This document shows, piece by piece, positions 1 to 64,000 of a stretch of 64,000 bases of DNA (its first letter is position 1; each line of letters begins with the position of its first letter). The translations under genes and the position numbers were made by a program. The DNA comes from an uncultured delta proteobacterium (lineage in GTDB: Bacteria; Desulfobacterota; RBG-13-43-22). The notes under the pieces are model-generated. The model did not search any database, had not been told where the DNA came from, and saw nothing but the letters and a program-made list of their open reading frames with translations. The stretch covers positions 288,001-352,000 of the forward strand of contig CAWDKY010000017.1 in assembly GCA_963802945.1 (NCBI GenBank), in the 5' to 3' direction.

Positions 1-3000
1 CTGTCTTGTCTTTATTCCCTTTTGACCCGTCCTGGGCCGGTTCTCCTGATTACCTCGATCCAGGCCCTTCATTCGGCGGTCATACCCAGGGAATTACTCT
101 CACAACAGGTGGATTATCTGGTCCGTAAAGAAGAAACAGCTCGGGAGGACCTCCTTTCTCAGTTGACCCGTTGGGGTTATTTAAGGACCCCTTTAGTTGA
201 AGGGCCGGGGGAAATCAGTGTCCGAGGCGGGATCTTGGATATCTTTCCCCCTCTCTACAGCCGTCCGGTCCGGGTCGAATTTTTTGGGGACCGGGTCGAA
301 TCGATTCGAGAGTTCAACCCCTCCACTCAGCGGTCAGTCCTTAATCTGGAAGAACTGGTTCTTCTGCCCATCAGTGAAATCATTTGGGACTCAGAAAGAA
401 TGCACTTGGCCGGCGAGAAGCTGAAACGGGCCTTGATTCAAGGTGTCATAGCTGAAAACGAGGCCTCCTGGCTTAAACACCGATTGGATCAAAAGCTTCC
501 TTTTGAAGGGGGTGAGCGGTGGTTGAGTTTGTTTTACGAAACACCGGGGTGTCTAAAAGACTATCTGCCGAACCATTTTCTTTTGGCCTGGAATGACCCT
601 TTGTCTTTGCAGAGGGCCTTTGAGGCTGAAAAACCAGAACCTAAGAAAAAATTTTGGGAATCCTGGCAGGATGTTCCGGGGATTTTCATGGAGGATCTGC
701 CTATAGAAACACCAGGTCTGATAACAGGTTCCCTTTGGACTTTACCAGCTCGGGATAATCAGGAAATCAGCCGCCTTATCCGTGAACAACCCTCGTCCAA
801 GGAAGCTATTCAACAGTTGGCTGCCTTCCTTTCCACCTGGAAAGAACTGGGACAGGAAATCTGGATCATTGTTTCTCAAGACTCTCAGGCCCGAAGACTG
901 CGGGAAATCCTGGCCTTCTATCAGCTCGAGGCCGCTTATTTCCCCGAGCAGAAGCCCCCCTTCAGCGGGCAAACTCCCGGGGTCCATATCCTGACCGGCC
1001 GGCTCTCGGCCGGATTTCGCTTGAAATCTCCTCCCTTGGTTTTTCTGACCGAGGAAGAGATCTTCGAACCTAAAAAAGAGATTCGAAAAAAAGGCCGCAA
1101 AGAGGATTTAGAGGCCTACATCACTTCTCTTGATGATCTGAAGGTCGATGATCTTGTGGTGCATAAGGATCACGGAATCGGCCTGTACCGGGGCCTGCAA
1201 TTTTTTAAACTGAACGGCTGGGAAGGGGAATTCCTTTTCATTGAATATGCCGAAGGAGACAAGCTTTATATCCCGGTTGACCGGCTCATGGGGATCCATA
1301 AATTTATGGGTTTGGAAGGGCAGGTCCCTTCTCTGGACCGTTTGGGCGGAGCGGGATGGAAAAAGGCCAAAGCCAGGGTTAAAAAGGCTGTGGAAAAAAT
1401 CGCTCAGGAATTGGTGGACCTTTATGCCCTTCGGGCAGTCAGCAAGGGTTTTGCTTTTTCCGGCCGGGACCAGATGTTCAAGGAATTTGAGGCGGCCTTT
1501 ACCTATGAGGAGACGCCGGATCAACTTAGGGTTATCGAAGAAGTGCTGGGCGATATGGAAGCGGAAAAGCCTATGGATCGTCTGGTGTGCGGCGATGTGG
1601 GCTATGGCAAAACTGAGGTAGCTTTACGGGCCGCTTTTCGGGCCGTACTGGATGGAAAGCAGGTCGCTTTTTTGGTCCCAACCACGGTTTTGGCCGAACA
1701 GCATTATCAGACTATGGCCCGGCGTTTTGAAGGCTATCCGGTTGAAGTCCGGATCTTGAGCCGTTTCAAGGGCCCCAAGGAACAAAAGCAGACCTTGGCC
1801 GATTTGGCGGCTGGAAAAGTGGATATCGTCATCGGGACCCACCGGTTGCTGCAAAAGGACATCCGGTTTAAGGATCTGGGATTGATTATTATCGACGAAG
1901 AACACCGCTTCGGGGTTTCCCATAAAGAACGGCTTAAGACCATGAGGACTCAGGTGGACTGTCTGACCCTGACCGCCACCCCCATTCCTCGCACCTTGCA
2001 ATTGTCCTTGACCGGTATCCGGGATTTAAGCACCATAGAGACTCCTCCGGAAGACCGCCAGTCCATCCGGACGCATATTATCCCTTTTGATGAAGCCAAA
2101 ATCGTGGAGGCGGTCCAGCGTGAACTTCAACGGGGGGGACAGATCTTTTTTGTCCATAACCGGGTCCACAATATCCAAACCGTTGCCTTTTTTTTAAAGA
2201 AGATCCTTCCCGGGGTAAGGATCGGGGTGGCTCATGGACAGTTGCCGGCAAGGGAATTGGAAAAGGTCATGCTTCAGTTTGTTCGGCGGGAATTGGATCT
2301 TCTGATTTGTACGACGATCATCGAATCCGGCCTGGATATCCCCACGGCCAACACCATCATTCTCAATCAAGCCGATCGGTTTGGACTGGCCCAAATGTAT
2401 CAGTTGCGGGGCCGGGTGGGGCGTTCGCGGGAACGGGCTTATGCCTACCTGGTGGTTTCCGGGGAAAGCAATTTGACCCGGGATGCTCAAAAACGTTTGA
2501 AGGTCCTGATGGACTTCAGCGAATTGGGGTCCGGGTTCAAGATCGCCCTTCACGATCTCCAGATACGCGGGGCCGGACATCTTTTGGGTACCAGTCAATC
2601 GGGGCATGTGGCCGCCGTAGGCTATGAGCTGTATATTCAGATGTTGGAAGAGGCCATTAACGAGTTGAAAGGCACAGGCCTGGTTGAGGAGTGGGAGCCC
2701 GAGATACGTCTCCCGATCCCGGCCTTTATCCCCGAGGGATACATCTCGGATTCCGGACACCGTTTATCATTATACAAACGATTGGTTTCGCTTAAAGCTG
2801 ATGAGGAATTAAAGGATATGCAAGGAGAAATGGAAGATCGCTTCGGGCCGATCCCTGAGGCCTTGACCAATCTGCTACAAATCCTCCGCATTAAACAGAT
2901 GATGCGACAAATAGGGATAGAACGGATCGAGACCATAGGAGATGATCTGGTTTTTTCTTTTTATCCCAAGGGGCCCTGGAAACCGGAGGGGCTGGTGAAC

Positions 3001-3132
3001 CTGATCCAGCAAGACCCCAACCATTATCGTTTTCAAGGTGAAGGGAAGCTTTGTGTTTCCTTTAACCAGCAGAAGCCAGACTTGACAGCCATTCAAGAGG
3101 TAATGGACCGGTTCAATTGGCTTGTGACCTGA
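1..3132 (+). CDS. mfd: Transcription-repair coupling factor (5' end outside window)
   Basis: UvrB-homology region, CarD/RID (VVHKDHGIG), SF2 helicase motifs GDVGYGKT, DEEH, TATPIPRT, QLRGRVGR and C-terminal TRCF domain; frame is open from base 1. Confidence 0.97.
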   Translation: MSCLYSLLTRPGPVLLITSIQALHSAVIPRELLSQQVDYLVRKEETAREDLLSQLTRWGYLRTPLVEGPGEISVRGGILDIFPPLYSRPVRVEFFGDRVESIREFNPSTQRSVLNLEELVLLPISEIIWDSERMHLAGEKLKRALIQGVIAENEASWLKHRLDQKLPFEGGERWLSLFYETPGCLKDYLPNHFLLAWNDPLSLQRAFEAEKPEPKKKFWESWQDVPGIFMEDLPIETPGLITGSLWTLPARDNQEISRLIREQPSSKEAIQQLAAFLSTWKELGQEIWIIVSQDSQARRLREILAFYQLEAAYFPEQKPPFSGQTPGVHILTGRLSAGFRLKSPPLVFLTEEEIFEPKKEIRKKGRKEDLEAYITSLDDLKVDDLVVHKDHGIGLYRGLQFFKLNGWEGEFLFIEYAEGDKLYIPVDRLMGIHKFMGLEGQVPSLDRLGGAGWKKAKARVKKAVEKIAQELVDLYALRAVSKGFAFSGRDQMFKEFEAAFTYEETPDQLRVIEEVLGDMEAEKPMDRLVCGDVGYGKTEVALRAAFRAVLDGKQVAFLVPTTVLAEQHYQTMARRFEGYPVEVRILSRFKGPKEQKQTLADLAAGKVDIVIGTHRLLQKDIRFKDLGLIIIDEEHRFGVSHKERLKTMRTQVDCLTLTATPIPRTLQLSLTGIRDLSTIETPPEDRQSIRTHIIPFDEAKIVEAVQRELQRGGQIFFVHNRVHNIQTVAFFLKKILPGVRIGVAHGQLPARELEKVMLQFVRRELDLLICTTIIESGLDIPTANTIILNQADRFGLAQMYQLRGRVGRSRERAYAYLVVSGESNLTRDAQKRLKVLMDFSELGSGFKIALHDLQIRGAGHLLGTSQSGHVAAVGYELYIQMLEEAINELKGTGLVEEWEPEIRLPIPAFIPEGYISDSGHRLSLYKRLVSLKADEELKDMQGEMEDRFGPIPEALTNLLQILRIKQMMRQIGIERIETIGDDLVFSFYPKGPWKPEGLVNLIQQDPNHYRFQGEGKLCVSFNQQKPDLTAIQEVMDRFNWLVT

Positions 3133-3235
3133 TAATTGTTCATTACTCCTAATTCAATGTTCAAGGTTGAAATTGAATTTGTATTAATCCCTCCCTCCCG
3201 CTTGCCGTTTGCAGCAGGTACCAACTCCATACTGC

Positions 3236-3263
3236 TTGACAACTTCAAATCGATGATTATCTT
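3236..3263 (+). promoter_or_regulatory. Probable sigma70 promoter for the Hsp20 pair
   Basis: TTGACA-N16-TATCTT upstream of a strong RBS (AGGAGGAG) and ATG 3296. Confidence 0.45.
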
Positions 3264-3295
3264 TTTCTAAAATTAAGGTTAAATGAGAGGAGGAG

Positions 3296-3763
3296 ATGAC
3301 GATGACTCTTTGGAGATGGAGTGCTCCTGGTGCCTGGGGTAACAACTTCCAGGAAATGGAAAGACTGCAAAAAGAAATGAGTCGTCTTTGGGGGATGGTT
3401 TCCGACAGCCCAACCAACGTTGAAAGGGCAAGGACCTTTCCGCCGGTAGTCATCAGCGAAGATGGAGAATACCTGTATGTAAGGGCTGAATTTCCGGGAG
3501 TGGAAACCAAGCAATTGGACCTTTCGGTGGTCAACGACCAGCTTATTTTACGAGGGGAACAAAAAACCACCGAGGAAGGTGAAAAGATAAATTATCACCG
3601 TCGGGAAAGAGAAGAAGGCATCTTCCGGCGAGTAATTACTTTGCCCTCCAGGGTGAATACAGACCGGAGAGAGGCAAAAACCAAGAACGGAATTTTAACG
3701 ATCAAACTGGCTAAAGCCGAGGAAGTCAAGCCCAAACCGATTCAGATTGAAGTGGGGCAATAA
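3296..3763 (+). CDS. Hsp20/alpha-crystallin small heat shock protein
   Basis: FPPV..E...YVRAEFPGV, RRERE.G.FRRVITLP, NGILTIKL motifs. Confidence 0.93.
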   Translation: MTMTLWRWSAPGAWGNNFQEMERLQKEMSRLWGMVSDSPTNVERARTFPPVVISEDGEYLYVRAEFPGVETKQLDLSVVNDQLILRGEQKTTEEGEKINYHRREREEGIFRRVITLPSRVNTDRREAKTKNGILTIKLAKAEEVKPKPIQIEVGQ

Positions 3764-3785
3764 GTTTTTTTGTGAGGTGAAGATC

Positions 3786-4187
3786 ATGACCGAAAAAGAA
3801 ATGCAATTTAGAGACAAACAGGAATTTAAGGGAACGGGAGAGACCACCAAAACCGGCTCGACCTTTATTCCGGCCGTAGATATCTTTGAAACCGAAGAGG
3901 CCTTGACCATGATGGCCGAGCTGCCGGGAGTCAGCCAAGAAGGATTACACATTGACCTTAAAGACAACCAGATCTCAATACTTGGGGAGGTGGAAGAACT
4001 TTCCAGTCCCCAGGAGCGGATTCTGCTTAAGGAATTTGAAACCGGGAGATTTTATCGGCAATTTAATTTGTCAGATGTTATTGATCAGAATAAAATCAGC
4101 GCTCACCTTAAGAATGGAGTTCTCAGGGTGGTTTTGCCTAAAATTGAAAAAGCCAAACCTCGGAAGATTGAGGTTGCGGTGGAATAG
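3786..4187 (+). CDS. Hsp20/alpha-crystallin small heat shock protein
   Basis: PAVDIFET, AELPGV, F.RQF.L, NGVLRVVLPK..KAKPRKIEV; ATG 3786 follows GAGGTG RBS. Confidence 0.93.
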   Translation: MTEKEMQFRDKQEFKGTGETTKTGSTFIPAVDIFETEEALTMMAELPGVSQEGLHIDLKDNQISILGEVEELSSPQERILLKEFETGRFYRQFNLSDVIDQNKISAHLKNGVLRVVLPKIEKAKPRKIEVAVE

Positions 4188-4282
4188 GAAAGTTACCTGA
4201 CAGGATTTATAGGATAATTAGTTTTACCCTTTCTTCTGGAAAGGGCAAAAATAGATGCGAATAATCCTATTGATCCTGTCTG

Positions 4283-4519
4283 CTATTTTTTAATAGGGGC
4301 GGGCTTGGGCACCAAAGCAGAAGGGGCCGGGCCCGTATTTTTTTTAGGGGCCAGGCTTCTTAGGTATTGTTTCATCTGCTGGTCGGCTTCAATGACCTCT
4401 TCCACAGACGGGCCGGAGATATTATAAGAATAGCCTTTTTTGTTGTCATGGGAAAGCCGGATCTGGAGGGCTGTGGTCAGGACCAAGGTGATTAGAACAA
4501 ATGATGATAGTGTTTTCAT
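4283..4519 (-). CDS. Small hypothetical exported/membrane protein
   Basis: 78 aa ORF with N-terminal hydrophobic segment and GAGG RBS; no recognisable domain. Confidence 0.55.
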   Translation of the reverse strand: MKTLSSFVLITLVLTTALQIRLSHDNKKGYSYNISGPSVEEVIEADQQMKQYLRSLAPKKNTGPAPSALVPKPAPIKK

Positions 4520-4540
4520 GGTGGTTGGACCTCTCTAACC

Positions 4541-5619
4541 TTATACTTTAAATTGTTCCCGAGCCATTAAGCTTGCCTCGGACAACAGAGATAAAAGCCG
4601 CTTGGCTGTTTGTTCGGAAAGGGTTCCCATCCCGCAAGCCGGGGTGAGCATGGCTTGCGTATATAATCGATCTCGATCGATCCCTTTGGCGATAAGGGTC
4701 TTAAAATAACCAGCCAACTGATCCAGAAGGACTGGGGCTGTTTCGTTTCCGGTGAAGTCGGAAGTTGGGATAAGACCCCAGGCCACGGCCTTTCCTTTTT
4801 CCAGGAATTCTTTGATCTCCTTGGGATAGAGCAAAAAAGAATTTCCGAAATTATAGGCATCTAAATTAATGATGTCCAGATCCAGGGAAAGAAGTAAAGC
4901 CCAATCGGTATTACCGCAGCAATGAAGCCCGATCAGGGTTTCGGCCTGCTCTCTTATCAGTTGTATTGTTTCCCCCAAAATTTTCAAGACCTCTTCTTTG
5001 GACAAGGGGGAAAAGGCCGAACCATAGCCGGCAAGCGAGGGTTCATCTAAAAAAATGATCGATTTGCGGTTTGGTCTTCAAATTTTTTTACCTGATAAAC
5101 GGCTTGGAAGGCCAGCCCTTTGACCACCGTATCCATCAATTCCGCATCGTGAATCAGAAAACGATCAGGGGACAATTTGACACTTAATCCCAGAGTGATG
5201 GGACCTACGATCTGCCCCTTGACATAACCAGCCGAAGGAGGAAGAGAGGGCAGGACCTCCAGCAACCGGTAAAAGCCAGCGGCAAATTCCGGAAGAAGGG
5301 AAAAGAAAGAAATGTCGGAGGCCAGAAATTTTTCATAAAAAAGGAGCAGGCTTTCCGCCCGGTTACAGTCCGGATCGTAAAAAAGCGTTTTCTCCGCCAA
5401 ATCGGGTTTGAGACAGGGCAGAGGGGGACTGTACTGGAGGACCATATCTTCCCGTGGATCCTTTTGAACCAATTGAGGCCAGAAAGGGATTAAAGATTCA
5501 TGAGACAGGATTTCCTGGCAGGCCAGTTCGGCAGAAAGAAAAGGTACGCTACCGATCCCTGTGGCGCTGAAGGGTTTCAGATCGTTCCCAAGGGTGTTCT
5601 TATTGCATTTTTTACCCAT
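4541..5619 (-). CDS. Core (catalytic-domain-only) cobalamin-independent methionine synthase, MesB-like; one frameshift near 5060-5075
   Basis: Joined ORFs give TGIGS.P, PFWPQL, KGQIVGPIT, DEPSLAGYGS, zinc ligands GLHCCG and LTPACG. Confidence 0.75.
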
Positions 5620-5720
5620 GTTGCGGGATACGGGTTGCGGGTTTGAAGAACTTTTTTTTTGACCTGTAATTCTTAACTTGCAACCCATAACAAGAAAGAT
5701 TTTAGATGAATTGGCCGGGG

Positions 5721-6281
5721 CTATTTGACCCTTTCCAGGTAATATCCGGTTCGGGTATCCACTCGGATTCGGTCTCCTTCCGAGATGAACAGGGGGACCT
5801 GGATGACGGCCCCAGTTTCCACTGTGGCCGGTTTATTTCCTCCGGTGGCCGTGTCTCCTTTAAATCCCGGTTCGGTGGCGGTTACTGTTAGTTCCACAAA
5901 ATTAGGCAATTCCAATCCCAGTGGTTCTTGATTGAAGTAAAGAAGCTTGATATTAATGTTTTCCTGAAGAAACTGGGCTTGATCCCCTATCTGGTCCTTG
6001 GGCAAATAAACTTGGTCGTAAGTAGCGTTGTCCATAAAGACAAAACTGTCCCCGTCCCGGTAGAGATACTGCATCTCTTTTTCTTCCATATTCGGACGTC
6101 CCACTTTTTCTCCGGAACGAAAGGTTTGATCGATGACCCTTCCATTGATCATATTTTTAAGCTTTGTTCGAACAAAAGCCCCGCCTTTCCCCGGTTTGAC
6201 GTGTTGGAAGTCAACGATCAGGTAAGGCTTTCCTTCCAATTCTATTTTAAGTCCTTTTCGGAATTCTGCGGTAGAATACAT
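5721..6281 (-). CDS. efp: Elongation factor P
   Basis: HVKPGKGGAFVRTKLKN, TFRSGEKV, VDTRTG.Y..R. Confidence 0.98.
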   Translation of the reverse strand: MYSTAEFRKGLKIELEGKPYLIVDFQHVKPGKGGAFVRTKLKNMINGRVIDQTFRSGEKVGRPNMEEKEMQYLYRDGDSFVFMDNATYDQVYLPKDQIGDQAQFLQENINIKLLYFNQEPLGLELPNFVELTVTATEPGFKGDTATGGNKPATVETGAVIQVPLFISEGDRIRVDTRTGYYLERVK

Positions 6282-6319
6282 AATACAGCCTAAAATACCT
6301 CCTACAGCGTGCTCACTTT

Positions 6320-6985
6320 TTAAAGCTTGTTTCCCTTCAGTTGAGAAAGCCAGTTGGTCAATGTGGACAGTACCTTGGAATCACCAAAGGCTTCTCTTAC
6401 CGTTTCTGCTTCGCTCTTGTTATTTCCCGTCGAGGAGAGCGATATTTCTTTATGTAACATTTGAGAATAAGTTTTGGTTTCCGGATCTCTTTGGGCTGAA
6501 TTTTCGACAACCGGGGTATCTGGGGCGGATTTAAGTTCTTCTTTGGGGAAAATGGGAGAGGCTAGGGATTCTTGTTTTTTTTCAGGGCCTTCTTCCGGAT
6601 ATTTTGAAAGGATTTGACTAAGTTGCCCTAACCATTCCGATAGGTTGTTTGGTTCATTCAGCTGAAAGTGTTTGGGGATGGATTCTAAGAGAGGGGCAAG
6701 TTGATTTAATTCCTGGGACACTGCCTTAATTTCCATCCAGGCCTTGTCCTTTTCGGAAAGATCCAAATAGGCCAGGGCCGATCCGATACGCAACCCCAGA
6801 TCTCCCGGGAAATAATTCAACCCTAATCGGCAGAGTTCAAGTGATTGTCTGGGTTTTTTTTGAGCCCTAAAAAATTGAATGGTAGCCATAATAAGTGGAT
6901 AAGAAGGCTCTATCTCTATGGAGAGAGTTTTAGCTCCCGAATGTTCTTTATCGGTGTTGCTTGAACTGGGTGTCAGTGACATTTC
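6320..6985 (-). CDS. Hypothetical protein with TPR-like N-terminal region
   Basis: Helical repeat-like segment (ELCRLGLNYFPGDLGLRI) and C-terminal L.TL..WL.QL motif; start uncertain. Confidence 0.6.
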   Translation of the reverse strand, partial: EMSLTPSSSNTDKEHSGAKTLSIEIEPSYPLIMATIQFFRAQKKPRQSLELCRLGLNYFPGDLGLRIGSALAYLDLSEKDKAWMEIKAVSQELNQLAPLLESIPKHFQLNEPNNLSEWLGQLSQILSKYPEEGPEKKQESLASPIFPKEELKSAPDTPVVENSAQRDPETKTYSQMLHKEISLSSTGNNKSEAETVREAFGDSKVLSTLTNWLSQLKGNKL

Positions 6986-7301
6986 GAGATGCCTCCTTGG
7001 AATGACCTTCGTCCAGGAAAAAGATGATTTCATCAGGTTTAACTAAACCGAATTCTCTCCGGGCGATTTCTTCCAGATAAATCGGGTCATTTTTAAGACG
7101 GGAAATTTCTCGATACATTTCCTCGTTTTTCATGTTCATTTTTTGATTGGCCAGGATCAGAGTCTCCCTTTTTTGGGCCAATTGTTTGATCCTTTGGACT
7201 TCTTGATATCCGTTAATAACCAAAAAGATAAAGCCAATGCCGAGGAAGAGTGTAAAAAACCAAAGGGATAAGCCTCTTAAGCGGCTAAAAAAGAAGTTCA
7301 A
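6948..7301 (-). CDS. ftsB: Septum formation initiator (FtsB/DivIC family)
   Basis: One TM helix, coiled coil, then L.NDP.YLEEIARREFGLVKPDE signature. Confidence 0.88.
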   Translation of the reverse strand: MNFFFSRLRGLSLWFFTLFLGIGFIFLVINGYQEVQRIKQLAQKRETLILANQKMNMKNEEMYREISRLKNDPIYLEEIARREFGLVKPDEIIFFLDEGHSKEASRNVTDTQFKQHR

Positions 7302-7645
7302 GTTTGAATGCTCCCCAACGCCATTAAAGCCCGGAATAGGATCAGCTCCTTTCCCGGGATTTCCAGATAACCGTCTTCCTGCCTTTCCCGGTAGTTGGGA
7401 AAAATATTATTTAATAATACACGGATATTTATTTAAAATCCATATTTATTTTTTTAAAACAAAACGTGTGCAAGGTCAAGAGAATTTATTGGGAAACTGT
7501 GTATTTGATTGGGAAAAGAAAATAGGCTATGATAAAAAAATCAAAGGTGAAAACAGGGTTCGAGTAGTTATTTTTTAAATGAAAAAAAACATTTCTCGTG
7601 AATCCTGAGGAGAAAATGAAATTTTTTGCTTGGAAAGGAAGATAA

Positions 7646-8320
7646 ATGAAAAAAGGATTAGGATTTGGAATTTGCATCGTACTGGGGACTATACTGTTGG
7701 TAAGTTCTGTTGCCCAGGAAGGCGTATTATGGGTACACAAATTTTCTGTAGGAAAGGGACCCGGCGGCATCCCTGAAGGATGGACCCTGGAGAAAAAGAC
7801 TGGTAACCCAGAAATAAAAGTTGAACAATCCGGAGATAATGCTTTTATACATTTCCGTTCCAACAACTCATCCTTTGGCTTAAAGAAAGAGTTAAAATTT
7901 GAACTTAAAAACTATCCCTATTTGAACTGGCAATGGAAGATCACTTGCCTTCCTGAAAAGGGGGATTTCCTTAAAAAGGATACCGACGATCAAGCGGCCC
8001 AGGTCTATGTTATTTTCCCACGGTTTCCTGAAATGCTGAATACGGAATTTATCGGTTATCTCTGGGAAAGCAATCCTAAAAACAAAGGTAAAGAGGGGGA
8101 AAGCCCGGCCTGGTCCAAGTCCAAGGTCATTGTCCTACAGGCCGGACCGGAGAAGTTGAATCAATGGATTCAGGAAAAAAGAAATGTTTATGAAGATTAC
8201 AAGAGGTTATTTAAGAAAGAGCCGCCTAAAACAGGAGGAATCTCCATCTATATTAATACACAGCATACTCAGGGCAGGGCGGAGTCTTACTTTAATCACA
8301 TTTATTTTTCCAAAAATTGA
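7646..8320 (+). CDS. DUF3047-family secreted protein
   Basis: Signal peptide; YPYLNWQWK, DDQAAQVYV, W..EKRNV.EDYK.LF, NTQHT pattern. Confidence 0.75.
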   Translation: MKKGLGFGICIVLGTILLVSSVAQEGVLWVHKFSVGKGPGGIPEGWTLEKKTGNPEIKVEQSGDNAFIHFRSNNSSFGLKKELKFELKNYPYLNWQWKITCLPEKGDFLKKDTDDQAAQVYVIFPRFPEMLNTEFIGYLWESNPKNKGKEGESPAWSKSKVIVLQAGPEKLNQWIQEKRNVYEDYKRLFKKEPPKTGGISIYINTQHTQGRAESYFNHIYFSKN

Positions 8321-8457
8321 AATAGGCAACAGGCATGAAGCAATAGGCGAGAGACTTGAGGCAGGGGGTAACTTGAACTTGCCGATTTGAAAATAGTGTC
8401 AAGAAATCCCCCTGAAAGAAGGGCTGGCCATTTTTATTAAATAATGTCCTTTAATTT

Positions 8458-9291
8458 TTACCTATGGCCTGTGGCCTGCTGCCTCGTGCCTGTCCTTACT
8501 ACTTCATCGACAATCTGATTAATGGCCTGAATTACGGCTGAATCTTCATGCCCCTGGAAATAGGGTCGGCCAGCATCGGCCTCCGAAACCAAATTGGGAT
8601 CAATGGGAATCCTGCCCAGAAAAGGAACCCCCCATTCCCGTGCCAGGGCCTCTCCACCGCCTTGTTTAAAAAGATCAATTTCTTGGTGGCAGTGGGGGCA
8701 GATCAGACCGCTCATGTTCTCGATCACTCCGACGATGGGCAGGGAGACTTTGTCTAAAAACCGCAAAGACCGGCGAACATCCTCTATAGCCACCTGTTGA
8801 GGTGTGGTAACCACAATGGCCCGGACATCGGGAATAGATTGGGCTATGGATAAGGGTTCGTCTCCGGTCCCAGGAGGGGCGTCAATAACTAAAAAATCCA
8901 AGGGTCCCCAGAGGACGTCCCCTAAAAGCTGCCGAATTGCCCCTCCTTTGCGAGGGCCCCGCCAAATGACTGCCGCATCCTGATCTCCCAGGATGGAAGC
9001 CATGGAAATGACCCTCAGGTTTCCATTATAGGCGATGGGTTTAAGAAAACCTCGTTCAGCGGTAACTTTTTGACCGGAAAGGCCCATCATTTTAGGAATG
9101 CTGGGGCCATGAAGATCGACATCCAGAAGCCCGGTCAAAAATCCCTGGTTGGACAGGGCAACAGCCAGATGAACGGCCACGGTGCTTTTCCCCACCCCTC
9201 CTTTTCCGCTCAGCACCAAAAGCTTGTTTTTGATCAAGGCCATGTTTTCTCGTATCTTGACCTTTTTTGCGATTTGATCCGGAAATTCCAA
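8458..9291 (-). CDS. Mrp/NBP35 (ApbC) Fe-S cluster carrier ATPase
   Basis: SGKGGVGKS, DVDLHGPS, WRGP, DAPPGTGDE, ENMS..CPHC. Confidence 0.93.
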   Translation of the reverse strand: MEFPDQIAKKVKIRENMALIKNKLLVLSGKGGVGKSTVAVHLAVALSNQGFLTGLLDVDLHGPSIPKMMGLSGQKVTAERGFLKPIAYNGNLRVISMASILGDQDAAVIWRGPRKGGAIRQLLGDVLWGPLDFLVIDAPPGTGDEPLSIAQSIPDVRAIVVTTPQQVAIEDVRRSLRFLDKVSLPIVGVIENMSGLICPHCHQEIDLFKQGGGEALAREWGVPFLGRIPIDPNLVSEADAGRPYFQGHEDSAVIQAINQIVDEVVRTGTRQQATGHR

Positions 9292-9319
9292 GGGGTCTCC
9301 TTTTATTAATGGAGGACGG

Positions 9320-10144
9320 TCAGTGACCGTTCGCTTTTTTGGACTTTAGCACCTCGTCCATACTGCCCGAACGAAATCCTTTTAGATCAAGGGTAATATA
9401 ATGAAATCCCAGAGCAGAAAGGCGGGATAGTAGATTGTTTTTCTTCTGTGTGTCGAAAAAAAGCTCAAAATCTTTTTCCGGGACCTCGATTCGAACCAGA
9501 GTATTGTGGACTCGAAACCGGCATTCGCTAAAACCCATCTGGTGAAGTACTTCTTCTCCCAGGGCCAACCGCTTGATCAAAGGCAAGGTAATGGGTTGGC
9601 CATAGGCGACTCTGGTGGCTAAACATGGGGATGAGGGCTGGTTCCAGGTGAGCAAATCTAAACTCCGGCTGACCTCACGAATTTCCTCCTTGGTCCATCC
9701 CAAGACAGCAAAGGGACTGATGACCTTGGCCTCCTTCGAAGCTCGAATCCCCGGACGATAGGTTTTCAGGTCATCGGCATTGGTTCCGTCAAGAAGGAAT
9801 CGAATCCCCATTTGCTTCAAAATCGGCCGGACCTGACGAAACCGGGATTGCTTGCAGTAATAACAGCGGGTTGGAGAATTTTTTCTAAATCTCGGATTCA
9901 AATATTCTCTGGTTTTCAGCCACTGAAGCCGGACCTTCAGTAAATCAGCCAGTTTTTGAATCCTGCCCCGTTCTTTAGCTGTCAACAAAGGGGAAACAAA
10001 AGAGACGGCCAAAGGGAGCTCAGACCAGGCTTCACGGGCCAGGTAAAGAAGCAGGGTACTATCCACACCTCCGGAGAAAGCCACGGCACCAGGCTGATAT
10101 TGTTTTAGATAGGAGGTCAGGGTTTGGGTCTTGGAGGCAGCCAT
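9320..10144 (-). CDS. larE: LarE-family ATP-dependent sacrificial sulfur transferase
   Basis: PP-loop AFSGGVDS, RCYYCK, DGTNADD..RPG, PSSPCLATR, GFRSGSMD. Confidence 0.88.
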   Translation of the reverse strand: MAASKTQTLTSYLKQYQPGAVAFSGGVDSTLLLYLAREAWSELPLAVSFVSPLLTAKERGRIQKLADLLKVRLQWLKTREYLNPRFRKNSPTRCYYCKQSRFRQVRPILKQMGIRFLLDGTNADDLKTYRPGIRASKEAKVISPFAVLGWTKEEIREVSRSLDLLTWNQPSSPCLATRVAYGQPITLPLIKRLALGEEVLHQMGFSECRFRVHNTLVRIEVPEKDFELFFDTQKKNNLLSRLSALGFHYITLDLKGFRSGSMDEVLKSKKANGH

Positions 10145-10177
10145 TCATTTCTTAAATATAGCTATTCATCATTCTAA

Positions 10178-10777
10178 TCATTCTATGGACGAAATGACCC
10201 GATGCCCTTTCTTTTCCAGGGCCTGGATGATCGGGTCCAAGGGGCACCGTTTTAAACGAAACAAATAGGACTTCTTTTGCCCTTTGCCTATCATTCCCAC
10301 ACTGATGATTTGCCCTCCTTTTTGATGGATGAGGCCCGAAACCTCCTCGAAGGCCTTTGGCCGGGCAGCGAGCTGAATATCCAGACGGGAACTGGCTTCC
10401 AAGACCCCCATCAGTTGAATAAAGGCCGCCAGAATATCCGGCGTGGTCAATATTCCAACCAATCTTCCTTTGTCAACGACCGGAAGCCCGCCGATTTTGT
10501 ATCGGTAGATCAAACGGGCGGCCTCTTCCAGTGATTCTTCCGGGCCGACGGTAACCGGGTTTTTAATCATGACCTGGTCGAGACGCATTTCTTTCATCAG
10601 GGAGGGGATCATGACCTGGCGAAGATCATTTTCAGTGATCAGTCCCATCAGGATTTTGCCTTCCACCACAGGAAGATGCCTGATGGAATATTTTTTCATC
10701 AAAGTCAAGGCTTCCATGATTTGGCCATTTTTTGAAATGGTCACCACTTTTTTAATCATCCAATTTTTAACTCGCAT
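10178..10777 (-). CDS. CBS-pair + ACT domain protein (AcuB-like)
   Basis: Two CBS domains (IRHLPVV, IGGLPVV) plus C-terminal ACT-like region. Confidence 0.88.
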   Translation of the reverse strand: MRVKNWMIKKVVTISKNGQIMEALTLMKKYSIRHLPVVEGKILMGLITENDLRQVMIPSLMKEMRLDQVMIKNPVTVGPEESLEEAARLIYRYKIGGLPVVDKGRLVGILTTPDILAAFIQLMGVLEASSRLDIQLAARPKAFEEVSGLIHQKGGQIISVGMIGKGQKKSYLFRLKRCPLDPIIQALEKKGHRVISSIE

Positions 10778-11006
10778 CGGCCCTCCTTAGTCATAACAGA
10801 GTTTAATCATTTTGGGGATCAAGGGTTCATTTTCATGTAGTTTTCACGTAGTTCACTTGGATCCTTTCCATCGCACCCGAACTTGATCCCCTTGACTATA
10901 TGTAATCCCTCACGGGAGACCCGTAGGGGGCATGAGAGTTTATAATATCATCATAGAAGATTCAGGACAATTTATCAAGGGAAAGGGGAGAAAGAGATCA
11001 GTTGAG

Positions 11007-11035
11007 TTGACATTCTGTGTATTTTAGGTTAAGTT
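11007..11035 (+). promoter_or_regulatory. Probable sigma70 promoter of the pyrG operon
   Basis: TTGACA-N17-TAAGTT about 40 nt upstream of the pyrG ATG. Confidence 0.5.
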
Positions 11036-11067
11036 CCTTCCAAATGGAAGGTAGGTAGGGGTTGTAA

Positions 11068-12711
<1,644 letters not shown>

Positions 12712-12726
12712 ACAGGCAGAATCCTA

Positions 12727-13562
12727 TTGAAAGAAATACAAATAAGAAACTGGAAGGTTGAAAAGGCCAGTCCGTTATCTGGTCATTGCCGGACCATGCG
12801 TCGTTGAAGATGAATCGACGACTGTGACGGTCGCTCGAGAACTTCATGGGATTCAGAAACGGCTGAACATCCCTCTGGTCTTTAAGGCTTCTTACGATAA
12901 AGCCAATCGAACTTCGATTCGAAGTTATCGAGGTCCCGGCCTAGAGGCAGGTCTGGACTCTTTTAAAGTTTATCCGAGACCGATTTGAACTTCCTGTTCT
13001 ATCCGATGTCCATCAAGTTAGCGAGATTGAAAAAGCCGTGCAGGTTCTGGATGTGATCCAGATACCGGCCTTTTTGTGCCGACAGACCGATCTCTTGACA
13101 GCTGCAGGCCGAACAGGCCTGCCGGTCAATGTCAAAAAAGGCCAATTTCTTTCTCCCTGGGATATGCGCTTTGTGGTGGAAAAAATCACTGAAACCGGAA
13201 ACGATCAGATCCTTTTAACCGAAAGGGGGACCACCTTCGGATATAACAATCTGGTGGTGGACATGAGGTCTTTCCCCATATTATCCAGTTTTGGTTATCC
13301 GGTCATCTTCGACGCCACCCATAGTGTCCAACTCCCCGGAGAGGGGCAAGGGGTTTCCGGAGGAGAGAGGAAGTTTGTCCCTTATCTGGCCAAAGCGGCA
13401 GTGGCGGCTGGTGTTCAAGGGGTCTTCCTGGAAGTTCATCCTGACCCGGGAAAAGCCCTGTGCGATGGGGCTAATTCCTGGCCATTGGATCAATTGGAAC
13501 CTCTTTTGCGTAACTTGATGTCGATTCATGAGGTAGTCCGAGAAAAAGAGAAGCTGGTATAA
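12727..13562 (+). CDS. kdsA: KDO8P synthase; two frameshifts (near 12775 and 12955)
   Basis: IAGPCVVE, KASYDKANRTS, QIPAFLCRQTDL, KKGQF, DATHSVQ, CDG spread across three frames. Confidence 0.92.
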
Positions 13563-13697
13563 GGTACGGGATACAAGTTATAAGGCTCCAGGTTTAAGGC
13601 AAAAAAGCCGTTTTTTTCCTAACAACTATTTCCGGAGGATCTGGTTTTCAATTCCTTTAACCTTGTATCCGGTACCTCGTTCTCTGTACCTTTCACC

Positions 13698-14246
13698 TTG
13701 GAACGAAAAAAACCGATGGATTCCATTTTCCGGAAGGCTAAAAAGATCAGGTTACTGTTGCTTGATGTGGATGGAATTTTGACCGATGGCCGGATACTTT
13801 ACAATGAAAAAGGCCAGGAGATCAAATGCTTTCACATTCAAGATGGCCAGGGAATCCGCTGGCTTCTGAGGGAAGGAGTCGAAGTGGGGTTTCTTTCCGG
13901 ACGTTCTTCTCGAGCCGTTGAAATGAGGGCCAGAGAACTGGGGGTTTCCTTTCTTTTTCAAGGGATCAAAGATAAGATAAAAATTTTTGAAAAACTCCTC
14001 CAAAAAACAAAACTTAACCCGAAGCAGGTTTCCTTTATGGGCGATGATTTTATGGATCTTCCACTGCTTAAAAAAGTCGGTCTTTCGATCAGCGTGAGTA
14101 ATGGCCATCCCCTGGTTCAGAAAAAAGTGGATTATGTTACCAGAACGGCTGGGGGCTTCGGGGCTGTGCGGGAAGTGTCTGAATTAATTCTCAGGGCTCA
14201 AGGGAAATGGGATTCCATCCTAAGAGACTATGGGTTTAAAAATTAA
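13698..14246 (+). CDS. kdsC: KDO8P phosphatase (HAD family)
   Basis: DVDGILTDG, MGDD..DLP, GG.GAVRE; position after kdsA. Confidence 0.95.
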   Translation: MERKKPMDSIFRKAKKIRLLLLDVDGILTDGRILYNEKGQEIKCFHIQDGQGIRWLLREGVEVGFLSGRSSRAVEMRARELGVSFLFQGIKDKIKIFEKLLQKTKLNPKQVSFMGDDFMDLPLLKKVGLSISVSNGHPLVQKKVDYVTRTAGGFGAVREVSELILRAQGKWDSILRDYGFKN

Positions 14247-14258
14247 AAACAGAATACA

Positions 14259-14864
14259 TTGATTGGGGGATTGGCTTTGTTTATTGTGGATCATGTGAAA
14301 AAAATAAAGAATATCCTGATCATTGGTATTCTTTGTGTGGTTGCTTTCTGGCTGGGTTTATACGCTTTCAGGACCCAGAAGCCGCCAACCCCGGTGCCCA
14401 AAGTTTCAAACGCCGGGACTACCCCCGGCAATGTCGGACTGCAACAGATCGATTTTGTTCAAGTTAAGAATGGGATTAAGTTGTGGGAACTGAAGGCCGA
14501 GGCGGTTGAATATCAGCAACCGAAGAACGTGGTCTCCTTTAAAAAGGTTACCCTAATCTATTTTCCTAAAGATGACAAACCGGTCAACCTAGTGGGGAAT
14601 CTGGGAAGTTTGGATACCAAAACGAAGAATATTTTCATTGAAGGGGAAGTGATCATTTCAACTTCGGATGGATATGAGCTTAAAGTCCCTTCCCTTTATT
14701 ATCGGGAGGACACAAAAGAGGTATCCTCGGAGGGGGATGTCTCTTTTAAAGGTCCTGATATTATCTTGGATGGTCAGGGGATGACCATGAACCTTGATTC
14801 CCAGAAAGTTTGGGTCAAGAAAAAGGTCAGAATGACACTTTTTCATTCTTTTTTTGTGTCTTGA
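14259..14864 (+). CDS. lptC: LPS export protein LptC
   Basis: Single TM followed by beta-jellyroll-like region; synteny kdsC-lptC-lptA-lptB. Confidence 0.85.
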   Translation: MIGGLALFIVDHVKKIKNILIIGILCVVAFWLGLYAFRTQKPPTPVPKVSNAGTTPGNVGLQQIDFVQVKNGIKLWELKAEAVEYQQPKNVVSFKKVTLIYFPKDDKPVNLVGNLGSLDTKTKNIFIEGEVIISTSDGYELKVPSLYYREDTKEVSSEGDVSFKGPDIILDGQGMTMNLDSQKVWVKKKVRMTLFHSFFVS

Positions 14865-14878
14865 TGAGGAGGGCGGAC

Positions 14879-15463
14879 ATGGCTTCATTAAGGAAGTTAT
14901 TCTTGGTTTTCATGACTATCACGGTCGTGGGATCAGGATTTTTTGTACCGCAATGGGGATTTGGGAAAAACAAAGATTCCTCAGAAACACCCCGGCCTAT
15001 TGTAACGACTGCCGACACCCTGGAATTGGACAATAAAAATAAAATAGCTACTTTTTCAGGAAACGTCGTGGCCAAACAGGAACAACAGGGGAAAGAGCCC
15101 ATCATCATTTATTGCAATAAAATGGTAATTTATTCCATTGAGGAAACCGGCAAGAAACCTTCTTCCTCTTCGTCAAAAGAGAGCGAAAAAAAGAATCTAA
15201 TCCAACAGAACCAGGTGGACAAGATTGTGGCCAGCGGCCAGGTCAAGATTCTTCAGGGCAAAGACGTGGCTACAGGAGAAACGGCCATTTTTTACAACGC
15301 CGATCAAAAAATCGTCTTGTCAGGTAACCCAAAAGTCTGGCAGGGAAAGAACCTGATCAAAGGAGAGGAGATCACCGTCTGGATAAAGGAAAACAGAAGC
15401 CTGGTCACCAGTAAGGGGTCCAACCGCGTGCAGGCGGTGATCTATCAAGAAGAAGAAAAATGA
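14879..15463 (+). CDS. lptA: LPS transport periplasmic protein LptA
   Basis: Signal peptide, A.FSGNVVAKQ, LSGNPKVWQG.N.I.G OstA motifs. Confidence 0.9.
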   Translation: MASLRKLFLVFMTITVVGSGFFVPQWGFGKNKDSSETPRPIVTTADTLELDNKNKIATFSGNVVAKQEQQGKEPIIIYCNKMVIYSIEETGKKPSSSSSKESEKKNLIQQNQVDKIVASGQVKILQGKDVATGETAIFYNADQKIVLSGNPKVWQGKNLIKGEEITVWIKENRSLVTSKGSNRVQAVIYQEEEK

Positions 15464-16186
15464 AAAAGTTAGCCGTTCGGGACTTGGTAAAAATATATCA
15501 TAGAAAACCAGTGGTCAACAAAGTCAGCCTGCAGCTGGCCGAGGGGGAGATCGTCGGTTTATTGGGGCCGAACGGTGCGGGCAAAACGACCACCTTTTAT
15601 ATGATAGTCGGCCTGACCCGCCCCGACCAGGGAACTATTTTATTAAACGAGGAAAGTATTAGTGAACTCCCCATGTATCTTAGGGCCCGGAAAGGTATCA
15701 ATTATCTTCCCCAGGAACCTTCGGTTTTTACCCGGCTGACTGTGGCTGAAAATATAATGGCTATTTTGGAAACCCTGGATATTTCAACAATCGAACGGGA
15801 AAACCGTTTGGCCGATCTTCTTCAGGAACTCAAACTGACCCATCTGGCCCATCATAAAGCCTATTCCCTTTCTGGTGGTGAACGGAGGCGGGTGGAGATT
15901 ACACGCGGCCTTAGTCACTTCACCTTCTTTTATCTTGCTCGATGAACCTTTTGCCGGGATCGATCCTCTGGCCATCAATGATATCCAGAACATCATTGAG
16001 ACCTTGAAAGTCAAGAATATCGGAATTCTGATTTCCGATCACAACGTACGTGAAACTCTTTCGGTTTGTGACCGGGCCTATATCATTAATGAGGGGGTGG
16101 TCCTGGAAGAAGGGACTCCCCAGGAGCTGGCTGAAAGCGAGACGGCTCGAAAAATTTATCTTGGAGAAAAGTTTCAATTACCCTGA
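15460..16186 (+). CDS. lptB: LPS export ABC transporter ATPase; frameshift near 15907
   Basis: GPNGAGKTT, LSGGERRRVEI, then LLDEPFAGIDP, SDHNVRE in the next frame. Confidence 0.95.
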
Positions 16187-17691
16187 TGGCCCTAGAGATC
16201 AAACAACAACTTAAGCTGACCCAGCAGTTGATCATGACCCCTCAACTGCAACAGGCCATCAAACTGCTGCAGCTGTCCCGGTTAGAGCTCCTGGATAGCC
16301 TTCATCAAGAATTGGAGGCCAATCCGGTTTTGGAAGAGGCCTTAAACGAGGATCTGGAGTCTACCCAGACGGAAAAGGCCCCGGGAGAACCGGAGGACGA
16401 ACCGGAAGATCGACAGGCCGAGGTGACTATCGGGGAACAAGCCTTTGAAGGTACGGATTGGGACAATTACATCAATGACTATTATACCCCACGAAGTGAA
16501 GACATTTCAGAAGACCGAGAGCTCTCTTCTTATGAAAATATGGTCTCCAAAAAGGCCTCATTGGCCGATCATCTTATGTGGCAGCTTTCACTTTCCAATT
16601 TGACCCCGGAAGAAGAAACGGTCGGTGCGGAGATTATAGGAAATTTGGATGTTAATGGTTATCTGACGGCTTCCTTGGAAGAGATTTCCCAGAGCACTCA
16701 TCGGGAAACGGCCTTTGTGGAAAAGGTTTTGCTGCGCATTCAGGAGTTTGATCCCCTTGGAGTGGCCTCCCGAGATCTCAAAGAGTGCCTGCTTATCCAG
16801 GCCAGGTATCTTAACAGCCAAAATCCCTGGGTGGAATTGATTATCATGGACCATTTGAATTTGCTGGAAACTAAAAATTATTTGGCTATTGCCCGAATCT
16901 TACAGGCCCCGATCGAAGAGATTATTCCGGCCATAGAAATTATTTTACATCTGGATCCTAAGCCAGGTCAGCTCTATAGCGACGAAGAGGCTCAATATAT
17001 CAGTCCTGATATTTATGTTTATAAAATCGGGGAGGAGGTTCATGTTGTCCTGAATGAAGACGGTCTTCCCCGCTTGAGAATCAATGCCTTTTATAAGAAG
17101 GCCCTGGGTCAACGGGGATTCGTTTCGGAAGCAACACGAGACTATATTCAAGACAAGCTGCGTTCGGCCATTTGGTTAATCAAGAGTATTCATCAACGAC
17201 AACGGACCATTTATCTGGTGGCCGAAAGCATTTTTAAATTTCAACGGGAATTTTTAGATTACGGTGTTTCCCACTTGAAACCCTTAATCTTAAAAGATGT
17301 TGCCGAAGAGGTCCAAATGCATGAATCGACTATCAGCCGGGTCACCACCAATAAGTATGTCTATACTCCCCAGGGCATTTATGAATTGAAATTTTTCTTC
17401 AATAGTTCTGTGGCTGGGGCTAATGGAGAAACCGTTGCCTCAGAAAGTGTCAAGGAAAGGATACGACTTTTAATCGCCCACGAGGATCCAACACACCCCC
17501 TGAGTGACCAAGAACTTACCGAACTCCTTATGAAGGAAAATATATTTCTGGCCCGTCGGACCGTGGCCAAATATCGGGAAGCCCTAAGAGTCCTTCCATC
17601 CAATAAACGAAAAAATATCCCTATCCAGCAGTGGATGAATTCCAAAAAGATGAAAGTGTTAGAAGCAACCAAGGTGGAGAACGAAGAGTAA
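16186..17691 (+). CDS. rpoN: RNA polymerase sigma-54 factor
   Basis: PQLQQAIKLLQL, HESTISR, RpoN box ARRTVAKYRE. Confidence 0.99.
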   Translation: MALEIKQQLKLTQQLIMTPQLQQAIKLLQLSRLELLDSLHQELEANPVLEEALNEDLESTQTEKAPGEPEDEPEDRQAEVTIGEQAFEGTDWDNYINDYYTPRSEDISEDRELSSYENMVSKKASLADHLMWQLSLSNLTPEEETVGAEIIGNLDVNGYLTASLEEISQSTHRETAFVEKVLLRIQEFDPLGVASRDLKECLLIQARYLNSQNPWVELIIMDHLNLLETKNYLAIARILQAPIEEIIPAIEIILHLDPKPGQLYSDEEAQYISPDIYVYKIGEEVHVVLNEDGLPRLRINAFYKKALGQRGFVSEATRDYIQDKLRSAIWLIKSIHQRQRTIYLVAESIFKFQREFLDYGVSHLKPLILKDVAEEVQMHESTISRVTTNKYVYTPQGIYELKFFFNSSVAGANGETVASESVKERIRLLIAHEDPTHPLSDQELTELLMKENIFLARRTVAKYREALRVLPSNKRKNIPIQQWMNSKKMKVLEATKVENEE

Positions 17692-17710
17692 CAGAAAATA
17701 GGAGGTCCTT

Positions 17711-18253
17711 ATGCAAATTTCTGTATCTTTCCGGAATGTAGATCCATCGGATCATTTGAAAAGCTATGCAGAAAATCGAATGGCACGTTTTAAAAAATAT
17801 ATGGAAGAGCCGATAGAAATTCACCTAGTTCTTTCCATTCAAAAGTTTAGGCATACAGCCGATGTGACTATCTCGGCTAATGGAATAAAAATCAAAGCCC
17901 AGGGAGAAACGGGCGACTTATATTCGGCCATCGATATGGTTTTAGATAAAATAGAAAAACAAATTAAAAGACATCGAGAAAAGATCAAAGAACATAAACC
18001 GGAGGGCAAAGCCAAGGGTCAGGACAAGGTGAAAAAAAGGGGTGAGAAGAGAGAAACCGAGGCAGTCGATTCCCCCCAGATTGTGAGGACCGAAAGGGTC
18101 CTGGTTAAACCCATGGATGCGGAAGAAGCTTCTTTGCAACTTAAGCTGTCGAATAGTGGATTTCTGGTTTTTACCAATTCCAAAACCCGTCTGATTAATG
18201 TTTTATATCGCCGAAAAGATGGAAATTTCGGATTGATTGAGCCGACGAGTTGA
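17711..18253 (+). CDS. hpf: Ribosome hibernation promoting factor (long HPF)
   Basis: DLYSAID...KIEKQ and C-terminal KPM..EEA..YRRKDGNFGLIEP; directly downstream of rpoN. Confidence 0.93.
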   Translation: MQISVSFRNVDPSDHLKSYAENRMARFKKYMEEPIEIHLVLSIQKFRHTADVTISANGIKIKAQGETGDLYSAIDMVLDKIEKQIKRHREKIKEHKPEGKAKGQDKVKKRGEKRETEAVDSPQIVRTERVLVKPMDAEEASLQLKLSNSGFLVFTNSKTRLINVLYRRKDGNFGLIEPTS

Positions 18254-18254
18254 T

Positions 18255-18716
18255 ATGAAAATTTGCCAATATTTAACTCCTGATTTAATCCTGCCGGACC
18301 TGAAGGCCCGGAATAAGGAAGGGGTGTTGACGGAACTGGCTGATTGGATCGTTGATCGAGTCCCCGGCATGAAAGCCGGGGAGGCCCTTCAGGTTTTACT
18401 GGACCGGGAACGTTTGGGTAGTACTGGAATTGGGGAGGGGTTTGCCATTCCTCACGGAAAATTGAAAACCCTTGAGCGGATGGTCATTGCTTTTGGCCGA
18501 TCATACCAAGGGATCCCCTTTGATTCTTTAGATGGAAAATCGGCTTTTTATTTTTTTGTTTTGATAGCTCCGGAGGATTCCGCCGGACTTCATTTAAAGG
18601 CCTTGGCCAAGATTTCCCGTTTTATGAAAAACAACTCCTTCAAGGAGAGTCTTTTTCGGGCTTCTAATCGAGAGGAGTTGCAAAAGGTTATTCAGAAACA
18701 AGATGATTTGATATAA
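18255..18716 (+). CDS. ptsN: PTS IIA-like nitrogen regulatory protein
   Basis: RERLGSTGIGEGFAIPHG motif; rpoN operon context. Confidence 0.9.
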   Translation: MKICQYLTPDLILPDLKARNKEGVLTELADWIVDRVPGMKAGEALQVLLDRERLGSTGIGEGFAIPHGKLKTLERMVIAFGRSYQGIPFDSLDGKSAFYFFVLIAPEDSAGLHLKALAKISRFMKNNSFKESLFRASNREELQKVIQKQDDLI

Positions 18717-18813
18717 AAAGGTTCAAGGGCCTGCGACGAGCTCAGCCGAGACGGTCAAGAGATCGAGCGGAACCCAAGGCCTGGCTTCTTGTTGTTATAC
18801 ATTGGGGAATGGA

Positions 18814-19686
18814 ATGCCAACAAAGAGTATCCGCTTGGTGGTCATTACTGGCTTATCCGGATCGGGCAAGAGTACGGCCCTGAAGGCCTTTGAGGATATT
18901 GGATTTTTCTGTATTGACAATCTGCCGGCCACCTTGCTTCCCCGTTTCTTAGAGTTGAGAGATCAAATATCCAGGGAGGTCTTTAAAATTGCCTTGGTCA
19001 TGGACCTCCGGGGAAAAGATTTTTTGACCAATTTCCCCAAGATTTTCCAGGAAGTCAAACGAAAAGGATATATCGTTGAAGTGTTATATTTGGAGGCCGA
19101 AGAAGAGATTTTAATCCGTCGTTTCAGCCAGACCCGGCGCCATCATCCTCTTGGAAACCATCGGACCATTTCGGACACCATCCGCCTGGAAAGAAAGAAG
19201 ATGGAACCTATCAAGCGTTTGGCGACTTTCTGCCTGGATACCAGCCATCTCAATGTGCATCAACTTCGGGAAGAAATCCTTCGGCTTTTTTCCAAGGTGG
19301 CTCAGCCGATTAAGATGACTATGAACCTAATCTCTTTCGGCTATAAATACGGCCTGCCCAATGAAGCCGATATCGTTATGGATGTACGTTTTCTGCCCAA
19401 CCCCTTTTTTGTTGCGGAATTGAAGGAAATGGACGGGAATCAAAAACCGGTCGTCGATTATGTGATGAAATGGAAGGAGACCAAGGTTTTTTTAAAAGAC
19501 TTTTACGAATTGATTTCTTTTCTGATTCCTCAATACCAGAAGGAAGGAAAATCACAACTCACCATTGCCGTGGGCTGCACAGGGGGAAGGCACCGTTCCG
19601 TTACTATAGTCAATGCATTATCTGATTTATTAAAAAAGCAGGAACTTTTACTCAATATTTACCATCGGGATATTCGGTTAGGGTAG
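18814..19686 (+). CDS. rapZ: RNase adapter / P-loop protein RapZ (YvcJ)
   Basis: TGLSGSGKS, DNLP, SFGYKYG, DVRFLPNP, GCTGGRHRSV. Confidence 0.95.
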   Translation: MPTKSIRLVVITGLSGSGKSTALKAFEDIGFFCIDNLPATLLPRFLELRDQISREVFKIALVMDLRGKDFLTNFPKIFQEVKRKGYIVEVLYLEAEEEILIRRFSQTRRHHPLGNHRTISDTIRLERKKMEPIKRLATFCLDTSHLNVHQLREEILRLFSKVAQPIKMTMNLISFGYKYGLPNEADIVMDVRFLPNPFFVAELKEMDGNQKPVVDYVMKWKETKVFLKDFYELISFLIPQYQKEGKSQLTIAVGCTGGRHRSVTIVNALSDLLKKQELLLNIYHRDIRLG

Positions 19687-19704
19687 GTTGGAGGCAACAG
19701 GACT

Positions 19705-20112
19705 ATGATTGGAATTGTTATTGTAACCCATTGTAACCTGGGTCAGGAACTTATACGTTCGGCGGAGTTTATTACGGGAAAGTTCAGCCAGGCCCGAGCG
19801 GTTTCTCTTAATCCAGAAGACCAAGAGGGGGCTCTGTGGGGCAAGATTTCCGAGGCTATCGAAAAGGTGGATACCGGGGGTGGGGTTATCCTTCTCACGG
19901 ATATGTTTGGTGGAACCCCATCCAATATCTGCCTTTCTTTTTTAACCGACGGAAAGGTTGAGGTGGTTACCGGGGTAAATCTGCCCATGTTGATCGGTCT
20001 GATTTCAAAAAGGGAAGGGGAATCCTTAAATCAAGTCGCTCGGGAGATCAAGGATTATGGCCTACGCAGTATTGCTTTGGCGGGAGAGATTTTGAAAAAG
20101 GAGGCCAAATAA
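19705..20112 (+). CDS. PTS mannose/fructose-family IIA component
   Basis: IVIVTH, LTDMFGGTPSN, GVNLPML. Confidence 0.92.
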   Translation: MIGIVIVTHCNLGQELIRSAEFITGKFSQARAVSLNPEDQEGALWGKISEAIEKVDTGGGVILLTDMFGGTPSNICLSFLTDGKVEVVTGVNLPMLIGLISKREGESLNQVAREIKDYGLRSIALAGEILKKEAK

Positions 20113-20123
20113 AGGAGTTATCT

Positions 20124-20564
20124 TTGATCCTTCATCCCGCTCAACTGGAAGACCTTTCAGATCTGTTAGTTATTGAGTCGGCCTCTTTTATTCAACCTTG
20201 GTCGGAAGCACTTTTTCTGTCTGAGCTGATGAAGTCTCCCCCCAGTATTTATGTGGCCCGACGGGATTCTCAAAGCCCTGTCGTAGGGTATATTTGTTTC
20301 TGGTCGGTGGCCGATGAAATTCAATTGCATAATCTCGCTGTCCATCCCGACTGTCGCCGTCAGGGAGTAGGCCGCCGTTTATTAACTTTTCTTTTAACCC
20401 AGGCCCAAGAAAAAAGAACCCCAAAAGTGTTTTTAGAAGTCCGGCCTTCCAATCGGATCGCTATAGCCCTATATCGCTCTCTCGGGTTTAGGATCCTTTA
20501 TAGACGTCCCGGCTATTATGCCCCATCAAGAGAAGACGCCCTGGTGATGAAATGGTCCGGTTAA
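20124..20564 (+). CDS. rimI: Ribosomal protein S18 alanine N-acetyltransferase (GNAT)
   Basis: NLAVHP..RRQG.G, LEVRPSN..A..LY..LGF, R.GYY...EDA.VM. Confidence 0.9.
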   Translation: MILHPAQLEDLSDLLVIESASFIQPWSEALFLSELMKSPPSIYVARRDSQSPVVGYICFWSVADEIQLHNLAVHPDCRRQGVGRRLLTFLLTQAQEKRTPKVFLEVRPSNRIAIALYRSLGFRILYRRPGYYAPSREDALVMKWSG

Positions 20565-20779
20565 CAAGCTTATGAAAAACGCTCATCTGTCCCGCCATAA
20601 GCGGGATTGCCCTCATCCCTCCCCGCCTTTCGGCGGGGCAGGCTTATTCCGACGTACCTCTATGTACGACTCATTCCTCTGGATTTCTTCGCGTAAAAGG
20701 CAACGCTCAGTCCCACCCCTTCAGGGCGGGTTCCCGGTTTCGGGCGCCTTGCATCTCAACGTTTTTAATCACCCTGTTA
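20562..20779. mobile_element. MITE/REP-like element with nested hairpins
   Basis: Imperfect terminal inverted repeats (15 of 19 nt match) enclosing four GC-rich hairpins; no convincing coding capacity. Confidence 0.55.
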
Positions 20780-20805
20780 CAAACAAGCTTTTTTTGCTAT
20801 AATTA

Positions 20806-21137
20806 CTATATTCGTTCCCAATGTTCGGGGATCCAATATTGTTCAAAATTCCCATTTGAGCCGTAGTTTTCTACCCAATGCCCAGGAACCCATCGTTCCC
20901 GAGTGGAGGGAGGCTGGGAAGACGAGCTATTAAAAGCGGGGAGATTATACGCCCGAACAGGGTGGTAATCGTTATCATAGTTTCTTGGAGGATGAAAAAT
21001 TTGGCCCAGGGGGATGGCCGATCCTACCCCAATAGCTCGCCCGACCAGAAATGATTCGGTCCGGCAAAGGCCGTGGTGACGGCAAATAATGTAACGGTCA
21101 AGCACAGGATCAAGCAAATGACAGTCGCTTTTTTCAT
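20806..21137 (-). CDS. Small secreted protein with WxPGHW-type repeats; frameshift near 21038
   Basis: ATG 21137 gives signal peptide MKKATVICLILCLTVTLFAVTTAFA; one-base shift continues AIGVGSAI...WVPGHW...WIPEHW. Confidence 0.6.
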
Positions 21138-21205
21138 GGCCTTTTCTTCTTTTCTTTTTTAAATTTTGACCTGGCTTAAAGAGAAAAGGCAAAAAAAACC
21201 ATTTT

Positions 21206-21231
21206 TAACTATTTGTTTGTTTTTTTGTCTA
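21206..21231 (+). promoter_or_regulatory. Candidate ECF-sigma autoregulatory promoter
   Basis: TAACT-N16-GTCTA just upstream of the ECF sigma gene, like the AAC...GTCT ECF consensus. Confidence 0.4.
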
Positions 21232-21249
21232 TAATAAGTAAAAACACAT

Positions 21250-21774
21250 ATGACCGATGACCAGTTAGTCGAGCGGGTGAAAAATGGGGATCCCCAGGCC
21301 TTTGAAGAGCTGGTTATCCGGCATCAGAAGTCCTTATATTATTTTGTGTTAAGGGTATTGAAGAACCCCTTGGATGCGGAAGATACGGTCCAAAAAATAT
21401 TTTGGCTGGCTCATAAAAATATCAAAGGATTCCGGGCAGATGCAACTTTCAAGACCTGGTTATATCGAATTGGCATCAATCAATGCCATAATTTTTTTCG
21501 TCAGAAAAAAATTCGGGACACTATCTCTGTAGACGATATCCCGATAACCGATTCAAAAGCTGACCAGGAGAGAGATGTATCAGACAAAGAAAGGTTGGCC
21601 CATCTTCAGAAGGCCGTGGAACGTCTTCCTAATAAACAACGAATGGTGGTGACCTTGAGGATCGACCAGGAACTCTCATTTGAAGAGATTGGAAAGGTCC
21701 TCAATATCAGGGCCAATTCAGCCAAGGTCAACTTTCACCATGCTGTAGAAAAATTAAAAAAGTGGATAAAATAG
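21250..21774 (+). CDS. ECF-family RNA polymerase sigma factor
   Basis: GD..AFEELV, DAEDTVQ, FKTWLYRIGIN, region 4 (LP.KQR..SFEEIG..L). Confidence 0.95.
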   Translation: MTDDQLVERVKNGDPQAFEELVIRHQKSLYYFVLRVLKNPLDAEDTVQKIFWLAHKNIKGFRADATFKTWLYRIGINQCHNFFRQKKIRDTISVDDIPITDSKADQERDVSDKERLAHLQKAVERLPNKQRMVVTLRIDQELSFEEIGKVLNIRANSAKVNFHHAVEKLKKWIK

Positions 21775-21781
21775 AAAAAAG

Positions 21782-22465
21782 ATGAAAAAAACAGCCTGTA
21801 AGAATTTCAAGAAAATGGCCGGCGATTATTATCAAAATTTGCTTTCACCCGGCCTTGCCGAACAGGTGGAGAATCATTTATCCAAATGCCCATCCTGCAG
21901 GAAAGAATACGAGGAAACCCGAGAGGTTTTGGCTTTATTAAAAGAGGATCGTTTGGCTGATCCGGGGCCCGCTTTTTGGCAAGGACTGAATTCCCGGGTT
22001 ATGGCTCAAGTCCGTCTTTCCAAACCCGAATTCCAAGAAACTCCTTGGTACAAAAAGATTTGGAGAAATCTTTTCGAGTGGCCGGGTTATGCCTGGGCCA
22101 CAGCCTTGATCCTGATATTGTTGACTCCTGTTGCCATTTATACTATTCATATTCAAGCCCATAACGCAACATCAGGCCTGGAAATTCAAGACCAGGCGGC
22201 GAAATGGGAGACAGGGAGTGAGCCCTTGTCCATGGCCGTTGAATCCCTATCCGACAAGGATGCCGTTCGTTTAGCCAAAAGGGTGGTGGCCCGGATGGGG
22301 GAGGACTTACCCGGCCCTACCCGTTTGCTGATGCAAAATGAGACCCATTGGGATATTTCCCGATCCACCGAAGGACTCAATAATGAAGAACTGGAGGTCC
22401 TGATTAAAAAAATGGAAACCGGCAGATCCGGCGGTATGAAGGAGGAAGAAGATTATGACTGTTAA
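21782..22465 (+). CDS. Zinc-binding (zf-HC2) transmembrane anti-sigma factor
   Basis: HLSKCPSC motif plus single TM helix, downstream of ECF sigma. Confidence 0.85.
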   Translation: MKKTACKNFKKMAGDYYQNLLSPGLAEQVENHLSKCPSCRKEYEETREVLALLKEDRLADPGPAFWQGLNSRVMAQVRLSKPEFQETPWYKKIWRNLFEWPGYAWATALILILLTPVAIYTIHIQAHNATSGLEIQDQAAKWETGSEPLSMAVESLSDKDAVRLAKRVVARMGEDLPGPTRLLMQNETHWDISRSTEGLNNEELEVLIKKMETGRSGGMKEEEDYDC

Positions 22466-22973
22466 GAATAGGTTGGGGATCTTTCTTCTTTCGTTGATTC
22501 TTGGAAGTTCTCTGGCTTGGGCCGAACCCTGGAAAGAAGTTAAAGACCCCCGAGAAAGAAGCTGGGAACGAATCAAGACGATCAAGATGTGGAAATTGAC
22601 TGAAGTCCTTAAACTTGACCGGGAAGGATCCGCCCGGTTTTTTACGATCAACCATCAATATGAAGAAAATAAAAGAAAAGTGCATCGTGCATATCACGAG
22701 GATATCCAAAGACTTCGAAATCTTCTGCGGGATATAAATCCTCCGGAACGGGAGTTGCGAGACCTGGTGCTTCGACTAAAAAACCGCAAAAAAGAAATGA
22801 ACGATTTGGAGAATAAGCAAATGGAAGATGAAATGAATTTACTCAAACCTGAACAGCAAGCCAGGTACCTTCTTTTTCAGATAGACTTTCGACGGGAGAT
22901 GGAGGATATGATCCGTGAAGTTCAGGGAGAAAGACCCCCCAGACCGGGATTTGAAAAACTGCCAATAAGATAA
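22455..22973 (+). CDS. Spy/CpxP-like periplasmic helical protein
   Basis: Signal peptide, helical content, L.PEQQARY motif; third gene of ECF operon. Confidence 0.7.
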   Translation: MTVKNRLGIFLLSLILGSSLAWAEPWKEVKDPRERSWERIKTIKMWKLTEVLKLDREGSARFFTINHQYEENKRKVHRAYHEDIQRLRNLLRDINPPERELRDLVLRLKNRKKEMNDLENKQMEDEMNLLKPEQQARYLLFQIDFRREMEDMIREVQGERPPRPGFEKLPIR

Positions 22974-23023
22974 AAAAAACAAATCAGGCAATGGGGATTT
23001 TTAAAAGGAGTTCCTTCTTTAAT

Positions 23024-23509
23024 TTAGCCTTTCTGTTGAAAGGTTTTCCCCGGATATCGAACGGCCATAACGGTGCAATGGGCTCGACGGGCCACATTTT
23101 CGGCGGTACTGCCGAAGGTGATGCGATCCAATTCGGAACTGCCGGCGGCCCCTAAGATGATTAAATCTACATTCTGTGCCCGGGCAAAACGGATGATCTC
23201 CACAAAAGGAACCCCGCTGGCCACATGAAATTCCCAATTATTCCTTAAAGCACCCATTTGGGGTCCATAACGTGCTTTTACTCTTTGGGTGCCTTTTTCA
23301 ATAACCTCCGCAGAGAAAAAGTTTTTTTCGCCGCCCATAACCGATTCATGGCTCACAGTGGGTATATCCTTATAGGGAGCATGCAAAACATGTAAGACGT
23401 AAAGCCGGGCCTGGTATTTTTCGGCTATATCCAAAGCGGTTAAAAAGGCATAATCGGCATCTTCCGAAAAGTCTGTACAGAAAAGAATCCCCTCATATTT
23501 TATGGCCAT
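23024..23509 (-). CDS. Universal stress protein
   Basis: ILFCTDFS, G.PF.EII..A....DLIILG, FGSTAENVARRA. Confidence 0.93.
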   Translation of the reverse strand: MAIKYEGILFCTDFSEDADYAFLTALDIAEKYQARLYVLHVLHAPYKDIPTVSHESVMGGEKNFFSAEVIEKGTQRVKARYGPQMGALRNNWEFHVASGVPFVEIIRFARAQNVDLIILGAAGSSELDRITFGSTAENVARRAHCTVMAVRYPGKTFQQKG

Positions 23510-23621
23510 AGAACCTCCAAGGATGAATATAAGATTTTATATTTCTCATTAATGAAAATGGTTCGATTCAGATTGATGCTCAAGGGCCATTTCAGAATTG
23601 ATAAACCATAGGCCATGAACA

Positions 23622-24407
23622 TTATCTGACGGACCCTGAAGTAAAATTTCCAGCTTGATTTAAATCCGGATTATCTTTATTTTGTCCTTCAAGACGCTCC
23701 TTCTGGATCTTTTGAAGTTTACGCCAGATCACTTTCACCTGTCTGCGGGTTTCTTCAAGAGAACCGGAGTTGTCCACAATCAGATCACAATACCCCTTTT
23801 TTTCTTCCACAGGCATTTGGGACTTTATGATGTTCATAGCCAATTCCTTGCTGATCCCGTCCCGTTCCATCAGCCGTTTCAACTGGACTTCCTCCGGGGC
23901 ATAAACCATCAACAGGAGGTCGAACAAGGTTTGTAGATGAGCCTCAATGAGAAGCGCACCTACCACCTGGATGATGACCGGTTTTTCCCCTTGAGAGAGT
24001 TTTTCGACCCGCTTTAAATAGGCTTCAAACATTCTCGGGTGGGTGAAGCTTTCCAGTTTTGTACGTTTTTCCTTATCCCGAAAAACGATCTCTTTGAGCT
24101 TCTCCCGGTCGAGGGTTTTGTCTTCCGACAGGACCTGTTCTCCAAAATAAGAAACAACATCCCGGTAGGCCGGGTTGCCGGGTTCCATAACCTCCCGGCT
24201 TAAGACATCAAAATCGATCATTGGGGCGCCCATAACCTCCAGCATCCTGGCCACAGTGGACTTTCCCGTGGCAATACTGCCCGTTACCCCAAGCAGGAGT
24301 CGGCGGGGATTTCGTTTGAGCCTGCCTGATTCGGTCTCTCTGCGAACTGGGTCCTCTCCATCTTGACTGGTGTTCACGACGCTCTCCTTTCCCCTTTTCC
24401 TTTTCAC
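23622..24407 (-). CDS. coaE: Dephospho-CoA kinase
   Basis: GVTGSIATGKST, LDR.KL...VF, THP, RLMERDG, SQMP; start uncertain (N-terminal extension). Confidence 0.92.
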   Translation of the reverse strand: MKRKRGKESVVNTSQDGEDPVRRETESGRLKRNPRRLLLGVTGSIATGKSTVARMLEVMGAPMIDFDVLSREVMEPGNPAYRDVVSYFGEQVLSEDKTLDREKLKEIVFRDKEKRTKLESFTHPRMFEAYLKRVEKLSQGEKPVIIQVVGALLIEAHLQTLFDLLLMVYAPEEVQLKRLMERDGISKELAMNIIKSQMPVEEKKGYCDLIVDNSGSLEETRRQVKVIWRKLQKIQKERLEGQNKDNPDLNQAGNFTSGSVR

Positions 24408-24769
24408 CTCTTGCCTGTTGCCCCCGGCCCGGAAACCATTTTCTAAAAGGATTACTATATTCCTGGTCGGGGAGCAAATGAAAAAAATCGATTCAGATTA
24501 ATAAAATAACTTTTGATTTTTTTGGGCGGAATTAGCCGATGGTTTGGGTTCAAAATGGCCGGATTTGTCCTCATTTTCAAAAAAATCCGGCTTTGAAGGT
24601 CCATTTCGAGCCCTTCTTAAAAATGATGAGCAGGCAGATATTTTTCTTGATTGCTGCAACCTTGTCGTGCTAATTTGCTAAAATTATTGAAACACCCTGT
24701 CCCCTGCCGAACGGATGTCGGCAGCTTAAAATCCATCAACCCAAGGTTTCTATATTAGGGGAAGGCACT

Positions 24770-26470
24770 ATGTTTTTTAAAACCAGTCTTTATGTTGCTT
24801 TGATTCTTTTCGGGATCGGGACGGTTTATAAAGTCCTGATGTGGTTTCGACGACAAGCCGGCGATCCATTGAGAAAAATAACCGCCCCCAAGCGAGTTTT
24901 TGAGGCCGTCAAAGGAATATTTTCAACTATTTTTAGCCTAAAACTGTTTCGTCTGATCAAAGTCTGGTTTTTGGAAGTCTTCATTCAAAAACAGATAGGC
25001 CGGGAAGGTTTTGTCCGCTGGTTCATGCATTTTTGCATCGCCTATGGATTTATCTTTCTGCTTTTGATGCATGCCTTGGATCGCTTTGTCAGCCAAAAGT
25101 TGTTTGCCGAATACCAGGCCACTCTCAATCCCTTTCTTTTCCTTCGGAATCTGTTCGGGGGCATGATGCTGGTTGGCCTGGGAATCGCTGTCTATCGCCG
25201 GATCTCCAACCGGACCATGCGCTTGACTACACGGGGTGTGGATATCTATGCCTTGGTGGTTTTGGCCTTGATTGTCCTTTCCGGTTTTTTCCTGGAGGCC
25301 ACCAAGATCGTCTCCCATGAGCGATATGAAGAAATGATTTCCGAATATTCTTCCATATCGGATGAGCAGGAAGCCCAGGCTTTGAAGGCCTATTGGGCCA
25401 AGGAATTTGCCGTAGTTTTTCCCAAGTCCCCGGCCATGGATGCCGCTTCATTAGCCAAAGGGAAAGAGGTCCATCTCCTTAATTGCGCATCCTGTCATTC
25501 GAGGCCGACTGCGGCCTTTGTTTCTTACGAGCTGGCCAAGGCGATTACCCCTTCGGCACTTTTTTTGAGTCAGAAAACCATTAGAGAATCCCTACTCTAT
25601 TTTCACTTCCTGGTCTGTTTTCTGGGGCTGGCTTTGCTGCCTTTCACCAAATTTTTCCATATCCTGACCAGCCCTCTGGTGCTCCTGATCAATGGGGTGA
25701 TGGATCGGGCCAAGGCTTCCCCGGCTAATATTGCCACGGTCCAGGCCATCGAGCTGGATGCCTGCACCCATTGTGCCACCTGCAGCCTGCATTGTTCAGT
25801 GGGACCGATATTTCAAGAGATCCCCAATAAAACTATTTTGCCTTCTGAAAAATTGGCGGCTTTATCTGCCCTGGCCCCTAAGAACGGGAAGTCCATACCT
25901 ATCCTGTCGGTTATCAGCGAAGGGGCTTCCATCTGCACCAAATGTTATCGCTGCACCACCGTTTGTCCGGTGGGGATCGACCTTCAAGATCAGTGGCTGA
26001 CTCTGGACAAGGGATTGATTCATCTGGAATGTCCCGAACCTTTCATCCGGGTACGAAACGCCTTCACGGCCAAGTTCGATTCGGATCGAAAAAAAGCCAT
26101 TGTTCCTTTAACGTCAGCCAATAAAAAATTCAAACAGGGTGTGGGGCTTTCACTTCAGGGCAGTACCTTTCATCATTGTTTCACCTGTATGACCTGTTCC
26201 AATTCCTGTCCGGTGGTGGTCCATTATCAAAATCCCGGCGAAAAATTGGGATTACTGCCCCATCAAATTATGCAAAGTTTGAAATACGGAATTCAGGATA
26301 ATGTCTTGGGGGCCGGCATGGTCTGGGACTGCCTGGGCTGTTATAATTGCCAGGAAAACTGTCCTCAGGGGATCCGGGTAACTGATATCTTCTTTGAACT
26401 TAAAAATGAAGCTTACCAACAGGGTAAGAATCTGACTCCCGGGGAACGGGAATCGGGAGAACCGTCATGA
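24770..26470 (+). CDS. Membrane NarI/HdrE-like cytochrome b fused to a CxxCH loop and two HdrC-like dicluster domains
   Basis: TM helices with RW.MH, LMHA, FHF, KFFH His residues; CASCH; four CxxCxxCxxxC motifs. Confidence 0.8.
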   Translation: MFFKTSLYVALILFGIGTVYKVLMWFRRQAGDPLRKITAPKRVFEAVKGIFSTIFSLKLFRLIKVWFLEVFIQKQIGREGFVRWFMHFCIAYGFIFLLLMHALDRFVSQKLFAEYQATLNPFLFLRNLFGGMMLVGLGIAVYRRISNRTMRLTTRGVDIYALVVLALIVLSGFFLEATKIVSHERYEEMISEYSSISDEQEAQALKAYWAKEFAVVFPKSPAMDAASLAKGKEVHLLNCASCHSRPTAAFVSYELAKAITPSALFLSQKTIRESLLYFHFLVCFLGLALLPFTKFFHILTSPLVLLINGVMDRAKASPANIATVQAIELDACTHCATCSLHCSVGPIFQEIPNKTILPSEKLAALSALAPKNGKSIPILSVISEGASICTKCYRCTTVCPVGIDLQDQWLTLDKGLIHLECPEPFIRVRNAFTAKFDSDRKKAIVPLTSANKKFKQGVGLSLQGSTFHHCFTCMTCSNSCPVVVHYQNPGEKLGLLPHQIMQSLKYGIQDNVLGAGMVWDCLGCYNCQENCPQGIRVTDIFFELKNEAYQQGKNLTPGERESGEPS

Positions 26471-27321
26471 GATACAGCTTATTTCCAGGATGCAAAATCC
26501 CTTACTATGTCCCCCAATATGAAACCTCCAGTAGAAAGGTTTTGGAACAATTCGATGTCGAATTAGAAAATATTGAATTTAATTGCTGCGGATACCCTGT
26601 CCGCTTTCTGGACTTCAAGGCCTTTATCCTTTCTTCGGCCAGAAATATCGCTCTGGCCGGTGAAAAAGGGTTGCCTTTGCTCTGCCTTTGCAAGTGTTGT
26701 TACGGGACGTTACGGTATGCGGATATTCTGTTGAGAAAAGATGAAGCCCTTTTGAAAGAAATCAACGAAGAGTTAAAGGCCGATGGCCTCCAATATCCGG
26801 AACGCCTGGAAATCAAGCACCTGTTAAATGTCCTCTATGAAGACATCAATCCGGAAAAAATCCAGAAAAAAAATGTCCGCCCATTTCAGGGTCTAAAGGT
26901 AGCTGCCCATTATGGGTGTCATATCCTGCGTCCCCACGATGTGGTCCAATTTGACAACCCGGTTAATCCGAATAAATTTGAGAAACTCATAGAAGTGACC
27001 GGGGCATCCAGCGTGGACTGGCCGCTCCGACTTCAATGTTGCGGAGACTCCATGCATGGGAAGAACGATGTTTTGGCACAGGAGATGGGGGAGAAAAAGA
27101 TCAGATCGGCTTCAGATGCCGGGGCTGATCTGATTTGTGTTGGTTGCACCCACTGTCAGATGCAGTTCGACCGGATTGGCAGTCAAATGAAGGAACAAGG
27201 GGAAAACGGGAAAGTCCTGCCTTCTATTCTTTACTCACAATTGCTGGGCCTGAGCCTGGGGCTGGAAGCTGTTGCCCTGGGGATTGATGAAAAGACACCG
27301 GGGTTGAGGGACCTGCTTTAA
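26467..27321 (+). CDS. Heterodisulfide reductase subunit B-like protein
   Basis: FPGC, NCCG, HYGCH..RP, QCCG, CTHC.MQFD; ATGA overlap with upstream gene. Confidence 0.88.
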   Translation: MRYSLFPGCKIPYYVPQYETSSRKVLEQFDVELENIEFNCCGYPVRFLDFKAFILSSARNIALAGEKGLPLLCLCKCCYGTLRYADILLRKDEALLKEINEELKADGLQYPERLEIKHLLNVLYEDINPEKIQKKNVRPFQGLKVAAHYGCHILRPHDVVQFDNPVNPNKFEKLIEVTGASSVDWPLRLQCCGDSMHGKNDVLAQEMGEKKIRSASDAGADLICVGCTHCQMQFDRIGSQMKEQGENGKVLPSILYSQLLGLSLGLEAVALGIDEKTPGLRDLL

Positions 27322-27478
27322 TTCGAAAATACTTTTTATCGTTTAGCCCCGCAAAACGGAACCATTTTCATTCTTTGTGGTGCCCTCTGTAAGTCATCCT
27401 CCTGTCAAATGGGCTTTGGGGGAAGATGTACCTGTTTTGAATCAATCAAGATAAATTATTGGAATAGGGTGGATAACT

Positions 27479-28657
27479 ATGTTCAACCGGGAAACCTGCA
27501 AACGCTGCGGTGTATGTCTAATGCTGTGTCCTTTTCTTGAGCTGCCTAAAGAACAGGCCAAGGAAGAGGTGGCCCAAATGATAGAAAAGATGGAGTCAAA
27601 AATCGTGTTAAAAAATTGTGCCGGTTGCTCCTATTGCGATGTCATTTGTCCGACCCAGTCCAACCCTTCCGAACTTCGAAAGGAGGTTAAGCTAAAAAAA
27701 AGCCGGGAGAGAGGCGTGCCCGGTTTATCTATCATCTCCGAACAAGTTCCCTGGAACCTTATGTCCATCGGCTTGGAGTTTGAAAAAGAGGAGAAGCGAA
27801 AAGCCCTATCTGACTTTTCAAACCCCGCTTACAATGAAGAAGTTTTTTATCTGGGATGCAGTTTGTCCCATATATACACCGATCTGGCCCAAACCCGGTT
27901 GTTGGAAAAATTGCCCATTGTCGGCGGTATGAAATACTGTTGCGGCGGATACGTCCACAACAACTTCGGGAAGGAAGAGGCGGCCATCAAAGGTAGACAG
28001 CTGCTTAAGGAATTAAAAGCCATCGGAGTTAAAAAAATGGTTACCTTCTGCCCGGGATGTGACCATATGATCAGCGGGGTCTATCCTGAAATCATCCCGG
28101 AATTCGATATCAAAACCATAACCATCGATGAATATCTTCTTGAACAACATCAAATAGGACAGTTAGAATTTATCCAACCCATAAACAAACGGGTGACTTT
28201 TCATGACTCCTGCACCTGGCGGAAGTTAGGGTCCGAAATCTATGAAAAACCCCGCCGGCTTCTTGAAAAGATGGGGGCAGAGGTGGTGGAAATGAAACAC
28301 AATCGCAGGGAGTCCATGTGCTGCGGTGCCCCCTTGTCCGGAAGAAATCCCCAGGCGGCGGCCGACATCGCCCGGAAAAGGGTGTTGGAAGCCAGGGAAG
28401 CCGGGGTGGAGGCCATCGTGATCAGCTGCACAGGATGTTTCGCCCTGTCGGAACAGGCCGCCGAGCAGGGACTGGAGATTTACAATATTACCGAATTAGC
28501 CCAGATGGCCATCGGGGAAAGGCCTCCTCACCGGATCGATGAAATTAAAAAAAACCTAACCCGGAATATTATGACCAAACTCGCCGAGAATCCGGAGGTC
28601 TTAAGGCAAAGATACACCCTTAAAAACGGTGAGATAGAGCCTATTAATTTGTTTTAA
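27479..28657 (+). CDS. Fe-S oxidoreductase (dicluster + two CCG domains)
   Basis: CKRCGVCLMLCP, CAGCSYCDVICP, YCCG, FHDSC, MCCG. Confidence 0.85.
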   Translation: MFNRETCKRCGVCLMLCPFLELPKEQAKEEVAQMIEKMESKIVLKNCAGCSYCDVICPTQSNPSELRKEVKLKKSRERGVPGLSIISEQVPWNLMSIGLEFEKEEKRKALSDFSNPAYNEEVFYLGCSLSHIYTDLAQTRLLEKLPIVGGMKYCCGGYVHNNFGKEEAAIKGRQLLKELKAIGVKKMVTFCPGCDHMISGVYPEIIPEFDIKTITIDEYLLEQHQIGQLEFIQPINKRVTFHDSCTWRKLGSEIYEKPRRLLEKMGAEVVEMKHNRRESMCCGAPLSGRNPQAAADIARKRVLEAREAGVEAIVISCTGCFALSEQAAEQGLEIYNITELAQMAIGERPPHRIDEIKKNLTRNIMTKLAENPEVLRQRYTLKNGEIEPINLF

Positions 28658-28729
28658 TACCCCTTCCGTAAGCCATCGTTTCTTGCGGAAACAGCTTGTG
28701 AACAATTCAATCCAAAGGAGGTCAAAAAA

Positions 28730-29752
28730 ATGTGGGCTGCTTCAAAATGCGATTTTTGCGGTGATTGCCTGGTCAAATGTCGTTATGCCGGTTTCGATCG
28801 GGACAAAGCTGTGACGGAAATAAAACTACTGGCAGAGGGGAAAGAGGCCGACATCCTTAATCGATGCATTACCTGCGTTGCCTGTACCAACTACTGCCCG
28901 ACCGGTGCTGATCCTTCCAACCTTATCTTTCGAATGCAGGAAAAGATCGGTACCGCTCCTTTGATCGTAAACACCAAACCGGTTCACGAAATGTTGGCTA
29001 AAGGACTCGAAGGCCGAGGTGCTCCTGTAGAGATGATCCCGGGAGACCCGAACAAACCCGTTCTGTCTTTCGACTCCTTCGAATATAAACAATTTCCCGA
29101 GGGTACGCTCGAAAGCAGGCTGTTTAAAGGCATGACCGTGGTCAGGGGACCGGAGTACATGTCTTTGGCCGGTTGTGTCCATATGGGCGGAGAAAGCTTC
29201 GCCGGGAAGTATGCCGGCAGAGTGATCGGTAAGCTGGCCGAGTTGGGGAAGGATATTGTTTATCTCCATAATGAAGGGTATGCGCTGGCCCATGTTAAAG
29301 CCAAGGAGCTGGGAATCACCGTGCCCTTTAAATATCAGCATTTATATGAATACCTGCTGGATTATCTCAAAGGCAACCGGGGTGACATCACTCCTTTGAA
29401 TAAAAAGGTCGCCTACCAGGCCAACTGCGCCACCCGATGGCTGCCGGAACAGGACCCCTGGTTGGATGAGATCTTCTCTCTTATCGGAGTCGAACGCCCA
29501 CCCAGGCAGTATGAAAAACTGAATGCCCTCTGTTGCAGTGGACCTGTTATCGGCATCAACAAAGAGCTGGCCATTGATATGCAGGAAAAGAATGTAAGAG
29601 ATGCTTTGGATTGCGGTGCTCAGGCCATGATCACAATGTGTCCCATATGTGACGCGGTTCTGCGGCGCCCCACCTCGCGTTTGGGTCTGCCCAAGATTTT
29701 CATTACGGATTTGTGCCGCATGGCCCTGGGAGAGATAGCCTGGCCGGTATAA
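28730..29752 (+). CDS. Fe-S oxidoreductase (dicluster + CCG-like domain)
   Basis: CDFCGDCLVKC, CITCVACTNYCP, LCCS, CPIC. Confidence 0.82.
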   Translation: MWAASKCDFCGDCLVKCRYAGFDRDKAVTEIKLLAEGKEADILNRCITCVACTNYCPTGADPSNLIFRMQEKIGTAPLIVNTKPVHEMLAKGLEGRGAPVEMIPGDPNKPVLSFDSFEYKQFPEGTLESRLFKGMTVVRGPEYMSLAGCVHMGGESFAGKYAGRVIGKLAELGKDIVYLHNEGYALAHVKAKELGITVPFKYQHLYEYLLDYLKGNRGDITPLNKKVAYQANCATRWLPEQDPWLDEIFSLIGVERPPRQYEKLNALCCSGPVIGINKELAIDMQEKNVRDALDCGAQAMITMCPICDAVLRRPTSRLGLPKIFITDLCRMALGEIAWPV

Positions 29753-29808
29753 GAGAGTTAACTTTTTTTGAAATTATTCAAGAAACCTATTAGAAGGGGA
29801 ATTTAAAT

Positions 29809-30291
29809 ATGCCGAATAAATTGTCACTGGAAGAAGCAAAAGAGAAGGCTTTGGAATTTCTTCACAAAGGATATCACTGAGGCCCATCGGTCCTGCAAGT
29901 TATGTGGGAAACGTACGATATGGGTAATGAAGATTTTCTTTGGGCAGGTATTCCATTCAACGGAGGGATCAGTGGACATCAAAATGCCCCGTGCGGCGCG
30001 ATTTCCGCATCGGCCATATCCTTGGGGTTGAGACACCGTTGTTCCCTGGCGGACAAAGAGAAGGTTAAACAGGCCAGAAACACTATTCGCCTCCAGGCTG
30101 GAAAATTGTTAGATGATTTCACCAACCAATTCGGTGACATCACCTGCCGAGGTCTTCTGGGCTTAGATTTTAATATCCTTGGCGAGTACCAGAAGTTTCG
30201 GGAATCGGGAAAATCAAAGGATACCTGCGAAAAGTATGTCCTGTATGTTATTGAGAAACTTTATTCCTTCGAACAGGAGAAAGATTTGTAA
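29809..30291 (+). CDS. C-GCAxxG-C-C family redox protein, predicted selenoprotein (TGA 29878-29880 = Sec24)
   Basis: ATG 29809 with RBS reads MPNKLSLEEAKEKALEFLHKGYH-TGA-GPSVLQV in frame into ORF 29902; TGA occupies the family's first conserved Cys position; PCGAIS, ITC, DTC follow. Confidence 0.85.
29881..29925 (+). promoter_or_regulatory. SECIS-like hairpin
   Basis: UCCUGCA-AGUUA-UGUGGGA apical stem-loop starting its loop 17 nt after UGA, lower stem CCCAU/AUGGG. Confidence 0.7.
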
Positions 30292-30399
30292 TTAGCATGG
30301 CAATAAATGTGTTCATTATTAACGGCGTCTTCAAAGCATCTTGGCGCATGGGGGGAGATTTCTTCCCGTGGTTGGAGCCTTTATCATCCAAATTGATTG

Positions 30400-31356
30400 C
30401 TAAGCGGTAAAGGTCAATTTAGTCCCCGACATGTTTAAAAGAAATTGTGTCGGCATCTCTTTTTCTATATGCATAATGGCCTTGCGGCCGGTGCAGTGGG
30501 TAGGGACGACAAAGGTCGGATTGAACTTCTTTAACTCTTCTGTCGTTCGACCGATAATGGGCTCGAAGGCCGGGCCAGACAGATGGAAGCCTCCCATGAC
30601 GGCATGGATTTTTTCAATACCCGTCACTTCTTGGGCATGACGGACTGTATTGACGATACCGGAATGGGCGCAGCCGGAAAGAATGACCAGGCCTTTGCCC
30701 TTGAGATTTATCACGACGGATGTGTCATCTTCAATGGGGTCCCACTTTTCCGCGCCGTTTTCTTCAAAATGGGCAACAGCAAACCCTTTTTCGAAATCCG
30801 TCTGCCGGGGGATTTCCCCCAAAAATAAGATATCGCCAGCAAGGAGCGGATAAGGGTTTTTGGTTTCCATAATTTGAAAGCCCGCCTGTTCAATATTTTC
30901 CTTTGTCAATTTTGGAAAATAGATCTTTAATTGATCGTTGATTTTAAAGTATCGCGGTGATTTGAAAGCAGCAGGGTGGATAGCAATGGGGATGTCTTTC
31001 TTGCCGATCATGGCCCCAAGTGTTGCAATGCCGCCCGTATGGTCGCTGTGACCGTGAGAAAGCGCCACCGCCTCCACCTGCGTCATGTCTGCGTCGAGGG
31101 CTTTCGCATTGGCTGCCGCCCCATATTCGGAAAAGCCAAAATCGAACAACAGGGTTCGCGTCCGATCACCCGTTTGTGTTTTTACAACGGCGCAATAGCC
31201 GTGTTCCGCCAAAATGGACTGGCGAATATTGCCCTCCTTCACCACTGCTGCACGTTTGATGATTTCACTATTGTCGCCGGCGGTAATCTCAATGTAATTG
31301 TCCTGCAGGGTCAGTATTTCGCATTTGTCGACTGCTTTTAACGGATATTGCGCCAT
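30400..31356 (-). CDS. MBL-fold metallo-hydrolase
   Basis: AEHG, LFDFG, SHGHSDHTGG, SGCAHSG, GGFHL, PTHCTG. Confidence 0.9.
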   Translation of the reverse strand: MAQYPLKAVDKCEILTLQDNYIEITAGDNSEIIKRAAVVKEGNIRQSILAEHGYCAVVKTQTGDRTRTLLFDFGFSEYGAAANAKALDADMTQVEAVALSHGHSDHTGGIATLGAMIGKKDIPIAIHPAAFKSPRYFKINDQLKIYFPKLTKENIEQAGFQIMETKNPYPLLAGDILFLGEIPRQTDFEKGFAVAHFEENGAEKWDPIEDDTSVVINLKGKGLVILSGCAHSGIVNTVRHAQEVTGIEKIHAVMGGFHLSGPAFEPIIGRTTEELKKFNPTFVVPTHCTGRKAIMHIEKEMPTQFLLNMSGTKLTFTA

Positions 31357-31386
31357 CGTTCAAATCCCCCTCTTTTCAAATATTTT

Positions 31387-31670
31387 TTAATCGAACGCCA
31401 TGCTCGTCTTCCAGACTTCACAAGCCTTGCCCACCAAATCCGTACCGGGTGTTAAGGTCGTTTTGCCCGGCTGCCGGCCTGATGGCGTGGCCTTACTGGT
31501 GTCCCGAGCATGTCGAAAGGCCTTGACCTGCCTAAGGAGTTCCGAGATATTTCTGCCAACAGGAGGGGTGAGGATTTCTATGGCCTGGATAATCCCGTCA
31601 GGGTCTATCTGGAAACAGCCCCTGATGCCGACACCGGCGTCTTAATCATAGACACCATAAAACTTTCCTT
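31387..31670 (-). pseudogene. C-terminal remnant of an AhpC/PrxU-type peroxiredoxin
   Basis: Reads YGVYD*DAGVGIRGCFQIDPDGIIQAIEILTPPVGRNISELLRQVKAF...TPSG..PGK.TL.PG.DLVGK..EVWK..MAFD; internal TAA, no N-terminus. Confidence 0.75.
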
Positions 31671-31706
31671 GCATGGAAGATTCCCTGCATCTGGTCCAGA
31701 AAATCT

Positions 31707-32885
31707 TCAAATTACCAAATTCCTTTTGACTATTTCTGCTACATCCATCACCTGGAGTTTGTCGTCCAATGCCTCTGCCTTGACGGCATCTTCAAGCATC
31801 TTGGCGCATTGAGGGCAGACCACCGCTAAAATCTCGGCACTGGTTTCTAGGGCTTCCCGAACGCGGACCCTGGCCGGACTGTCTTCCCCCGGCCCGATGA
31901 TGTCGGTGAAGAAATTTCCCCCACCTCCGCCACAGCAAAAGGCACTCTCTCTGTTCCTGCGCATCTCCACCAATTCCAGACCGGGGATGCTCTTTAATAT
32001 CTCTCGCGGGGGACTATAAATTTGATTGTGCCGGCCCAGATAGCAGGGATCATGATAAGTTACTTTGGCTTGGAATTTTGACAGGGCTATTTTTTTATCT
32101 TCGATCAATCCGGCCAGGATTTCCGTAAAGTGAAAGACCTCAAAATTTCCTCTCAGTTTTGGGTAATCCTTCTTAAAGGTGTTCAGGGCATGAGGGTCCA
32201 GGGTGATGATTTTTTTGACGTCCATTTTTTTGAATTCCATGATGTTATTTTCGGCCAATTGAGCAAAAAGCCCGGTCTCTCCCAGGACCTTGACCTCGTT
32301 CCCGTCGCAGGTCTCCCGGTAGCCCAATATACCCACGGACAAGCCTACAGCAGAAAGCAGGCCCCCCACGTTGCGGGCCATCCTTTGTCCTACCTCATCA
32401 TAAGACCCGACACAACCGACATAAAACAGATACTCCTGATTGGAAAATTCTTGCAATCCGGTTTCTTCGGCCCATTTCCCCCTGTCCTCTTGAGGCCGCT
32501 TATAAGGGTTGCCGTTCACAGAAATGGCCTTGAAATAATCTCTGACCTGTGGGGGAATCTTCCCCTCATTGACCAATTCCGCTTTGGTCTCCTGAAAAAT
32601 TTCCGGCAGATAATCCTTGAATCTCGGAAAAACGCACTGCTCCTTGCAGTTGTCGCAGGCGGCACAGGAGTAAAGGATTTCGGCAAAGTGAGAGCTTGTT
32701 TCTATCTCTCCGTTGAGCCAAGCCCTGATGAGCCACATCCGGCCCCCTGGGGAATAGGTGTCCCACCCAAAGGCTTTATAGGATGGACAATTGAAGTCAA
32801 CATAGTCTTCGGGGAACTTACAATATCCGCACCGAAAACAGCGATGAACGATCTCCGCGTGTTCTATTTCATGGACGTAGGCCAT
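31707..32885 (-). CDS. Fe-S oxidoreductase, GlcF/HdrD-like
   Basis: CFRCGYC, CAACDNC...C, YVGC, YHDPCYLGR, FCCGGGG, CPQC. Confidence 0.88.
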   Translation of the reverse strand: MAYVHEIEHAEIVHRCFRCGYCKFPEDYVDFNCPSYKAFGWDTYSPGGRMWLIRAWLNGEIETSSHFAEILYSCAACDNCKEQCVFPRFKDYLPEIFQETKAELVNEGKIPPQVRDYFKAISVNGNPYKRPQEDRGKWAEETGLQEFSNQEYLFYVGCVGSYDEVGQRMARNVGGLLSAVGLSVGILGYRETCDGNEVKVLGETGLFAQLAENNIMEFKKMDVKKIITLDPHALNTFKKDYPKLRGNFEVFHFTEILAGLIEDKKIALSKFQAKVTYHDPCYLGRHNQIYSPPREILKSIPGLELVEMRRNRESAFCCGGGGGNFFTDIIGPGEDSPARVRVREALETSAEILAVVCPQCAKMLEDAVKAEALDDKLQVMDVAEIVKRNLVI

Positions 32886-32886
32886 A

Positions 32887-34266
32887 TCAATTCACCTCCC
32901 AGTTGCCGGGATTCATGATACCCTGGGGATCCAGGTTTTTTTTGATCATCTGAAGCAACTTCCGCGTGTTGGGATCCATTTTTTCCAACGTCATCTTCTG
33001 TTCCATATAATTGGGCTTCCAGGGAATCCCTCCCATCTTTAAAGCAAATTCGGTTGCTTCTTCCAGGGCCGCCTTCACCCTGGCCATCATGGCTGGATCG
33101 GCCCGGTTAAAGGCAAAGGAGATGCTGAACATCATGGAATGCCCTCCGGAGATCACCCTGGCCGAACTGGCATACAGGACTTCGTATTTTTCCGCCAATT
33201 CGACAACCTTGGCAGCGTATTGGGGGAAGTGCTCAATCAAGGTTATGGGACCCGAATATTCGAATCCCCCTCCTCTGGGCACGTCGGCAAAGGCCGCGAC
33301 CCCTCTTTGGGGCATCTCCAAAAGGGTGTCTCTCAAAAACTCCAGACCCATGAATCCGCCGTCCTTTGAATCGATAAACTCCTGCACCGCATCCCAGATC
33401 ATCTTTCTTTTAAAGGCCACCTCTTCTTCCGTATCACCGGTAAAGTAGATGGTGATGTGATAATTATCCTTGAACAGTAACGGTCTGGGTTGAAACCAGA
33501 CATTGATATCTTCCAACATTTCTAGATGGGTGAGCTTGTACAGAATCTCCGAAACTAAATTTACCCTGTCGGTGACGAATAATTCGACCTCTCTCATTTT
33601 TTTGTTCGGGTAGAGTTTCAAGCCCACTTTGGTTAATATCCCGGTTGTGCCCAGCCAGCCCAAAAAGAGACCGGATAGGTCAGGGAGGGTCGGGCCTTTG
33701 GAAAACCAGTAAGGTCCCAATGAAGGGGATCCGACCTTGCAGATATCTCCTGTTGGCAGCACAACTTCCAGGCCGGTGACCATGTCGGAGTTGAAACCGT
33801 ACTGTTGGGTGAGCCGGCCCTGACCGTGAAGGGATACATTGGCAGCTATGGTCGTGGTGGGTGGTGCATCAGGAAGGCTGTGCCTCAGATGAGGATAATG
33901 ATCCTGCAAAAAGGCCTTCAGAACCCCCTGGGAAGTCCCCCCTTCGACCACGGCGTAGCGGGCCTTTTCATTCACTTCCAATATCTTGTTCATACGCTTC
34001 ATGTCCATGACGATGCCGCCCTTCAAGGGGATAACCAGACCAGTCAAGGACATGCCGTTTCCCATGGGTACGATGGGTATTTTTTCTCTTATGGCTAATT
34101 GGATCACCTTTTGGACCTGCTCGGTTGTTTTTGGAGCCACGACATAATCCGGGAGGTGCGGGGCCAATACCCCGGGGTCTCGTGAATAAAACCACAGTTC
34201 TTCGGGAGTATTAGAAACACCCCGTTCGCCGACTATTTCTCTGAGAGACTTCAATATCTCACTCAT
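32887..34266 (-). CDS. FAD-binding oxidoreductase, GlcD/D-lactate dehydrogenase (VAO) family
   Basis: P.YVV.P.TTEQV, P.G.G.SL.G, V.GLEVVLPTG, K..LDP.GIMNPG. Confidence 0.9.
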   Translation of the reverse strand: MSEILKSLREIVGERGVSNTPEELWFYSRDPGVLAPHLPDYVVAPKTTEQVQKVIQLAIREKIPIVPMGNGMSLTGLVIPLKGGIVMDMKRMNKILEVNEKARYAVVEGGTSQGVLKAFLQDHYPHLRHSLPDAPPTTTIAANVSLHGQGRLTQQYGFNSDMVTGLEVVLPTGDICKVGSPSLGPYWFSKGPTLPDLSGLFLGWLGTTGILTKVGLKLYPNKKMREVELFVTDRVNLVSEILYKLTHLEMLEDINVWFQPRPLLFKDNYHITIYFTGDTEEEVAFKRKMIWDAVQEFIDSKDGGFMGLEFLRDTLLEMPQRGVAAFADVPRGGGFEYSGPITLIEHFPQYAAKVVELAEKYEVLYASSARVISGGHSMMFSISFAFNRADPAMMARVKAALEEATEFALKMGGIPWKPNYMEQKMTLEKMDPNTRKLLQMIKKNLDPQGIMNPGNWEVN

Positions 34267-34267
34267 C

Positions 34268-35296
34268 TTACTCGGCCCCCCTTTCTTTTTCCCCGATGGC
34301 CATCTTGCATAGGTCAATGATATGGATCGGTTTTAAGCCTTTTTTTGACACCTTTTCCGACAGAGATGTCTGACAGGCCGGGCAGTTAAAGACACAATAC
34401 TTGGCCCCAACGCTTACCATGTCGGCGATGTTCTTCTGTTGGACATCATCCGCCAATTGATATCCGGCAACGGACCGGAGGATCTCGGCGCAACAAAGGG
34501 CATTTTCCTCTTGATAGATCCTGTCCGGCAGTTCAACGCCGATTAAATTCAGTATTTCCTTGACCAGATGGTGCTTGTCGGGAATTAACCGGTTGGAACA
34601 AGGGCGCTGATAGGCGGCCTTGATGTTGAGGGGCTTTATTTTATCTTTCAATTCCCTCAGCCTTTCCAACAAAAAATCCATATAGTAAACGGGTTTAAAG
34701 GGAACTTCCAATCCATAAGCCGGGGCGATGGAAGTGAACGTGCCGTAACATTCATCGTGGAGACAGATAACCTCTTTCACTCCCAGTTTCACAAAATTAT
34801 TGATGACTACCGGGAGTCGTTCTTTAATGACCGACATCTTGGCAAAATGACTGTGAACGGCCGGGCACATGAATTCGGCACCGAACACCATGGCCGAGGA
34901 TACCTCTTTGAAGATTTCTCCTGTACCCAATTCGCCGAGAGCCGGGATGAAACAGCAGGAGATGGCCTTGTCCTTAACAGCCCCGACCATCTGCTTACCC
35001 TGCATCAGGGTCATATTAATCCACTGATTGGTGATGGGTCTTGGGGCGGTGTAGATGCCCTTTTCTTCCCGACGCTCTTCGATGAGGTAGAAGGGATGAT
35101 TCCCTCTGGGGCAATATTCCTCACAGGCGTAACAGGTGACACATTCATGCAGCACACGGGAGTCTTCCCCCTTGACCACCTTCATCATCTCCTCGTGGGC
35201 TTCCTTGACGCCAAATTTCATGTATTGGCATTTCACAAGGCAGTCGGCCGTCGGGCAGACGACACAAACATTTTCATTAAATTTTAAGGCTGCCAT
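34268..35296 (-). CDS. Fe-S oxidoreductase (paralog of 28730-29752)
   Basis: C..C...DCLVKC.Y, CVTCYACEEYCP, YQRPC, LCCA, CPAC. Confidence 0.82.
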   Translation of the reverse strand: MAALKFNENVCVVCPTADCLVKCQYMKFGVKEAHEEMMKVVKGEDSRVLHECVTCYACEEYCPRGNHPFYLIEERREEKGIYTAPRPITNQWINMTLMQGKQMVGAVKDKAISCCFIPALGELGTGEIFKEVSSAMVFGAEFMCPAVHSHFAKMSVIKERLPVVINNFVKLGVKEVICLHDECYGTFTSIAPAYGLEVPFKPVYYMDFLLERLRELKDKIKPLNIKAAYQRPCSNRLIPDKHHLVKEILNLIGVELPDRIYQEENALCCAEILRSVAGYQLADDVQQKNIADMVSVGAKYCVFNCPACQTSLSEKVSKKGLKPIHIIDLCKMAIGEKERGAE

Positions 35297-35429
35297 GAAA
35301 ACCTCCTTGTGGTTATTCTGGAAAGAGTTTATTCCCTTACCCTTATTATCCTATCTTCCTTTATTCTTTTAAAAAAAACAAGAAAAACCCCGCCGGACAT
35401 GCACGAGGTTCTTCGATAGGGATTGTTAT

Positions 35430-35765
35430 TTATTCTTTGGTTTTCTGTTTTTCCAATTCTCCCAGCCGTTGCTCAATAGAGCTGAGGATGTCCCTCAGGG
35501 AAGAGGCTTCATCCTTAAGCTGAGAGGCTTCTTCTTCGCTGGTTGGGTTATAAAACGGAAAGAAACCCCGTCTCCAGGCCCTGGGCCTTAAAAAATAACT
35601 CCCCAGACCTAAGCCCATGCCCATGAGGCCCCGTCCCATTCCCCGGCCTCTTCCACACCAGCCGAATCCGAATGAATTCCGGAGCATGCCGCTTCCGCAG
35701 TAACCTCGGCCTCCACCTGTCATTGGTCCCATTCCCATAGGACCTGTTCGATCAAATCCTGGCAT
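35430..35765 (-). CDS. DUF5320-family protein
   Basis: MPGFDRTGPMGMGPMTGGGRGYC, Gly/Arg-rich linker, C-terminal coiled coil. Confidence 0.85.
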   Translation of the reverse strand: MPGFDRTGPMGMGPMTGGGRGYCGSGMLRNSFGFGWCGRGRGMGRGLMGMGLGLGSYFLRPRAWRRGFFPFYNPTSEEEASQLKDEASSLRDILSSIEQRLGELEKQKTKE

Positions 35766-35901
35766 ATTACATCCCTCCTTCTTTGCCAGAATTGGCTCCC
35801 AAAGGGAACCAAGCTTTATTACTAAGTTCTCATGCCCCTTTGAAACATTGCAAAGCATGAAAATATTTTCACTAAACGACGAACGTTCTTTTTGTAATAC
35901 A

Positions 35902-36348
35902 TTATGACAATGTCTTTTCCCTTGAGCCATTAATATAATTCTCAAGGGCCTGTCGCAAGGTGTTCTGGGCCAATAAGGCGCAATGTCTTTCTTCTTCAGG
36001 AATTTGTTGAAACTGTTGCAAGATCGTTTCCTGATCAATATCCCCAGCCTCTTCTACGTCTTTCCCTTTGGCCAGGTCCGTAGCAATGGATGCGCAGGCC
36101 CGGCTGATGGCACACCCATTTACTTGGAATCGACTATCAATAATTTTGTTGCCCTGTATCTTAAGAGAAAACTCCATGGTATCTCCGCAGGGGCCGGTCA
36201 CCCGGGCATAACCATCCGGTTGCTCCATGGTTCCCTCATTGTATGAGGTAAAACCGGATTGGATAATTTTTTCGGAAAGGGATAGCTCTCTTTTCTCTTC
36301 TCCTTTGTAAGCAGACATGACTATAGTTTTGCTGTCACTTGAAGACAT
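35902..36348 (-). CDS. NifU/IscU-like Fe-S scaffold protein
   Basis: GPCGD, GCAISRACAS, R.HCA.LA...L. Confidence 0.85.
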   Translation of the reverse strand: MSSSDSKTIVMSAYKGEEKRELSLSEKIIQSGFTSYNEGTMEQPDGYARVTGPCGDTMEFSLKIQGNKIIDSRFQVNGCAISRACASIATDLAKGKDVEEAGDIDQETILQQFQQIPEEERHCALLAQNTLRQALENYINGSREKTLS

Positions 36349-36354
36349 CGCTGA

Positions 36355-37242
36355 TTAACCTCCCTTTTTTTCATTAAGCAATTGTTCTTGTATCTTTTTC
36401 AAGATATTTTCAATTTTTTTCCCCAGGCCGTTACGGCTCAATTCCGGGATGGTTTTCCCCTGGATCATGGCTTCGGTTACCACCGGGTCATAAGGGAGAT
36501 GCCCGGCCACTTCCAGGCCTTTATCCCGGCAATAGGTTTCAATCCGGTCGGACATCTCCTGATTCAGATCATATTTGTTGATGAGGACCGTACCTGGAAT
36601 CTTGAAATGACCGGCCAAATCGAGTACCCGGTTTAGATCATGCAGCCCTGAGAGGGTCGGTTCGGTGACGATCAAAACACCGTCTGCTCCGGTGAGTGAA
36701 GAAATGACCGGACAGCCGATGCCCGGCGGACCATCCACCAAAATCAAGGGCAGCCCTTTGGCCTCGGCTAGTTGCTGAGCTTTACCGCGGATAAGGGCCA
36801 CCAGCATCCCTGAATTCTCCTGTCCCGCGCCCAACTGGGCATGGACCATGGGTCCAAACCTCGTTTCGGAAACAAACCATTCCCCGCATAGGGCTAAAGG
36901 AAATTCTATGGCATCGACAGGGCAAAAATGGACACACACACCGCATCCTTCACAGGAGGTCGGGTCCACCCGAAAGTCTTCACTGATGGCCTCAAAACGG
37001 CAAGCTAACCGGCATTGCCCACACTCCGTGCATAATTCCTGGTTAATGACCGCCTTCCGTCCCCCCATGTATTCTTCCCGGCTTTTGATCTCGGGTGCAA
37101 GTAATAAATGCAGATCCGGGGCATCCACATCACAGTCGACCAGAACTTTATTCGGAACTATGGCGGCCAGGGCTCCCACCAGGCTGGTTTTGCCGGTGCC
37201 GCCTTTTCCACTTAAAACACATAATTCTTTTGGTTTATTCAT
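36355..37242 (-). CDS. MinD-type P-loop ATPase with inserted ferredoxin (ORP cluster)
   Basis: SGKGGTGKT, DCDVDAP, two 4Fe-4S motifs, DGPPGIGCP, TEPT. Confidence 0.9.
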   Translation of the reverse strand: MNKPKELCVLSGKGGTGKTSLVGALAAIVPNKVLVDCDVDAPDLHLLLAPEIKSREEYMGGRKAVINQELCTECGQCRLACRFEAISEDFRVDPTSCEGCGVCVHFCPVDAIEFPLALCGEWFVSETRFGPMVHAQLGAGQENSGMLVALIRGKAQQLAEAKGLPLILVDGPPGIGCPVISSLTGADGVLIVTEPTLSGLHDLNRVLDLAGHFKIPGTVLINKYDLNQEMSDRIETYCRDKGLEVAGHLPYDPVVTEAMIQGKTIPELSRNGLGKKIENILKKIQEQLLNEKKGG

Positions 37243-38086
37243 TGGAATATTTTTCTATCGGTCCCTTGATTTTTTCAAAAAGAACTTGAAATTGTTCCTT
37301 CAACTCGGGACGTATTTCAACGAGCGATTGTCCCTTCGCATAACCTTCGGCAATCCGGCGTTCAAATGGTATTTCCATTAGTAAAGGGATTCCTTTGGAT
37401 TGCAGATAGGTCTTGGTCTCATTATTTCCAACGTCGGCCCGGTTCAGGATCACACCACAAGGAATATCTAAAGTTTTTAAAGCCGCTATGGCCAACTTTA
37501 AATCAAAAAGGCCGAAAGGAGTCGGTTCGGTCACCAGGATGGTATAATCCGATCCTTTGACGGTCTGGACCACAGGGCAGGAAGTCCCCGGTGGGGCATC
37601 CAGTATGGCCAATATGTCATTCTTAATCCGCTTTTTAACCTCCCGGATCAAAGGAGGAGACATGGGTTCCCCGACCCGCAGCCGGCCATGAACAAAATGA
37701 ATGGAACCGGTCCAGCCCTCCTCAATTTCTCCCAATTCTTTCTGTGAAGGGATCAAGGCCTTTGGCTCACAGACCAGAAAGCAACCACCACAGGCATGAC
37801 ACATTTCAGGAAACGTAATGATTGTTTCTCCCAACACCAGGATGGCTTTGAACTGGCACAACTTCGAACAGGCCCGGCAATAGGTGCATTTTTCTTCATC
37901 AACCTGCGGGATCTGGAGATAAACCGTCTCTTTTTTCTCCCAACGGGGTTTCATGAAAATGTGTCCGTTGGGGGCTTCTACATCACAATCTAAAAGCTGC
38001 ACCGGTTCTTTCAGGGACAAGGCCAGGGCCACAGCCACACTGGTTTTGCCTGTTCCGCCTTTGCCGCTGGCTACACTAATGATCAC
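37235..38086 (-). CDS. MinD-type P-loop ATPase with inserted ferredoxin (ORP cluster)
   Basis: ASGKGGTGKT, DCDVEAPN, two 4Fe-4S motifs, DAPPGTSCP, TEPTPFG. Confidence 0.9.
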   Translation of the reverse strand: MIISVASGKGGTGKTSVAVALALSLKEPVQLLDCDVEAPNGHIFMKPRWEKKETVYLQIPQVDEEKCTYCRACSKLCQFKAILVLGETIITFPEMCHACGGCFLVCEPKALIPSQKELGEIEEGWTGSIHFVHGRLRVGEPMSPPLIREVKKRIKNDILAILDAPPGTSCPVVQTVKGSDYTILVTEPTPFGLFDLKLAIAALKTLDIPCGVILNRADVGNNETKTYLQSKGIPLLMEIPFERRIAEGYAKGQSLVEIRPELKEQFQVLFEKIKGPIEKYSNE

Positions 38087-39323
38087 AAACGTTTTCTCCG
38101 GTAATCAAGGTTTGATTGATATAATGGGCAACCAATTCCTCCAGACCCAATTGCGGCGCCCCGGTTAATACCTTGATGCCCTGTTCATTGAAAAGGCTGA
38201 TCGCCCTCTGGCCCATGCCGCCGGCAATAATCAGATTAACCCCTTTTTCTCCCAACCAACGCGGCAGGAGGCCGGGTTCATGGGGAGGAGGGGTGACCAT
38301 TGTTTTATGGACAATGTTCTTCCCTTGTAAATCGATCAGGGCAAACTGTTCGCAGTGACCAAAATGATTACAAAGGATACCCTCAGCCATGGGGATGGCA
38401 ATCTTTACACTGTCAACTATTTGATTATTGGAATCCATTTCAGATATAACCTCCGTTATTGGTTTTATTATTTCCTTTCGGGCTTGGTTGGCTGTAAAGA
38501 CTATTTTATCGATAATACCCTCCAGGGCAGTTTTAACAGCCTGGGACAAGGCATGAAAAAGATAAGCCTCTCCTTGATCGCCCATTTCCATTAGCCGGAT
38601 ATCAAAAGGGATACTTCCCAAAAAGGGGACTTGCATTAAAACGGCCGTTTGTTTCCCCCCGCCTTTTTTGAATATGGCCGACTCCTGTCCGCAATGAGGA
38701 CAGATATAACCGCTCATGTTTTCCACCAATCCCAATATAGGCATTTTGACCTGACGGCAAAAATTGATGGATTTTCTGACATCGGATAAGGAGATCTCTT
38801 GGGGGGTGGTAACAATGATCGCCTGGGCATCTGGGATGGTCTGGGCCACGGTCAGGGGCTCATCGCCTGTTCCCGGCGGGGAATCGATGATCAAGAAATC
38901 CAAGTCGTCCCAAATGACATCGGCAAGGAACTGGCGAATGACACCGATTTTTACAGGCCCCCGCCAGATGGTTGGGGCATCCTTATCGGGCATCAGCACC
39001 TCAATAGAGATCATTTTTAAATTGGCATTTACAGGCACTGGAGAAATTCCCTTTTCCGGTTCAAAGGAGGCTAGGCCGCCACGTCCGAGCATCCGCGGGA
39101 TACTGGGACCATGGAGGTCCACGTCCATAAGTCCGACCTGAAAGCCTTTTTGAGCTAGTCCGGCGGCCAGGTTTACGGCCAAACTACTTTTCCCCACGCC
39201 CCCCTTTCCGCTCATGACCAATAATTTATTCTTAATCCGGGATAATGACTTGTTAATTAAGACATCCTCGGCCCTCCTCTGGGATTCGTGTTCCATATTG
39301 GAATCCTGCGCACAACCACTCAT
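38076..39323 (-). CDS. MrpORP: Mrp/NBP35 ATPase fused to NifB/NifX-like domain
   Basis: SGKGGVGKS, DSPPGTGDE, CPHC, then KIAIP...HFGHC...PPHEPG...GGMG...CDH. Confidence 0.9.
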   Translation of the reverse strand: MSGCAQDSNMEHESQRRAEDVLINKSLSRIKNKLLVMSGKGGVGKSSLAVNLAAGLAQKGFQVGLMDVDLHGPSIPRMLGRGGLASFEPEKGISPVPVNANLKMISIEVLMPDKDAPTIWRGPVKIGVIRQFLADVIWDDLDFLIIDSPPGTGDEPLTVAQTIPDAQAIIVTTPQEISLSDVRKSINFCRQVKMPILGLVENMSGYICPHCGQESAIFKKGGGKQTAVLMQVPFLGSIPFDIRLMEMGDQGEAYLFHALSQAVKTALEGIIDKIVFTANQARKEIIKPITEVISEMDSNNQIVDSVKIAIPMAEGILCNHFGHCEQFALIDLQGKNIVHKTMVTPPPHEPGLLPRWLGEKGVNLIIAGGMGQRAISLFNEQGIKVLTGAPQLGLEELVAHYINQTLITGENVCDH

Positions 39324-39530
39324 ATCTGAAACTCCTTTCAACTTTGTTTTTTGTTTTAAATTTTTCTTTATTTTCAAAAACTATTTTTCTCTAACACTCT
39401 TTTGTTTCTTACAGAGTTCACAGAGAGCACCGAGTTTGAGCCCCACCCCCGGAGGAGCGAGAGGTGGGCCCCCTTCAGGGGTGGGACTCGCCCGGCGTTT
39501 GCCGGAAAGGTATTTCTTTCTTTTTTATCT

Positions 39531-39737
39531 TTATTCCCGAACCATAGTGGTCCCGCAGTTGGGACATTTCTTTATATTGCAGGGAATCCCCCGGGCATGG
39601 GGGCTCTTCTGACCACATTTAGGGCAGACACAATTTCCGCCGGCTCCCATACCGGCACCCCTACCCATTCCTCGTCCTGATCCGAGACCTCCACCGGAAC
39701 CTTTTCCGGCCGGGCCGGTACCATCTCTTCTGGGCAT
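39531..39737 (-). CDS. Small Gly-rich, Cys-rich zinc-finger-like protein
   Basis: MPRRDGTGP start with AGGAG RBS; CVCPKCG...PC...CPNCG. Confidence 0.75.
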   Translation of the reverse strand: MPRRDGTGPAGKGSGGGLGSGRGMGRGAGMGAGGNCVCPKCGQKSPHARGIPCNIKKCPNCGTTMVRE

Positions 39738-39830
39738 AACTCCTCCTATCTTTTTTGTGACTTGAGATGTTTCTCTGTTACTTTTGTTAATTCTGCAATC
39801 CGTATTCCGCAATCTAAAATTGAAGCTGGT

Positions 39831-40196
39831 TTATCCCCAATGCCCCTCAACATTAGGGGACTCGGCAAAGTTGAGTTTCCCTTGTTTATATTGATCAATA
39901 GCCTCCTGAACTTTCCCGGAAATTCCCACCGCCACTTTGATCCCGGCGGCCTGGAGCACTCTAAAGGCCTTGGGGCCGCAATTGCCGGTTAAGACCATCT
40001 TTGCCCCATGTTCCACAACCGTTTGAGCAGCCTGAATCCCGGCGCCTTGAGGCAATTGTAGGTTCTGTCTGTTTTCTAAAACCTCAAATTTCATTGTTTC
40101 CGGATCGACCAATAAGAAAAATCCGGCTCTTCCGAAACGAGGATCGATTTCAGAATCCAGGGTATTTCCTTTGGAACTGACAGCTATTTTCATCAT
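39831..40196 (-). CDS. Orange protein-like NifB/NifX-family Mo-Fe cluster-binding protein
   Basis: MKIAVSS...DPRFGRA, GAGIQAA, TGNCGPKAF, PNVEGHW. Confidence 0.88.
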   Translation of the reverse strand: MMKIAVSSKGNTLDSEIDPRFGRAGFFLLVDPETMKFEVLENRQNLQLPQGAGIQAAQTVVEHGAKMVLTGNCGPKAFRVLQAAGIKVAVGISGKVQEAIDQYKQGKLNFAESPNVEGHWG

Positions 40197-40233
40197 TTCT
40201 TCCTTTTTTTTGAGATTACCTATCATATTTCCA

Positions 40234-40419
40234 TCACCCTTCTTTAATGGTGATTGCCCCTGTTTCACAGACCTCAATGCAACTCTCACAACCCAAACAC
40301 TCATCGGGATTGACTGCTACTGCCTTATTATCCCGAAGTTCAAAAACCTCAACCGGGCAGACCTCCACACAATTACCGTCGCCTATACATTTCTCGGTAT
40401 CTACTGCAACTATAAACAT
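40234..40419 (-). CDS. Small dicluster ferredoxin
   Basis: CIGDGNCVEVCP (Asp at second ligand position) and CLGCESCIEVC; GAGG RBS. Confidence 0.85.
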   Translation of the reverse strand: MFIVAVDTEKCIGDGNCVEVCPVEVFELRDNKAVAVNPDECLGCESCIEVCETGAITIKEG

Positions 40420-40772
40420 CCTCTTCGCCTCCCTTGTCTTTTCCTTGCCCGGCAACAGGGCACATTCAATTTTCCTCCCAAGTATTCTTCAATGATGATA
40501 TCCACTTCCCCGTAAAGGGGATAGGCCACCTGGATTCCGAAACGATTCAATCCATTTCTGTCTTCAAGGCGAATACCGCCGCAGATCAATTGTCTTATGC
40601 CCAATCGTTTTAAATAAATTATTTTTTCATCCGGCGGCCAGTCGCTGATATCCAGCTCTCTTTTTTCCACCAGTTGGTCTTTCTCAATTTCCAGGACCAA
40701 TAACTTCCTGGCACAGTCCAGCCGTGGAGAGATGCGATCTAAAAAAATTGGGATTGCCACTTTCATCATCAT
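40410..40772 (-). CDS. NifB/NifX-family protein
   Basis: MKVAIP...RISPRLD.A, LICGGI. Confidence 0.8.
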   Translation of the reverse strand: MMMKVAIPIFLDRISPRLDCARKLLVLEIEKDQLVEKRELDISDWPPDEKIIYLKRLGIRQLICGGIRLEDRNGLNRFGIQVAYPLYGEVDIIIEEYLGGKLNVPCCRARKRQGRRRGCL

Positions 40773-40792
40773 CAGTCCTCTCCTATTATCAA

Positions 40793-40808
40793 TTCAAGAA
40801 GGATGCCA
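40793..40808 (-). promoter_or_regulatory. Candidate sigma54 -24/-12 promoter of the ORP operon
   Basis: TGGCAT-CCTTC-TTGAA (GG-N10-GA, one deviation from GG-N10-GC) about 20 nt before the first ORP gene. Confidence 0.55.
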
Positions 40809-40877
40809 AGAGATCACCTGATTATATATTCTAATAAAATGAAATGGTTATGGTGAGGCAACGAGAATTAGAGGTTT

Positions 40878-40922
40878 AATGAAACTATTGCAAAATGCAA
40901 TAGTTTCATTGCAAAATTGCAA
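40878..40922. promoter_or_regulatory. Palindromic upstream activator site and/or terminator
   Basis: Perfect 15-bp inverted repeat AATGAAACTATTGCA-aaa-TGCAATAGTTTCATT plus a second TTGCA-N4-TGCAA. Confidence 0.55.
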
Positions 40923-40941
40923 TTTACAATCTGAGAGAGAA

Positions 40942-42273
40942 TTAAGGAACCCGTTTAAGCTTTCGCCAGAGGGTGGTGGGATGTAGTCCTAATTCCTTTG
41001 CGGCCAGGGTTCGATTTCCTTGGTATTTTTCCAGAGCCTTTTGAATCAATTCCTGTTCTTGGTCTTTCAGCTTTTTTTCGAATGAGAGGTGGGGATTGCC
41101 ACTTTCCTGGGTGCCTCTTTGGTACTCCGGTGGCAGATGAGAGAGTTGTATGGTTGATCTATGGCAGAGCACAAAGGCATGTTCAATGATATTTTCCAAT
41201 TCCCGGATATTTCCAGGGTACTCATAGTGCATTAAAACCTGGAGAACCTTCGGAGATATCTGAGAAATCTTTTTACCGGTCCGGAGATTAAACTTATTAA
41301 GAAAATGTTCAATCAAAAGGGGAATATCTTCGCGGCGTTCTTTCAGGGGAGGCAAGTCTATCTGGACCACTTTAAGCCGGTAATAAAGGTCATCTCTAAA
41401 CGAACCATCTTTTATTAAGCCCTTAAGATTTTTATTGGTCGCCGAGATCAATCGGGCCTTAACCGGTCTGCTGACATTGGAACCCAAAGGCTCATAAGTT
41501 TTTTCCTGAAGGACCCTTAAAAGCTTGGCTTGTACTATCAGCGGAAGATCACCTATTTCATCCAAAAACAAAGTCCCGGAATCGGCCTGGGCAAACTTTC
41601 CCGGCTTGTCTTTTTTAGCATCGGTAAAAGCCCCGCGAACATAGCCGTAGAGCTCTGATTCCAGCAGGGTCTCCGGCAGGGCACTGCAATTGATGGCCAC
41701 AAAGGGTTTTTCTTTTCTGGGACTTAAATGATGGATGGCTTTGGCTAAAAGCTCCTTGCCGGACCCGCTGGGTCCCTGGATGAGAACGGCGCTGTCACTC
41801 TGGGCGATATCGGGAAGATTGTCGAATATTTTTTGCAGGGTATCACTCTTGCTGATGATGTCGTTCACGGTATACTTTTGGGTGATTTCTTTACGCAGGG
41901 CTTCGATAGCACTCAAATCCCGAAAGGTCTCAACCCCTCCCATCATCCTGCCCTGGCTGTCCTTCAAGACGGCGGTTGTTACGCTGATGGGGATGATCTC
42001 TCCCCGGGCATTTAATATATTGACCGGCAAATCGACCACATTTTTCCCGGTCTTTAAGGTCCTGGCCAAGGCACAAGAATCCTGGCAGATCTCGGCCTGA
42101 AAGATTTCAAAGCATTTCTTGCCGATCGCTTCTTCCCTGGGAAATCCGGTAATGGTTTCTGCCGCCTGATTAAAGGAGGTTATTCCCCGGTCTTTATTTA
42201 TGGTAAAGACCCCCTCAGTGATGCTATCTAAAATGATCTTCAAAAAAGGTGATGGCGGTTTGTTTTTCTCCAT
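40942..42273 (-). CDS. PAS-domain sigma54-dependent activator (OrpR-like)
   Basis: PAS with C...C, GPSGSGKE, GAFTDA, FLDEIGD, YPGNIREL, Fis-type HTH. Confidence 0.92.
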   Translation of the reverse strand: MEKNKPPSPFLKIILDSITEGVFTINKDRGITSFNQAAETITGFPREEAIGKKCFEIFQAEICQDSCALARTLKTGKNVVDLPVNILNARGEIIPISVTTAVLKDSQGRMMGGVETFRDLSAIEALRKEITQKYTVNDIISKSDTLQKIFDNLPDIAQSDSAVLIQGPSGSGKELLAKAIHHLSPRKEKPFVAINCSALPETLLESELYGYVRGAFTDAKKDKPGKFAQADSGTLFLDEIGDLPLIVQAKLLRVLQEKTYEPLGSNVSRPVKARLISATNKNLKGLIKDGSFRDDLYYRLKVVQIDLPPLKERREDIPLLIEHFLNKFNLRTGKKISQISPKVLQVLMHYEYPGNIRELENIIEHAFVLCHRSTIQLSHLPPEYQRGTQESGNPHLSFEKKLKDQEQELIQKALEKYQGNRTLAAKELGLHPTTLWRKLKRVP

Positions 42274-42422
42274 GGGCCTATTCTCCCAACATTCTTACCC
42301 CTTGTTGGACGTTATATTACCCAAATTAATCCGTTGTCCACCCAAATTATGTTCTTTATGGATTTCGACCGATTTCCACTAAGGTTGAAAATATAGATTT
42401 TTTGTTTAACCTTAATATAAAT

Positions 42423-42653
42423 TCAACCGCTACAGCAACTGCCTGGACTGCTACATGAATTGGGTGCACCACAACAACCCCCAGGGCTATTGTTAAAAAT
42501 TTTACTATCTGAGCGGAGTGTATTGTGGGCGGACAGCAATTTCCCCAGATCGTTGCTGCCGCAGGATTTGCATAATATTTTTTCGTTTTTATCCATGATC
42601 AGGAATTCATTTATTACCCCACAGTGATTACATTTGTATTCGTAAATCGGCAT
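42423..42653 (-). CDS. FmdB-family zinc ribbon protein
   Basis: MPIYEYKC..CG...C..CGS..L.KLLS, Cys-rich tail. Confidence 0.85.
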   Translation of the reverse strand: MPIYEYKCNHCGVINEFLIMDKNEKILCKSCGSNDLGKLLSAHNTLRSDSKIFNNSPGGCCGAPNSCSSPGSCCSG

Positions 42654-42689
42654 TTCCTATCCCTCCTCGTAATAAGATTCTACTCTTAA

Positions 42690-42790
42690 ATATTGATCCA
42701 CGGGAGATGGGCGAATAGGATGCCTCTTGGTTTGAAATACTGGCTTCCAGGAAGACACCCCACTCTCCTACAATTTCTCAGTCAAACCAT
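42690..42790 (-). pseudogene. N-terminal remnant of DUF134-family DNA-binding protein
   Basis: MV*LRNCRRVGCLPGSQYFKPRGI then loss of similarity; TGA at codon 3. Confidence 0.7.
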
Positions 42791-42805
42791 AATGGATCCC
42801 TCTTC

Positions 42806-42859
42806 TAAAACTAATTAGAAGCATATGCTCATAATTTGTCAAGCCAAAAAATGGTGATC
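42806..42859 (-). repeat. 54-bp direct repeat copy 1 containing sigma70 promoter and palindromic operator
   Basis: 52 of 54 nt identical to 48346-48399; minus strand TTGACA-N17-TCTAAT. Confidence 0.9.
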
Positions 42860-43174
42860 GTTAACTCACGTACAAGAATACAATATGATGGTTGGGATCA
42901 GAAGAGCTATTAAGGAGTCCGCTTGTTTTAGGCTCTTAGGGCCGATACTAAAGATGATCAGATTGTAATCTTCAGTTAAAAACGGGGTGCTGAATTTGGC
43001 GACTTTAGAAAGAAGTCAAAGGCCGCTCTACGATCAGATGAGACGGCTTGAAAGTATTTCCATAGATGGTAAGGGAAAGAGCATCCTCTTTTCTTTTTGA
43101 CGAAGCCTCCGAAAGACGTTACTATAGAAAACGTTGATGTTCTTTTGATAATAAACAGCCAGGAGGAATATCCT

Positions 43175-44833
43175 ATGACCGTAAAGTTATTGATAATCGG
43201 TGGTGTCGCGGGCGGGGCAACTGCTGCCGCCAGGGCCCGCAGGCTTGATGAATTTACTGAGATTATTCTCTTCGAAAGGGGGGAATACATATCCTTTGCC
43301 AACTGCGGCCTGCCCTATTACATAGGGAACGTAATAAAAAATCGGGACGATCTGCTGGTGACAACAGCGGAGGCATTCAAGGCCAGGTATAATATAGATA
43401 TAAGGATTTTCACAGAAGTGATAGGGATAGACAGGCTTCATAAACGGGTCAAGGTTAAAGATGTCATGACAGGAAGGGTATATGAAGAGACCTATGACAA
43501 AATTATACTTTCTCCAGGCGCTGAGCCTGTAAAACCCCCTATCAAAGGCATTGATCTGGAAAATATCTTCTCCCTGCGCAATATCCCTGACTCGGATCGG
43601 ATCAAGGCCCGTGTAGACGCCGACAGGCCTAATTCGGCGGTGATCGTCGGAGGCGGATTTATAGGACTTGAGATGGCAGAGAACCTTGTAATCCGGGGTG
43701 TAAAGACAACCATTGTTGAGATGCTTGACCAGTTAATGGCACCTCTTGATTATGAGATGTCGGTGATGGTTAGGGACCATCTGGAACAAAAGGGAGTCTC
43801 ATGTTATCTGGAGGAGGGGGTTGCGGGTTTTTCAGAAAAGGAAGGGCTTATCATTGTCCATACGGAAAAAAACAGGAATATAGAATGTGACCTGGTTATC
43901 CTGTCCATTGGGGTAAGGCCCGAGAACAGACTTGCCAGGGATGCCGGTCTGGCCATAGGAAACAGGGGAGGGATAAAGGTAAATGCGGCCATGAGGACAT
44001 CTGATTCGGATATATATGCCGTGGGGGATGCCGTGGAGATAAAAGACTTCATCTCAGGACTGCCGACCATGACGGCCCTTGCAGGCCCGGCTAATAAGCA
44101 GGGACGCATCGCGGCTGATAACGCCCTGGGAGGCAAATCCGTGTTTAAGGGGACCATAGGGACAGCGGTGGTAAAACTCTTTGACCTTACCGTTGCCTCT
44201 ACTGGGGCGAGCGAGAAGTCCCTGAGGCAAAACAATATCCCTTGTATGGTAAGCTATACCCACTCCAATTCCCACGCCTCCTATTATCCCGACGCTCAGA
44301 TGATGGCGATAAAGTTGATTTTTTCGCCATCAAACGGAAGGATTTTAGGGGCTCAAATCATCGGGATGGAGGGCGTGGACAAACGTATCGATGTATTAGC
44401 CACAGCCATAAGGGGCTCCATGACTGTTTTTGATCTGGAGGAACTTGAACTGGCCTATGCACCACCCTATTCATCGGCAAAGGACCCTGTTAATATAGCA
44501 GGATTTACGGCATCGAACCTTTTAAAGGGGGATGTGAGAAATATTTACTGGAGCGATATTCAAGGTCTTGACCCTGAAAAAGATGTCCTTATTGATCTGC
44601 GCGATAAAGTAGAACTGAATGACTCCGGAACTATCGAAGGATCGCTGAATATACCTTTAAATGAACTGCGCAAAAGGCTGCCTGAACTTGATAAAGAGAA
44701 GAACTATATTCTTTTTTGCGCTGTCGGCCTGAGGGGATACCTTGGCCACCGTATCCTTGACCAGAACGGATTCAAATCCAGAAACCTGAGCGGGGGATAT
44801 AAGACCTATATGATGGGCAGGGAAAAGATATGA
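43175..44833 (+). CDS. CoA-disulfide/persulfide reductase with C-terminal rhodanese domain (Npsr/CoADR-RHD)
   Basis: GGVAGG, SFANCGLPY, GGGFIGLE, GD, YAPPY, rhodanese CAVGLRG. Confidence 0.92.
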   Translation: MTVKLLIIGGVAGGATAAARARRLDEFTEIILFERGEYISFANCGLPYYIGNVIKNRDDLLVTTAEAFKARYNIDIRIFTEVIGIDRLHKRVKVKDVMTGRVYEETYDKIILSPGAEPVKPPIKGIDLENIFSLRNIPDSDRIKARVDADRPNSAVIVGGGFIGLEMAENLVIRGVKTTIVEMLDQLMAPLDYEMSVMVRDHLEQKGVSCYLEEGVAGFSEKEGLIIVHTEKNRNIECDLVILSIGVRPENRLARDAGLAIGNRGGIKVNAAMRTSDSDIYAVGDAVEIKDFISGLPTMTALAGPANKQGRIAADNALGGKSVFKGTIGTAVVKLFDLTVASTGASEKSLRQNNIPCMVSYTHSNSHASYYPDAQMMAIKLIFSPSNGRILGAQIIGMEGVDKRIDVLATAIRGSMTVFDLEELELAYAPPYSSAKDPVNIAGFTASNLLKGDVRNIYWSDIQGLDPEKDVLIDLRDKVELNDSGTIEGSLNIPLNELRKRLPELDKEKNYILFCAVGLRGYLGHRILDQNGFKSRNLSGGYKTYMMGREKI

Positions 44834-44954
44834 CAAAAGGATGTAGGAATGTCCTACGGCCGGGGATTAGGGAAGAGACAATCTGTTCAAAGATAAACGG
44901 CAAGAGTATAGAAGAAGGGAAAATTTATCCCTCACCCGGAGGGTCTTTATCAGG

Positions 44955-45218
44955 TCAGACCTTGGGGTTGGCGCCTTCTGGAAGTAAAGGAGGCAGCAAG
45001 AAAGAGTCAGGATTATGGGGCTTGGCTTCTGGGGTGACCATTGGAGAAACGGATGTGTCCGGACCTGAAGAATTTTTTTCCTCTTGAGAACACTCCTGCT
45101 GGGGATTAACCGGAACGGGGGTGGGATCTTTCTTGTCCAGGGCAAAAGAAAAAGACCCTAATAGAAAAAAAACAATAAAAGCCAGGGGCAGTTTCTTTAA
45201 TTGGTTTAAATTGGTCAT
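44955..45218 (-). CDS. Small secreted Pro-rich hypothetical protein
   Basis: AGGAAGG RBS, signal peptide ending SFA, low-complexity mature part. Confidence 0.5.
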   Translation of the reverse strand: MTNLNQLKKLPLAFIVFFLLGSFSFALDKKDPTPVPVNPQQECSQEEKNSSGPDTSVSPMVTPEAKPHNPDSFLLPPLLPEGANPKV

Positions 45219-45456
45219 GGCCTTCCTTTCTCTAACTGTTTTCTGCCCAGGGAAGAAGATTTTCTAGTTAGGTACTATACCGGGCAGCCTCCAATAATTC
45301 AATCATTCTTTTTTCCAGCATAATTCGGCGTGGAAAGTGGGCCACAGTGTAATATCTTTCTTCCCTAAAGATGATGGTCATGTAACAAATTAAAAATTGC
45401 TTATTTCTGCCATCCCCGTGAAAAGCGGTTCAGTAGGTTGACACTTCAGAAACGAT

Positions 45457-45495
45457 TAAGGCACCTTCTCAGAACGGGAAAGTGCCTTATTTTTT
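45457..45495. terminator. Probable intrinsic terminator after rhodanese gene
   Basis: TAAGGCAC...GTGCCTTA inverted repeat about 20 nt past the rhodanese stop. Confidence 0.55.
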
Positions 45496-45509
45496 CAAAT
45501 ATTGAGATA

Positions 45510-46403
45510 TTACGGCTCGACGGGTGCCTTGGGGTCTTTCATCCACTCCTCTGTTGATCCATCATATGTTTTTACGTTTTTATAACCCAGAAGATCGGTC
45601 ATGATAAAGGACCAGGCCGTGGAAACCTTGCCCGTATCGCAATAGAGGATGACCTCTTTGTTCGTGTCCGCTCCAATGACTGCTGTCACAAGGGCAGCGA
45701 GGTCCGCTTTGCTTTTAAATAGCCCTTCTTTTGTGTAGGCTTGTGAAGTCGGGAAATTGACCGCTCCTTTGATTCTCCCCGGTTTGGCGACGAAATCCAT
45801 TTTCTTTATTCCCTGGTAGAAATCAAGCTCTCTGACATCAACGATCATAACCTTACCGATGGCATTCATAACATAGTCTTTATTGGCGAGCATAACTTCC
45901 TTGGCCTTGACTTGATACTTAGTCGGTTTGGATTTTACTAGGTCTGTGGAAAGGGTCTTTTTATCAGCTGCCCACTTGTCGAAACCTCCATCCAGGATAG
46001 CCACATCCCCGATACCTGCGTATTTGAGAGTCCAGGCAACCCGAGAGATATCGGTGCGGTTCGGGATCGTATCGGCTTTTCCAACGATAACGACCAGCGA
46101 TTCGGGACCAATACCGGCGGCGCTGATAACATCAGAGAGGTCGTCCAAAGGGGGGATCTCGTTTCTCAAACCGCCTTTCATAATAGCCCAGGAACCATAG
46201 ATGACATTGAGCGCCTTGGGGATATGCCCAGTCTTATAATCTTCGACCTTCCTGATGTCGACGATGATAAGTTTCGGGTTATTGATATTTTTTTCCAGCC
46301 AATCGGTGGATACAATGGGTTCGATATCTCTCGCCATGGAGGCGAAAGGAATGATGAGCCCAAGAAGAACTAAAACGAGGCTAAGCCTAAGTGATCTTTT
46401 CAT
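45510..46403 (-). CDS. Secreted tandem-domain rhodanese/sulfurtransferase
   Basis: Signal peptide ending ASMA, GHIP.A, LDGG..KW, active-site YCDTGKVS, YDGS..EW. Confidence 0.92.
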   Translation of the reverse strand: MKRSLRLSLVLVLLGLIIPFASMARDIEPIVSTDWLEKNINNPKLIIVDIRKVEDYKTGHIPKALNVIYGSWAIMKGGLRNEIPPLDDLSDVISAAGIGPESLVVIVGKADTIPNRTDISRVAWTLKYAGIGDVAILDGGFDKWAADKKTLSTDLVKSKPTKYQVKAKEVMLANKDYVMNAIGKVMIVDVRELDFYQGIKKMDFVAKPGRIKGAVNFPTSQAYTKEGLFKSKADLAALVTAVIGADTNKEVILYCDTGKVSTAWSFIMTDLLGYKNVKTYDGSTEEWMKDPKAPVEP

Positions 46404-47677
46404 TATTTTTCTCCTTTTATTGGTTTTGGTTTATAAAGTAAACATTCGTTTGCTTTGGAACCGTTCTTGATCAGAGCTTCTTTTGTCAGGAAACCTTTAT
46501 TCTCGACATGGCAGATCTCGCAGGAACGGGTCCGGTCGGTTCTCTTTTTAATGTTGTGTGCTGTTGTGTCCCAGTAGTTGGGGAGCGTGTCGTAACGGTT
46601 CATTTTAATCCCGGCGCTTTTAAAGGTGTCCCGGACTGTAGGGGTAAGCCGCAGGGTCGTTATAGTTTTTTTGTCTTTGGAGCTTAAACCGAGAAAGAAG
46701 TCCGGTTTGGATGTGGCCCCTTTTCCCAGGTGACAGCTGTAGCAATTTCTGTAAGCTCCTCCGGAGTGGCAGGCATAGCAGCTTACCCTGTCCTTGTGTT
46801 GGGCGTGGGAGGTCTTGGCCTTTTCCGTCTTTTCATCTCCCGCCTTATGACAGTTGATGCAGGCCGGCTTTTCCTTCACTTCCTTTTTTGTTTTGTAGGC
46901 CGTTGAGGTGCCATGAAATTCCGCCTTCTTATGGCAATCCAGGCAGGTCATTCCCTTTTGATAATGAATATCGGCCGCGCCGCCATACTCGCCTGTGAAT
47001 TCCGGGTACACCCGGCCTCCATGGCATACGGCACAGGTCTTTCCGTCATCCCTGGCGACGAACTTGTGATTCTGAATAAAACCTGTGCTGATCCCGCTTA
47101 CCTTGGGGGATTTTACATGGCAGTCGCCGCAGGAGGCATGACAGCTCCTGCAGGATTGCTGGAATACCTTTTTGTCGAATATCCCCAGATCTTTTTTTGA
47201 GAACCTTCCTGAAACTCCATGGCGAAAGCCGGCAGTGGTGAAATGAAGGGAGTTTTTATAGGTCTGGGGTGCATCTTCATGGCATTGGCCGCAAAGCTTA
47301 TGATCTGCTGAAGGTTTTTTCACCACCCCGATATGGGCCTTGGACTTATCCTCGGCCTTATCATTCCCCTTGTGACAGAAAACGCACCCTCCGACTAAAT
47401 GGGGTTCGGTTTTGATCAGCTTTTCATCAACAAGGAACGCTTTATATTGCAGTTCCGCCGGGACCGACGGAGGGGCACCTGCTCACCCTTCCCCGGCTTC
47501 GATGGCTACCTTAACGGGTTTGTGGAGCGTCTGGAGCAGCTTTTCACTCGTGTGGCATTTCACGCAACTGCTTTCGCCGGCGTAGGTCAAGTAAAAAGAT
47601 AAGGAAAGAGAGGCAACCAGAAAACCAACAATGGTCCATACTATCTTGGTTTTTCTTTTTACCTGAACAGATTTCAT
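46403..47677 (-). CDS. Secreted 11-heme cytochrome c, predicted selenoprotein (TGA 47485-47483 = Sec65), 424 aa
   Basis: ORFs 47483-47692 and 46403-47326 are in one frame joined by TGA and 52 open codons containing another CxxCH; 11 CxxCH motifs in total; SECIS-like hairpin follows the TGA. Confidence 0.85.
47449..47482 (-). promoter_or_regulatory. SECIS-like hairpin
   Basis: GCAG/CUGC lower stem, UCCGUCG/CGGCGGA upper stem, GUCC apical loop 18 nt after UGA. Confidence 0.75.
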
Positions 47678-47753
47678 GAAACCCTCGGTCAATAGACAAT
47701 AGAACGCAACCTTTATTATACAGCATTAAAAAGGCAGGTCATCAAACTCTATA

Positions 47754-48116
47754 TTATCCTTCATGGCATCCGTGCTCATGTTGACTGCAGGCAATTCCGG
47801 AATCGCTCAATTTGCCTGTGAGCCAACTTTCGGCAACATTTTTTACATTGCCGGAACATCCTCGCAAAACCTGGATGCCGTGGCTGGTTAAAACATTTAC
47901 TGCTCCTTGTCCCATATTGCCGGCCAGCATATATTTTACACCCATTTGTGCCAATATTTGAGCAATATCTGATTTACAGCCACAACCAGCCGGAGGTGTA
48001 ATCCTTTCCTCTGAAAGTATTTTGTTTTTGTCACCAATAGTGAAAACCGTGAAGCATTCGCAATGCCCAAAGTGTTCATCCACCTGATCCTGACATGAAG
48101 GTAATGCTATTTTCAT
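47754..48116 (-). CDS. NifB/NifX-family metal-binding protein
   Basis: MKIALP...VDEHFGHC, GCGCKS, LAGNMG.GA, C..H.H.CH tail. Confidence 0.88.
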   Translation of the reverse strand: MKIALPSCQDQVDEHFGHCECFTVFTIGDKNKILSEERITPPAGCGCKSDIAQILAQMGVKYMLAGNMGQGAVNVLTSHGIQVLRGCSGNVKNVAESWLTGKLSDSGIACSQHEHGCHEG

Positions 48117-48145
48117 GACGTACTCCTTTTTTTAATGAATTTTTT

Positions 48146-48340
48146 TTACGTCCGCCTTTTACAATGCGGGCATATGGTCGTATCCTGCGCTTCGCAGAAA
48201 ACATTAAATATTTTACGGCATTGTTGACACTTCAATTGTTTGGTTTCTTTGATTGAAATCTCTCCACCTTCTATTTTTAGTGCCTTCCCATTAACGAGAA
48301 CGTCAGCGATTTTTTTATTCGCCGATTTAATAATCCTTCC
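48146..48340 (-). pseudogene. C-terminal remnant of DUF134-family protein
   Basis: GRIIKSANKKIADVLVNGKALKIEGG followed by CQQC...CPHC; N-terminal HTH missing, fragment abuts the promoter repeat. Confidence 0.72.
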
Positions 48341-48345
48341 AATTT

Positions 48346-48399
48346 TAAAACTAATTATAAGCATATGCTCATAATTTGTCAAGCAAAAAAATGGTGATC
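48346..48399 (-). repeat. 54-bp direct repeat copy 2 containing consensus sigma70 promoter and palindromic operator
   Basis: Minus strand TTGACA-N17-TATAAT (48382-48354) overlapped by near-perfect palindrome ATTATAAGCATATGCTCATAAT. Confidence 0.9.
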
Positions 48400-48419
48400 A
48401 TTGCTGGGCCAAAAATAGC

Positions 48420-48460
48420 TTGACATTGCCAAATAATGAATATATGATTATATAATCATA
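48420..48460 (+). promoter_or_regulatory. ars operon promoter with ArsR operator
   Basis: TTGACA-N17-TATGAT overlapped by perfect 18-bp palindrome TATGATTATATAATCATA (48443-48460). Confidence 0.75.
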
Positions 48461-48479
48461 ATTGCATGGAGGAAAATAT

Positions 48480-48797
48480 ATGGAGGATAGAATCATTGCC
48501 TTGGAGGCAGAAATTTTAAAGGCCCTGGCCCAGCCCACTCGATTGAAAATCCTCGAATGCTTACGTGAAGGGGAGCGGTGCATCTGCGAGATCGTGCCGG
48601 TTATTAACGGCGAGCAATCCAACATCTCCAGACATATTTCCCTGATGCAGAAAACCCGATTAATTTCTTCACGCAAGGACGGAGTGAAGGTCATGTTGAA
48701 GATTCAAGATCCGCAGATTTTCGACCTCCTGGATCGGGTAAATAAAATTTTGAAGAGGCAGATGCAAGAACAAAATAAATTAATGGCGAAATTGTAA
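48480..48797 (+). CDS. arsR: ArsR/SmtB-family repressor
   Basis: KALAQPTRLKIL..L..GERCICEI...QSNISRH; heads ars operon. Confidence 0.88.
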   Translation: MEDRIIALEAEILKALAQPTRLKILECLREGERCICEIVPVINGEQSNISRHISLMQKTRLISSRKDGVKVMLKIQDPQIFDLLDRVNKILKRQMQEQNKLMAKL

Positions 48798-48818
48798 TCT
48801 GCCGACAAGGAATGATTT

Positions 48819-49766
48819 ATGATTAAATATTTGGCCGACTTATTGGTTTATCAGTGGATAGGAATTCAGTCTGGGACCAGGTTGGGAGAATCTTTAGACT
48901 TTTTCTTCTATGATACTATAAAAGTTTTTTTGCTCCTCATAGTAATTATTTTTGTAGTGGCGATCATACGGAGTTTCTTTCCCCCTGAGCGCTCACGTAA
49001 ACTGCTTGGTCATCGAAGGGAGTATGTAGGAAACTTTCTGGCAGCTTTATTGGGCATCGTTACGCCCTTTTGCTCCTGCTCCGCCGTACCGATGTTTATC
49101 GGCTTCATCGAATCGGGTCTGCCTTTAGGCATAACTTTCTCTTTTCTTATTTCCTCACCGACTGTAAATGAAGTGGCTCTGGTCATGCTCTGGGGCTTGT
49201 TTGGATGGAAGATTGCCCTTCTCTATACCGCTACAGGGGTTGTTATGGCCTTTTTTGCCGGTATCGTTATCGGAAAATTGAAATTAGAGCATCTGGTTGA
49301 AGAATATGTTTACCGGATCAAGATGGGTGAAGCGGAAATGTCCGTTCCTACCTGGAAAGAAAGGCTGGAATACGCTCGTGACTATACGAAAGATATACTC
49401 AGACGGGTATGGTTGTTCGTTCTTATCGGCATTGGATTAGGGGCCTGGATTCATGGTTATGTTCCTATGGATTTTATTATAAAATACGCAGGGCCCGGCA
49501 ACCCATTTGCCGTGTTTGTGGCGGTTCTTATCGGCATTCCCTTATACTCTAACGCCGCTGGGACAATCCCTATCGTTCAAGCCCTGGTAGAAAAAGGACT
49601 TCCTATGGGCACGGCGCTGGCTTTTATGATGTCCTTTGTGGCCATATCGACGCCCGAGTTGATTATCCTGCGCAAGGTTATTAAACCGAAGTTGATTGCT
49701 ATTTTCGTCGGGATTGTCTCTGTGGCGATTATCATCATCGGCTATCTGTTCAATGCCGTTTTATAA
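48819..49766 (+). CDS. arsP: ArsP/DUF318-family permease
   Basis: TPFCSCS.VP, FSFLISSP.VNE, GIPLYSNAAG. Confidence 0.85.
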   Translation: MIKYLADLLVYQWIGIQSGTRLGESLDFFFYDTIKVFLLLIVIIFVVAIIRSFFPPERSRKLLGHRREYVGNFLAALLGIVTPFCSCSAVPMFIGFIESGLPLGITFSFLISSPTVNEVALVMLWGLFGWKIALLYTATGVVMAFFAGIVIGKLKLEHLVEEYVYRIKMGEAEMSVPTWKERLEYARDYTKDILRRVWLFVLIGIGLGAWIHGYVPMDFIIKYAGPGNPFAVFVAVLIGIPLYSNAAGTIPIVQALVEKGLPMGTALAFMMSFVAISTPELIILRKVIKPKLIAIFVGIVSVAIIIIGYLFNAVL

Positions 49767-49783
49767 AGAGGAGGTAAAGAGTC

Positions 49784-50017
49784 ATGAAAAAGATCGAAGT
49801 ACTTGGAATGGGTTGCGCCAATTGCACTAAGTTATATCAAAATGTATTGGCAGCGGTCAAGCTGAGCGGTAATGAGGTAGAAGTTGCCAAGATTGAGGAT
49901 ATTCAAAAAATCATGTCCTATGGGGTGATGTCCACACCGGCTTTGGTCGTGGATGGTGTCGTCAAAGCCGTAGGCAAAATTCCGAAACCGGAAGAAATAA
50001 AGGAATGGATTAAATAA
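49784..50017 (+). CDS. Small thioredoxin-fold redox-active disulfide protein
   Basis: GMGCANC, YGVMSTPALVVDG. Confidence 0.9.
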   Translation: MKKIEVLGMGCANCTKLYQNVLAAVKLSGNEVEVAKIEDIQKIMSYGVMSTPALVVDGVVKAVGKIPKPEEIKEWIK

Positions 50018-50090
50018 AAATTGGATTATTTTTTATCTTAGCGTGGAATAAATCATTGCAAAAGATTCTGTATCTCTGAAGGAGGAAGAA

Positions 50091-51185
50091 ATGGAACAAG
50101 CCGTTGCTGTAAAGAAGTTATCTTTTCTGGATCGGTTTCTGACGCTGTGGATATTTTTGGCTATGTTTATTGGTGTAGGATCAGGATATCTCTATCCCAA
50201 AGTGGTTCATTTCTGGAATCTCTTCCAATATGACACTACAAATATCCCCATTGCCATCGGCCTAATCCTTATGATGTACCCTCCTTTAGCCAAGGTCAAG
50301 TATGAAGATCTGGGGGAAGTATTTAAAAATTATAAGGTACTTACGCTCTCTCTAGTCCAGAACTGGGTCATCGGCCCTATACTTATGTTCTTCCTGGCTA
50401 TTGTTTTTTTAGCTGGCTATCCTGAATACATGGTGGGCCTGATTATGATCGGCCTGGCCCGCTGCATCGCCATGGTCATCGTCTGGAATGAACTGGCCTC
50501 CGGGGACACCGAATACTGTGCCGGTCTGGTGGCCTTCAATTCCATCTTCCAGGTCCTTTTTTTCTCCCTCTATGCCTATATCTTTATCACCATCCTGCCG
50601 GGCTGGTTCGGCTTGAAAGGCACAGTAGTTGACATCTCCATCGGCCAGATCGCTAAAAGTGTATTTATCTATCTGGGCATCCCTTTTATCGCCGGGATCA
50701 TCACCCGATTCACCCTGATCAAAATCAAGGACAAGACCTGGTATCATGAAAAATTCATCCCCAAAATCAGCCCCATTACGCTGATCGCCCTGCTCTTTAC
50801 CATCATCGTCATGTTCTCCCTCAAGGGGGAATACATCGTCCAATTGCCCCTGGATGTGATGCGCATCGCCTTGCCCCTGGTCATTTATTTTGTGATCATG
50901 TTTTTCATTTCCTTTTATCTGTCCATAAAAGTCAAGGCAACTTACGAGCAGTCCGCCACCTTGAGTTTTACCGCTGCCTCTAATAATTTCGAGCTGGCCA
51001 TCGCCGTGGCCGTAGCAGTCTTTGGCATCAACTCCGGTGCGGCCTTTGCCGCCGTCATCGGCCCTCTGGTTGAAGTGCCGGTCCTGATCAGCCTGGTCAA
51101 TGTAGCCCTCTGGTTTAAGAAACAATATTTTCCCTATGCGCTGGAGACGCCCACCGGGGTGTGCCACGTCAGTTGTAAACCATGA
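50091..51185 (+). CDS. acr3: ACR3-family arsenite efflux transporter
   Basis: [44 protein letters not shown]. Confidence 0.96.
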
Positions 51186-51254
51186 GGCAGAAGTTAGGCC
51201 GGAGGAAATAGGCGAGAGGGAAAGAACCTCAAAGAAAAAAGACAGGGTATTTTC

Positions 51255-51686
51255 GTGAAGGAAAAACCGAAAATTCTTTTTCTATGCACCGGCAATTCCT
51301 GCCGGAGTCAAATGGCCGAGGCCTGGGCTCGAGCACTGAAGGGGGATCAGTTGGAGCCTTTTTCGGCCGGGATTCGACCCAAAGGAGTGGATCCGAGAGC
51401 GGTTACGGTCATGGCGGAAACGGGTATTAATATTTCTCACCAAAAAGCCAAAGATATAAATTCACTTGGTGATATGGAATTTGATTTCGTGGTGACCTTG
51501 TGCGACAACGCCCGGGAGTCCTGCCCCTTCTTTCCGGCAAAAACGAAATTACTCCATAGGGGTTTTGAGGATCCTCCGGTCCTGGCTGCTCAGGCCAAAA
51601 GCAATGATGAGGCCATGATACCTTATCGTCGAGTGCGGGATGAGATCAGGGCCTTTGTGGAAACGCTTCCCGACTCCTTGAAATAA
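51255..51686 (+). CDS. arsC: Arsenate reductase (LMW-PTP fold, thioredoxin-coupled)
   Basis: CTGNSCRSQMAE, LCD...CP.F, F.DP, RVRDEI. Confidence 0.95.
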   Translation: MKEKPKILFLCTGNSCRSQMAEAWARALKGDQLEPFSAGIRPKGVDPRAVTVMAETGINISHQKAKDINSLGDMEFDFVVTLCDNARESCPFFPAKTKLLHRGFEDPPVLAAQAKSNDEAMIPYRRVRDEIRAFVETLPDSLK

Positions 51687-51758
51687 GGGGATCTTAGAAA
51701 TCGTTAATTATACTTCCGGTCTTCTTTGCAAACATCCTTATCTTTTGAAGGGTTAAAA

Positions 51759-51966
51759 GTCGAGCAGCCCGGTTTGTCGCTGAAGGTTCAAGCCGGACAA
51801 TAAGGGAAGGAAAGCCGAGTTTAATAAAACCGATAAGGGCTGATGAGAGAACGCTGAAACTCGCAATCCAGGTCACGAGCCCGCAACCTTCGAAAACGCA
51901 ACCGCTCCTTACGAACACTTGAACCCCTTCTTCCAGCATCGGATAAAGCGAGCCCGGGACGCTGAC
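51759..51966. ncRNA. Candidate structured non-coding RNA, family and strand unassigned
   Basis: Nested long-range complementarity: CCCGG/CCGGG, TTTGTC/GATAAA, GCTG/CAGC, GGTTCAAG/CTTGAACC, TAAGG/CCTTA, CGAGTTT/AAACTCG. Confidence 0.5.
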
Positions 51967-52238
51967 GTAAAAAAATAGATCGTACTGTCATCTCTTCCGT
52001 TCATACCGTTCTCCTCTCGTAGAATGAAAATAATTCTATAATCCCGAGTAAGTAATTCCAAATCTGAATTTTAAAGCGCTACTCGAAATCATGGACTGAA
52101 TGAACTATTTCGGAGTTTACAGATTCCTCTTTTTTTAGTAAGAGGATACAACATAGTAAAATTTCGGATTGTGGAATGGAGACAAGCCTGAGGGCCTATG
52201 GGAAATGATAAAGTCTGAGATTGTGAAATGAAGAGGCC

Positions 52239-54362
52239 ATGAGGAAAATCGATTATCAAAAAAATCTGAACAAGGCCCAACTGGAAGCGGTTTTCGCTGC
52301 CCGACGGCCCGACCTTGATTATCGCCGGGGCCGGAAGCGGGAAAACCCGAACCCTGGTTTATCGGGTGGCCTGGTTGGTTGAAAACGGGATTCCACCGGA
52401 AAGGATACTCCTTCTGACCTTCACCCGCAAGGCCTCCCAGGAGATGCTTCATCGGGTGGAAGCAAATGCTTAACCGATCCTGCCAGGAAGTGGCCGGGGG
52501 GACTTTCCATTCTCTGGCCTATAAAATTTTGAGGATTTACGGGGAGGCTATCGGTCTTAAAAAACCTTTGACCGTCTTGGATCGAAAAGACAGCGAAGAT
52601 CTTGTTGGCAAGATCATCAAAACCAAAAAATGGGAGAAAGAGAAGGATACCCCGGGCAAAAAAGAATTTATGGAACTGCTTAGCCGTTTGGTCAACCGGG
52701 GGCAAACCTTCGAAGATGGACTCTCCAATTTTTATTTCGAGAATGGGACTTCTCGATCGCCAAGCTCAAGGAAATACACACAGACTATGAAGATTTTAAA
52801 AGACAGCACGGCCTGTTGGATTATGACGACCTTTTAACCCAATGCCTGCTTCTTTTCCGACAGGAATCCAGGGTAGTCCGGAAATTATCCTCTTTTTATC
52901 AGTATGTCCTGGTGGATGAATATCAGGATACCAACCTGCTTCAGGCCGAAATGGTCCGTCACCTGGCCCAGGGGAACATTATGGTGGTGGGTGACGATTC
53001 CCAATCCATCTACGGATTTCGCGGCGCTCACTTTAAAAATATCTTCGATTTTCCCAACCAATTTCCCGGGACCCGGGTGATCAAGCTGGAAGAAAATTTT
53101 AGAAGTTCTCAGCCGATTCTGAACCTGGCCAACCGGATGATCAGTTCTTCCAAGGAACAATACAGCAAATGTCTCTTTTCCCGTTTTAAAAAAGGGGAGC
53201 CTCCTTACTGTATCGAACTGCCTTACGAAGAAGCCCAGTCTCAATTTGTCTCCCAGCAACTTCAGGAATTTCATGACCAGGGGATCCCCTGGCCGGAAAT
53301 GGCCGTTCTTTTTCGGGCCGGTCACCATTCATTCAATCTGGAGGTTTTTCTCCAAAAGGAGGGCATTCCTTTCAAGAAATACGGGGGACGTCGTTTTATC
53401 GAAGGGGCGCATATTAAAGATTTTTTGTCCTATTTAAAAGTGGTCCATAACCCCAGGGATGTTCTGGCCTGGGAAAGGATTTTGAAACTTCTGGAAGGCC
53501 TGGGTCCCAAAAGGGCTCAGGAGATCATAAGACAAGTGATGGGTTGTTCGGACTGGGGAGCAAGGCTGACCTGTCTTTCGAGCTATCCCCGTTTGAAATC
53601 CCAGCTTAAGGATTTTTCCGCTTTGTTTCAGGGATTGGTCGAGCAACCTCTATTGACCCCGACTCAGGCCTTGGAGTCGATCTGGGAGTATTATAAAAAT
53701 CTTCTGCCCGGCCTGTACGAAGAACCCCAGCGAAGAGAAAAAGAGATCGAAGAAATTATTCGACTCAGTTATAATTATTCCGAGACGGAGGCCTTGCTGG
53801 GGGATTTGAGCCTGGAGGTCTATGAAGAGCCGGAAGATCGGGAAGAAGATTGCTTGACCCTGTCCACAGTTCATTCGGCCAAGGGTCTGGAGTGGAGGAT
53901 CGTCTTTATCATTTGGCTTACGGAAGGCCGGTTTCCTTCATCCCAGTCCATGATGGACCCCGAGGAAATGGAAGAAGAAAGACGTTTACTCTATGTGGCC
54001 ATCACCCGGGCCAAGGAGAGACTTTTTTTGACTTACCCTCAGGCCCTTTCTTATAGAGGCGGAGGCTGGCAGAAGAATGACCTGTGTCATTTTATCGCCG
54101 ATATTCCCGAAGATCTGCTGCCGAGAAAGGGGGAGGCCGGTTCTTAATCATTCAAACGAGAGTTATTCGCCTCAGGTTAGTGAAATTTCCCAAAGAAAAT
54201 GATGACGGTTTTTCAATGGGGACGAAAGTCTTTCATCCCATCTTCGGCAACGGGGTAATCCAAGAGCCTCCGAAAGAGAGAAAGGTCCGGGTTCTTTTTA
54301 AACGCTATGGGTCCAAGGTGTTGCACCTGGATTATGCCCGTTTGGAAAAGGGGGATGCCTGA
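52239..54362 (+). CDS. ATP-dependent DNA helicase PcrA/UvrD family; about four frameshifts (near 52295, 52460, 52745, 54130)
   Basis: [65 protein letters not shown]-terminal Tudor-like VFHPIFG.G. Confidence 0.88.
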
Positions 54363-54363
54363 T

Positions 54364-55827
54364 ATGGCGGGCCTTCCTTTTGAACGGTTAAGCTATGACC
54401 AAGGCTATGATCAAGCCCTGTCCCACTTGTATCATTTACAAAAATTTGGGATCAAATTCGGTCTGTCCAAAACCGAAAATTTACTTAAGGCCTTTAATAA
54501 TCCTCATCAGGCGCTGAACTGTATTCATATCGCCGGTACCAACGGCAAGGGTTCGGTTGCAGCCATGTTGTCATCCATTTACAGCCTTGCCGGTTATAAA
54601 GTCGGATTGTTTACTTCCCCTCATCTGGTTGATTTTCGGGAACGTTTTCAGATCAACGGCCGGATGATCTCCAAGGCCCAAACCCTTAAGCTGATCAGGG
54701 AGATCAAAGAAAAGGTCAAGGCTGAAGAACCTCCTACTTTTTTTGAGTTCGTAACGGCCATGGCCCTGATCTATTTTTTTCGGTGAAAGAGTTGATCTGG
54801 CTGTTATGGAAACAGGTCTGGGGGGAAGATTGGACGCCACGAATATTATAAAACCCCTGATAACGGTCATCACCAACATCTCGTTGGAGCATCAGGACCA
54901 TCTGGGAAGGACCCTTGAAAAAATTGCCCAGGAAAAGGCCGGAATCATTAAATCGGGAGTGCCTTTGGTAACCGGTATCGGACAAAAAAAAATCCAGGAA
55001 CAGATCGAAAGTATTTGCCGGGAAAGACAGGCCCCGATGGTTTTGGCCGGCCGGGATTTCAGGGCGAGAAAAGTGAAGCAACGGGATCTTTAATTATTTT
55101 GGAATACCGACAGATCGGTTCGGAGTTCGAAGTTCGGAGTTTGGAGTGGGAAAGGATACAAGGAACAAAAGGAATAATGCAAAAAAGACAAAAGACGAAG
55201 GACGAGGGACGATGAAACAGTTATCGGTTGCTCCGCAATCCGCGATCCGCCAATCCCCAATTAAAAGGGCTTCATTTGGCTCTGCTGGGTGATCATCAGA
55301 TCAAAAACGCCGGATTGGCGTTGGCCGTGGTTGAATTGTTGCAGGAAAAATACCCTGTCCCGGATGGAAAAATAAGGGCAGGTCTGAACAAGGTGACCTG
55401 GCCGGGAAGGATGGAGGTGTTGTCCGAAAGACCATGGATCGTCCTGGATGGGGCCCATAACCCTGGGGCCATGAGAGCCTTGGCCGAAGCCCTTTCCAAG
55501 GTCTTTTCTTTTAAAAAATTATTAATAGTTTTCGGCATGATGAAGGATAAGAACATCAAACAAACCCTGAATTGTTTAATCCCCCTGGCCGACCAGCTTA
55601 TTTTGACCCGGGCCGAATATGACCGTTCGGCTGACCCGGAATATTTAAAGCGAATTATCAAAGGTAATCGAAGGCGCACGCTTGTTGTTCCTGACATCCC
55701 TTTGGCCGTAGCCCAGGCTCTGCAAGAGGCCGGCCCGGAGGATTTAATACTCATTACCGGGTCGCTTTTTGTGGTTGGTGAGGCCCGGGCCTGGTGGGAG
55801 AGAAGCGGGCGATCCTTTAAACCATAA
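54364..55827 (+). CDS. folC: Folylpolyglutamate/dihydrofolate synthase; several frameshifts and a repeat-rich insertion
   Basis: HIAGTNGKGS, FTSPHL, TFFE, ETGLGGRLDATN, EKAGI, HQ.KNA, WPGR.E, DGAHNP, TGSLF.VG. Confidence 0.9.
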
Positions 55828-55940
55828 TCTTATTTGAGTATTGACAAGGGGCTTAAGTTATGTAATTAATAATATTAGATTCCGGTTTTCAGCGGAATAT
55901 TAAACAAGAAGAATCCGACTTTTTTTCGGATAAATAAACC

Positions 55941-57647
55941 ATGCAAAAAGAAAAAAAGAGATTAGGGGATATCTTAATCCAGGCCGGCATGATTACTCCG
56001 GATCAGTTGACTGTGGCCATAGAAGCCCAAAAAGGGACCAAAGAGCGGTTGGGGAAGTCCTTGATCCGCTTAGGCTTCATCACCGAAGAAAACTTAATTA
56101 AAACACTGGCCCATCAGCTCAAGCTCAATTATGTCAACCTCAAAGAGGAAAAAATAGACCGTTCGTTGGCCAAGCTAATCCCCGAAAAGGTGGCCAGAAG
56201 ACATTTAGTGGTCCCTTTGGCCCAGATGGGCCAAGTCCTCATGGTGGCCATGGCCGATCCTTTAAATATCTTTGCCCTGGATGACCTGGCTTTTAAAACC
56301 GGTTTGGAGATTGAGCCGGTGATTGCTTCTGAACAAGATATTCTTACTGCCTTGGAAACACTCTATGAGACCTCTTTGATGGACAAGATCGAAACGGCCC
56401 CTGAAGATTTACAAATCTATGCCGATGAAGAGGAGTCAACCGAAACAGGAGGTGAAGAGGGGGCCATTATTGATGAAGGCCCGATCAGTCAATTAGTCAA
56501 TTTAATTATCTCTGAAGCGATTAAAGAACGAGCCAGCGACATCCATTTAGAGCCGGACGAGAGGGCCTTGCGGATTCGGTACCGCGTCGATGGTATTTTA
56601 AAGGAAACCTCCTCTTTGGGACCTAAATTTATTGCCCCCGTCATTTCCCGAATCAAGATCATGAGTAAAATGGATATCTCCGAAAAGCGTTTTCCGCAAG
56701 ACGGTCGCTTTAAGTTCACCATGGATAACCAGGTGATCGATTCCCGGGTTTCGACCTTCCCGACTATTTATGGGGAAAATGTGGTCATGCGAATCCTGGA
56801 TCAATCCAGCATTATCATTAGTCTTGAAGACCTGGGTTTTCTCCCTCGGGACATGGAAAAGGTCAGGTATTTGATTCAAAAACCCTATGGATTTATTTTA
56901 GTTACCGGACCAACCGGCAGCGGCAAGACCACTACTTTATATGCTGTTTTAAATACCATTAACTCGCCGGAAAAACATTTTGTTACCCTTGAGGATCCGG
57001 TGGAGTACCGTTTGGATATGATTCGTCAGTGCCAAATCAACATCAAGGCCGGGCTGACCTTTGCCGCAGGTTTACGTTCCATCCTCAGGCAAGATCCGGA
57101 CGCGATCATGGTGGGAGAGATCCGGGATTTTGAAACAGCGGAAATCGCCATTCAATCCGCCCTGACCGGCCACTTGGTCCTTTCAACCCTCCACACCAAC
57201 GATGCCCCCAGTTCCTTGATTCGGTTAGCCGATATGGGAGTGGATGCCTTCTTGATCTCCTCTTCCGTGGAAGGGGTCATTGCCCAACGATTAGTACGGC
57301 TCATTTGTTCCCGCTGCAAAGAACCCTACACCGCTTCTGAAGCGGAGCTCAAAGAATTAAGACTTTCAACCGATCAAGAGGTAGTCTTGCATCGAGGAAA
57401 GGGGTGTTCCTTCTGTAAAGGATCCGGCTATAAGGGCCGGCTGGGGATTTTTGAAATTTTAGTAGTGGACAAAGAGCTGAAAGAGATGATCATTCAGAAA
57501 GCAAACCAACGCGAAATCGAAGAGTATGCCCGCCTGAAACAAGAGATGAAGTCCTTACGGGAAGACGGGATCACCAAAGTGTTGGCCGGGATCACTACGG
57601 TGGAGGAACTTAACCGGGTGACCCCCAAGGAAGCAACGTATGTCTGA
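55941..57647 (+). CDS. pilB: Type IV pilus/T2SS assembly ATPase with N-terminal MshEN c-di-GMP-binding motifs
   Basis: RLGDIL..AG.IT..QL..A..Q..RLG..L..LG, ASDIH.EP, GPTGSGKTT, LRQDPD, C..C zinc pairs. Confidence 0.9.
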   Translation: MQKEKKRLGDILIQAGMITPDQLTVAIEAQKGTKERLGKSLIRLGFITEENLIKTLAHQLKLNYVNLKEEKIDRSLAKLIPEKVARRHLVVPLAQMGQVLMVAMADPLNIFALDDLAFKTGLEIEPVIASEQDILTALETLYETSLMDKIETAPEDLQIYADEEESTETGGEEGAIIDEGPISQLVNLIISEAIKERASDIHLEPDERALRIRYRVDGILKETSSLGPKFIAPVISRIKIMSKMDISEKRFPQDGRFKFTMDNQVIDSRVSTFPTIYGENVVMRILDQSSIIISLEDLGFLPRDMEKVRYLIQKPYGFILVTGPTGSGKTTTLYAVLNTINSPEKHFVTLEDPVEYRLDMIRQCQINIKAGLTFAAGLRSILRQDPDAIMVGEIRDFETAEIAIQSALTGHLVLSTLHTNDAPSSLIRLADMGVDAFLISSSVEGVIAQRLVRLICSRCKEPYTASEAELKELRLSTDQEVVLHRGKGCSFCKGSGYKGRLGIFEILVVDKELKEMIIQKANQREIEEYARLKQEMKSLREDGITKVLAGITTVEELNRVTPKEATYV

Positions 57648-57844
57648 CCAGCCGAGGAAAATGGGTCTCGCCTCAAAGGGGTGGGAGTGAGCCGAGATGT
57701 GGGGCGAACAAAAAAGACCATCTGCAAAGCATAAAAAAGGATTCAAGGAATCCCGGGGTCAAGGACCGCAGGGCGGAGTGAAAGGCTTAGAAATTAAAAC
57801 CCTTGAACCCTCGAATCCTGGAATCCTCGAACCCTATTTTCGTT

Positions 57845-58273
57845 TTAAATATTTTTCAGGCAAACGCCCTTTTCTTCCTGGATGTGTTCCAGGACCTTGG
57901 TCATATGGGTTTCATCTTGAAATTCTTCGAAGTGTTTTAAGAAAAGGGGCTTTACTTTTGGATAGTCCGATTCCTGAAAAAAACGGGTTACGGGGACGAG
58001 GACACCCTCATTTTTCAGAAAGAAATAAAGGGTAATTTTGTGAACCGGAATCCACTCAACATGGACAAGGCTGGCCTGTTTTCTTTCGAATTCTTTTTGA
58101 GGTATCCAAAGATAAATGTCCTCTTCCGAGACGGTTACTTCATATTGGTTGGAAATATAATACTTCCATAAATCAAACTCTTGATAAGGGATGAACCGGG
58201 CTTCGGCTTTTTTCTTGGCGCCCTTTTTCTTGGAAAGAAGACATTGGACCAATTTGATAGCATCTTTCGTCAT
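57845..58273 (-). CDS. Hypothetical protein
   Basis: 142 aa ORF with AGGAGG RBS, antisense between pilB and pilC. Confidence 0.65.
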   Translation of the reverse strand: MTKDAIKLVQCLLSKKKGAKKKAEARFIPYQEFDLWKYYISNQYEVTVSEEDIYLWIPQKEFERKQASLVHVEWIPVHKITLYFFLKNEGVLVPVTRFFQESDYPKVKPLFLKHFEEFQDETHMTKVLEHIQEEKGVCLKNI

Positions 58274-58351
58274 AAGGCATCCTCCTTATTAAGACTTATT
58301 TAACACATCTTAATAGTTTAAATCAAGGATTTATTTGGTAGAGGCCGAGCA

Positions 58352-59620
58352 ATGCCCCAATTCTTTTATAAAGCCAGAGATCGAGGGGGGAAACTCATTA
58401 CCGGGCAGATGGAAGGTCCTAACCGGGCCGATATCGCCAGCCAGATCGGGGGCATGGGATATATCCCGGTACAAATACAGGCCACGGCAGGAAAAGCAGT
58501 CCCGAGCTCAGCAGGACCGAAGGAAGCGGCGGGTTTGGGAAAAGAAATATCCTTTGCTTTTTTGGATAAATTCAAAAAGGTTAAGCCCAAAGAACTTTTG
58601 TTTTTCACCAGCCAATTGGCAACGGTAATGCGGGCCGGTATCCCCATTACCACCGGCCTCTCCATTCTTGCCGAACAAAGTAAAAACCCTCTGTTGAGAG
58701 ATGCCCTCCTGGATGTTTTGGAACGGGTAAAGGAGGGAGACCCTTTATCCGTCGCCCTCTCTCGCTATCCTAAAATATTTTCAGTTATTTATATACACAT
58801 GGTTCAGGCCGGAGAAGCTTCCGGAAAGCTGGATGAAGTCCTGAACCGGATCGTTTTCTTTTTAGAAAACGAAATAGAGACTAAGGCCCGTATTAAAGCG
58901 GCCACCCGATATCCCAAGATAGTCATAGGAGGCCTGATCGGGGCCTTTTTCTTTGCCGTTTATTTCATCATTCCTAAATTTTCCATTATGTTTAAAGGGT
59001 TTAAGACCACGCTGCCCCTGCCCACCCGCATGATGCTGGTCATGAATTATTATTTTTCCACTTACTGGTATCTGATTTTTGGGGTGATTATCGGGGTAAT
59101 CGCCGGATTCCAATGGTTTATTCGAACCGAAGCCGGTAGATTAGTTTTCGATCGATTCAAAATTCAGATGCCGATCATCGGACCTCTTAATACTAAGATT
59201 GCCATGTCCCGATTTACCCGGATGTTTGTAACCTTAAACCGCAGCGGTCTTCCGATGCTGGAGACCCTGGCTATTTCCGCTTCTACGGTGGGAAATGTTT
59301 TTATCTCCAATATTATTATGACCATTCAACAATCGGTCAAGGAAGGGGGGACTTTATCGGAGAAAATGAAAGACAAATCCATATTCCCTCCTTTGGTTTA
59401 CCAGATGTTTTCTGTGGGGGAGTCCTCCGGCACCCTGGATGAGATTGTGGAAAAGGTCTCTGAATTTTATGATAAGGAAGTGGATACGGCCATCAAAACT
59501 TTCTCTTCCCTGATCGAACCCTTTATCATTGTTCTCATGGGAGGCATGCTTGCTTTCCTGGCCTTGGCCGTTTTCATGCCCATGTGGGACATGGGCAAAA
59601 TGGTCAAAGGTGGGGGATAG
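58352..59620 (+). CDS. pilC: Type IV pilus/T2SS inner-membrane platform protein (PilC/GspF/MshG)
   Basis: F.YKARD..G, AGEASG.LD, YP, LPLPT, GE.SG.LD, LIEP. Confidence 0.92.
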   Translation: MPQFFYKARDRGGKLITGQMEGPNRADIASQIGGMGYIPVQIQATAGKAVPSSAGPKEAAGLGKEISFAFLDKFKKVKPKELLFFTSQLATVMRAGIPITTGLSILAEQSKNPLLRDALLDVLERVKEGDPLSVALSRYPKIFSVIYIHMVQAGEASGKLDEVLNRIVFFLENEIETKARIKAATRYPKIVIGGLIGAFFFAVYFIIPKFSIMFKGFKTTLPLPTRMMLVMNYYFSTYWYLIFGVIIGVIAGFQWFIRTEAGRLVFDRFKIQMPIIGPLNTKIAMSRFTRMFVTLNRSGLPMLETLAISASTVGNVFISNIIMTIQQSVKEGGTLSEKMKDKSIFPPLVYQMFSVGESSGTLDEIVEKVSEFYDKEVDTAIKTFSSLIEPFIIVLMGGMLAFLALAVFMPMWDMGKMVKGGG

Positions 59621-59785
59621 GGGGGGATCTTTTTTACTTGAATTAATTATTGGATGTGTTATAAGCATCGACTAATGATATTATTTGAAACGTAGGATCA
59701 ATCTGTTTGCGGGAAGTTATTATACAATATAAGAATCGGCATCAAAAATTATTCATTGTCATGTTAGGCGAAAGGAGGTGAAAAA

Positions 59786-60139
59786 ATGATTAAAAATCAA
59801 AAAGGTTTTACCATGATCGAATTGATCATCGTCATTGTCATCATCGGCATCTTGGCCGCCGTAGCTATTCCAAGATACATCGACATGACTGCTAAGGCCA
59901 ATGCAGCCGCTGCCAACGGGATGACCGGTGGCTTGAAGGCCGCTGCAGCTATTGCCTATGCCGATTACGTAGTTAACAGTACCGCCACCTCGGGCCTTAC
60001 CCCGACCGTCGTGCTTACCTATATGTCTGATACCGGCGGGGCGGTGGCAAATGCGACCGGTTTTGCAGCGACCATCGGCAGCACAATCTATACCTGGGCA
60101 TTTACTAACCCGAATCAGGTTTCCACCCATACCCCCTAA
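59786..60139 (+). CDS. Type IV major pilin (MshA-like)
   Basis: Class III signal KG|FTMIELIIVIVIIGILAAVAIP, strong RBS AGGAGGT, own terminator. Confidence 0.93.
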   Translation: MIKNQKGFTMIELIIVIVIIGILAAVAIPRYIDMTAKANAAAANGMTGGLKAAAAIAYADYVVNSTATSGLTPTVVLTYMSDTGGAVANATGFAATIGSTIYTWAFTNPNQVSTHTP

Positions 60140-60159
60140 CTTATTTTAGAGGAGTATCT

Positions 60160-60195
60160 AAAAGGGCCGTACCCTCTTCTTGCGGCCCTTTTTTT
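60160..60195 (+). terminator. Rho-independent terminator after pilin
   Basis: AAAAGGGCCGTA...TGCGGCCCTTTT followed by T-run. Confidence 0.85.
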
Positions 60196-62610
60196 ATGAA
60201 AAAAGAACACGGAATCGGTGCCTTTTTTTTAATAGGGTTCATCGGATTAGTCATCCTCTATTTCTGGGAGGCCTTGAGCCCATCCAAGCTCATGGTCGAG
60301 CGGGACCTGCCCATCTTTTTTTTCCCTAATCTTAAGCTCTGGGTCGAGGCCGTTAAAGCCGGTGGGCTGCCTTTATGGAACCCTTATTCTTTTTCAGGCC
60401 AGCCCCTATTTGCTTCTTTGCAGACCAGTATCCTTTATCCACCCAATGGTCTGCTTCTGATACTTCCCATTAACTTTGCTTTTAATCTGACCATTGTGCT
60501 GCATTTCTTTCTTTCCGGCTGGTTTGTTTATTTATTGGCCCGGGAATTGGGGGGCAGCCGGACGGCCGGGATCCTGGCCTGCCTTTCCTTTACCCTGGGG
60601 GGCTTTCTCCTTTCCATCCATAATGTCTTGAATACCCTCCAATCCGTTACCTGGACTCCTCTTATCTTTTTTTTCTTTCTCCGCGCTCTTCGTCGAAGGT
60701 CATGGAAATATTCCCTACTCTCCAGCTTAACCATCCTGGTCCAATTTTTAGGCGGAGGAATAGAGGTCTTTCTTATAACCCAGGCCATGATTATTTTTTT
60801 AGCCCTGTGTCCACAGGCCCTTTTACCCAAGCACAGTTATGCCCCTTGGAAATGGCGTTTTCAGATGGTAGGAGCAGTATTTCTTCTGTTCTTGGGATTG
60901 GGGGCCATTCAGATTCTCCCTTTTTGGGAAATGGTCGGACACTCCGATCGCCACCTGGGGTTTTCTTATCAAGAAGCCACCCGGTGGTCCCTGGGGTGGC
61001 GGGATCTCCTCTATCTCTTCCTTCCCGATTTTTTTTGGCGAGGGATGGGGTTTTACGATACGGATCAAAACTATCTTAAAAGCATTTATCTGGGATTGAT
61101 CCCTTTCCTAATGGTTCTTTTCTTTTTTTTAGGACGAGATCGTAGAAAGGGGTGGTTCGGTCTTTTTCTTGTGCTGTCATTGCTCCTGGCCCTGGGAAGG
61201 AATACCCCTTTCTATCGTGTGCTCTATACTATGGTCCCTGGTTTCCATACGATCCGTTATCCGGCTAAATTTCTTTTCTTTGGCAATATTTTTATTTGCC
61301 TGTTGACCGGATTGGGCTGGGATGTCTTGTCTGATCGCCTTAAAGAAGATCCGCAAAAAAAATTTTCAACCCTTAAAAGAGCTTCCCTGCTTCTGGCCTT
61401 TTTATTCGTCTTAATATTGTTGTTCCTTTCTCTCTTCCGAGATCCTCTCCTCTCCTTTTTGGAGCATTCATTTCCAATGAGCTATGCCAGGCCATGGGTG
61501 TTAAATCTTCACAACCTGGAACGTTTTTCTTTTTTTGCCTTGCTGACTTTTATTTTTGTTATCTTTTTGGCTGATCGGAAGATTTCTATTAAATGGAGCC
61601 AGGCCATTTTGATTACCTTACTAACCTTGGATCTTTTCCTGGCCAACTGGGGTTTTTACCGGCTCATTGATCAAAAGGCTTTTTATTCTCTGAGTCCCAA
61701 TCTGAGGGCCGTTCTTTCCGATCCTAAAAAAAATCGGATATTTTCAGATCCAGTGATGGTCAAGGCCATGTTTCCTAAAAGAATGGGGATGGAAGGAGTC
61801 GCCGATTTTATTTTGAAAGAATGTTTTTATTTTGACTTCCCCTTAATCCACAGAATCTATAACAGTGCGGGCTTCGGGGTCATGACCTACCAACCGTATT
61901 ATGATCTCCTGGCCATACTCTATTTCGACAAGGCTTCCAATCCTGGAGCCACGGATATTTTAAGGTTGATGAATGTAAAATTTCTCCTCTGGCATGAGGC
62001 CCTTCAAGATCCGTCTTTGAAGTTGATTCGCAAGGGAGAATCCTATGTACTGCTGGAAGATCTTTCTAAAAAACCCCTTTCCCATCCTCCGAAAATTAAA
62101 ATGATAGTATCCCATCTTTACGAAAATAAGGCCGTGTTGCCCAAGGCCTTTTTAGTCTCCAAGTATTGGGTGGTTAAGAATGGGAAAGAGAGAATGGATT
62201 TATTAAAAAAGAAAGGGTTTGACCCGACCCAAACAGTTCTTTTGGAGGAAGTCCCTGATCCGCCCCCTTCAGCCAAGGGATTGGCCCCCGAGAATGACAG
62301 TGTCCGCTTGGTAAAATTTGGGTTGAATCAAATGGATCTCGATGTTTCCTGTGCCCGGCCGCGCCTGCTTTTTTTGAGTGAAACGTACTATCCCGGCTGG
62401 AAGGTTTGGGTTGACGGGAAGAAAGAAAAAATATATCGTGCCAATCATGCCTTCCGGGCCGTGGCCCTCAGCCCAGGCCGACATAAAATTCATTTTCGAT
62501 ACCAACCTCTTTCGGTTTATTGCGGGTTAGGAATCAGTTTGACTACTCTTTTGGGAATCATGCTCTTTTTTTATCTGAAAAGAAAGAAACTCAAAAAAGA
62601 TAACACCTGA
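60196..62610 (+). CDS. YfhO-family membrane (GT-C) glycosyltransferase
   Basis: D...FFP, PLWNPY.FSGQP, YPP, many TM helices, C-terminal LSETYYPGW...DG...RAN.AFRAV...G.H.I.F.Y.P. Confidence 0.85.
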   Translation: MKKEHGIGAFFLIGFIGLVILYFWEALSPSKLMVERDLPIFFFPNLKLWVEAVKAGGLPLWNPYSFSGQPLFASLQTSILYPPNGLLLILPINFAFNLTIVLHFFLSGWFVYLLARELGGSRTAGILACLSFTLGGFLLSIHNVLNTLQSVTWTPLIFFFFLRALRRRSWKYSLLSSLTILVQFLGGGIEVFLITQAMIIFLALCPQALLPKHSYAPWKWRFQMVGAVFLLFLGLGAIQILPFWEMVGHSDRHLGFSYQEATRWSLGWRDLLYLFLPDFFWRGMGFYDTDQNYLKSIYLGLIPFLMVLFFFLGRDRRKGWFGLFLVLSLLLALGRNTPFYRVLYTMVPGFHTIRYPAKFLFFGNIFICLLTGLGWDVLSDRLKEDPQKKFSTLKRASLLLAFLFVLILLFLSLFRDPLLSFLEHSFPMSYARPWVLNLHNLERFSFFALLTFIFVIFLADRKISIKWSQAILITLLTLDLFLANWGFYRLIDQKAFYSLSPNLRAVLSDPKKNRIFSDPVMVKAMFPKRMGMEGVADFILKECFYFDFPLIHRIYNSAGFGVMTYQPYYDLLAILYFDKASNPGATDILRLMNVKFLLWHEALQDPSLKLIRKGESYVLLEDLSKKPLSHPPKIKMIVSHLYENKAVLPKAFLVSKYWVVKNGKERMDLLKKKGFDPTQTVLLEEVPDPPPSAKGLAPENDSVRLVKFGLNQMDLDVSCARPRLLFLSETYYPGWKVWVDGKKEKIYRANHAFRAVALSPGRHKIHFRYQPLSVYCGLGISLTTLLGIMLFFYLKRKKLKKDNT

Positions 62611-62764
62611 GCTCTGTGGCTCTTTACAATTAATGTTGAATATAATTCTTCAATCCTGGCATTGGCTTCTAACCAAAATTTCCTTTAGGGAAAAGGAACG
62701 ACTGGAATTACTCGCTGATAAAAATGCCAACCCTGGCCGGCAAAACAAAGCGGGCCAATACGCC

Positions 62765-64000
62765 GTGATAACGATATTGGGCTTGGGCCTCGCCGGGGTG
62801 GTGTTGGTCCATTGGAAAATGCCGGTCCTCCCTTATGATGATGGCTTTATCACTTTTCGCTATGTTCTCAACTTACTGGCCGGGAAGAGTTTGGTTTACA
62901 ATGAGGGTCAAAGGGTCTTTGGAAGCACTACACCGCTTTATTTGATTTGTCTGGTCTTATTGAAATGGGTATTGCCGGGATGGACCATTCCTGATCTGGC
63001 GGTTCGATTTAACGCCGTCTATTTTGGTTCGGCAGGCCTCGTCCTTTACTTTTTCCTTCGGAAAATTACCGATAGCCGCCCTCTGGCGCTTTTGGGCAGT
63101 TTAGCTTTTTTACTCAATCCTTTTTTATTATCCATTTCCGGCGGAGGGATGGAATCCTTTCTTTTTGTAACTTTGCTGGTCCTGGTCCTTCTCGGTATGG
63201 CCTATAAGCAACCGATTTGGGCTGGCATCTTCTGCGGTCTATCTGTATTGGCCCGTCCTGAAGGACTGTTGATCCTGCCCATAGTAATTTTGCAGTTTCG
63301 AAATCGTCCCAGGGAACTTAGGCAAACGCTGTTATCTTTTTCCCTTGTCTTGCTGCCTTGGGTCATTTTTTCCTGGCAGTACTATGGGAACCCTGTTCCC
63401 TTATCGCTGATTGCCAAGGCCAAACCCATTTATTTTCTGCCCAAGGGAGCGGCTTTAGCCCGCATCAGTCAAAGCATGATTATTTCGGCAACGGCTTTCA
63501 AATCGATCATCCCGTCTTATTTACAAATCGAAATGATCTGGGGACTTTTAATTGGGGCTTCGTTTATCACTCTTTTCAGTCCCACAATTAAAAAGTACTC
63601 CGGAGGGTATTTCATATTGCTATTTTGGTTTTTCATCATTGCCTATGACCTCGGGAATCCTCTTTTTTTCAATTGGTATTGGCCTCCTATTTTCATGCTT
63701 ACGATGGTTACTCTCATGCTCGGTTTTTATTTTGCCGGTAAAAGATTTGTCCAATCATCCAAACGTTATACCGGGCTGGTTGGTTGGCTCATCTGGACAG
63801 CCGGGCTGGGGTGGTTGCTTTATACCACTTTACTGCCGTATCTACTGGTGAAACCAAGGGGCCTCTCTAGTGCCATCCAAGTTCCCAGTCTGTTCATTAA
63901 GGCGGATCCTTCTCGCTGGCGGATATTGGCCTATGAGCAGGCGGCCCAGATTTTAAATCGAGAAGCCCTTCCGACGGATACAGTAGCCGCCCCCGAAGTG
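62765..64000 (+). CDS. Membrane GT-C-type glycosyltransferase (3' end outside window; absent from ORF track)
   Basis: Frame from GTG 62765 gives DDGFITFRY..NL..G..VYN.G.RV.G.TTPLY, GME, RPEG, YYG..P....AK; start uncertain. Confidence 0.75.
   Translation, partial: MITILGLGLAGVVLVHWKMPVLPYDDGFITFRYVLNLLAGKSLVYNEGQRVFGSTTPLYLICLVLLKWVLPGWTIPDLAVRFNAVYFGSAGLVLYFFLRKITDSRPLALLGSLAFLLNPFLLSISGGGMESFLFVTLLVLVLLGMAYKQPIWAGIFCGLSVLARPEGLLILPIVILQFRNRPRELRQTLLSFSLVLLPWVIFSWQYYGNPVPLSLIAKAKPIYFLPKGAALARISQSMIISATAFKSIIPSYLQIEMIWGLLIGASFITLFSPTIKKYSGGYFILLFWFFIIAYDLGNPLFFNWYWPPIFMLTMVTLMLGFYFAGKRFVQSSKRYTGLVGWLIWTAGLGWLLYTTLLPYLLVKPRGLSSAIQVPSLFIKADPSRWRILAYEQAAQILNREALPTDTVAAPEV

Follow-up and report, generated by a model that had tools for sequence, protein, structure and literature searches.

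Within a 64,000-nucleotide stretch of DNA from an uncultured delta proteobacterium, referred to here as the window, a multiheme cytochrome gene interrupted by an in-frame TGA directly precedes a rhodanese gene. Do these two genes form a unit, what chemistry would such a unit carry out, and which of the surrounding genes belong to it? The first-pass annotation had read the locus as a three-part sulfane-sulfur module across the cell envelope, composed of a selenocytochrome, a secreted rhodanese and a cytoplasmic CoA-persulfide reductase, with a possible metalloid link through an adjacent ars operon. The features of the locus are listed in Table 1.

Table 1. Features of the cytochrome-rhodanese locus (positions in the window)
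Feature	Position	Strand	Remarks
CoADR-rhodanese fusion gene	43175..44833	+	AGGAGG before ATG; Pyr_redox_2, Pyr_redox_dim and Rhodanese domains
87-aa ORF	44955..45218	-	signal-peptide-like start; in the gap between CoADR-rhodanese fusion and rhodanese
Terminator-like hairpin ending the two-gene unit	45457..45489	-	12-bp stem
Secreted tandem-domain rhodanese gene	45510..46403	-	297 aa; start overlaps cytochrome stop
Active-site Cys255 codon	45639..45641	-	YCDTGKVS; C-terminal rhodanese domain
Exported (predicted periplasmic) 11-heme c-type cytochrome selenoprotein gene	46403..47677	-	424 aa including U65
SECIS-like hairpin	47454..47471	-	folded; 7-bp stem, GUCC loop, loop G 19 nt past UGA
In-frame TGA, Sec codon	47483..47485	-	residue 65; GEG-U-AGAPP
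Sigma-70-like promoter match	47715..47742	-	ATGACC-16-TATAAT; consensus scan 10/12, pattern match only
Stand-alone PF02579 (NifX/orange-protein-like) domain protein gene	47754..48116	-	upstream of cytochrome

The cytochrome and its selenocysteine codon

The cytochrome frame (46403..47692, minus strand) is uninterrupted once the TGA is read as selenocysteine (Sec, U). Its likely start is the ATG at 47677, with GAGGG five bases 5' of the ATG, and the promoter match lies between the NifX-like gene and this start. Profile searches of the translated protein returned multiheme Pfam families, and 11 CXXCH motifs were counted. Across 104 relatives all 11 motifs and nine other His are invariant, Met243 is conserved at 95%, and apart from the heme motifs and the Sec column the alignment contains no invariant Cys. 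Judged from this count, at least one of the 11 hemes is without a conserved His sixth ligand, and a catalytic heme is plausible. The first heme motif is followed 23 residues later by U65, on a loop rich in glycine. The AlphaFold model of the protein was mediocre (mean pLDDT 69, with the Sec loop below 50); a search of solved folds with this model gave no match, and a search of PDB chains with the cytochrome gave nothing better than E = 7.6e-4.

Comparison with homologs bears directly on the reading of the TGA. All 44 homologous matches, found in 42 of the 401 genomes of the host's phylum, contain exactly one TGA, and in 30 of 30 loci it occupies the same aligned column, although the two clades concerned share only 31-36% identity; this is far beyond chance. 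Among 80 further species representatives the column holds TGA in 78, CGA in one and an undetermined codon in one. Of 45 full-length distant representatives, 14 have cysteine here, within the same G-[U/C]-G-G context. In the close clade, seven full-length public homologs carry R, S, A, W, Y, W and A, never Cys; the two W may instead reflect TGA read as Trp by the gene caller. These forms are scattered on the tree, requiring six changes of which at least three are forced by well-supported branches; the cytochrome can therefore persist without a chalcogen at this site.

The SECIS-like hairpin and its invariant GU are kept in 17 of 17 close relatives, with a stem that hardly varies, so that covariation is uninformative within the close clade. 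In the distant clade the stem has 8 bp with a GUU loop, and three pairs show compensatory changes. In either clade the distance from the U of UGA to the loop GU is 21-23 nt, which we compared with the loop positions of Escherichia coli fdhF. The host genome encodes tRNA-Sec, SelB (266 bits, over the cut-off) and SelA (627 bits). The features by which bacterial selenoproteins are generally recognized, i.e., a conserved UGA with flanking coding sequence, a SECIS, Sec machinery and Cys homologs, are therefore all present, and on this comparative evidence the TGA is a genuine selenocysteine codon, as the first-pass annotation had proposed. Public protein sets obscure it: 113 of the 120 cytochrome homologs listed are cut N-terminally just past the Sec codon, and the "cytochrome c3 family" fragments of 69 aa and ~350 aa belong to a single selenoprotein.

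The rhodanese and the conservation of the pair

The second gene product matches PF00581 with 113 bits across two stretches and contains a catalytic-loop Cys; Y254, C255, D256 and G258 do not vary among the 13 orthologs aligned, and the N-terminal rhodanese domain has no Cys at the place equivalent to Cys255. Its best NCBIfam match is 3-mercaptopyruvate sulfurtransferase (NF008557), at 78.6 bits vs a cut-off of 250. Several observations of the first-pass annotation on this gene pair were borne out. The cytochrome TAA (46405-46403) shares one base with the rhodanese ATG (46403-46401), forming TAATG. Both proteins, said to carry signal peptides, have N-termini in which a basic n-region, a hydrophobic stretch and an A-x-A-like end were recognized by eye (MKSVQVKRKTK...TYA-GE in the cytochrome, MKRSLRLS...SMA-RD in the rhodanese), and that of the rhodanese is conserved among orthologs. 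The hairpin reported downstream of the pair begins 20 nt past the rhodanese stop and has a strong stem (z -2.97, with one of 200 shuffled sequences folding equally well); only a weak U-tract follows, and a simple terminator scan did not list the hairpin. The 87-aa ORF beyond this hairpin was not mentioned in the first-pass annotation.

To describe the surroundings of the cytochrome, 114 neighbourhoods were fetched (34 of them reaching 8-9 kb and 80 reaching 2.5 kb to either side, with some genomes in both sets). A rhodanese adjoins the cytochrome in 14 of 16 close loci and is the next gene in 19 of 20 distant loci, where Pfam was run on representatives only and where single-domain rhodaneses of ~150 aa are used. 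By tblastn, it is found beside the cytochrome in 64 of the 80 further species representatives, to which Pfam adds three. Some loci have no rhodanese within the DNA fetched, e.g., L040/L088, L081 and L083, and at these a superoxide dismutase gene stands in its stead. Since the rhodanese adjoins the cytochrome in most loci, the pair is a conserved unit. Of the co-occurrences that the first-pass annotation had suggested looking for, that of the rhodanese was recovered, that of the CoADR-rhodanese fusion was not, and ars genes were seen at a single one of the 114 loci; the proposal of cytochrome and secreted rhodanese as functional partners is supported by the conserved Sec codon and this adjacency.

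Species-representative genomes contain at least 593 stretches that match the cytochrome family. It is carried mainly by strict anaerobes from syntrophic lineages (Syntrophorhabdaceae, Smithella, Syntrophus) and by Nitrospirota MAGs. The pair is widespread and mis-annotated: gene callers almost always split the cytochrome in two, so that reconstructions of metabolism in syntrophs, anaerobic digesters, peat and sediments lack the family. Sulfur-related genes were also seen near the pair at other loci, namely second rhodaneses and, at L138, YeeE/YedE-type sulfur transport genes.

Possible functions of the pair

Based on these features, we favour with moderate confidence the reading that cytochrome and rhodanese form a self-contained two-gene periplasmic unit, a Sec-dependent sulfur or selenium reductase with Cys-to-Sec transfer. 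The substrate would probably be sulfane sulfur or polysulfide carried by the rhodanese, and could equally be selenium or another chalcogenide. A published precedent makes such a role more plausible: the pentaheme Sec cytochrome MccSep of Geobacter sulfurreducens (ExtKL, GSU2937-2936) is described as a polysulfide and selenite reductase that is essential for S0 respiration (Mihara et al., Sci Adv 2026, PMC13510729).

We infer substrate, direction of electron flow, Cys-to-Sec transfer and electron donor for the pair as follows. The rhodanese, translationally coupled to the cytochrome through TAATG, would take up sulfane sulfur (possibly selenium) as a persulfide on its Cys255, with polysulfide or elemental sulfur as the source. 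The selenolate of U65 could then attack this persulfide, or free polysulfide, and the resulting Se-S adduct would be placed beside the heme predicted to have no conserved histidine sixth ligand. Electrons from the heme chain would finally cleave the adduct and release sulfide.

As to the source of these electrons, the first-pass annotation had stated that no porin or quinol oxidase is encoded alongside, which is correct for the window but not for some other genomes, where such a gene adjoins the pair. Six of 14 close loci have a multiheme-cytochrome b561 fusion, and a seventh (L041) has the cluster member without a b561 domain. Elsewhere the two genes lead into a longer cluster that adds a further multiheme cytochrome, another rhodanese and a multiheme-cytochrome b561 fusion of the quinol-oxidising type. 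At the locus L071 an MtrB/PioB-like porin occurs with MtrC-like cytochromes, in a gene cluster shared by L072. It is plausible that b561 fusion and porin represent the electron routes missing in the window. Candidate donors seen in the host genome were only a QrcA/QrcB-like complex and tetraheme cytochrome c3; the cytochromes of the extended operons have no homolog there. Because no dsrA was found in the host genome and only five of its frames have three or more CXXCH motifs, the respiratory context of the host is thin.

The alternative that survives best, which we nevertheless regard as unlikely, is that the pair serves detoxification or reduction of selenium, tellurium or arsenic-sulfur species in place of sulfur respiration, with the rhodanese binding selenium or thio-metalloids and the Sec cytochrome reducing selenite or selenopersulfide to Se0 or selenide. 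The Geobacter ext genes are named a "selenite/tellurite reduction operon" in NCBIfam and both window proteins match their models weakly (the cytochrome reaches about 40 bits against ExtM/N/O), but all ext-model scores fall far under the cut-offs of 200-800 bits. MccSep reduces selenite as well, yet it is reported to prefer polysulfide and not to turn over arsenite (PMC13510729). An ars operon lies 1 kb from the pair in the window, and arsR and arsP directly follow the pair in Geobacter sp. OR-1 (L139). However, the latter is the only case among 114 other loci, and its same-strand, downstream order differs from the window, where the ars operon is divergent with two genes between. The ars operon is thus no conserved partner of the pair.

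It seems quite improbable that the cytochrome only carries electrons, on its own or within a conduit for extracellular electron transfer, with Sec in a structural or redox-buffering role and the rhodanese as a bystander. Weak matches to the MtrC/MtrF domain and DmsE-type models, the porin and MtrC-like cytochromes adjoining some distant loci, and the seven homologs with a non-chalcogen residue at the Sec site point in this direction. However, if no chemistry took place at this residue, it would be hard to see why nearly all members keep a costly Sec codon, why it is exchanged with Cys in distant clades and why a rhodanese almost always adjoins the cytochrome. In addition, the 11 hemes have only nine invariant distal His.

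Rhodaneses also act on thiosulfate, and multiheme sulfur enzymes may work in either direction; the pair might therefore oxidise thiosulfate, sulfide or polysulfide in the manner of TsdA or SoxAX and pass electrons through the heme chain to periplasmic acceptors. A possible link to TsdA/SoxAX chemistry run in reverse is raised by the authors of the MccSep paper (PMC13510729). We consider this oxidative direction highly improbable: an electron sink would be of more use to carriers that are mostly strict anaerobes, the cytochrome b fusions encoded with the pair look like quinol-oxidising subunits (with a weak match to the formate dehydrogenase gamma model), and the cytochrome has no conserved His/Cys heme ligand, as it has no invariant Cys beyond the heme motifs and the Sec column.

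Least credible of all is the three-part trans-envelope module, a single sulfane-sulfur system in which the pair would cooperate with the CoADR-rhodanese fusion as an Npsr-type CoA-persulfide reductase. The fusion is indeed convergent and about 0.7 kb off as first described (676 nt between the stops), has the CoADR-type and rhodanese Cys, and places a rhodanese domain on both sides of the membrane, but no such fusion was near the cytochrome in any of the 114 fetched neighbourhoods. In the window the fusion gene is encoded on the other strand behind a ribosome-binding site of its own and is separated from the pair by the terminator-like hairpin and another ORF, with no transporter encoded between to join the two compartments; several other CoADR-like paralogs occur elsewhere in the host genome (e.g., C27 and C30, at 34-38% identity). 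A flavoprotein ~29-31% identical to it occurs near the pair in only two genomes, neither with a same-frame rhodanese domain. The protein annotated upstream as NifB/NifX proved NifX-like, with a stand-alone PF02579 domain, and not NifB; such genes adjoin the pair in two of 80 loci. The fusion is thus a chance neighbour, the NifX-like gene and the ars operon are likewise neighbours and not parts, and the three-part module is not supported.

Comparison with known systems

For the fusion gene itself we take the CoADR-RHD/Npsr-type CoA-persulfide reductases as the type of function. Like these, it joins a pyridine-nucleotide disulfide oxidoreductase to a C-terminal rhodanese, and its Cys44 (SFANCGLPY) and Cys515 make a persulfide-reductase role for the fusion alone reasonable; it scores 507 bits against the CoA-disulfide reductase model TIGR03385 (cut-off 578.8). 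For the pair, a comparable arrangement is that of Sud and Psr in Wolinella succinogenes, where the periplasmic rhodanese-like Sud passes polysulfide sulfur to the terminal reductase. In both cases a secreted rhodanese-family carrier is encoded with a periplasmic terminal reductase that it presumably serves, but the reductase of W. succinogenes is a membrane-anchored molybdopterin enzyme and that of the window a Sec multiheme cytochrome, and Sud is a small single-domain protein whereas the window rhodanese has tandem domains. ExtH (NF040901), a rhodanese-like lipoprotein by its NCBIfam name, is likewise encoded beside a Sec multiheme cytochrome in the Geobacter ext operon. The window rhodanese reaches 50.8 bits against this model (cut-off 200) and has an ordinary signal peptide in which no lipobox was seen.

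The window pair is best described as analogous to MccSep/ExtKL but outside that family. Both cytochromes are periplasmic multiheme c-type proteins with a single Sec on a glycine-containing loop, both genes have an in-frame UGA with a downstream hairpin and are split by annotation, and the MccSep operon, too, encodes a rhodanese-family protein (ExtH). Membership in the MccSep family was considered and rejected. The model for extKL, NF040886 (family cut-off 250 bits), gave no match to the window cytochrome even at E<=10, nor to anything in the whole host genome. MccSep has five hemes in contrast to 11 CXXCH motifs here; its Sec is residue 325, in a C-terminal Ig-like domain (DG-U-P), whereas that of the window is residue 65 of 424, near heme 1 (GEG-U-AG); and heme 2 of MccSep has a strictly conserved Cys sixth ligand that has no counterpart in the window family.

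Tentatively, and as a possibility that we rate as rather unlikely, the pair may represent a second class of selenium-dependent multiheme enzyme, of independent origin, in which Sec acts without a helper Cys at or on the iron of a heme without a His sixth ligand and takes sulfur directly from a dedicated periplasmic rhodanese. It would give hitherto unrecognised, molybdenum-free respiration of elemental sulfur or polysulfide, or selenium or thio-arsenic handling, to many syntrophic Desulfobacterota and Nitrospirota, including the dsrA-less host. If the favoured reading of the pair as a reductase is right, organisms that models usually treat as obligate syntrophs would gain an electron sink in sulfur (or selenium), and selenium-dependent multiheme reductases would be a recurrent solution and no Geobacter curiosity. 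The window cytochrome and MccSep would then offer a natural comparison of why selenium is used over sulfur for cleaving chalcogen-chalcogen bonds at a heme.

Selenocysteine codon and gene layout

By sequence criteria, the single in-frame TGA of the window's multiheme cytochrome gene is a selenocysteine codon. Its product is 424 aa long, carries 11 CXXCH motifs behind a signal-peptide-like N-terminus, and would place the selenocysteine (U65) 23 residues past the first heme histidine. The TAA that ends the gene shares one base with the start ATG of a 297-aa rhodanese, which has a signal-peptide-like start, two rhodanese domains (PF00581, 113 bits) and its catalytic Cys255 in YCDTGKVS. A 12-bp hairpin lies 20 nt past the rhodanese stop (z-score -2.97; 1 of 200 shuffles folds equally well) and a sigma-70-like match was found in the 76-nt gap 5' of the cytochrome gene; a sigma-54 promoter scan gave 26 matches against 23 expected, none of them 5' of the cytochrome or the CoADR gene. 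The first-pass annotation had described this layout accurately, including the selenocytochrome, the TAATG overlap, both signal-peptide-like starts, the hairpin and the convergent CoADR-rhodanese fusion. Metagenome contigs from four runs, short, 90-99% alike and too fragmentary to serve as evidence, span parts of both genes and their junction; one of them spans the TGA, with no difference there among the matches listed. None of the listed runs covering the locus was an RNA run.

Features surrounding the selenocytochrome-rhodanese pair, in window positions
Feature	Position	Strand or orientation	Remarks
CoADR-like flavoprotein-rhodanese fusion	43175..44833	convergent to pair	676 nt from the pair
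87-aa ORF	44955-45218	-	between rhodanese terminator and CoADR gene; signal-peptide-like start, proline-rich tail
Sec cytochrome frame	46403..47692	-	single open frame with one TGA read through
Sec cytochrome start, probable	ATG 47677	-	preceded by GAGGG
In-frame TGA	47483-47485	-	residue 65, loop EAGEG-U-AGAPPSVP
Stand-alone PF02579 (NifX/orange-protein-like) gene	47754-48116	-	5' of cytochrome
arsR-arsP-thioredoxin-like-ACR3-arsC operon	48462-51686	divergent	beyond PF02579 and DUF134/zinc-ribbon ORFs

The 87-aa ORF has its own hairpin at 44929-44943 and no family match, and a small DUF134/zinc-ribbon ORF accompanies the PF02579 gene upstream of the cytochrome. The PF02579 gene is an extra NifX-like paralogue (MrpORP model C-terminus, 70.7 bits). 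On the minus strand, at 35433-42273, lies a gene set which consists of a DUF5320 protein, two CbiA/MinD-type 4Fe-4S proteins, an Mrp/NBP35-NifX fusion, two NifX-like proteins, a ferredoxin and a PAS sigma-54 activator, and which we take to resemble the Desulfovibrio 'orange protein' (ORP) complex gene set with its sigma-54 regulator. At 24770-35296, Fer4_8/CCG-domain (HdrD/LldEF-like) proteins cluster with an FAD-linked oxidase, a grouping that points to a dehydrogenase of lactate or glycolate type whose subunits include heterodisulfide-reductase-like ones. The sole Rfam match of the region, to the Vibrio antisense RNA V_AS7 (43200-43365, minus strand; 42.5 bits, below the gathering score of 90), runs antisense to the CoADR-like gene's conserved 5' end and is probably a spurious echo of the coding sequence.

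The window's genome encodes tRNA-Sec, SelB and SelA. Within a phylum sample of 401 genomes, a cytochrome homologue (E<=1e-30) was present in 42, and all 44 matched places contained exactly one in-frame TGA. The TGA occupied the identical aligned position in 30/30 fetched loci, with both flanks conserved; these loci fall in a close clade (GEG-U-AGAPP, 53-64% identity) and a distant clade (GEG-U-GG, 31-36% identity). A search of species-representative genomes gave at least 593 matching stretches, with the cultured Geobacter sp. OR-1 and Desulfonema magnum 4be13 among the carriers; in the best 80, a set that shares some genomes with the phylum sample, the codon was TGA in 78, CGA in one (locus L116, the sole such case seen in DNA) and unreadable in one. 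In public protein sets, 113 of 120 listed family entries are fragments that begin just past the TGA codon. When 1.84 billion representatives were searched with a profile, 1763 relatives scored E<=0.001. Of the 150 among them that were listed, 45 cover the Sec column, and 14 of the 45 have Cys at that position with the G-x-G-G surroundings retained, the classical Sec/Cys signature. A word-based search for full-length non-Sec forms with the N-terminal 55 residues gave no match.

A SECIS-like hairpin with an invariant loop GU, 21-23 nt from the U of UGA, occurs in both clades despite their differing peptides. Its stem shows compensatory changes in 3 of 8 pairs in the distant clade and is nearly invariant within the close clade. 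Taken alone, the window's hairpin was no stabler than shuffles (z -0.08), so its support comes from conservation and not from thermodynamics; the SECIS family was not matched in an Rfam search of the region. As a separate observation, several genes of this 72-contig genome appear split over adjacent ORFs or frames, SelB into three pieces and a QrcB-like gene and a UvrD-like helicase into two each, at C30:178945-180834 of the genome (G000), contig C53 (376-2752 of locus L075) and window 52466-54144; frameshifts or errors of assembly may account for the splits.

Conservation of the pair and its neighbours

The first-pass annotation linked the selenocytochrome to the secreted rhodanese, and neighbourhood analysis bears this out. 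Among close loci, the rhodanese was directly beside the cytochrome in 14/16 by tblastn (two loci have it upstream), and one of the two loci lacking it stops at a contig edge. For the distant clade, the next downstream gene was a rhodanese-family member in 19/20 loci (Pfam run on four representatives), mostly ~150-aa secreted single-domain forms with CKSGGRS. In the further 80 loci, tblastn detected a rhodanese in 64 (61 downstream, 3 upstream), and Pfam added three of the remaining 16: L113 and L152, where it is upstream, and L136, where it is two genes downstream. Two of the 16 had no downstream room. Four more have a large second cytochrome next, at loci too short to show what comes after it; L116 has this layout, with no rhodanese match within 2.5 kb. 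The rest had superoxide dismutase, TAT-flavoprotein or unknown genes. The selenocytochrome and the secreted rhodanese as a conserved unit are thus well supported.

The other candidate partners are not supported. The annotation had added the CoADR-rhodanese fusion to the pair as part of a trans-envelope module, but a counterpart of this fusion was near the cytochrome in 0 of 114 neighbourhoods; two genomes had a flavoprotein 29-31% identical to it, without a same-frame rhodanese domain. A NifX-like gene was present in only 2/80 loci and a DUF134-like ORF in only 1/80, and the 87-aa ORF had a counterpart in 0/114. The suggested metalloid link is not supported either: ars genes adjoined the pair in 1 of 114 other loci, that of Geobacter sp. 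OR-1 (L139, 2501-6224), where arsR and then arsP (62% identity) lie directly downstream on the same strand, whereas in the window they are divergent and 1 kb off. Because only this one locus shares it, the adjacency, in two unrelated arrangements, may be due to chance.

Six of the 14 close loci (L043, L047, L048, L050, L051, L052) carry extra genes after the pair, encoding a multiheme cytochrome of 600-760 aa, a further tandem rhodanese of ~260 aa (in five of the six) and a protein of ~620 aa in which a multiheme cytochrome is fused to a cytochrome b561 domain and which weakly matches the formate dehydrogenase gamma model. In a seventh locus, L041, the member of this cluster is a 555-aa multiheme cytochrome that lies upstream and shows no b561 match, and some distant loci adjoin an MtrB/PioB-like porin with MtrC-like cytochromes, or a separate cytochrome b561 gene. 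These neighbours could plausibly serve as electron-input or outer-membrane parts. None of these had a homologue in the window's genome (tblastn, E<=1e-6), in which only five frames have at least three CXXCH motifs, among them QrcA (over cut-off), the split QrcB-like gene and a TmcA-like tetraheme c3. Neither dsrA nor MccSep, the pentaheme selenocytochrome of Geobacter, was found in this genome, whose completeness is given as 100%.

The cytochrome gene was absent from all 10 genomes of the same genus and all 13 of the same family, and a tree of 34 sequences placed it inside a group from another family, sister (support 98/92) to L012, whose contig is listed under an uncultured Syntrophorhabdus MAG. 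Both observations fit a horizontal gain of the gene. Mis-binning is unlikely, since the contig with this gene is 512 kb long and includes housekeeping genes.

Heme ligation and putative sulfur chemistry

Across 104 Sec-type relatives, the invariant residues include the 11 CXXCH motifs and only nine other histidines, with Met243 95% conserved. Given nine such histidines for 11 motifs, at least one heme, and probably two, would lack a conserved histidine sixth ligand. Active-site hemes likewise lack a histidine sixth ligand. An AlphaFold2 model of the cytochrome (34 sequences) reached pLDDT 69, with the Sec loop under 50, and this glycine-rich loop is probably mobile. With this pLDDT-69 model, Foldseek found no match in the PDB at E<=0.001 and VIA-align none at Z>=2 against 48,161 chains; by sequence, the best PDB match (E 7.6e-4) covered short heme-motif stretches only. 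The model and these negative searches are silent on the fold.

Based on the hemes without a conserved histidine ligand and the Sec on a probably mobile loop, we propose that U65 would attack either sulfane sulfur delivered by Cys255 of the rhodanese or polysulfide in free form, with reduction of the resulting Se-S adduct at a nearby heme. The earlier idea that the two proteins work together on sulfur or selenium stands as to the conserved unit; the U65/Cys255 chemistry is plausible by analogy with MccSep. Seven close-clade homologues (P0028, P0035, P0038, P0040, P0079, P0096, P0110) cut the other way: their residue in place of Sec is R, S, A, W, Y, W or A. They are scattered on the tree, with 6 changes needed and at least 3 forced; the Sec codon was lost several times independently in the close clade, never to Cys, whereas distant clades do carry Cys. 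The two W variants may be TGA read as Trp. Locus L116, with CGA at the codon and no rhodanese matched within 2.5 kb, also cuts the other way.

Comparison with known selenocytochromes

Full-text literature searches turned up no account of a Sec cytochrome with 11 hemes. In the passages on cytochromes, multiheme proteins and rhodaneses of a 2026 review, the table of prokaryotic selenoprotein families has three cytochrome-related entries (ExtKL, a GSU2204-family CXXCH protein, an octaheme tetrathionate-reductase type), and nothing there resembles the 11-heme family (PMC13188914). No NCBIfam model reached its cut-off on the window's cytochrome.

MccSep, which S0 respiration requires, acts as a reductase of polysulfide and selenite; the paper on it names rhodanese in a reference title only (PMC13510729). 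Its authors defined MccSep homologues by five heme motifs (PMC13510729), so the 11-heme family should fall outside such lists. The glycine-rich Sec loop of the window's cytochrome recalls the mobile DG-U-P loop of MccSep. In contrast to MccSep, the window's cytochrome has 11 hemes instead of 5, Sec at another place, no match to NF040886 and, lacking a conserved Cys heme ligand, no His/Cys heme. Judged by these sequence-based features of membership, it is outside MccSep/ExtKL.

Follow-up and report, generated by a model that had tools for sequence, protein, structure and literature searches.

A putative selenocysteine-containing multiheme cytochrome c encoded with a periplasmic rhodanese in an uncultured Desulfobacterota bacterium

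The reverse strand of a 64,000-nucleotide stretch of genomic DNA from an uncultured delta proteobacterium (the window) very probably encodes a selenocysteine (Sec)-containing multiheme cytochrome in an operon with a rhodanese, a judgement that covers the protein and its operon and excludes the substrate. The gene lies at 46403..47677 on the reverse strand, and its in-frame UGA codon (47483..47485), putatively Sec65, most likely encodes Sec, judging from sequence comparison. A selenocytochrome had been proposed in the original prediction, which was made from the window's sequence, and this reading is supported by the conservation of the codon in homologs as TGA only, by a hairpin downstream of it, and by the presence of tRNA-Sec, selA, and selD in the host genome.

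Two listed open reading frames, 47483..47692 and 46403..47326 (both on the reverse strand), fuse into one frame, and the translation of 47692..46403 on that strand contains a single internal stop (TGA, 47485-47483), which lies within EAGEG-U-AGAPP. No stop interrupts the 52 codons from this TGA to the GTG at 47326, which include a CVFCH motif, and the translation agrees with the predicted single frame broken only by TGA. The joined gene starts at the ATG at 47677, which is preceded within a few bases by a GAGG-like motif, ends at the TAA at 46405-46403, and encodes 424 amino acids; translation could alternatively start at the TTG at 47692. Just upstream lies a promoter-like site on the reverse strand (ATGACC-16-TATAAT, 47715..47742), which is a consensus match only, at 10 of 12 positions. 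The 424-residue length, the 11 CxxCH motifs (CVKCH, CVFCH, CGQCH, CRSCH, CGDCH, CAVCH, CLDCH, CINCH, CYACH, CYSCH, and CEICH), and the signal peptide named in the original prediction were all recovered, the motifs by counting and the signal peptide from the sequence.

The candidate signal peptide or anchor occupies residues 1-33 (47579..47677, reverse strand) and, read by eye, consists of MKSVQVKRKTK, a hydrophobic stretch, and a TYA/GE junction; residues 3-30 form a helix in the AF2 prediction, and a hydrophobic N-terminus is found in 20/20 distant homologs, some of which are of the lipoprotein type. The heme 1 motif CVKCH (residues 38-42; 47552..47566, reverse strand) lies upstream of the UGA and is conserved in 103/103 aligned members. 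The part downstream of the UGA (46406..47482, reverse strand), of which gene callers annotate only 46403-47326, holds hemes 2-11, and its ten CxxCH motifs and nine non-motif His residues are invariant in the 103 sequences. The protein scores above the gathering threshold for both PF14522 (45.5 bits; cut-off 24.8) and PF14537 (37.4 bits; cut-off 25). By its CxxCH motifs, Pfam scores, and predicted export signal, the product is a multiheme c-type cytochrome (Cytochrome_C7 / Cytochrom_c3_2), in which the putative Sec65 lies between hemes 1 and 2, on a flexible loop rich in Gly (G-E-G-U-A-G-A-P-P).

The original prediction turned on the residue at position 65 in homologs, and the codon at this site was compared across 80 species-level homologous loci: it is TGA in 78, CGA in one, and GCA in one, and is never TAA or TAG. 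All 11 CxxCH motifs are found across the joined frame in 79 of these loci (the remaining locus, L059, has 10), and the reading frame runs on past the TGA site in 79-80 of the 80 close loci and in 20/20 distant loci. Each of the 20 distant loci that were fetched, whose proteins are 30-37% identical where aligned, also has TGA at this position, flanked as GEG-U-GG, and in a sample of 401 genomes of the phylum, 45/45 matches that reach the N-terminus carry exactly one TGA. As the same TGA is present in about 140 independent genomes, assembly error is ruled out; among public sequencing runs, the best share of the words of the stretch is 0.15, none of RNA is listed as containing it, and the contigs of four runs gave no useful cover of 47483-47485.

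The residues that take the place of Sec are of two kinds. Cys is found at the Sec column in 8 of the 11 distant proteins that span the site, while the seven close full-length Sec-less proteins have R, S, A, W, Y, W, and A, with Cys in none of them, and one 90% cluster has Y or N. Varied non-Cys residues had been named in the original prediction as a finding that would speak against Sec, and this is what the few close Sec-less relatives display, but the distant homologs, with Cys in 8/11, do not follow that pattern. Non-Cys residues in the close Sec-less relatives are unusual for a catalytic Sec. The two Sec-less loci among the 80 are L050 and L087. Loss of the Sec machinery fails as a cause of the Sec-less forms for L050, whose genome has selA; selA was not found in the L087 genome, a 1.9-Mb MAG. 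The idea that these two loci go without a rhodanese was likewise rejected, as in both a rhodanese of the second type follows the next gene.

Immediately 3' of the UGA, the transcript can form a SECIS-like hairpin (47454..47471, reverse strand), whose minimum free energy (MFE) fold consists of a 7-bp stem (UCCGUCG/CGGCGGA) made by arms at 47471-47465 and 47460-47454 and closed by the loop GUCC (47464-47461). Counted from the UGA, 11 nt lead to the stem and 18 nt to the loop, in agreement with the predicted apical loop. In bacterial SECIS elements, about 11 nt separate the UGA from the stem, and the loop contains G-U; the predicted SECIS-like element has this usual placement and, in a sister clade, covariation as well. 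The folding energy of the hairpin is ordinary (z = -0.33; 65/200 shuffles fold as well), and a search of Rfam at a permissive threshold returned only two chance-level matches and none to a SECIS family. That the hairpin is more than chance rests on the comparison across homologs, in which the TGA is kept in 78/80 loci and synonymous sites are frozen, and not on the folding energy.

In the 79 sequences of this subfamily, 86.4% of the stem cells are paired, versus 28-55% in controls with a slid 3' arm, and two-sided changes occur in only 2/7 pairs, which 379/500 shuffles match. Codon +4 is CCU in 76/79 sequences, compared with 14% of Pro codons elsewhere in the same genes, codon +5 is CCG in 76/79 versus 36% elsewhere, and codons +8 and +9 each have G as the third base in 79/79, with neighbouring third positions varying freely. 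The synonymous sites of the stem in this subfamily are under extreme constraint. In the sister subfamily, the hairpin is paired in 97.1% of cells (30-52% in slid controls), compensatory changes are found in 4/6 pairs with a covariation score reached by 0/500 shuffles, and swaps between VAPLEP and VEPLAP preserve the pairing.

The host genome contains tRNA-Sec, selA (627 bits), and selD (392 bits), the last with a TGA of its own. Of the selA, selB, selC, and selD genes that the original prediction had named, selB alone was recovered in a damaged form: its N-terminal part scores 266 bits, and two frame changes in the assembly break up the gene (178945-180834 of contig C30), so that Sec decoding in this very genome is putative. 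An Fdh-alpha-like gene on another contig (C11), which carries a TGA, is split as well, and the occurrence of a split Fdh-alpha gene alongside a split selB would point to assembly indels. As selA is present in 371/401 genomes of the phylum, its co-occurrence with the cytochrome is uninformative. A global recoding of TGA was considered and rejected, since TGA is an ordinary stop that terminates 499/1505 long ORFs, and the sole tRNA with a UCA anticodon is tRNA-Sec.

The original prediction that gene callers split this gene also holds in the databases. Among the best 120 database homologs, 113 are only about 309-362 amino acids long and cover 72-83% of the query, and 5/5 of these short homologs that were aligned start just past the TGA. 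The start chosen by the caller in the window, 47326, drops the conserved heme 2, and the signal peptide is found only on the part upstream of the UGA. The annotations met with are of a truncated "cytochrome c3 family protein" and even of a "sulfurtransferase", and a curated model of the family is needed so that pipelines stop splitting the gene.

It could be argued that the UGA is read through by a near-cognate tRNA that puts a residue other than Sec, such as Trp, Arg, or Cys, into the protein, with the hairpin serving as a read-through stimulator only. The W, R, and S residues of close Sec-less relatives are single-base neighbours of TGA and Cys is absent there, selB is frame-broken in the assembly, and the predicted flexibility of the loop (pLDDT <50 at residues 58-69) suggests that many residues may be tolerated. 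This explanation is nonetheless highly improbable, as the stop is always TGA (78 + 20 + 45 cases) and never TAA or TAG, the hairpin has the spacing of a bacterial SECIS element and G-U in its loop, distant homologs have Cys in 8/11 cases, and tRNA-Sec, selA, and selD are present; only a Sec-specific benefit would readily explain why a leaky stop has been kept over such divergence and has not drifted to a sense codon. Hardly credible at all is the proposal that the TGA is a true stop, which would yield a 64-residue monoheme peptide and a leaderless 10-heme protein, or a 9-heme protein from the GTG at 47326, or that it reflects a pseudogene or an assembly error. The proposal matches the output of gene callers and the truncated state of 113/120 best database homologs, and read cover of the codon was not found among the public runs. 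However, attachment of c-type heme requires export, and the part beyond the TGA lacks a signal peptide; the next 52 codons show conservation at the protein level and include heme 2; the frame continues past the TGA in 79/80 close and 20/20 distant loci; and the two loci with a sense codon give full-length proteins. Recurrence in about 140 independent genomes would be impossible for an error.

The family is found in genomes of Syntrophales, Syntrophorhabdales, Geobacter/Desulfuromonadales, and Nitrospirota, is present in 43/401 sampled genomes of the phylum, and is represented by 399 loci that encode a relative in a species-level genome collection. A homolog is also carried by Geobacter sp. OR-1 (locus L081), whose record is not labelled a MAG, in contrast to most of the loci. 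A description of the family was not found in the NCBIfam models, review tables, or literature searched; the supplementary homolog lists of PMC13510729 cover, by that paper's text, five-heme proteins only. The protein appears to belong to a large and widespread selenoprotein family, so far unannotated and nearly always linked to a rhodanese.

AF2 models, which lack hemes, reached a pLDDT of 59.9 from 44 close sequences and a mean of 76.4 from a more diverse alignment, with values below 50 at residues 58-69, the Sec loop. The predicted structure of residues 90-424 aligns weakly with octaheme tetrathionate reductase (OTR; PDB 1sp3) over 241 residues at an rmsd of 4.8 Å and a Z of 6.9, a value in the range that the tool calls common, and the next row has a Z of 2.9. 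A Foldseek search of the PDB gave no match at an E of 0.001 or better, 1sp3 again ranking first (E 0.059), and PDB sequences searched by profile matched only locally, at heme motifs, with 5ze8 the best (E 7e-7). Outside the heme motifs, the 103 sequences contain nine invariant His residues, a mostly conserved Met243 (a Met/Lys position), Sec65, and no conserved Cys. With about 3.9 kDa of peptide per heme (about 43 kDa in all, hemes excluded), the protein falls arithmetically into the "peptide-minimized" class, all of whose members are called electron carriers, not enzymes, in one review (PMC7096707), a point against an enzymatic role.

The gene downstream of the cytochrome (45510..46403, reverse strand) encodes a tandem rhodanese of 297 amino acids with a signal peptide, predicted to be periplasmic, which matches Pfam Rhodanese in two stretches (E 1e-32) and carries in a C-D-x-G motif its catalytic Cys255, a residue conserved in 65/66 sequences. 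Its ATG overlaps the TAA of the cytochrome gene (TAATG). The rhodanese gene is adjacent and co-directional in 64/80 close loci, lies within the cluster in 71/80 when the second type further along is counted, and is directly downstream in 19/20 distant loci (18 by Pfam and L110 by tblastn). The protein scores 50.8 bits against the ExtH model NF040901, below the cut-off of 200, and is a generic tandem rhodanese that also gives weak matches of the thiosulfate-sulfurtransferase type. Further downstream on the same strand lie an 87-amino-acid ORF of uncertain status (44955-45218), which has matches in 0/80 loci, and, after it, a terminator-like hairpin (44929..44943). From this arrangement, the cytochrome and the rhodanese are a predicted two-gene operon.

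The gene neighbourhood and analogy suggest that the cytochrome may carry out the periplasmic reduction of polysulfide or of sulfane sulfur delivered by the rhodanese, a role whose chances we regard as about even. UGA codon 65 itself is very probably decoded as Sec, aided by the SECIS hairpin that starts 11 nt downstream. In the proposed mechanism, Cys255 of the rhodanese would become persulfidated with sulfane sulfur drawn from polysulfide, thiosulfate, or S0. Either this persulfide or polysulfide itself would be attacked by the mobile selenolate of Sec65, giving a Se-S intermediate, from which electrons of the 11-heme chain would release sulfide. The pair would in this way do the same job as MccSep/ExtKL and ExtH in Geobacter, on an unrelated scaffold; selenite or tetrathionate are conceivable as alternative substrates.

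The protein might also be a genuine selenoprotein with some other role, in which Sec65 would be a heme ligand that tunes potential or gates electrons, or in which the enzyme would reduce a different chalcogen compound in place of rhodanese-bound sulfane sulfur, be it tetrathionate or thiosulfate (like OTR and TsdA) or selenite or tellurite (like the Ext cluster); this is unlikely, yet deserves serious consideration. The 11 hemes compare with only nine invariant non-motif His residues, Met243, and Sec65, with no other conserved Cys; the rhodanese has weak matches to both the ExtH and thiosulfate-sulfurtransferase types; and MccSep reduces selenite too, according to the paper describing it (PMC13510729). 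The modelled fold has OTR (1sp3) as its only outstanding structural neighbour (Foldseek E 0.059), at a Z of 6.9 that lies within the range the tool calls common. Ligand counts taken from an alignment are, however, indirect, the models are heme-free with low confidence in the Sec loop, and a structural Sec ligand would make the A, S, R, and W replacements in relatives surprising.

A specific form of ligation, itself less probable still, would make Sec65 an axial heme ligand at least in the resting state. This would be a natural His/selenolate-ligated c-type heme, whose Se-Fe bond would open upon the arrival of a rhodanese persulfide or polysulfide, allowing chalcogen chemistry on the iron. Such ligation would fit the count of 11 hemes against nine invariant distal His residues, one Met/Lys position, and Sec, with no other conserved Cys. 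If it is true, the family would also be a marker of a hidden capacity of syntrophic Syntrophales and Syntrophorhabdales to reduce sulfur or selenium.

To our knowledge, MccSep is the only multiheme cytochrome selenoenzyme that has been characterized, and syntrophic bacteria are not known to reduce sulfur, polysulfide, or selenium. The present gene would be a candidate for a possible reduction of this kind in these organisms. The family also raises the possibility of a selenolate-ligated heme and offers a natural test of why Sec is used over Cys beside hemes.

Among known systems, TsdA and SoxAX are enzymes of sulfur metabolism with His/Cys-ligated heme that are cited in PMC13510729. They resemble the window protein in placing a chalcogen side chain beside or on a c-type heme for S-S chemistry, which is the analogy behind the proposed heme ligation; they differ in using Cys where Sec is found here, and for the window protein the ligation is hypothetical and homology is not claimed. 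OTR (1sp3), a periplasmic multiheme enzyme that acts on S-S bonds, is the only outstanding structural neighbour of residues 90-424, but the match is weak, OTR has 8 hemes versus 11, and the module comprising heme 1 and Sec lies outside the aligned part. TIGR04315, the NCBIfam family of OTR, is listed by a review as a family with selenoprotein members (PMC13188914); the window protein has no match to it at an E of 0.01 or better, and distant members of the present family reach only local scores of 20-38 bits (cut-off 375 bits).

A further close system is MccSep/ExtKL (NF040886) from Geobacter sulfurreducens, a five-heme Sec enzyme that reduces polysulfide and whose gene neighbours that of the rhodanese ExtH; the paper on it was published in August 2026 (PMC13510729). 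The window protein had been predicted to be distinct from ExtKL/MHSEP, with a different architecture, and the comparison agrees: NF040886 (cut-off 250 bits) gives no match to the protein at an E of 0.01 or better, nor in the whole genome at an E of 0.001 or better. MccSep has five hemes, whereas the window protein has 11, and its Sec, U325, resides in a C-terminal Ig-like domain, whereas Sec65 of the 424-residue window protein follows heme 1 in the Gly-rich loop. MccSep also has a heme-ligating C239, whereas the family described here has no conserved extra Cys for such a role, and it occurs in Sec and Cys types, whereas the close Sec-less relatives of the window protein are non-Cys. The two are alike in that each is a periplasmic multiheme cytochrome c whose single Sec, encoded by UGA and putative in the window protein, lies in a Gly/Pro loop that is flexible, each is split by gene callers at the UGA and has a SECIS-like hairpin just downstream, and each is linked to a periplasmic rhodanese and occurs in Desulfobacterota and Nitrospirota. 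The window protein appears to represent a second family, with no sequence relation to MccSep, in which the same elements come together, namely a heme chain, a mobile loop bearing one Sec, and a rhodanese in the periplasm.

Translation of the minus-strand stretch 47692-46403 reveals a single frame whose sole internal stop is a TGA at 47485-47483, bearing out the original prediction that the two pieces into which the ORF listing of the window splits it are one gene interrupted by that codon only. The joined product, 424 aa from an ATG at 47677 that is preceded by a GAGG-like motif, carries the predicted 11 CxxCH motifs (1 upstream of the TGA and 10 downstream) and a signal-peptide-like N-terminus, which reads as K/R-rich, then hydrophobic, and ends in TYA/GE. 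A promoter-like site (consensus match 10/12) lies at 47742-47715 on the same strand. Were translation to begin at the post-TGA start chosen by the gene caller, GTG 47326, 52 conserved codons including heme 2 would be lost. Splitting by gene callers, also foreseen, is borne out: among the 120 best database protein homologs, 113 are truncated (~309-362 aa) and 7 are full length, and the five truncated homologs that were aligned all begin just past the TGA. Six truncated ORFs (P0008, P0009, P0066, P0094, P0151, and P0152) are called "thiosulfate/3-mercaptopyruvate sulfurtransferase" by one source, apparently a carry-over from the adjoining rhodanese.

A homolog scan of one genome per species yielded 399 loci encoding a relative, and residue 65 was tabulated in the best 80 of these. 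The aligned codon is TGA in 78, CGA in one (L050), GCA in one (L087), and TAA or TAG in none of the 80; 79 preserve the frame together with an upstream heme 1, the exception being locus L059, which is broken upstream. An even sampling of the window's phylum, 401 genomes in all, gave matches at E 1e-20 or better in 56; every one of the 45 matches that extend to the N-terminus, the window and one partial match included, contains exactly one internal TGA, and the 14 stop-free matches span the central heme region only. Twenty more distant matches were fetched, those later aligned being 30-37% identical to the window protein, and all 20 carry the TGA at this site, within GEG-U-GG-x-V-x-P-L, flanked by 1 heme upstream and 9 or 10 downstream by motif count. 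Members of one distant subfamily (L106-L111) may be membrane-tethered rather than soluble, because their signal peptides are of the lipoprotein type (e.g., LLAAGC, FLITGC). No further genome of the window's class, among 20 others, has the gene at E 1e-30 or better, and its nearest homologs, 72-81% identical, belong to different Desulfobacterota lineages; this patchy distribution suggests spread by horizontal transfer. The GC content around the gene is not unusual.

Bacterial SECIS elements usually have a stem about 11 nt past the UGA and a G-U in the loop. The hairpin with a GUCC loop predicted just 3' of the UGA is indeed present, its stem UCCGUCG/CGGCGGA beginning 11 nt past the UGA, and its folding energy is unremarkable (z = -0.33). 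In the 79 sequences of this subfamily that bear the TGA, pairing holds for 86.4% of stem cells; sliding the 3' arm lowers this to 28-55%. Changes on both sides occur in 2/7 pairs, a level reached by 379 of 500 shuffles, and the synonymous-site signal is the stronger one for this hairpin. Codon +4 is CCU in 76/79 sequences and codon +5 is CCG in 76/79, against baselines elsewhere in these genes of 14% of Pro codons for CCU and 36% for CCG; the third base is G in 79/79 both at codon +8, spanning Pro, Arg, Lys, and Ser codons, and at codon +9 (GCG being 29% of Ala codons elsewhere in these genes), while third bases in the loop and just outside the stem vary freely. In the sister subfamily another hairpin, GGCUCC-GUUG-GGAGCC, sits at this offset and shares the loop G-U, with 97.1% of cells paired versus 30-52% in slid controls, compensatory changes in 4/6 pairs, and a covariation score reached by 0/500 shuffles; its peptide even swaps between VAPLEP and VEPLAP with pairing preserved.

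The window's own genome assembly encodes tRNA-Sec (anticodon UCA; selC), selA, and selD, the last itself with a TGA, and contains no other UGA-reading tRNA; TGA terminates 499 of its 1505 long ORFs. The expected Sec machinery is thus found except that selB is frame-broken in the assembly, two compensating frame changes splitting it into ORFs of 254, 160, and 260 aa (outside the window, at C30:178945-180834, equal to 220-2139 of L001, minus strand), with a middle part that is still open and conserved over ~160 codons. An Fdh-alpha-like gene, also outside the window and on another contig (C11:18689-20360), is likewise divided in two, one of its matches containing a TAG, and may represent a further assembly indel; assembly indels are therefore likely to be behind the selB split. 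Another Fdh-alpha-like gene in this genome (C15:494473-495423) has one in-frame TGA and is likely a selenoprotein.

Cys, the residue expected where TGA is replaced, occupies the site in 8 of the 11 distant proteins spanning it (the others having Pro, His, and, depending on the alignment, Gly or Arg), but the close TGA-less relatives have R, S, A, W, Y, W, and A. R, S, and W are each one base from TGA, as is Cys, which is absent among these relatives. This lack of Cys, like the split selB, counts against the Sec reading. Cys is not necessarily a workable replacement, however, since in MccSep (ExtKL), the five-heme Sec polysulfide reductase of Geobacter, the U-to-C and U-to-A variants are equally dead (PMC13510729). 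We read the close Sec-less forms as occasional losses of Sec function in which the electron-carrying protein is retained; the genome of the CGA locus keeps selA. In one 90% cluster (P0079, P0150, P0153, P0155, P0158, and P0162), Tyr, once Asn, stands in for Sec within GE[KGRI]-Y-[AT]-G-T-P, and the cluster also contains 346-aa truncated members, presumably TGA-bearing. With the conserved TGA, the hairpin, and Cys in distant homologs, the gene very probably encodes a real selenoprotein, and the interpretation as a selenocytochrome of different architecture is supported.

At TAATG the cytochrome's stop codon shares bases with the ATG of the following gene, which encodes a 297-aa tandem rhodanese that has a signal peptide as well. 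The cytochrome is translationally coupled to this catalytically competent periplasmic enzyme, whose sole Cys, C255 (motif C-D-x-G), is kept in 65/66. A co-directional rhodanese adjoins the cytochrome in 64/80 loci (61 downstream, 3 upstream), or in 71/80 once a second, more remote rhodanese in the cluster is counted, and is the first downstream gene in 18/20 distant loci by Pfam, plus one by tblastn. Many Syntrophaceae/Smithella loci (L039, L044, L053, L055, L061, L074, L075, and others) have a larger cluster, in the order FAD_binding_2 flavoprotein, 7-heme cytochrome c3, Sec-cytochrome, rhodanese, 7-heme protein (roughly 650-900 residues by stop-to-stop ORF length, with three internal repeats), second rhodanese, and 13-heme cytochrome. 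Near the window operon, 43097-44833 (+) encodes a CoA-disulfide-reductase-like flavoprotein with a C-terminal rhodanese domain (TIGR03385, 507 bits, below the cut-off of 578.8), a cytoplasmic enzyme of the persulfide or polysulfide-reductase type that adjoins the cytochrome in only 1/80 related loci. A small Nitro_FeMo-Co (NifX/NifB-C-like) domain protein (Pfam; 47754-48116, minus strand) lies upstream of the cytochrome, and an ArsR-type regulator, a 315-aa permease, and a 77-aa CxxC thioredoxin-like protein, named from their translations, occupy 48462-50017 (+); each is beside the cytochrome in at most 2/80 related loci.

In the AF2 model from a diverse alignment (mean pLDDT 76.4, pTM 0.68), residues 58-69, which form the Sec loop, have pLDDT < 50, and the secreted 11-heme protein carries its conserved recoded UGA on this flexible, Gly-rich loop. 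The sole outstanding structural neighbour is octaheme tetrathionate reductase (OTR; 1sp3; Z 6.9, rmsd 4.8 Å over 241 residues, model residues 90-424; next row Z 2.9), also ranked first by Foldseek (E 0.059), a likeness of the model that is weak evidence. Among 103 aligned family members, all 11 CxxCH motifs and nine His outside these motifs are invariant, position 243 is mostly Met (Lys in four), and there is no further conserved Cys, leaving Sec as the only extra chalcogen residue.

By analogy with MccSep and its adjacent rhodanese ExtH, and with the GCUG arm found in thioredoxin reductase, the rhodanese would hold sulfane sulfur on Cys255 as a persulfide; this persulfide, or polysulfide directly, would be attacked by the selenolate, and the heme chain would reduce the Se-S intermediate to release sulfide. 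We give this mechanism about an even chance; most of the remainder is shared by tetrathionate, thiosulfate, or selenite as the substrate instead and by a role for Sec as ligand or in tuning. Nine His, Met, and Sec together match the heme count, which leaves room for Sec as a heme ligand, and a selenolate-ligated heme would be the bolder possibility raised by this sequence count. With its low peptide-per-heme ratio (~3.9 kDa), the protein would have little space in which to bury an active site (PMC7096707).

No NCBIfam cut-off is reached by the window protein, six distant members, or the Cys-type proteins, and the only matches are weak local ones to ExtM/N/O, DmsE-type decahemes, and OTR. NF040886 (ExtKL/MccSep) matches neither the window protein nor its genome, and the 11 hemes with Sec after heme 1 set the protein apart from ExtKL/MHSEP, as predicted. 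The prokaryotic selenoprotein table in a 2026 review lists three heme-related families, ExtKL, GSU2204, and OTR, none of which matches this family (PMC13188914), and the literature search found a multiheme selenoprotein described for MccSep alone (PMC13510729). The family is widespread yet lacks annotation or description in the sources searched. It has in common with MccSep/ExtH the combination of Sec, multiheme cytochrome, and rhodanese but is unrelated to it by sequence, and is a sequence-independent second route to such a system.
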